Assembly (NCBI GenBank): GCA_032718475.1
Contig: JAUCBJ010005679.1
Location: 1-32,506 of the forward strand
Origin: Nemertoderma westbladi
Lineage: Eukaryota > Animalia > Xenacoelomorpha
DNA length: 32,506 nt
Direction of reading: 5' to 3'
Of the stretch, positions 1-32,506 are shown piece after piece. Position numbers and translations under genes: made by a program. The notes beneath the pieces were generated by a model that ran no database searches, was not told the DNA's origin, and saw nothing but the letters and a program-made list of their open reading frames with translations. Numbering within the stretch: position 1 is the stretch's first letter; the number at the start of each line of letters is the position of its first letter.

Positions 1-2361
1 CAGTCGCTCCCTTCCGCGCGTTGTTCGTCGGTAGGAATTATTAACGGGATCTTCCTCTCGATGTGTCGGAGTCCGTCTAGTCTCCTGTTCTCTCCTTGGT
101 GGTCGATGTTGTCTAGGTTGTTCCAACTCCACGCTGGTTCGTGATCGATCCGACGGTTGCGCTTCGAGTCGCTCTTCTATCTGAGCTAGTCGGTCCGCTA
201 CAGGTCGCATTATTTCGGCGAGTCTGTTGGTGCTGATCGCTTCCGCTGGTTGCAACGTGGGTTTCTGTTGGGGTGTTTCGTCGATCGTTTTCGTCGATCG
301 TTCCTCCTGTTTGTAATCTTCCGCCGCTCCAGTACGGAATATTTCCCGTTCCGTCGACTCCGAGTCGCTAGATGAGTCGCTGTCGTCCGGATAAGGTGGC
401 TGGCGGGTTCGCGTCCGGCGTATTATTCTGGGTCTCGTCCGTTGTGGTCCGGAATCTACGGCTCTCCGTTGTTCGGTAGGCTCGCAAGCCTTCCACGAAG
501 TCGTAGGTCTCGCTATACGTTGTCCGATCCCGTGAGTACTACCCACATCCATCCTCCTTCGTAGTTCGGTAGGCTCGCAAGCCTTCCACGAAGTCGTAGG
601 TTGCGTCGAACATTGTGTCAACGGTCGAGTGAAATAGTCGGGTTTCGTAGTCGGTCTGTAAATAACTGGATTTGCACAGCACGTCACAGGTTTAACTTGT
701 AATGGTTTACTCACCTGTTTAATGGTCATAAACGCAGGTTCCTCTCTTCCTACAAGTAGACTACGACTTACTGTAGGTGGACTAGTTATGTTACCTGCTA
801 AAATTGGCGATGAAGTCGCCCTAGGTTGCGGTATTTCCGTCACAACAAACCTGTTGCCTTGCGTCGAACGCACAGGCGTTATTTCCTTAGGTTTCGTAAC
901 GAAGACCGGTTTTATCGGAGTCGTGGGTTTGAGCATAGGAATAACTTGGGGAAAACGTTTACAGTAATCCTCGACGAACTCCTCTCCTCGATCTATCGCT
1001 CCCACGCTTCCTTCCTCGATCCGCTTCTGTATTCCGCGATATCGAGCTTCCATACGATCCAGGGCAGACAAGTCGTGTCCAGTTCGCGATCTCATAGATC
1101 TATCTCTCGCGTCGAGTTCGAGGTCCGCTTGCGCGTTCGCTGTCTCGCGCGATCTACGATTCAATTCGAACTGTAGTTGCATCTCCCTTTCGCGTCGATC
1201 TGCGTCCTGTTGTTGTGCCGCTAATTCCGCTTCCTGTATAGCTAATCGAGCGTTTATTTGCCGCGCCTCCAACTTGGCACGAGCGTCTGATGCTGCTTTC
1301 TTCCGTGCTAACTCGTCCGCTGCTGCCGCCGCGGCCGCTTCTCGCGCTAAGTCCTCCTCCAGTCTGCGCATTTCTGATGCTTCGAATTCAGCTTGCGCCT
1401 TGAGTTGTGCAATTCTTGCCTCGTCTTCTCTACGTTGTTTCTCTCCTTCGATGGCGATCTGTGCCATCTGGTGTCGCGCTTCTTCCTCGGCGACTTGTTG
1501 TCGGCGTGCAACCTCCTGTTGTTGTCGAGTAATTCCAGACGCTGTTCTACTAACGTCGCCAACGTTGCCAACGTCGCTCCGTACGCTAACGAACGATCTA
1601 TCCAGTGGTGGATGTTGGTAGGCTCGCGAGCCTTCCGTAGTGAGAACTTCCGTCGTCCCTCGCGGTTCGACTTCCGGTTCGTCGATCGGTACGCCGCATC
1701 TACGAAGAAAATTGGTCAGCGTTTCCAACCTTCCGTCCAGGCAGTAGAGTTCTTCTTCCTCTTCGGGTTGTAACAACGCGTCCGAAACTGACTCACCTAG
1801 CAGTTGGTCGAACTGCTCCTGTTGAGCCAAGCTTATTACCGACTTAAACTGGATAAGGCTTTCTCTCGCACTTACCAATTTATCCACTATCTTTACCTGA
1901 GTAAAGTTGTCGCCACGCAACTCTGCAAGTTCGTGCAAACCTTTAAGTTTATCTACGGAGGCATGTACCCTACTTTCTATCCTTACCTGTAAGGTGTAGA
2001 ACTCGTATCTCGACATCGGGGCGGTTAACTCGCGTAAAACGCGAAAACCTTCTCCGAGGTTCCGAGTAATCTGGGCCATGTGTCCTCCTATACTTCTAAT
2101 AACGTTCTCCTGGCTTCCAGTCGAACTTACCATGTCCGGTTCCCGCGATCTAGTCTGCGGGACGGTAAGGAAATCTTCGATTCTGCCGTCGCCACGCGTT
2201 GCGGCTTCCGGTATTTCCGTTCGGGGTACCGGCGACGCAAGCGGTGTGACATCGGTGGAATCTCGGGTTCTCCTTCTCGGTTCGTCTACTGTCGATCTGT
2301 CCGGGTCGCACGAGTCATAGTCGGTAGGTGGGTATCTCGTCGAATGGGGTGTGTCACTCAT
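1..2361 (-). CDS. Gag-like (N-terminal polyprotein) ORF of a BEL/Pao-like LTR retrotransposon, at least 787 aa, runs off the window edge
   Basis: Manual translation from ATG at 2361 (MSDTPHSTRYPPTDYDSCDPDRS...) gives no stop down to base 1. It contains an Ala/Glu/Arg-rich coiled coil (EEDLAREAAAAAAADELARKKAASDARAKLEARQ) followed by Pro/Thr/Arg-rich disordered sequence, and lies downstream of an LTR and PBS. No catalytic pol motifs fall inside the window, so the family assignment is inference. Confidence 0.8.
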   Translation of the reverse strand, partial: MSDTPHSTRYPPTDYDSCDPDRSTVDEPRRRTRDSTDVTPLASPVPRTEIPEAATRGDGRIEDFLTVPQTRSREPDMVSSTGSQENVIRSIGGHMAQITRNLGEGFRVLRELTAPMSRYEFYTLQVRIESRVHASVDKLKGLHELAELRGDNFTQVKIVDKLVSARESLIQFKSVISLAQQEQFDQLLGESVSDALLQPEEEEELYCLDGRLETLTNFLRRCGVPIDEPEVEPRGTTEVLTTEGSRAYQHPPLDRSFVSVRSDVGNVGDVSRTASGITRQQQEVARRQQVAEEEARHQMAQIAIEGEKQRREDEARIAQLKAQAEFEASEMRRLEEDLAREAAAAAAADELARKKAASDARAKLEARQINARLAIQEAELAAQQQDADRREREMQLQFELNRRSRETANAQADLELDARDRSMRSRTGHDLSALDRMEARYRGIQKRIEEGSVGAIDRGEEFVEDYCKRFPQVIPMLKPTTPIKPVFVTKPKEITPVRSTQGNRFVVTEIPQPRATSSPILAGNITSPPTVSRSLLVGREEPAFMTIKQVSKPLQVKPVTCCANPVIYRPTTKPDYFTRPLTQCSTQPTTSWKACEPTELRRRMDVGSTHGIGQRIARPTTSWKACEPTEQRRAVDSGPQRTRPRIIRRTRTRQPPYPDDSDSSSDSESTEREIFRTGAAEDYKQEERSTKTIDETPQQKPTLQPAEAISTNRLAEIMRPVADRLAQIEERLEAQPSDRSRTSVELEQPRQHRPPRREQETRRTPTHREEDPVNNSYRRTTRGRERL

Positions 2362-4879
2362 GTCTTATTATATACGTCAAGTACGGGTAATAAAATGTCA
2401 AGTGTCTGAATGTTGAAGTGTCAAACTTACCTAACCGGTACAAATAAATCAACAAGTCAGAATGTCGAAATGTCAAAATGTCGAAATGTACAAATGTCAA
2501 ACTTACCTTGATATATATATATATCATATATATACCCTAACCGGTACAAATAAAACTAACAAAGGTATATAATAAAATAAGTAGTAATCTAGCCTACCGG
2601 CTAAATTTGTACGAATAAGTGAGATAACGGTATACGTTAACAAAATGTAGATCAACAAGTAAAACAATAGGCCAAACAGCAACGTCTAAAGGGAAAATAT
2701 GTACCAACAACACTACTAATAGACAGTGAAACCCACAAATTTTGAGTACTACTGTGCTTTCTTAAGTTTGAACGACGCGAGTCGTAAAACTTACGTTCCT
2801 TTGATCTTCCAGTCGTACAAATTCCCAAATACAAACCGGACGTGGGTCTTTCCGTTTTTCGGCGGCGCGGACGAATTTATTGTCTCCCAAACTTTGCGAA
2901 AAGCGGTCTAATCCTCGAAGCGGTCCAGAAATGAGTCCTTGAGTCCTGAAAAGGTCGAAGGTGAGAGTTTTACTTCTACGCTTACGAAAAATCTTCCTAG
3001 GTACCGATACAAATTGGTCTTTAAACCCTATGTACCTTTTCAAGTACCGAAAAGTAACACCGCACACACACGGCGTAAAACAAAGTGCTACAAACTAACT
3101 GTTAGCTAGTCAAATATTAAATACGAAAGTACTAGCTACCCTAAAAGCCTACTGAAGCAGGGGACGTTCTAAATTACTAAATTTACTAACCTTAGATTTT
3201 AAATATCTCCTACTTTCAATAGCTAACAATTCTAAACTATACTATACGCTACGGCGGAAATACTATATACTAATTTATATAAATACTTCCTACTGTAAGG
3301 GTCCAGTAGTATACCGCTTACCAGATCCTAGTAACGATGTATCTTACTATGAGACTCTAGTAATGTATACGGGCTTGTACAGTATCTGACAACAAATCCC
3401 AGTCCAGGATATCTAAACAAACAGATACAGTACACAAACGACTACTGGCGAGGAACAGAGCCTTGTATCTATTCTATGTACGTGAGCGGGTCTAATGCCT
3501 ACGTACTAGACAGAAGGATACCTGTCCTCTAACCGGTGAGGCAGATGTACAGTTACAGTAACAGACCAAACTCACGGGAAAACAATCCCCGCGCAGCGAA
3601 TCCTAACTATCACTGACAGTCCTAAATACAGTAACTTGCCGCGGTGTGATTTATATGGTTTATATACGAGCTAGTGGGTTAACAGACCTAGCGTAACAAC
3701 ACTGACAGTCCTAAATCAGTCGAAAAGGGGTCGTACCTAAATGTAACAATAACTGATCCCCCTGTACGAAATCAGTCTAAAAGGTCAGGCCTAAATGTAA
3801 CAATACCGTTGTCCAGACAAACAACAGTTTAATAACGAAAGTGAAATACTCCTTATTTTGCCGCAACTAAATCAGATCCTAATTTTACAAATACAGATAA
3901 TTTCCACCTAAAGTAATGTATAGTACGCTATAGCTAGTAGAACTTTAAGGGCGATATGTTTTAGGGCGTGTGTGTGTGGGTGTGTTACAAATAAAACAAT
4001 TTCGAGTAATTCCTTTTACTAGGTTTTAGTGATTTTCTGACTAAAATGATACCGTGCGCTAGCTACTAAAATAAACTAGTCGCGTTTGTAGAACTTTATA
4101 CTCACGAATGACGTCAAAGCTCTCTCCTTCCTATCCACAACCCAATGGGCAACCACAGTGTTAGTAACTACACCCGTGATCGGCACTAATACCAGATTCT
4201 GGTTGTAAGATAAGAATAGGGGTTAATCGCTACCGTACGTTAGCTGATCTGGTATACTAATTTAATTCTAGAACTTTGTTGCTGCGGTAGTTAGCAGCAA
4301 TACCTATCAGTACGTGGCAAGGCGCGGTAGGATATTAATAAACCTCCCTAGGCCAAGCAGTGTGCCGGTAGCAGAAATACTCCTTGCCTGATCAAATAGC
4401 TAACTCCAGACAGGGGGGGGGGGGGGGTACTAATGTACGTTCTACAAAGCGAACCGGTACCAAACAGTCAGTGCTACGAATCACTAAATTATGGAACATA
4501 TGCTGTCCGTACCTAATATGTACTCGCGTACTGACGAATGGCAATAGTTCGCACCTGTAGGAAGTACAGGTTAACCCAGGGGTTCGTAGGACTGACAAGA
4601 AGGGGGGGGGGGGTGTCTGGATATAATTATTTGATCCTAAATTTGCGGCGTCCAGTGCGGTGTCACGCTTACCCTGATCTATAGGTCTTACGGCGGGCAA
4701 GGGCGTCGAACAAAGTCTTACCTTCTCACAAAGCGGGCGCTGCATAGCAAGTGGAGTATTTCGAAGGGGCAAAGGGGGTGCGCGGTCAATCCAATGTGGG
4801 CGCTAGCGTGTTGTGGACATCCCTTCCCTGCGTTGCTTACGGCCTAACGGTCTAGGCTGCCATCTCCCTGGTGTTCGGC

Positions 4880-4897
4880 TGTCCCGAAGTCGGACCA
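4880..4897 (-). promoter_or_regulatory. Primer binding site (TGGTCCGAC..., tRNA-Tyr-like)
   Basis: Minus strand reads TTTT-TGGTCCGACTTCGGGAC. The first 9 nt are complementary to the 3' end of CCGAC-acceptor-type tRNA-Tyr, and TGGTCC-type PBSs are typical of BEL/Pao elements. Confidence 0.6.
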
Positions 4898-5049
4898 AAA
4901 GAAAACATGTCAGGAAATTGCAGTATATTTACAGTTTTACAAAGGATTTATCAAAACGAAGTTTCAACAAGAAACCGAATAAACTAAATTTTACAAGAAT
5001 AAGAGAGTGTAACACAAGGTATAAGGTTTGGTACTGAGGTGATAACAAG

Positions 5050-5081
5050 ACTGATAACCGAAGGCAAACCGGCCTTTTATA
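5050..5081 (-). promoter_or_regulatory. Pol II core promoter in the LTR (TATA + Inr)
   Basis: TATAAAAGGCCGGTTTGCCTTCGGTTA-TCAGT: TATAAAA starts 27 nt upstream of a TCAGT initiator. Confidence 0.65.
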
Positions 5082-5367
5082 CTAGAAATTGCACATGGAA
5101 ACTAAACAGAATTTTCCACAGCTTCACAATTGAGCAATGAAGTGCTTCGTGCCCTATGATTGGCCCAGCTCATCGTTCAACGCAGTCCGGCCCTTACACT
5201 AAATCTGGGACATGGAATCCTAACAGAATTTTCCACTGCCTCACATTTGAGCAATAAGATAATTTATGCCCTATGATTGGCCTGGCTCATTATTCGCTAC
5301 GTTGTACGCTTCTCATTGGCCTACCAATTAGCACCACACGAAAATAAATGGCCCCAAAATACAAATT

Positions 5368-5442
5368 TCCCGACTGGGATTCGAACTCGTAACCTACGTA
5401 ATGTAACCAACGCCTTAACCATCTGACCACTACGCCACGAGA
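5368..5442 (-). ncRNA. tRNA-derived Pol III cassette (not a canonical tRNA)
   Basis: A-box TGGCGTAGTGG, B-box GTTCGAATC, terminal pairing TCTCG/CGGGA, then a TTTT run at 5356-5359. The anticodon arm is not canonical. Confidence 0.65.
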
Positions 5443-6178
5443 GTACCTAAGGGTTTTATGTGTACAAATATGAATAGGCATATTACATTACTGTAACTTA
5501 ATCAAAATACGTCGGATTTTCAAAAGTTTTACGTTAAAGTTAAACTACAAATGCTACCTTATAGTGAAATAATTCATCAAAATGAAATGCACCGAGAATA
5601 GTGAAAAAAAGTTCTACTTTTTCCCCATGTAATAACTAATTATTTATAATATTCTGCAGGAGATGCGGCCGCGGCGGGACAAGGGTCTAATCCCCCGCAT
5701 CCGACTAACGACCAACGAATGAGATTTTCCCCTGAAATGGACGCGGCGACAGTTTCCCGGATAACCTGCCTTCGCCATGACCATTAATAAGAGTCAGGGT
5801 CAGACTCTGAAAAAGGTACGCATTTGGTTATATGAGCCATGTTTTTACATGCCCAACTCTCAAGTCAGCAAGTATCTTCTTCACGTGTTGGCCATCCTGA
5901 TAACCTTCACTACGCATTGAAAGAATCAGCCAATGGAGTCACCCGATTGTAATTGATATGTTTCATGAATTAGGACTATAAATTCTCTAACTGGCGACAC
6001 TGGAGATTGATTCGTGAGTCCGAGCCCAGATAAATTATCTACAAGGGGGTCGCGTGTAATCCGAGCTAGGAATGGAAGAATCTTAATTGAAAAATTTGAG
6101 CCACGTCGATTTTTTGGCCGGATCTCATCTGGAATCAATTGTCTTATTTGATATTCCATTGCATAATTGTGTAGTTTA

Positions 6179-7502
6179 CAGTGGCGGAAATCCTGGGGGG
6201 GGGGGGGGGGGGGGGGGTGGGGGAGAGGGACATTGTCCCCCCCACTTTTTAGAATCGGTGATAATGTCCCCTCCACAATTAGTAAAGATAGGTTTTTCAT
6301 TCAGTCCATCAATGAGACCCATTGATCCATTATTGGTTAAAATTAATTGTCGCAGTATACCTACAGTGTACATAAAAATACAATACATTTTGCAATACAC
6401 AAAATACATTTTACATTGTAAAATTGGACCTCCAAAAATGAAAGACCTGTATTATTTGTATAATAATGACATTCTAACCACATTTAAATAGTAAATGTAT
6501 TTGGATATGTTTTCAACGCTATTAATGCGATTTCAAGTTTGCAAGCAGCTTTCTCATATATCTTTTCTCAAACTCAAGTTTATTAGCCAAAATGTAAGAG
6601 CTAGTCTTTTTTTGAGAGGCCTTCGAGCAGGACGATAATTTCAATCGAATAAGGCCCTTTTCACCAAAAAGGCTCCCAAGGTGCAGATATAAATTAATAA
6701 AATTGGCAAATGGTTGTACAGTATAAATATGCTACATAATAAATGCTGCAATATACTGTATATATACATGCTGTAGGCCTATATGTTACAGTATATTTTT
6801 AGCTATGATAAAAAATTTAGTTGAATTTCAAACGAAATGATAAAAAATTATTTGACAAAGTCAAACAAAGAAAGAAGATATTATCTAAATTAGCGGTCAT
6901 CTTTGCATTTTTCTTAAACTTAAAACCCATTAAATCGCAGAGAATGTATTTTTTCTCGAAAAACTATATTTCTCGAAATCAGTTAATGACATTAGTTGAA
7001 ATTTGGAACAGAGCTTCAAAATATGCTTGTCTCTATGGCTATCAAGCAATTTTAGCTAAAAATGCTTCACGGGGCCATTTGAGAGCGAAAAGGCCCCAAA
7101 ACGGCCCTTTTTGGGGCCTATTTGTTTATAAAATGGCCACAGCTAAATTTCTGCCATAATTGCTCGCTAGCATTGGATGCAACAATGAAATAAACCGATT
7201 CACCAAATTTGAACTCAATAACAGCAATATTCAGATATTGTTCAAGAAGTCGACCTACCCTTTTTGGCAAATAGGCCATTTGGCCGCTAAAGTGCTATCA
7301 TGGTGACTTTTTTTAAAAGAATTTGGATTGTCCATTCCTAAACTTTTTACTAAATTTTAGGCTGCGGAAACATCACAATGAGAAGTTGTATTTGTGATCA
7401 TTCGCTACCACACCACCCCCCCACCCCCTGTAAATTCAAGTTAGTAAAAAAGTTCATTCTCTTTCTGTCCCCCCCACTATCAAATACAGATCTCCGCCAC
7501 TG
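6179..7502. mobile_element. Non-autonomous hAT-type DNA transposon (MITE)
   Basis: TIRs CAGTGGCGGA...TCCGCCACTG; 8 bp TSD GTAGTTTA (6171-6178) / GTAGTTAA (7503-7510); subterminal TGTCCCCCCCACT at both ends; no transposase. Confidence 0.8.
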
Positions 7503-7675
7503 GTAGTTAAATTTAAAGTAATTAAATTTGGTTAATTATCAATAATTATAATATCTTATTATTATTGTCACGGGGGAAACTCATTAAGCCGAGATTTCCA
7601 AAGGCAGTTCAGTTCATATGACTTTTATTCCATTGATAACACTTAATTTCTCACTTTGTGCCAGCTTGCGGTCTA

Positions 7676-7714
7676 ACTAGAAAGTCCGTGGCCGAAGGCC
7701 ACGTGCTTTCTAGT
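7676..7714. mobile_element. Helitron/Helentron-like terminus (hairpin + CTAG)
   Basis: ACTAGAAAG..CGTGGCC-GAA-GGCCACG..CTTTCTAGT: a GC-rich stem-loop followed 6 nt later by CTAG|T, readable on either strand. Confidence 0.45.
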
Positions 7715-7859
7715 AATCTGATAAAAATATAAGATTTCTGTATCCAGTTAGCACTGGCAGCACAATTATTAGCCTTCAAACATTCGTCGGCAGATCGACC
7801 AACAGACGGAAGGACGGAAAACGGTTGAAAGGAATGCATAAACTACATTATTATACGGC

Positions 7860-7980
7860 AGTGATTTTTTATGTCCTTTTATTTGACTTTTTTTGTCATT
7901 TTTTTTTTACGAATTATGCATAATGAATTTTGTTGTCCATTTAATGACTTTTATTGTCCTTTTAATGACTTTTTATGTAT
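7860..7980. repeat. Degenerate T-rich minisatellite
   Basis: Repeated ATGACTTTT / TTGTCCTTTT units. Confidence 0.5.
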
Positions 7981-8934
7981 GTATTTCTTCAAACTGTCAG
8001 ACTGCTGATTTCTGGACTGTCAGACAGTTGATTTCACTATGCCTGTTGTAAAAGCTTTTGCGGGATGTAACTGGCCCTTTTTCTCCGCAATCCAGTTTCC
8101 CTCAATGCGCTCAAATACTCTAAAACTGCCTGGCTCGAGTGACGCAGTCTGCTGGCTGATTGGCTGATTTGCTGTACGTGTATGGCCTCTTTGTTCTGTT
8201 CGATCAACCAATCAGAACAATGATCGACCAATCAGAGCGATTTAGCCTTGTGTTGGCTGTGGGCTGCAAAGGCTAGGGAGGTTTGGCATTTAGACATTCG
8301 TGGAACCTATGGAATCTGGAGCTCTGCCAATGAGAGCTATTTCTCTTTGTGTTGAAAGATACCTGCAACAGCCCACAGGGATCAGTGTGTTGGTTTTCCT
8401 GATGCCAGAACATCGGCTATGGAATTATTCTGTTTCAGACTTTAGCCAAACATTAGAACGGCTTTGATTACCGGAACGTATAACTGTTATCCTGCCATAT
8501 TCTGCCAAACCAAACCAATGCATTTATGTACACACCGCATTATTTTACTGCTATTTACTGTCAATGTTTATTAATTGTATCTGTTGATGGAATATCGTTA
8601 TATTTGGATAATATCGATAAATAATCATAAAACCCCATCTTCTTGATATACTGAAGGTAAGAGACCGGTTACATATAGCAATTGCGACTTATATGATATT
8701 GGTTTTGGAGTGAATCTAATGCTATTTCATAGGCACTACAGGTGGCAATTGCTGTTCTCTTTATATGTGACTAAAATTAGAAAAGGTCGGCAGATCAGTG
8801 TGCAGTATTGTGCGGTACCGGTAGTGTGCATGATTGTGACCGATAACAAAGCATCACCTAAAGAATGCGCCTTATACGTGAATCATAAGCCATCCCGTTG
8901 TGTTTAGTGTAAGTCATAACTCTGTTTACATATT

Positions 8935-9262
8935 TAGAGCGCCACGTCCTAAAGGAACTGTTAATATTTCCCGAAAGTGAATAATATTTGTCAGAGATTA
9001 TATATTAACGATCAATCGAATAATACAGTAGGCCTACACCGCAATAAGGTCAGAGCCCCCGAATCCAGTCTCCCGGGTATATCCAGCGGGTGAATGGTCG
9101 CGCATAGGCTGGCTTCGGCTAATGTAGTGTATCAAATACTCGTCATAGGCTAAAGTCGATTTATAAACTAAAAGACACCTAAATTTGGCAGGTTAAACTG
9201 CTAAAGGTCTAAAAGTGCGAACAATAACAGTTATCGCTTCTTTATTGCAGTAAGCAATAAAG
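8935..9262 (+). ncRNA. Conserved structured RNA domain in the family B leader
   Basis: 43 nt invariant block (8935-8977) in all three copies; stem 9059-9118 with compensatory changes between copies; further hairpins TTTGGCAG/CTGCTAAA and TTTATTGC/GCAATAAA. Confidence 0.6.
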
Positions 9263-9496
9263 CTGAAGTACCGGTCGACCGGTAACCTGTAGGCCTAACT
9301 ACCTAACCACCGGAACCGGTACTTACAGCAGTATAAGTACATCAGTATTATTCGATTTTGATAATTATATACCGGTAGGTCTTAATATTAAATCGGGGAC
9401 GCCTGGTTTTTATTGGGATTTTACTTATTTCTGTCAGTTTTATTCATTTGTAGGCTAATATTGAGCAGAAGGCGTGTAAGCCTGCTCAGATCGTAC

Positions 9497-10095
9497 AGAT
9501 AATTTGTAGGCTGGACTGTTGTCTGACTGTTGTTAGGTCTGAACGGATTGTAGTGCATGTAGAGTGTATGTCCGATAAAGTGCCGGTTAGGAACGTAGGG
9601 GCAGCCAGTGCTGTAAGGTAAATCCCCCCCCCCCCCCCCCGAAAGAATAAGTCGTACTACTAGGTTAGAACGCATACTAACTAACCATTTCGGAGTCTGC
9701 ATGTACTGTAGTTTATTTAGGCTTGATAGTAGTCTGCCAGCGTTTGGTCTGTACTTTGTTTGTGTAGTCTGTGCAGGTACCGTAATATTTCTTATTCAGA
9801 TAATTTGTAGGCTAGATTGTTGTCTGGCTGTTGTTAGGTCTGAAGAAATTGTAGTGTGTGTGGAGTGTATGTCCGATAAAGTGCCGGTTAGGAACGTAGG
9901 GGCATCCAGTGCTGTAAGGTAAATCCCCCCCCCCGAAAGAATAAGTCGCACTACTCGGTTAGAATGCATACTAACTAACCATTTCGGAGTCTGCACATAC
10001 TGTAGTTTATTTAGGCTTGATAGTAGTCTGCCAGCGTTTGGTTTGTATTTTGTTTGAGTAGTCTGTACGGGTAGCGTAATATTTATTATTCAGAG
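9497..10095 (+). repeat. ~300 bp tandem duplication in the family B leader
   Basis: Units ~9497-9796 and ~9797-10095; the same duplication is at ~30440-31015 in copy 3. Confidence 0.9.
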
Positions 10096-11046
10096 TTTAT
10101 GCGATTATTCGCAACATTCATACCCCCAAGTTTATTCCTACAGTAATTGTGCTTGTTATACATACCGTTATAGTTAAATTAACCCCGGTACTACATCAGG
10201 GCTGCTCGGCGTAGGTAAAGACTGGAGATTTTGTGCTCTGGTCACTCCGGCAGATACCGTGGTTCTTTTAGCTGTACAAGTATTTTTAACTGCTGGTTAT
10301 TTGTTATACAAGTACTTGTACCTAATTTAGGGTTTAGTGTACAGTGCTTTCCGAAAGTAATTTAGTATGTAGGCAGTATATTTGTGTTGTAAAGTGGTTA
10401 ATAGGCACGTTAGCTCTGGTAGGCTGCGGTAATTAACTTCTAGGTAGGGACACTCCGTGATACATAACGTAGTACTTATAGCGATACGGCTATAAGTCGT
10501 CAGACGGTGGTATTTTTCCTATCTGGACAACGCAATATATTTACTACTGCTTATTATTTTCAAATACCGTAGTATCCTGTCCGTTGTAATAACCAGATTT
10601 TCTAACCCTTTGTTAGGCTGGTTTGTAGATTCCTTGTAAAATTACCCTAAAAATTCGTATTTGTGTATTTGTAATTTTTGTGTTTATTAAGAGATTGTAA
10701 TCTCACCCCGAATTGTACGTAATTTGTAGTAATAAGTAACTTAGGCAAGTAGAAACTATTTGTTTTAGTGTCCAACAAGTAGAACTTCACTGAGAGCGCA
10801 CAGCTTCTGTGTAGTGACTCCTTCCCAGAAATAATACCAATTATTTCAAATATTGTAACAAACCCATTATACGGGTATATATATTATAAATCAGCTCCAA
10901 TCGATTTATAAAACAGTAGGCCTGTTATATAACAATTAGGTCTTAACTTCAGTTGGACTACTGCGTAAATAACGGTAATAAAGTAAAGTAAAGTAACCAA
11001 GTAACCCCTAAAATTCAGAAATTCAATTATTCTAAAATAATTGACA

Positions 11047-11297
11047 TACCGGCATTTACAATAGGCTTATTATATTTATTTCTATAAATTTGAGCTGAAA
11101 TTATATACTGGTATTCTGTAACTAATTCTAGTTTATAATTATACTTATATACTATAAGTGTAAAGTTGTATACCGGTATTCACGATAGGCTTATTATATA
11201 TTTATATATATTTGCGCTGAAATTATATGCCAGTATTCTGTGACAAACGTAGTCTGTAATAATACTTATATATACTATAAGTGTATACCGGTATTCT
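11047..11297 (+). repeat. ~124 bp AT-rich tandem duplication
   Basis: TACCGG..ATAGGCTTATTATAT...TACTATAAGTGTA twice; also at ~31948-32190. Confidence 0.8.
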
Positions 11298-11431
11298 GAT
11301 ACATTATATATATATCACGTTACACTGAGTAACAGTATCGGTAATTAATTAATAGGCTAGTAGTGATACTGAATTACTAGACTTGCTTTAACTGTAATTA
11401 TAGCAGTAGGCATTCAACTGTACTAACAAAC

Positions 11432-12660
11432 ATGTCTGACACAAAGCAAAACCTGTCAGACAGTCTCCTAGATACAACCATCTGTGACCCAGACAGGAGT
11501 GTAGAACGTGTGAGACCAAAGTTCAACTCACCTCCTACTGTAAGAAAAGTCATCCCTCCAGTAGTAGTATCAGACCCTAGGCTAATTCAACACCGTAGGT
11601 CTATCATCGGCACTCGGGCCCAAGTCAAGCGGATCAAGAAGCAGCTGTCAAACAGCAACAACATCCTAGCCAAGAACTTGGTTCGCAGCGGCCCGATAGC
11701 TCCAGTAGTTCGGATACTGTAGAGCTGACACCCGAACGCGGAGCGAAGATGGCGGATACGGTTTATTCAGATCCCCTTCTCATTCTTCCTGCAGCAGTAC
11801 TAACTACGGTATTGATTGCGGTGGAGGAACACCAAATCGATTGGGTGAGAAGTAAGCGATCGACCAAAGACAGTTATGCGGGATACGCAAGGGAGGAGCT
11901 GATATCTATTGTCGAGTCGCAATGGAACTTCCCCGGACCCGGACTCCCGTTTGACTTATCAGAAGCTACCTGGGAAGACATACACAGGATGGGAGTGACA
12001 AAAGACACTATAGATCCAGCTGTGTGGAATAGGTCAGCAGCAGGATATGTACAGGGATTCTTCGGCTCTTCCAGAGGAACAACTGTTTCGACAACCCCAA
12101 GGACCTCAAGAGCAGGAAGAGCTGCTTTATCAAGTACGCGAAAGAACTTTACGTATTAGGCTAATCCTATCGGCCTTTGAGGAAGCTTCGAAAAGAAGAC
12201 AGGACACGTCGTTGCAAGTTGCTGTCAAGAATTGGTTCCAGTGAGTGAGTCTCAAGATTCAAGGAACGGCCAAGTGGAAATCTCAGTTGGCTGAGCGCAC
12301 AACCTATGGAGAATCAACCGACGCCACCTTTTCCCAAGTGGAAAGCGAAGCGACAGCAGAGAAACCGCGAACGAGAGACGCTATTGACATCTATCTGTCA
12401 GACTATCAACGATTCCTAGGTGACGAAGAGTTGAGGAGACGACTGTCTGGACTTCGCCCTAATAGTGAAGGAGCCAAGCTTGTGCTGGATGCAATCGATG
12501 CGGAAAGGTTAGCTGCGAACCAAGCTAAATTTGATGAAAGACTTCGCATCGCTAGGGTACAAGAAGAGCAAGTAAAGAAAAAATGTATAGAAGACAGAAA
12601 GGCAGTAGCAGCGGCAGTGGCAACGGCCGAAGCCGAAGCTGTTGCAAACGTCCCAGATAA
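11432..12660 (+). pseudogene. Disrupted gag-like ORF of family B copy 1
   Basis: ORFs 11432, 11749, 12047 and 12245 join into one protein after removing a 5 bp CTGTA insertion (11717-11721), one frameshift before or near 12050, and one in-frame TGA (12242). It shares MSDT...CDPDRS and an Ala-rich coiled coil with the family A ORF. Confidence 0.8.
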
Positions 12661-12834
12661 ACAAAACATACTTTGCTTTTACATTTAATTTGATCATATT
12701 CTGAGTTGGAGTATATTATAACAATGTTGTAGAATATAAATTAACAATATAGAGCGATATATGCGATACAGTATATAAAAGATGTACTGCTTGACATTAC
12801 ACTAAATACAGATATAACAATAATTAACGATTTA

Positions 12835-14216
12835 CACCATGTCCTGGAATATAGTGTCTTTATTCAGGTACATGCCCCCCCCCCCCCTTAATTTTTCTAC
12901 AAATCGTAATGAGATTGCATGAAATTTGAAACAGAGATAGTTTCACCTCCCGACCACTGACTGGGTGAGCCAGAATTTTTATTTTCGCTTCCATTCTTTA
13001 GCTACAAGCGTTTGAAAAAAGTGTCTCCAGCGAAATTGCACCGCAGTTATTCTTCAACCTTAGCCCTATACTGCCCTCCTAAGGCAAAACCATGTAACTC
13101 AAAAAATCGAGTTTTTAGAAAAATCAACCCAAAGTTAACGAATCTGCACGAAAACATGTGAATGTCTGTGTGAAAATTTTCAACACTAAAGTTTAGTCAA
13201 ATAGTTTATTTAAATACATAGAAAGTCTTAGAGCTCCAAACTTAAGCTAGCTATTTAAAAAATGTATTTTATTTTGATTTTCGAGTTACATGGATTTACC
13301 TTACAAATTCTAACCAGTTTAATTATATTACATCATGTAAATTATATAAATTTCAACAGCTGTTCCTAAGCCAAAACAATGTAACTCGCATGAGATACAT
13401 GGTGTTCGCTTATAGTTGTTACATGGAGTGTCATTATCATATTAGGGTTACATGGTTGGTTCTGCCTTGGCATGCCTTAACAAATTCACATAATGTCCCC
13501 TTGTACAATATTATAATAATAATACATACTGTATAATGTACATTCTACCCCCTTTATAAACCCTTTAGAGTTTAGATGCACTCTATTAAGTTCTACCACC
13601 AGATAGAGCTCGCCGTAAGCTTTAAAATGATACCAATATCTCATTTTCGTCAAAATTCAAGTTACATGGGTCTGTCTTAGGACGGCAGTATTGTGATTTG
13701 TAGGTATGTACTAGTGGAAAGCTGGCTATGCAAGGATTCCAACTATGTAACATAATATAAATTTCATCTTAAAATAGCTGAGATATCAGCGTTTAAAACT
13801 TGCATGGTTTTGCATATGAGCGAGGGTATTTTATTCTATTAAATAAATACAACATATTCTGGAATATTTTGTTTATCCCATAAGTAGCTTGGCAACAATG
13901 CAACACCACTTTAATCAAACTATTACATAGCTACACATGCATTGACAAAATATTCCAGAATATGTTATATTTATTTAATACTGTAGAATAATAGCCTCGC
14001 TCATATGCACAACCATGCAAGTTTTAAACGCTAATATCTCAGCTATTTTAAGACAAATTTAGATTATGTTACATAGTTGGAATCCTTGCACAACCAGCTT
14101 TCCACTAGTACCTACAAATCACAATAAGGTTGAAGAATAACCGCGGTGTAACTGGTGCAATTTCGCTGGAGACACTTTTTTCAAACGCTTGTAGCTAAAG
14201 AATGAAAGCGAAAATA
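12835..14216. mobile_element. Foldback MITE (CACCATG terminus), right end truncated
   Basis: TA|CACCATGTCCTGGAATATAGTG start. Long inverted arms (12980-13062 + 13691-13875 vs 13945-14216). Homologous to 24623-25525. Confidence 0.8.
13071..13688. mobile_element. Nested TA-flanked MITE (Tc1/mariner-type ends)
   Basis: TIRs CTGCCCTCCTAAGGCAAAACCATGTAACT / CTGCCGTCCTAAGACAGACCCATGTAACT (reverse complement); TA on both sides; the empty site is visible in the opposite arm of the host element (14111-14140); internal CATGTAAC/GTTACATG repeats. Confidence 0.85.
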
Positions 14217-15710
14217 GTCATTGTCTTCGTTCATGGAATCAAGGCCATTTATATTATTCCCAACAATGCTTCTCAAATGTCCAAGTGAAACCACATCATT
14301 ATCTTCAGTGTCCTTTGTGAGGACACTTGTCTTTCTAGTTAGGAGAAGGTTGTGAAGTGCAATAATCGCCTTAACAATAGTAATAGCATTTCGAGGACTA
14401 TTGCTTATAGCTTTTAGTAAAATTATAAACCTTGCAGCCATAATCCCAAAGCAATTCTCCACAATACGTCTTGCGCGGAATAGCGATAATTAAATACATA
14501 CCATTTCAAGCACATTTGATGTGTTGCGTGGGTTTCAATAGAGATTCGGGGAGTGCAAAAGCTTCATCGGCAAGGATGAAATACGGGAGGGGTTGTGAGT
14601 CCAGAATAGGCATGGGGTGGGGGAAGTACCTTCCTTCTATAAGTGATGTTAGAGAACAGTTCAAAGCAATACCGGCATCACCGGAAGATCCCGGTCGTCC
14701 TAAAACGTATGCCATTACACGCCCATATGCGTCAGAAATGGGTAGTAATACAATCGAATGGAATCCCTTAATAACTATTTACATAATTGTGTGCAAAGTA
14801 GCACTTTGCAGCGTTATGACCCGAGTTTATTTATGTACCGAGCGAGCCATGCGAGGGAGGTTCACATAAATAAACAAGGGTCTTTAACGCTGAAAAGTGA
14901 CCTTTGCAAGCATGATGTATGTAATTTTGTTATATTATCTCAACTTTTCACCGTTCGGTATGTGAAGAAAGGATTTTATGGATGCTCATATAAAATAAAC
15001 TTTAATCATGTACTATATCGTATATAAGTGAAATTGATTAACAGGTACAATGGCACACAGTATTAATTATACATTTAAATCTATTTAAAGTTTATTGGGA
15101 GTTTATCTCATGCATGGATGTGATAAATCACTAATCCATCTTGACTATAGTCGACTGAAGCAAACTTAGTCACCGTCTGTGTCCGTTCAGTTTCACTGAA
15201 CACTGTCGCCATTTTCTTTGCTCATTTTAGTGCCTTCTATTGGACGTTTCGCCATAATGGATTACAGTACACGTTAAACAATTATTTACCTACAGTAGAT
15301 AGTCCCTTCACTTCAAACTGGACGCACGCATTATGCAAACACGTGGTGCCTTATTGAATAAAGAAGCACGCATTTATATAAATGGAAATAATACATTCTG
15401 GAATACGGTAATTGAAGTTGTTTCCATGTCATTGATTACTTTGCAGCGTCCCGTCCTATAGGCCGCAACACTGCAAAGTAGTACTTTGCAGCGTTACGAG
15501 TAATTCATCAGAACGCTGTTAAGTTTACATAATGTAACAAACTTATAATACTCACTTCCACTGTTAGCTGGTTTTATTATTTCAATATGTTTCCCATCAA
15601 GAGCACCAACGCAATGGGGAAAGTTACCAAAGGCTTGATTCCTTCTAATATCCAATCGAATGTTGGGATGTCAACCCTGAACATTCGTTCAAATATATCT
15701 GGATCCTATG
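14217..15710 (-). pseudogene. PIF/Harbinger (DDE_Tnp_4, HARBI1-like) transposase relic, split
   Basis: Motifs in order: [25 protein letters not shown]; [27 protein letters not shown] (15545-15630); KGFHSIVLLPISDAYG..GRPGSSGDAGI; PYFILADEAFAL; VENCFGIMAARF..ALHNLL. There are frameshifts, an internal deletion and a ~770 bp interruption. Confidence 0.9.
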
Positions 15711-15866
15711 AATAAAAAATTAGCTATAATTTTTTCATGAAAATAATGTTCCATATACTAGAAAGCCAGCCAGTTAAATTCAGAACAAGTATCTTTGTAT
15801 AATATATAAATGATTATTCACACAGTCCATAGTGTGAAATTAAATTAATCGGACTGTCAGTATACT

Positions 15867-16570
15867 TTATGGTTTGTAAATTTCAATGTGACCTCCAAAT
15901 AATTCTTTCACCTTGATAAGCCGCTTGATCGTTTCTTGGAAACAGTGTTTCCAGTGAATTGTTTCCAGTTCGGAATTAATGCACGTCCTCAGCTCTTCTT
16001 GCGTCGTCACCGTTTCACTGTACACAATATTCTTGACATTACCCCATAAATAGTCGTCACAGGGAGTCAAATCGGGAGAACGAGCTGGCCATCGTATAGG
16101 ACCGTCTCTGCCAATCCACCTGTCAAGAAAGGTACTGTCCAAATATGAACGAACGTTAAGGAGGGCCCAATGTGGCGGTGCACCGTCCTGCTGAAACACC
16201 ACTTTGTCGGTGTTAGGACTCAGTCTTGGAATTAGAAACTCTTGCAGCATTGCCAGATTTTCTTAGCGTTGACAGACAAACCTTCGAAAATGTAAGGTCC
16301 AATAACTTGTGTGGAAGATAGATATGGCACACCTACTGTACTGTAACCGTTAACTTTGGTGAGTCACGGAAGCGTTCTGCCACTTTATGGGGGTTTTCAG
16401 TACCCCAAATTCTGCAGTTCCACAAATCCTGCAACTACCACATCCAGAACAACTCCAAAAGTCTAAGTTAACCTATTGGCTTTCATTTGATACCAAGAAG
16501 TCTGCGAATGATGCTCATTGTGACGAGTTAATAAACTTTAAAACCGGATCAAATTTATTGGGACGCCCTG
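15867..16570 (-). mobile_element. Tc1/mariner (rosa/DD41D-like) element relic with partial transposase
   Basis: NCRIWGTENPH..RDSPKLTV..VIGPYIFE..FQQDGAPPHW..RWIGRDGPIRWPARSPDLTPCD..LWG; 42 residues between the 2nd and 3rd Asp here; one terminus TA|CAGGGCGTCCCAATAAA at 16570. Confidence 0.88.
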
Positions 16571-17084
16571 TATATTACTTGTTAAATTTATTACTCTCTC
16601 ACTCTATCCCAGACAGTAATCAAACCTCAACTGTTAGTTTGTATAATGTATTACCCCGACAGCTGAATAGCTCTTCCCAGTGAATCCTTTGGGAATAACA
16701 CGTTCGTGGGGCCTTCGCGCAGCACGAGGCCCAGTTATGAGATACAAATTAAAATTGTGCGACTGTATCACAAAATCCGGTTATGAGAGATTAACCCACA
16801 CCACCAATTAAATCAAAGAAAGGGGGACAGTACGTGTTCACCCCTTTTAATCTGCACCCCCCCCCCCTCCCCCACCCACCAATACATAACCGCGACATCT
16901 ACCACCCACGGAAGGGTAGCACGAACTTATTTCCAAACGCACGTTCAATATGCAAAACCAGGTGGTTTATAGGAATATAATCAATGCAGTACTCGTCTTC
17001 ATTATAAGCCTCTTTGCGTTCGACCTGTTTTGTATTAAAATATATTTATTAAACGCAGGCTGACGCTCTTTATAATAATAATAC

Positions 17085-17432
17085 CTAGGGAATAGGGATG
17101 CCAGCTTCCAGACTTTCAATCTTTACTGCCGCGCAAACCCCGCAGAGGAAGTTTTGGTTTGAGAGATCAAGCCCATCGGCAATTGGTGTTTCAATTTCGG
17201 TCCAGGAACTCTGACAATGGGAGCATTCAATCTTAGCTGTGGTCCATTCCCGAGGTTTCGGCTTCCTTTTCTTCGTCCCAATGACAGATTCCTCTGAAGA
17301 CGTTCGATTCGCTTTCAGTTTATTGTTGGCGTTTGTGTTTTGAAGTTGTATTCGAGTGGACAGTCGCGCCGGTTTCGAGGTAACCATACCGACCTGTGAT
17401 AAGTGTTGGTTTTGTTGAGTGCCGGTATTCAT
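17085..17432 (-). pseudogene. Probable LINE (CR1/L2-group) ORF1 N-terminal fragment with a C4 zinc finger
   Basis: Basic stretch KKRKPKPR, then CSHC-x23-CGVC, then the start of a coiled coil (KIESLE) and an abrupt end. Confidence 0.45.
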
Positions 17433-17710
17433 CTTCTCTCACCTCTTCAATGTCAGATGTTGCAAATACTGATAACACGAATAACGGTATATATTTCAAT
17501 ACTTGTCAATGGTAATATATATAATTTAGATAACTATTTTATATCTGTACTGTTGAGCAAACTCTACATAAATTTCAACCTGTGTATCGCCGGTAGTGCT
17601 GTTGCTGTGCAAGTGCTGAAGTGCTAGTTGCCACCGGTCACGCGGTCAGCCGGTACCGGTAGTAGGGTGGTACCATGGCCTACTACACACAGGCCATGAC
17701 AAGGACTTTG

Positions 17711-18989
17711 TGTACGCGCTTTTGAAGACCTTTAGCAGTTTAACCTGCCAAAATTTATATGTCTTTTGGTTTATCAATATACTTTAGAAGATGACAAATA
17801 TTTAATACCAATAAACACAACATTAGCAGAAGCCAGCCTAGTGCGCGTCCATTCACCCGCTGGATATTCCCGGGAGACTGGATTCTGAGGGCTTAGATTA
17901 TTATTGCAGTGAAGCTTACTGTATTATTCGATTGATCGTTAATAAATAATTTCTGACTAATATTATTCACTTTCGGGAAATATTAACAGTTCCTTTAGGA
18001 CGTGGCGCTCTATGTAAGTAAACAGAGATATGACTTATACTAATCACAACGGTAAGTCGGTAAGGCTTATGATTCACGTATGAGGCGCATTCTTTAGGAA
18101 ATGCTTAGTTATCAGCCACAATCATGCACACTACCGGTAACACACAATACTGCTCACTAACTTGCCGACCGTCAATGAAATTTATCATATATAAAGAAAA
18201 TAGCAACGGACCAATGTAGTGCTTATCAAATAGCATTAAATTCAATACACACCACAATAATATAAGTCGCAATCGCTATATATATAACCCGCCTCTCTAA
18301 CCTGTAGTGTATCAAGAAAGTTGGGAAATTTGGGTTCTTTATAAATGTTCTCCAAATAATATTCAACCAAACAACAGCAAACTATTAAGACGGTAGGTTA
18401 AGATATGATATGAACCGATATGTACAGTGATATGCACTGATATGGACCGATATGTGATATGAGTTGTTAAGAACTGATAACAGTCATACGCTCTATAATT
18501 TTAGCCTACTAATGTTTCTTCTAAAAGTATGAAACGAATTGACTCTAGAGCCGTTGTTTCTGGCCTAGACAGCAATAACAACAAAGTATCAAGTAAAAAC
18601 AGTAAGACTGAACACTCTCCTTATGATCGGCCGAAAAGCTACATGTCAACAGGAAAAATCGCTCTGATTGGCTCAAGCCAAACAAAGAACCATGCGTCCA
18701 ATGGCTGTTTCCATGTCAGCAACCAGCTGTTAGATGTCGTAATATGAATCATCACGGCTAAGCTGTGAAAGGTATTTGGTGCATTGTAGGTTTTTTGCCT
18801 TACCATGTCCGCCAAAACACGTATATAGTAGAATGACTTTTATATCCGTTAAAACACCTATAACGGTACCTTGCGGGCGAGGGGAATATATATACAGTTA
18901 GAGAACCTTTTAGAGTATTCCAGCACCTGGGGGGGAAACTGGATTGCGAAGCAAAAAGGGGCCAGTTATATCCCACAGAAGCTTTTACA
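17711..18989 (-). mobile_element. Family B copy 2 (putative LTR + start of leader only)
   Basis: Reverse complement starts TGTAAAAGCTTCTGTGGGAT and aligns to 8047-9222; cut off at the inner edge of the P-like TIR. Confidence 0.85.
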
Positions 18990-19129
18990 CTTTGCTATGA
19001 AATTAGCGTAGGCTGACTGATGAATTATCAAATGTTATATTTTCCATGAATGCAGGGTCCATATTTAAAAGAAGATGACTAGATTTTCGCAAAGAATTTA
19101 ATTGAAACAGTATTTAATAATTAATAAAT

Positions 19130-19490
19130 TAATTATCGCTCGAGTTCCTGCAGCTTTTATTCGCTTTTATTATTTTGTTTGTGGCTGCCTCTGGCTATGT
19201 TTGTGGCAGGAATGTTTAAACGCTAATAAGTCGGTCAATCATGGATGAAATGGAACCAAACTTGGTACACATGTAGTCTATAAAAAATTTAGAAATTCTA
19301 CACACAGACAGACTTCTACAGTTCCCCGGTCTGCCGCTAGGGGGCGAATTAACAGAAACGTAAAAATAGCTGTAATTATAGAACCAACGATCAGATTCAT
19401 CTGAAATTTAGTAGTAGTTACCTAAGAGCATTGCTTAATTAGAAATTCTACAGTGACTTTTACAGTTCCTGTCTGCCGCTAGTGGGGAAT
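19130..19490 (+). mobile_element. HINE/Helentron-like repeat fragment
   Basis: Shares CCAAACTTGGTACACATG with 21311-21332 (reverse complement) and TCTGCCGCTAGRGGGC with 22908-22923; internal two-unit repeat. Confidence 0.45.
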
Positions 19491-19599
19491 TGTTAGAGCT
19501 CCAGTTCAACGTGCTTAGCTCGGTTTAATAAACAATCAATTAATTATTTTATTCTATACAGTAATTATAACAGTAAAATGCAATGTATTCTATTTTTTA

Positions 19600-19880
19600 G
19601 TGAATTCAAGAGATAGGAGGGGGGTGGGACTGGACGCAAATCCCATCTTGGCGAATTAATATCCCACCTCAATATTAATTTCTCAATTTTGGGAAAGGAG
19701 CAGGTTACAGTGGCACGTTGTTTTAACCAAAACAATAAAGTAAACACAATATAACAGGTTACAGTTTTATTTTTGAGAGTAATCAGCTGTTGTTATTTGC
19801 GTCCAATTTCCCCTGGAGAGGGATGAATTTTTATTGCGTCCAGTTCCCCCCCCCCCCCCCCCCCCCCCTATCTTGAAATC
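19600..19880. mobile_element. Small inverted-repeat (MITE-like) element
   Basis: TTCAAG(AG)ATAGG(G)n-ACTGGACGCAA at 19605-19639 is inverted at 19834-19877. Confidence 0.55.
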
Positions 19881-19999
19881 AAATACCAAAAATATATTTA
19901 TTATATGAACAATCTATTTGGAAATTGTAAGTTCGGCCTATCTCTTTACCATAAGCTCAGTATCTTTATCTGGTGTGTTTTTATTATTTTACCAATTAT

Positions 20000-20623
20000 T
20001 TAATGTTTGATAGAATTGAACAACACCGCCCAACACAACCAACTCTCTATCCGCCTCGAGCATCGAGAATATGAGAAACTCGATCGAAATACCTGCTTAT
20101 CCCAGTAGTATCCGTCCGTAGTCACCGGACCGCTGCGGTTTACTCCCGTAGAACAGTATAATTCCCGCGGCTTCCGACCCAATTCGACAACGAATTCGCT
20201 TCACACTTTAGCGTCACAGAGAACGTAATCCAGTGCGATAACGTCTGCCCAACGTTCAACCATTTCCCCCAGGCGATCCCAGGATCCGGGCCGCCGCTAA
20301 ACCCAGATCGCAATCCTCGTCGATTCGTCCAGTCGTCGACGTAAGTCAGTAAGTGGGACTCTTCCCACCGCACTCCAAGGTGGGTGACCGGAGTGAGGCA
20401 TGAGGAACTTGGCAGTGGCCCGCATTACGATCTGACCGACCGCCGTATTCCCAGTGTCTGAGTGTAGTAAATACCCAAATAGAATCGTACTGACAAACAA
20501 GCAATTCCGTAGTATTCCCCCGTTAATCACCTCTTGAAGCAACTCGGCTGCTCGGGTCCAGATACATCGGACTGTCGGGAGCGTTTCAGACAGTAACGGA
20601 GCGGCATTTGCGAATATTTCCAA
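20000..20623 (-). pseudogene. Frameshifted coding-like segment of unknown identity
   Basis: GC-richer island covered by three overlapping minus-strand ORFs (20297-20623, 20140-20373, 20000-20182) that chain with two frameshifts. No motif recognised. Confidence 0.35.
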
Positions 20624-21253
20624 TGGTTTTATAATAAATAAGGGGATTCAACAGTTCAATGCTAAAACAAATGGATTATTCCCAACCCCACCCCAATACA
20701 GCAATACTGCAATATACCTAACAGTATATAGCTTAGGTACCACAGTCTGACAGTACCATAATCAGCACAGTCAGCCCACGCTAATTTCACAGCAAAGTCC
20801 TTGTCATGGCCTGTGTGTAGTAGGCCATGGGTGGTACCTACGGTGCGCACTACAACGGCAGTACAGCAATACGGTGTACCGTGCCAATGACTGAATGATT
20901 AGCGGTAACTATCTAAACTATTATATTATTATTACCGGTGCCGGTACTGGGCTAATTAGGCCTAAACTATAATCACCGCAAGGGTTGCCGTTGCCGTTGC
21001 CATGTTTAATTAGATTACATGATATGGCATGTCTGCAGTGTATGGTACCGGCTGACCAGTATTGCAGTATTGACTGATTGCAGGATTCTCGATTCAGGGA
21101 TTGAGTACAGCCTGACAGTACCGGTACACATGGTACATGCAGAATTGCAAAATTTGTCAGAAACACAGCTGATTTATCCTACAGTAATAATAATTTAACG
21201 CATTTTAAATTTGGATAAATAAATTTATTATAACTGCAATAACAATTACACTG

Positions 21254-21470
21254 ATGCTGCACGAAGGCCCCACGCAAATTCTACTTGGAAAATTTTCAAA
21301 CTTTTGCCAAACAACATGTGTACCAAGTTTGGATAGATTTCATCAAGGATTGGCCGAGTTATTAACGTTTAAAATAAAATACTGTAAAAAACGCGACAGA
21401 ACGACAGAACGACAGGTTGATTATTGGTACCACTACGCTAAGGCTCACTCACTTCGTGGCTCGCCCCACA
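21254..21470 (-). mobile_element. HINE/DINE-1-like repeat fragment
   Basis: Reverse complement begins TGTGGGGCGAGCCACGAAGT..GAGCCTTAGCG (as at 22495), followed by a (CTGTCGTT)n microsatellite. Confidence 0.5.
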
Positions 21471-22211
21471 TTGTAAGCTCTGGGCCGTTCAGATGATTTA
21501 TAGGTTGATGATAATGAATATTGAGGTACCCAACTACACTACGTTTGTCTATGGACGGCTTACTGGCTTTTACCAGCTTACTGGCTTTTATTGTTGAATC
21601 ATATTATTCTGCAACCAATAATTTACTCTTTTAGACGAATTGGTGCGATTTTAGGCCGGACTAACAAATTTTGGCGACGTTCTGTGCGTGATTGGCGATA
21701 TTTGAAAAGATTCTGAGGCCCATATATGTTGCTCAAATGACTGAATAGCCCAAATAAAAAAGTTGGTGCATACTCGACGAGTTGAAATCGGTGAAATTCG
21801 ACTTTAGATTTTCAAAACCGCTATTTTTCAATGACCCCGTGATCGAAACGCCACAAAAAATATACAGTCTTGCGCGCAACCAAAATTGATGTAGAGTTTG
21901 TTATTAAAATTTTTGCGTACCTGCTTGAATTTTGAGATATTGGATGGTTATACATACACACACACACCCACACATCGTGTTTTTGAACGGCTCAACTCTT
22001 GACAAGAACTACCCTGGCCTATTAATAGGCAGGTTCGTTATGGGCCTAGTTGTTGTAATGCTCTAGTAACCTCTTTACGAAGTGAAGGAATTAGACTTGA
22101 CGAGAATGATAGTGACTTTTGTAACATCCATTTTCGTCTGGGATTTCGAAGTACAGTGGTAGCTAATGATACACCAATTGCTCCTAATACAGCTAGATAA
22201 TAGCTTACCCA

Positions 22212-22324
22212 AGCAAAGCAAAAAAGCAAACAGTCGGCCGAAGCCGGAGGCGACCCGAAGGCTCCTCTTTTGATAGCTGCTACCCGAGGGCAGGGGTGGG
22301 CGCTACTCCTATCCCAAGATTTAC
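22212..22324 (-). mobile_element. 5'-truncated SINE/retroposon insertion
   Basis: 13 bp TSD AATAGCTTACCCA (22199-22211, 22325-22337); (TTTGC)n-like tail on the minus strand; GC-rich body. Confidence 0.7.
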
Positions 22325-22494
22325 AATAGCTTACCCACAGTGATGTTAATAATTTGAGGCACTTATTAGTGCGCATAATTCAATTTTTGGGATTAAATTG
22401 CTTTCGGTAATTAAAGTTGTTTCCATGTCATTGTGATAATTTCCATATTATAATTCAAATGTTTGACAAGCTAATAAAAAGTAGGCAGACTAAC

Positions 22495-22600
22495 TGTGGG
22501 GCGAGCCACGAAGTTGGCGGAGCCTTAGCGAATTGACACTGTTAGGGGGTGGGTCAATTTATGCAAATAGTTGTCGTCGTCGTCGTCGTCGTCGTTGTCG

Positions 22601-22632
<32 letters not shown>

Positions 22633-23030
22633 GTCGTCGTTACGATTTTGACATGCTAATAACTTTGTCGGATTTAAAGCTGCCAAGTTGAAAATTTGTA
22701 GGTATCAATATGAGCAAAAGTTGAGATTTTTGAGAGACTTTCAGACACCATCAGTGCAATGGTCTCCCGCTAGAGGGCCACATGTCTAAACATTAAATGC
22801 CCTCCCATTTCTTTGCTTTTAATCCGTTTAAGCTGAAACTTGGCAGATATGTATTAGACCATTAGCTGTGACTTTCAAAGGAGGCGAATCCATCTGCAGT
22901 TCTCCAGTCTGCCGCTAGAGGGCCAACGTGACAACGACAACTATTTGCATAAATTGACCCACCCCCTAACAGTGTCAATTCGCTAAGGCTTCGCCAACTT
23001 CGTGCTGCGAGAAGTCCCCACTTCGTGTAG
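22495..23030 (+). mobile_element. HINE/DINE-1-like element with (GTC)n microsatellite and inverted duplication of its 5' end
   Basis: TGTGGGGCGAGCC head; (GTC)n at 22573-22640; two CCGCTAGAGGGCC units; 22507-22580 inverted at 22930-23004; CCCCAC subterminal complement. Confidence 0.6.
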
Positions 23031-24136
23031 TAATATATACTTTATTCAATTTTAGACCTCATGCAAACAAAGAAGTATTTTTACTACAGTAACTAAACTA
23101 TAATAATTATAATATGAAGGAACAAAAATTTTCTTTTTGGGACCCTTTTGTTTTACCTTTATTGGTGGCAATTGTTAAGCTCTAAATAATTATTGTATTT
23201 AAATGGGGGCAAAAAAGTAGGCTTTATTTGTCGAGCGTAGCGAAACAAATAAGTAAGACAAAATATGTTAATTTTTTCCACCACTTACGTCGTTTTATTA
23301 GTTGTAAGTCCTCCCACTTTTATCTGGGCCTATTTAGCATAAATATCGTCCATCGAAGATTCTTCGATAGTAACGGACGGATTTGACTAAAAAGTGACTT
23401 ACAACAAATGAGGTCTTTAATAAAGTAAACAATATAGGGCCTACAGTAGACCATCACCATTAATACAACGCCATTTTTAGCAATGGTGGTGTAATGTAAT
23501 GGTGGGATTAGGAGATGGTGTACGTTTAGAAAACCAACCAGTTAGGGGTTCTGACAACACACTATTCCAGAACAGTCTTAAATAAATAAGTAGATTAAAC
23601 TGGTACAGTACAAATTCGCCATGTCGACAATCGCATCCAATTGTTTTCCACTGGCTGAAGTTCCCTTGATATTTATACTGTACATTACAGTATGATTTAC
23701 AACATACTGACTTTAGTCTACATTATAGAACATTAGTCACATCCAACATATTATTTTTATTTTTTAATGAACATTATTTTAACTCCTTCCATAGAAAAGG
23801 CCTTAAACAATGAACTACATTATTCTCACACCTTTTACATTATTTTTACTCATTTTACATTAATTTCACTACAAATGTACAGTAGCTATTGAATTCATAG
23901 GCCTAATGTTTGTAATTACACTTCAAGAATTCTAAAAAAATGTAGGTCCTCATAGTAAAAATATTAGTCAGGGGTGTCGACATGGCGAACTAGTAGGCCT
24001 ACCTGGTATTTCATGTAAGTAAGGTACAGTCGATATTATTTTGTAAGATTAACTGAAATAAGAACTAATTCTACAACTAAAAAATTTATAAAAAATAATA
24101 TTATATGTACTGTGATAGTATAAAACCTGAAATTAT

Positions 24137-24311
24137 ATGGATCTGCTACAGGGAGCCTCAAGAACATGGGCCAAGTTAAATTTTTCGGGGAGAAACTTTC
24201 GACAGAGTGGACGGAATATTAATCTCGGGCCGGTCATAACGTCATCCAGTGCGAACGAAAGCTTTCCACAGCATCCGCCACAACCACCGCCACCGCCACC
24301 ATATTATAACG
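24137..24311 (+). CDS. Exon 1 of a CD20/MS4A-like membrane protein gene
   Basis: ATG...PQHPPQPPPPPPYYN-G|GTAAAC: a phase-1 donor matching the phase-1 acceptor at 26280. Confidence 0.6.
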
Positions 24312-24419
24312 GTAAACGGACTGTCCGAGCGGACTGTCTGTGTTCGTAGACTAATAACGGAGTACCTATATCCACCTCCCTCACGCTCTCTAAATAAATG
24401 GCAAATAAAAGATGTAGAC

Positions 24420-24503
24420 CCCAGAGTCGGTACTACAGTACTATTAGGTACTGTAGGCCCAGAGTCGGTACTACAGTACTATTAGGTACCGGTACTGTAG
24501 GCC
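24420..24503 (+). repeat. 38 bp tandem duplication
   Basis: CCCAGAGTCGGTACTACAGTACTATTAGGTA(CCGGTA)CTGTAGG twice. Confidence 0.9.
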
Positions 24504-24622
24504 TTCAAGGGCTTGTTTTCCCATCATTATTATGCAGATGAAAAATTGATATAAGCAAACCTTTTGTATTTTCGTATTATTTTATACAGTGTATTATCAT
24601 TATACTGTATATATATGTATTA

Positions 24623-25525
24623 CACCATGACCCGTAATATAGTGTTATTTTCTGATGATACGGACATCCCCCCAAATTTTTCTACAAATCTTTATCATAT
24701 TGCTTGAAATTTGAAACACAACTATAGTTCAACTCACCGTGGTTGTTACCATGAAGCCGGAATTTTCTATTTCGCTTTAAAAAATTTTTTATAAGTGTTT
24801 AAAAAGTGTCTTATGTGAAATCGCACCATCCATATCATTGCCATTCTTCACATTAGACGTAATTTTTCATATCAATAGAAAGCTTGCGTTGCAAGGATTC
24901 CAAATATGTAACAATATCTGCATTTCGTTGAGCAACAGCTGAGAAATACGTGTTCAAAGATTGCAAGAATTATTGTTCGCTAAAAGCCATTTATTCTATT
25001 TAATAAATACACAATATTCTAGAACGTGTTATTTATTTGAAGAGTTGGTTGGCAACAGCGGAATGCCTATACAATATGTATATTGCGTAGCTAATCATAC
25101 ATAAACAAATTGTTCCAGAATATTGTGTATTTATTAAATAGAATAAATGGCCTGCAGTGAACAATAATTCTTGCAATCTCTGAATGCCTTTATCTAAGCT
25201 GTTTCTCAACGAAATTCAAACATTGTTACATATTTGGAATCCTTGCCACGCAAGCTTTCTATTGATATGAAAAAATTACGACTAATTTGAAGAATGGCAA
25301 TGATACGGATGGTGCTATTTCGCAAAAGACACTTTTTTAAAACGCTTATGAAAAAAATTTAAAGGCGGAATAGAAAATTCCGGCTTCATGGTAACAACCA
25401 CGGTGAGTTGAATTACTGTAGTTGTGTTTCAAATTTCAAGCAATACTGTATGATAAAGATTTGTGTAAAAATTTGGGGGGGTTTCCGTGTCATCAGAAAA
25501 TGACACTATATTACGGGTCATGGTG
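24623..25525. mobile_element. Complete 903 bp foldback MITE in the intron
   Basis: TA|CACCATGACCCGTAATATAGTG...CACTATATTACGGGTCATGGTG|TA; arms are complementary over ~400 bp around a centre near 25074. Confidence 0.9.
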
Positions 25526-26280
25526 TACAGTATATATATTATGTGTGTTTTAGAATTTCCAATCGCTCAGAATATAATTTGCTACTACTGTACGCTGTAA
25601 TATAATCTAATAGTGCAGTACAGTAGGCCTATAGCTATTATATTCAGCGTTTATTACCTTTGTATATTTATGTAAACCTACCTCGGTGCGCTGGCTCGGT
25701 TAATAAATACATTCAAGTCATAACGCTGAAAAATGATACTTTTAATACAATGATGTAAATACAGGAATACAGTAGTTAGGTATTATTGATTTCTCGTGGG
25801 CCTATATTGTTAATCAGAAATCATGTTTTTATATTTAGGGTGTCTACAATAATTCGTTACATACATATTGTATAATGATGCGTCAAGTTTCTTTGTTATA
25901 CGTATCAATGTCAATGCATAAAAGAGTATGTCTTTAATCGTAAAAATAAATAATAAACACAGAAACAATGCTCATAAGAAATACTTTTGAAAATTTGGTT
26001 TTAAATCATCAGCTCAGCTACCAAGAAAATGAAGTCACTAATCAATAAGTCACATTAAGTCATCAATAAGTCAATAACTGTTCGAGAACATCTACATACA
26101 TAACTAACAGTGTAGAGCAGCAAGTTCCCTTTCCTGGCGATAAGATAGACCTGCCTCAAGAATTAGACTGACAGCATTTATTAGGAAAATGTCTGAAACA
26201 TTCTCAAATAACCTTCCTTTTATTGTACATAATTCCAAAATTATCATATGAAAGCATGTAAAAAATTAAAATTTACACAG

Positions 26281-26951
26281 ACAGTCCGGGCACAGACAGC
26301 AAGGTCCCTTATTGCAACCGATACACAGGCCCTTCAAGTGGCACACAATTCACAGTGATACAGCCTCCTACTCAATCACCCAATACAGTCAACCAGCCGA
26401 CCTCGGGCTCACAAGACTGGAGTTATTTATGTTGCTTTTATCCCTATGTACAACGGAATATCCCAACCTCGCAAACGGAAGAAGATGAATGCTGCTGCAC
26501 TCTGACGTGCCTGTCTACCATCTTGGCGGTGTGTTCCGGGTTTGACATTGTTCTCGGTTGGGTTACGATCGCCCTGGGCAGAGCCTCTGGTCTCGGTGGC
26601 GCCCCAATATGGGGTGGCGGGGTTTTCCTTGCCGCCGCTGTACTTGGAATACTTTCCGGACGTGACAATCGACGACCACGGTGTTTAACCCTGACCTCTG
26701 CGTTGATTGGTTGTTTTGTTTGGCCCTTTGTTATCGGAATTGTGTCCCGTGTAATGAGTCTCGATTTCCAATGTCTACACAATAAAGATACAGGTTCGGG
26801 ACTCACTTGCAACCAAGAGTTGGTGGCTGCGTCGTTGGGCGTAGACAGCGCTATGTTTGTTTTTACTATGGTCGCAGGCGCTATGTTGCTAAGTATTGCG
26901 ATACATAGCCGCCGTGCTTGTTCGGACAGTTGCTGCGGCGGCTGTTTTTAA
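26281..26951 (+). CDS. Exon 2 of a CD20/MS4A-like four-transmembrane protein (281 aa when spliced)
   Basis: Four hydrophobic segments; TM2 motif GAPIWGGGVFLAAAVLGILSG resembles CD20-family GxPxWGG; a Cys pair in the second loop; Cys clusters flank the TM region. The frame is open from the acceptor TTTACACAG| at 26280. Confidence 0.75.
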
Positions 26952-27264
26952 AGATTACCGCTGCTACATACTAGGAGTGAGATGCATGAGATTTGGGCAG
27001 GATGGTTTACCGTGGAAAACTGGACTGTAAACTAGAATTCCAATTTCATTTTCCATAATAGCATTTTATGATAATTTAATGACTGATAAATAGTAAAAAA
27101 AAATTAAATATATATATAGGCCTACAGTTAGTATTCTACGCGTGATTTCAAATATTTAGTTTTTTATTTTATTTGATGTAAAATATAATGAGGTTTTAAA
27201 TCTTTAAACGGCGAGACGATATCTTTTTTTGGTCTCGCCAAGGTGTGGTTACACCAAGGTTCCA

Positions 27265-27535
27265 CCTTGATGTAGTGGTTGCATTGAATTCACATCTCCT
27301 GTAGGTCGTGGGTTCGATCCTCACATGGGCCAGGGCAGTTTTCGTTTCGGCACGAATGCTTTAAAGGGACCAGCCAGGGCGCATCTCTGCCTTGCATCCT
27401 TGAGTGGTAGCTAAATGAGTACTGGAGTTTCCTCTGGGGAGTAAAGTTCTGGGGGGACCGCACTGGAAATAAGTCGTCAGACTTTGTGCGTAATCCCTGG
27501 CCAAGCGGCCGAAGAAAATTTACTTTTTTTTTTAC
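27265..27535 (+). mobile_element. tRNA-derived SINE
   Basis: A-box-like TGATGTAGTGG (27268), B-box GGTTCGATCC (27311), central GCCTTGCATCCTT..GTAGCTAAATGAGTAC (resembles the Deu/Nin-type SINE core), TTTAC/T-rich tail. Confidence 0.7.
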
Positions 27536-28304
27536 TTATTTTACTCGAGTTATCGCTGTTTTTCCGTCTACTATCAGTTTGTGCGTCAAAATTTATTAAA
27601 CCAGACATAGAGAAATACCGACAGACATACAACAGACTAGATTACACCAAACTTTAAACGTGACGTCAGAAATGAAATCACCCATCCCGAAAAGCTCCAT
27701 AATGAAAATTTCGGGTGGAAATTTGAAATAAAGTTTCAAAGTTTAAAGGAAATTAATCTCGGAATTACATTTATCGATATTACATTTTTTCCAATTACTA
27801 TTCCGCCGTCGTTTTAAACCAAATTTGATATGGATTTGATTTGATTTGAAAGGTTTTTGAAGATCTAAAAACTCCAACCATTTCTTAAAAAACGTTTTCT
27901 TCAAATTTTATTTATTGCCAATTTTAATCTGATCAAATTTCAATTTGTAATGCTCTTAAGCTGAAGGCTCCCCACGTTGGTGGAACACAACATGAGGTAC
28001 TGAGACCTAGCACACTGTGTTAGAGCTGTTTTAAAAATACAATCTCCTGAGGGGGTACCACATCCCCTGCTTAAATATTAACAATAAATAATAATAATGT
28101 TGTTATTATTAAATTTCTAAAACGAAAAATTTAGTTTCTCTTACTTTTTTACTGATGTCAGGATGTCACTATGCAATAACAGTAGTTTTATTAAAATTTG
28201 CATTATTTACAGCTCTGTCGATGGCGCGATAACGGTAAATAAGATTTGCATTATTTACCTCAGTAAATTGGGATTATTACTCTTCAATCATTCAACTTTG
28301 TACT

Positions 28305-28560
28305 GTAATAAATACTATTCTGGGGCGTTTTATTGAATTAATGATTTGATTTGAGTTACGACAATAGTAAAATGGCATCAAGTAATTAATATTCTTCAAA
28401 TAAATAATATGTTCCAGAATATTGTGTATATATTACAGTAAATATAATAAATTACCTGTCCTGCAGGCTGTAACGGATGCAAATACCTGCACTTTTTGAA
28501 CGCCCATATCTCAGCTAATTCTCAACAACATTAATAGTTATTACAAATTTGGAATCCTAT
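28305..28560. mobile_element. Degraded fragment of the CACCATG foldback family
   Basis: TGTTCCAGAATATTGTGTAT...ATATCTCAGCT...TTGGAATCCT aligns to 25111-25245 and 13953-14085. Confidence 0.6.
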
Positions 28561-28945
28561 CCATTGGTATCAAGAAAAAATAGAGTTCGATCCCTGGTAG
28601 GTGGGGATTTGGATGTGCCGAACCTTACCGCCACAGCCTACAACAATAATAACGATCCAAACTCATTAATGGAGGGCCGTTATTGCTGAAAATTGTATCT
28701 GTATCAATTAATTCACCCCATTATGTGACTATGCAGCTGTAGGGAGACTTGATACAGCAGTTTAAAAAAGCATCATCATACTAAGCACAAAAAGTGCAGT
28801 AGGCCTACTCCAATATCCCTACAAACAAATTTTATTTTTATCCCATCTCTGTAGGATAAATTGAACTTAAAAAGATATTCACAGTTAAAGCTTAAAGGTT
28901 AAAAGTGTATCAAGACATTTCCGCGTAAGTGTAGCCTACGCGTAG

Positions 28946-31900
28946 TGTAAAAGCTTTTGTGGGATAACTGATACGTTTGCCTTTGCTGGCCAGTTCCCCC
29001 CCAGTCGCTAGAATACTCTCAAAGGGATTTATAACTAAAATAGTGCAAGCTACCAGCTTATTGGCTGATGTGCTGTACGGAGATATCTGGGCTCAGTTTA
29101 ATCGGCCAACTAGCTTAGAGAGGTTGCCTTAGCCTTGCTGTCCGTATCGGCCAATAGAATTTGAGTGGGCGTTGATTTCGACCTATCCCAGAGCTACTGA
29201 ACTGAATTTCCTATCTCACTGCTCATCCTCTGTGTTGGACGGGAGCTTCGGGGAATAAGGGTATTTGGTATACTCGTATAGTGGTAGTAGTTATATGATT
29301 TTATATGATTCTGTTGTTGTGTTCCCATTTTTCGCCATAACACCGGCTTTTTGGGAAGAACTCTAGTAAAACTGCTTAAATTATCGAAAGTATAAACTGT
29401 TACCTACTCACGAATCTTAACTAACTCACTTAATTTAACTGCATTAATCATATTGTTTGTACTGTTATTTTACTGTCAGTTATTAATTGTATCTATTTGT
29501 TGATGGAAATATTGCTCTTTGGAGAATACGGATAAATCACCCAAAATTCCCAATTTTCTTGATACACTACAGGTTAGAGAGACGGGATATATATAACAAT
29601 TGCGATTTATATTAATGTGGTGTGTATTGAATCTAATGTTATTTAGCAGACCCTACATGAGTCAATTGCTGCTCTCTTTATGTGTGATCAAATATACTGA
29701 CGGTCGGCAGAATAGTGTGCATGATTGTGATTGGTAACAAAGTATTTCCTAAAGAATACGCTTTATACTTTAATCATAAGCAGTATCGTTGCGTTTAGTA
29801 TAAGTCTTAGTTCTGTTTAAATAGATAGAGCGCCACGTCCTAAAGGAACTGTTAATATTTCCCGAAAGCCAATAATATCTGTCAGAAATTAATTATTAAC
29901 GATCTATCGAATAATACAGTAAGTTTACACTGCAACCTTACACTGCAATAATAAAATGTAAGCATCCGAATTCAGCCTCCCGGGTGTAGATCCATCGGGT
30001 GAATGATCGCGCATGGGCTGACTTCGGCTAATGTTTTGCGTATTAGCATAAAATATTGTCGTATGCTAAAGGTGTTTTAATTAACTAAAAGACATATAAA
30101 TTTTGGCAGGTTAAACTGCTAAAGGTCTTCAAAAGCGCGAACAGTAACAGTTTATACTTTTATTGCAGTAGGCAATAAGGTTGCAAAACACCGTAGTGAC
30201 TGGTAAAACTGAACCGGTACTTCTGTAGGTCAGTAGGCCTAACTGTCATCACCGGTACCGGTACTGCTGTACAAGTACATTTAGTATTATTCGATTTTGA
30301 TTATTGTATACCGGTAGGCTGTTTAAGAGATTAGGGACTGTACACCCCTTGTTTCTTTTGGAGCTTACTTATTTCTGTCGGTTTTATTTCCTAGTAAGTT
30401 AATATTGAGCTGAAGACGTGCAAGTCTGCTCAGATTGTTCAAATAATTGTAGGCTGAACTGCTGTCTGACTGTGTTGAGTTTGGAGAGATTACGGCGTGT
30501 GTAGAGTTTGTCTGATCAAGTGCCGTTAGTAAGTTGGGGCAGCCATATGCGGTAAGGTCAATCCCCTCTTAAAGAATACGTCGTACTACCGTGTTAGAAC
30601 GCATACTAACTAACAGTTTCAGAATCTGCATATACTGTAGTTTATTTAGGCTTGATTGTAGTCTGCCAGTGTTTTAGCCTGTGTTTGTTTGTGTGGTCTG
30701 TTCAGGTACCGTAATAGTTATTACTCAGATATTTTGTAGGCTAGATTGTTGTCTAGCTATTCTTAGGCCTGAAGGGATTGCTGCGTGTGTAGAGTTGGTC
30801 TGATAAAGTGCCGTTAGTAAGTTGGGGCAGCCATATGCGGTAAGGTCAATCCCCTCTTAAAGAATAAGTCGTACTACCGTGCTAGAACGCATACTAACTA
30901 ACAGTTTCAGAATCTGCACATACTGTAGTTTGTTTAGGCTTGATAGTAGTCTGCCAGCGTTTAGTTTGTATTTTGTTTGAGTATTCTGTACGGGTAGCGT
31001 AATATTTATTATTCAGAGTTTATGCGATTATTCGCAACATTCATGTCCCCAAGTTTATTCCTACAGTAATTGTGCTTGTTATACATACCGTTATAGTTAA
31101 ATTAACCCCGGTACTACACGGGCTGCTTGGCGTAGGACAAGACTGGTGACTTTGTGCTCTAGTCACTCCAGCAGATGCCGTGGTTCTTTTAACTGTTCAA
31201 GTATATTTAACTACTGATTATTTGTTATACCGGTACTTGTACCTAATTTAGGGTTTAGTGTACAGTGCTTTCCGAAGTAATTAGTGTAGGCAGTATATTT
31301 GTGTTGTAAAGTGGTTGATAGGCACATTCGTTAGCTCTATTAGCTTCTGGGTAGGAACAATCCGTGATACATAACGTAGTACCTATAGCGATACGGTTAT
31401 AGGTCGTCAGGCGGTGGTATTTTCCTATCTGGACAGTACAATATATTTACTACTACTTATTATTTCAAATACCGTAGTACCCTGTCCGTTGTAATAACCA
31501 GAATTCTAACCCTTTGTTAGGCTGGTTTGTAGACTTCCTGTAAAATTACCCTAAAAAATTTCGTACGTAATATTTTGTTGTGTTTAATTAGAGAATTAAT
31601 CTCACCAGTATAGTAAGTAATTTGTAGTATTAAGTAACTTAGGTAAATTAGAATTATCAGTTTTAGTGTCAAATAAATAGCACTTCACTGAGAGCGCACA
31701 GCTTCTGTGTAGTGACTCCCCCAGAAATAATAACATTTATTTCAAATATTGACAAAAAACCCATTTAAACGGGTATATAAATATTATAAATCAAATCAAA
31801 CGATTTATAAATAGTAGGCCTGCCATACAACAACTAGGTCTCACTATCAGTTGGACTACTGCTTAAATAACGGTAATAAAGTAAGTTAAAGTAACTAAGT

Positions 31901-32506
31901 AACCCTAAAATATTCAGGAATTCAATTATTCTAAAAATAATTGACATACCGGTACTTACCATAGGCTTATTATATTTATTTCTATAAATTTGAGCTGAAA
32001 TCATACCGGTACTCTGTAATTAATTCTAGTTCATAATTATACTTATATATACTATAAGTGTAAGCTGTATACCGGTATTCAAGATAGGCCTATTATATAT
32101 TTATATATATCTGTGTTAAATTTATATACCGGTACTCTGTGACAAACCTAGTTTACAATACTTATATATATTATAAGTGCATACCGGTATTCTAATATAC
32201 TGCAATAAATTACCGGTACTAGGCCAGTGGTCATACTGAATTACTAGACTTGCTTTAACTGTAACTATAGCAGTAAGCCTTCAACTGTATAGCTAAACAT
32301 GTCTGACACTCAGCAAAACCTGTCAGACAGTCTGATCGATACAACTATCTGTGATTCAGATAGGAGTGTGGAGCGAATAAGAAAGGAGTTCGGCTCACCT
32401 CCTACTGTAAAAAAGGTCATCCCTCCAGTAGTATCAAACCCAGGCTAGTCCACCATAGGTCCATCATAGGCACTCGGGCACAGGTAAAACGGGACCAAGA
32501 GGCAGT
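28946..32506 (+). mobile_element. Family B copy 3 (putative LTR, leader, start of gag), runs off the window
   Basis: Colinear with 8047-11645. Confidence 0.85.
32299..32506 (+). pseudogene. Start of the gag-like ORF of copy 3, frameshifted
   Basis: MSDTQQNLSDSLIDTTICDSDRSVERIRKEFGSPPTVKKVIPPVVS; 1 nt deletion near 32441 relative to copy 1; many synonymous differences. Confidence 0.8.

What the first reader, a model, noticed from the sequence alone, without database searches (positions are those of the whole stretch)
8935..9262. Covarying structured RNA in the retrotransposon leader
Seen in three copies (9059-9118; ~17826-17887 reverse complement; ~29966-30027). The outer stem CCGAA/TTCGG becomes CAGAA/TTCTG in copy 2. 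The inner stem CCAGTCT/AGGCTGG becomes TCAGCCT/GGGCTGA in copy 3. That gives two double compensatory changes plus wobble-preserving changes. A 43 nt block is invariant, and neighbouring stems (GTTAATA/TATTAAC, TTTGGCAG/CTGCTAAA, TTATTGC/GCAATAA) persist. It does not fit the hammerhead, HDV, twister or pistol cores as I know them. Inference: a possibly undescribed multi-stem cis-element (packaging signal, IRES-like domain or ribozyme).
Basis: partly seen in the sequence, partly recalled or inferred. Interest (0 to 1): 0.8.

Follow-up and report, generated by a model that had tools for sequence, protein, structure and literature searches.

The report
Self-priming LTR with knotted RNA end
The conserved, co-varying stem is real and sits in the last 290 bases of the terminal repeat of an abundant jumping element of a likely animal genome; that element carries a copy-matched self-complementary site in place of a tRNA primer site, so the stem is likely part of an RNA fold that would let the element prime its own reverse transcription.

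Summary
The main observation holds. The 12-bp stem 9059-9118 forms in all three copies, with two double changes and none broken; 3 of 1455 column shuffles gave as much.

The region is not a free leader. It is the 3' end of a 1.2-kb LTR (8047-9223, TGT...ACA); copy 2 is a solo LTR with a 5-bp target duplication.

No tRNA primer site follows the LTR. Instead the next 11 nt (copy 1) or 17 nt (copy 3) are the exact reverse complement of a site 430-440 nt into that copy's own LTR; cross-copy matches reach only 8 nt. This is the signature of Tf1/sushi-type self-priming.

The stem's loop can also pair with the last LTR bases (9098-9103 with 9215-9220, one further double change), a candidate flanking duplex of the Tf1 'pretzel'.

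Best reading: a cis-acting R/U5 scaffold for self-primed reverse transcription. Limits: only three whole copies, no RNA data, no pol gene, and weak single-sequence folding in two copies. Rfam and ribozyme cores gave no match. IRES and packaging roles stay open.

The parts
8047..9223 (+). LTR, copy 1 (1177 bp, TGT...ACA), followed by internal sequence, so a 5' LTR
   Evidence: boundaries fixed by the target duplication of copy 2
8047..8479 (+). Inferred U3: the variable part (58-59% identity between copies), no AUG depletion
   Evidence: the U3/R border is inferred from the primer site
8480..8490 (+). Predicted self-primer (inferred 5' end of the genomic RNA); exact reverse complement of 9224-9234
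8935..8977 (+). 43-nt block invariant in three copies; weakly structured (3-bp hairpin and 5' strand of a helix); likely a sequence-specific binding site
9041..9056 (+). Candidate LTR strand of the duplex downstream of the PBS (pairs with 9236-9248; copy 3: 29942-29950 with 30161-30169); not beyond chance on its own
9059..9118 (+).
9098..9103 (+). Loop strand of a predicted 6-bp pseudoknot with 9215-9220; U-A in copies 1 and 3, A-U in copy 2
9184..9205 (+). Invariant 8-bp hairpin, pair probability 0.92-0.98 for 7 of 8 pairs in copy 1
9215..9220 (+). 3' strand of the predicted pseudoknot, 3 nt before the LTR end and the PBS
9224..9234 (+). Primer-binding site directly after the LTR; no TGG; complementary to the copy's own 8480-8490
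9241..9261 (+). Hairpin after the PBS (copies 1 and 3 only); mutually exclusive with the 9041-9056 duplex
9224..11431 (+). 2.2-kb internal leader, strongly depleted of AUG (8 seen, 36 expected)
11432..12688 (+). Coding-like region in three separate frames (11432-11722, 11749-12159, 12245-12688); no known family; gag-like only by position
17711..18989 (-). Copy 2: solo LTR (1279 bp) with a 5-bp target duplication CAAAG, inserted into the terminal inverted repeat of a DNA transposon
28946..30143 (+). Copy 3: 5' LTR (1198 bp); predicted self-primer 29387-29403, stem 29966-30027, PBS 30144-30160; internal part runs off the window

Best explanation
[quoted passage not shown] Shown by the sequence: LTR ends, target duplication, absence of a TGG primer site, copy-specific complementarity between an LTR site and the bases right after the LTR, and the co-varying stem. 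Inferred: the genomic RNA starts near 8480, and its first 11-17 nt loop back over about 740 nt onto the PBS. The stem presents its loop (9098-9103) to the last LTR bases (9215-9220), and 9041-9056 may pair just downstream of the PBS, giving a three-duplex arrangement like the Tf1 'pretzel'. By analogy with Tf1, the RNase H of a reverse transcriptase (supplied in trans or by a part of the element not in this window) would cut after the primer and copy the LTR end. The same domain may also serve in packaging.
For: LTR: TGT...ACA ends in three copies. Copy 2 has CAAAG on both sides, and the host inverted repeat resumes beyond it (28 of the first 30 nt identical). Self-priming: own-copy matches of 11 and 17 nt ending exactly at the LTR end, at homologous LTR positions (434, 442); cross-copy matches 8 nt. 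9 of 3000 shuffles reach 11 nt in copy 1 and 0 of 3000 reach 14 nt in copy 3. The duplex forms with probability near 1 for most pairs in both predicted RNAs. AUG depletion is absent in copy 1 before 8480 and present after it on the plus strand. Stem. Contigs of other copies show pair-keeping variants at 9108 (75-77% of summed depth, U-G to U-A) and 9109. Pseudoknot: best partner of the LTR end in all three copies; 79 of 3000 shuffles give such a helix with a double change; 9216 is C in 99.7% of depth, which makes copy 1's G-U a G-C. Tf1 model: passages of PMC7175516 and PMC10085805.
Against: Only three whole copies; the pair-shuffle control is weak (19 of 500), and no R-scape-type test was possible. 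The main stem is not predicted in context in copies 1 and 2. Both flanking duplexes are within chance by energy: pre-PBS 114, 96 and 35 of 400 shuffles; post-PBS 79 and 138 of 400. The pseudoknot was found after the fact, before I read of the pretzel. No transcription start was measured. No RT, RNase H or integrase was found in the window. Only 40 of 98 variant rows were shown, so pair-breaking variants may be hidden, and 9118 G>A alone would break a pair. A 290-nt conserved domain is more than a pretzel needs, so a second function is likely.
Confidence: 0.5

Rival explanations
1. The element self-primes, but the domain works in translation: an internal entry or shunt site that loads ribosomes after the LTR's AUGs, which then scan the 2.2-kb leader.
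For: AUG is the most depleted of 64 trinucleotides in the internal leader (z about -6 in copies 1 and 3). AUG density falls from 9 in 455 nt upstream of the domain to 8 in 2208 nt downstream (p 0.0008), and four AUGs in R-U5 are kept in all three copies. IRES elements are reported in some insect LTR elements (PMC3383448, passage).
Against: The upstream part is itself mildly depleted (O/E 0.4-0.58). The neighbouring element has the same depleted leader without this domain. A second promoter or splicing would give the same pattern (Tf2 uses a downstream start, PMC5341516 passages). No Rfam IRES match.
Confidence: 0.17
2. The domain is mainly a packaging or dimerisation signal read by Gag, unrelated to priming.
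For: Self-complementary CCCGGG and CGCG/GCGC motifs lie in the loop of all three copies, and the 43-nt block is conserved in sequence. The Ty1 5' region has a pseudoknot and palindromes linked to dimerisation and reverse transcription (PMC3681743, passages).
Against: A variant that replaces 9075-9087 and loses CCCGGG but keeps CCC/GGG occurs in 7 contigs of X1 and 2 of X3. The loop's partner lies 3 nt from the PBS.
Confidence: 0.15
3. The stem is not a selected RNA structure. The paired changes arose by chance or by template switching in a DNA inverted repeat, and the conservation reflects DNA-level promoter or integrase signals.
For: Low predicted pairing in context in two of three copies. 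Single helices of 5 bp or more with one double change are common by chance (mean 8.5 per shuffle, 11 real). The region's folding z-score is only -1.83.
Against: 3 of 1455 shuffles match the compound stem. All six changes keep pairs (209 of 1,000,000 simulations with two double changes, uncorrected for selection of the stem). G-U pairs form only on the plus strand. The copy-2 type change at 9060 recurs in 8 contigs of X1 and 2 of X3, so it is not a one-copy accident.
Confidence: 0.12
4. The domain is a ribozyme of a new class that cuts the RNA, to release the primer or to make the 3' end.
For: Pseudoknot-like topology, conserved single-stranded loop residues (one variant of 1% or more in X1 and X3 in the few central positions that call could report), and no AATAAA conserved in R-U5. 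Earlier notes report many hammerheads in this genome (unchecked).
Against: No Rfam match at E up to 5 and no hammerhead or HDV core motif. Small self-cleaving ribozymes leave a 2',3'-cyclic phosphate that cannot prime (established knowledge, recalled). In Tf1 the cut is made by RNase H (PMC7175516, passage).
Confidence: 0.06

Closest known systems
Tf1/sushi self-priming LTR retrotransposons and their three-duplex 'pretzel' 5' UTR (PMC10085805, PMC7175516, PMC4600332; passages read)
   Same: No tRNA primer site; an LTR-internal 11-17 nt segment complementary to the bases right after the LTR; TGT...ACA ends; 5-bp target duplication; candidate duplexes on both sides of the PBS in the right order.
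   Different: LTR about 1.2 kb against about 0.4 kb for Tcry1, with about 740 nt between primer and PBS. The pre-PBS partner sits in the loop of a co-varying 12-bp stem, making a pseudoknot. There is a 2.2-kb internal leader and no recognisable gag, RT or chromodomain integrase in the window. The passages read list the group from fungi, vertebrates and non-seed plants; this host is not identified.
Self-priming predicted in plant Tcn1 (gypsy) and TAR (copia) lineages (PMC6317226, passages)
   Same: Shows that self-priming is predicted in more than one superfamily, so the trait does not fix membership.
   Different: Plant elements; no comparable R/U5 structure was described in the passages read.
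Ty1 5'-terminal long-range pseudoknot (PMC3681743, passages)
   Same: A pseudoknot near the 5' end of an LTR retrotransposon RNA whose loss impairs reverse transcription rather than packaging.
   Different: Ty1 is tRNA-primed; no sequence relation is claimed or was tested.
IRES-bearing 5' UTRs of insect errantiviruses (PMC3383448, passage)
   Same: Long 5' UTR of an LTR element with possible internal entry.
   Different: Here the structured domain is inside the LTR and 2.2 kb from the first long ORF.

Membership tests
LTR retroelement | Terminal repeat with TG...CA ends | tested here: met
   TGT...ACA in 3 of 3 copies
LTR retroelement | 4-6 bp target-site duplication around a solo LTR or whole element | tested here: met
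   CAAAG on both sides of copy 2; host repeat resumes beyond it
LTR retroelement | Two LTRs around an internal part, with a polypurine tract before the 3' LTR | not testable with these tools
   No 3' LTR in the window; no whole genome held
LTR retroelement | gag and pol domains | tested here: inconclusive
   No Pfam match for the frames of the internal region; no homologs; the element is cut off at about 12.8 kb
Tf1/sushi group | PBS complementary to an LTR segment instead of a tRNA | tested here: met
   11 and 17 nt own-copy matches, 8 nt cross-copy
Tf1/sushi group | Primer segment is the 5' end of the RNA | not testable with these tools
   Only contigs were available; the AUG pattern is indirect support
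Tf1/sushi group | Two flanking duplexes of the pretzel | tested here: inconclusive
   Both present at homologous places and in the right order, but within chance by energy; one double change in the pre-PBS duplex
Tf1/sushi group | RT phylogeny and chromodomain integrase | not testable with these tools
   No pol in the window
BEL/Pao | tRNA-type PBS beginning TGG after the LTR (recalled feature) | tested here: not met
   No TGG start after the LTR end in copies 1 and 3
Known self-cleaving ribozymes (hammerhead, HDV-like, twister, pistol, hatchet) | Match to the family model or core motif | tested here: not met
   0 Rfam matches at gathering score (whole window) and at E up to 5 (8500-11600); no CUGANGA or HDV L3 motif on either strand
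Group I intron | Rfam core match; insertion without target duplication | tested here: not met
   No Rfam match; copy 2 has a 5-bp duplication and TGT...ACA ends
IRES | Cap-independent initiation | not testable with these tools
   Needs a reporter; AUG pattern ambiguous; no Rfam match
Dimer initiation site | Conserved palindrome exposed in a loop | tested here: inconclusive
   CCCGGG in 3 of 3 window copies but lost in a variant in two samples

The most novel reading that the evidence does not exclude
A self-priming LTR lineage outside the Tf1/sushi chromoviruses, in an invertebrate and possibly kin to the tRNA-primed BEL/Pao-like neighbour. Its 290-nt R/U5 domain clamps both sides of the primer duplex through loop-tail pseudoknots and switches the RNA between translation (internal entry) and reverse transcription; in the boldest form it cuts the primer free itself.
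Probability: 0.15. Interest if true: 0.78.

Novelty: new variant of a known kind. Interest (0 to 1): 0.5.

Why it matters
In the passages I read, self-primed reverse transcription was demonstrated for fission-yeast Tf1 and inferred for its relatives and two plant lineages. A very abundant family in a likely animal genome, whose primer and PBS differ in step between copies, offers many natural variants from which the initiation structure can be read by covariation. Its R/U5 fold is larger and more knotted than the pretzel described for Tf1. If its pol places it outside Tf1/sushi, it would be a further independent origin of tRNA-free priming. If not, it is a well-delimited new example with an undescribed RNA domain.

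Tried and rejected
Searches for relatives of the RNA:
- Rfam: nothing.
- Whole genome: not held, so no deep alignment could be built.
- Exact 22-nt pattern: 0 hits in metagenome and viral contigs.
- Degenerate loop pattern: 24 + 2 loci, all 50-70% GC and matching only the pattern itself (at most 23 nt), so rejected as chance.
- A covariance model from the three copies found only those copies and their reverse strands at E below 0.5 in the window.
- Earlier findings by sequence, words and nearby place: nothing.

Protein searches:
- No homologs for 11749-12156, 12245-12685 or residues 85-330 of the neighbour's ORF.
- Single-sequence folds were uninformative (pLDDT 36.6; 64.4 with one long helix), so I ran no fold search.

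Sequencing runs:
- No RNA holder was listed, which is no evidence on expression.
- The narrow lay on 9050-9128 did not list differences near the ends of the stretch, so it gave no allele counts for the stem arms.

Readings dropped:
- LTR ending at 9177 with a TGGCAG primer site: dropped once the target duplication fixed the end at 9223.
- 8939-8942 pairing with the LTR end (alignment fold): weaker than the loop pairing (-4.5 against -8.7 kcal/mol).
- A conserved upstream ORF from the AUGs at 9094 or 9122: by eye from the alignment, not kept between copies.
- Self-priming in the left neighbour: best match 6 nt, so absent.

Lin and Levin 1998 (PMC109269) was not held.

Full report
1. The observation. 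The three copies align at 87-88% column identity over the region. The stem is as described: 9059-9063 with 9114-9118, and 9065-9071 with 9106-9112. All 36 cells pair; two pairs change on both sides (C-G to A-U in copy 2, C-G to U-A in copy 3) and two on one side. To allow for picking the best stem after the fact, I searched the whole 808-column R-U5 alignment for 13-position helices with 12 pairs kept in all copies. This stem is the only one. 257 of 1455 class-preserving column shuffles contain such a helix, 18 with one double change and 3 with two. The 43-nt block 8935-8977 is invariant (1 of 20000 shuffles).

Against the observation: uninterrupted helices of 5 bp or more with one double change are common by chance (11 real, mean 8.5). 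The 328-nt region folds at z -1.83. Single-sequence folding in context loses the stem in copies 1 and 2 while keeping it in copy 3.

2. More copies. Six of seven listed runs hold the stretch or part of it. On 8880-9340, 6361, 3443, 1722 and 56 contigs were laid from four runs of at most three samples; I infer a very abundant repeat, though depth is not copy number. Of 98 variant rows 40 were shown, and four of these fall on paired stem positions. 9108 G>A (77% and 75% of summed depth in X1 and X3) and 9109 C>T keep the pair. 9059 C>T and 9118 G>A would together be a third double change. Loose ends show T at 9059 in 23-24 contigs of X1, and in X4 both changes are consistent with one 247-nt contig (inferred from lengths). 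The copy-2 type base at 9060 recurs in 8 contigs of X1 and 2 of X3. A variant replacing 9075-9087 keeps CCC/GGG and loses the CCCGGG palindrome (7 and 2 contigs). The tool gives no phased sequences, so this is support and not a covariation test.

3. What the DNA is. The shared unit starts TGT (8047; 18989 minus; 28946) and ends ACA (9223; 17711; 30143), and is 1177, 1279 and 1198 bp long. Copy 2 is flanked by CAAAG on both sides and interrupts the inverted repeat of a DNA transposon, which resumes beyond it (28 of the first 30 nt identical to the far end). It is therefore a solo LTR with a 5-bp target duplication, and the ends are exact. Copies 1 and 3 continue into a shared internal region (83% identity). 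[quoted passage not shown] No 3' LTR, RT or integrase was found in the window (82 frames of 58 aa or more lie beyond 9200, of which 74 went into, 7 into and one microsatellite frame was left out). The three coding-like frames at 11432-12688 have no homologs. The superfamily is unresolved. That the host is an animal is inferred from its repeats and from unchecked earlier notes.

4. Self-priming. No TGG follows the LTR. The first 11 nt after LTR 1 are the exact reverse complement of LTR positions 434-444 (8480-8490), and the first 17 nt after LTR 3 of positions 442-458 (29387-29403). Each PBS matches the other LTRs over only 8 nt. 9 of 3000 dinucleotide shuffles reach 11 nt for copy 1, and 0 of 3000 reach 14 nt for copy 3. 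The duplex ends exactly at the LTR end and forms with probability near 1 for most pairs in both predicted RNAs. Identity between copies rises from 58-59% before the primer site to 72% after it and 78-86% in 8935-9223. AUG is not depleted in copy 1 before 8480, mildly depleted after it (O/E 0.4-0.58 in three copies) and strongly depleted in the internal leader (8 against 36; 5 against 34), unlike control regions (O/E 0.8-0.93). This fits a plus-strand transcript that starts near the primer, but no start was measured.

5. How the stem fits. [quoted passage not shown] This needs a three-duplex 'pretzel' in which sequences on each side of the PBS pair with LTR sequence downstream of the primer (PMC10085805, passages). 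With the last 12 columns fixed, 1267 of 3000 shuffles give some 6-bp helix and 79 give one with a double change; I found this helix after the fact. The best partner of the bases after the PBS is 9041-9056 in copy 1 and the homologous 29942-29950 in copy 3, starting within one base of the primer duplex in both. It competes with the local hairpin 9241-9261. By energy neither flanking duplex is beyond chance.

My best reading (0.5) is that the stem is a helix of the scaffold that frames the primer duplex, as a pseudoknotted version of the pretzel. The LTR identity (about 0.95) and self-priming (about 0.85) are firmer than the role of the stem.

6. Rivals. Internal ribosome entry (0.17): AUG density drops after the domain and four upstream AUGs are conserved, but the neighbour's leader is equally depleted without the domain, and a second start would do the same (PMC5341516, passages). 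Packaging or dimerisation (0.15). No selected RNA structure (0.12). New ribozyme (0.06): no Rfam or core-motif match.

7. Comparison and novelty. It works like Tf1/sushi, but membership cannot be tested without pol. Self-priming is also predicted in plant Tcn1 and TAR lineages (PMC6317226, passages). Ty1 has a 5' pseudoknot needed for reverse transcription (PMC3681743, passages). The ends resemble the Sushi and rGmr1 5' motif but not their 3' motifs exactly (PMC3601003, passages). I also read passages of PMC4600332, PMC6934838, PMC5443660, PMC2864245 and PMC3383448. I read no whole paper and no supplement, and did not see Levin 1995, Lin and Levin 1997/1998 or Butler 2001, which could describe comparable elements. 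Ten searches of the open library listed no paper whose title or abstract opening points to a self-priming invertebrate or BEL/Pao element or to this domain; most subscription papers are not covered. Two earlier notes on a 1.2-kb insert in this genome (e1-10418371, e1-10418362) prompted me to recheck the unit's end and the group I reading. Look-ups by sequence found no look-alike, so I cannot say they concern the same repeat; for this one the target duplication and Rfam result argue against an intron.

8. Verdict. New variant of a known kind; interest 0.5.

Noticed in passing
window 17674-20829: Non-coding DNA transposon with inverted ends starting CATGG (37 bp perfect, about 62 bp once the solo LTR is discounted) and an 8-bp target duplication GTACCACC; P-element-like by recall. 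It carries the solo LTR and sits upstream of a zinc-finger-like ORF (17085-17438, minus).
   Followed up: partly
window 1 to about 5600, minus strand: A second LTR-like element: open 787-codon ORF from 2361, 2.5-kb AUG-depleted leader (6 seen, 29 expected), TATA and initiator-like motifs near 5080 and 5055, and a TGGTCC site near 4898 (BEL/Pao-like by recall). Its ORF shares two short collinear segments with 11432-11719 (pairwise E 5e-4 and 3e-3): a weak hint of kinship.
   Followed up: partly
window 9224-11431, 30144-32270, 2362-4908: AUG is the most depleted trinucleotide in all three multi-kilobase leaders (z -5 to -6), on the sense strand; this suggests very long scanned 5' UTRs.
   Followed up: partly
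window 9496-10094 and 30435-31017; 11046-11315: Tandem duplications of about 300 bp and about 120 bp in the internal leader, shared by copies 1 and 3; the 300-bp unit holds a C run and a TACTAAC motif.
   Followed up: no
window 9030-9058: Variable segment just before the stem; by eye a short helix with the 9041-9047 motif in its loop recurs in several variants, but it is not predicted in copy 2.
   Followed up: partly
window 12832-14216, 24609-25539, 28393-28558: Family of inverted-repeat (MITE-like) elements with long internal palindromes; one lies where copy 1 is cut off.
   Followed up: no
window 14184-14778 and 15867-16262, minus strand: DDE_Tnp_4 transposase fragments and a Tc1/mariner-like catalytic fragment (motif recalled; no Pfam hit).
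   Followed up: no
window 26262-26951: 229-codon open frame with hydrophobic segments and a weak CD20-like match (E 0.011, below cut-off); possibly a host gene.
   Followed up: no
window 22507-23004: 75-nt 97% inverted repeat around a (GTC)n microsatellite.
   Followed up: no
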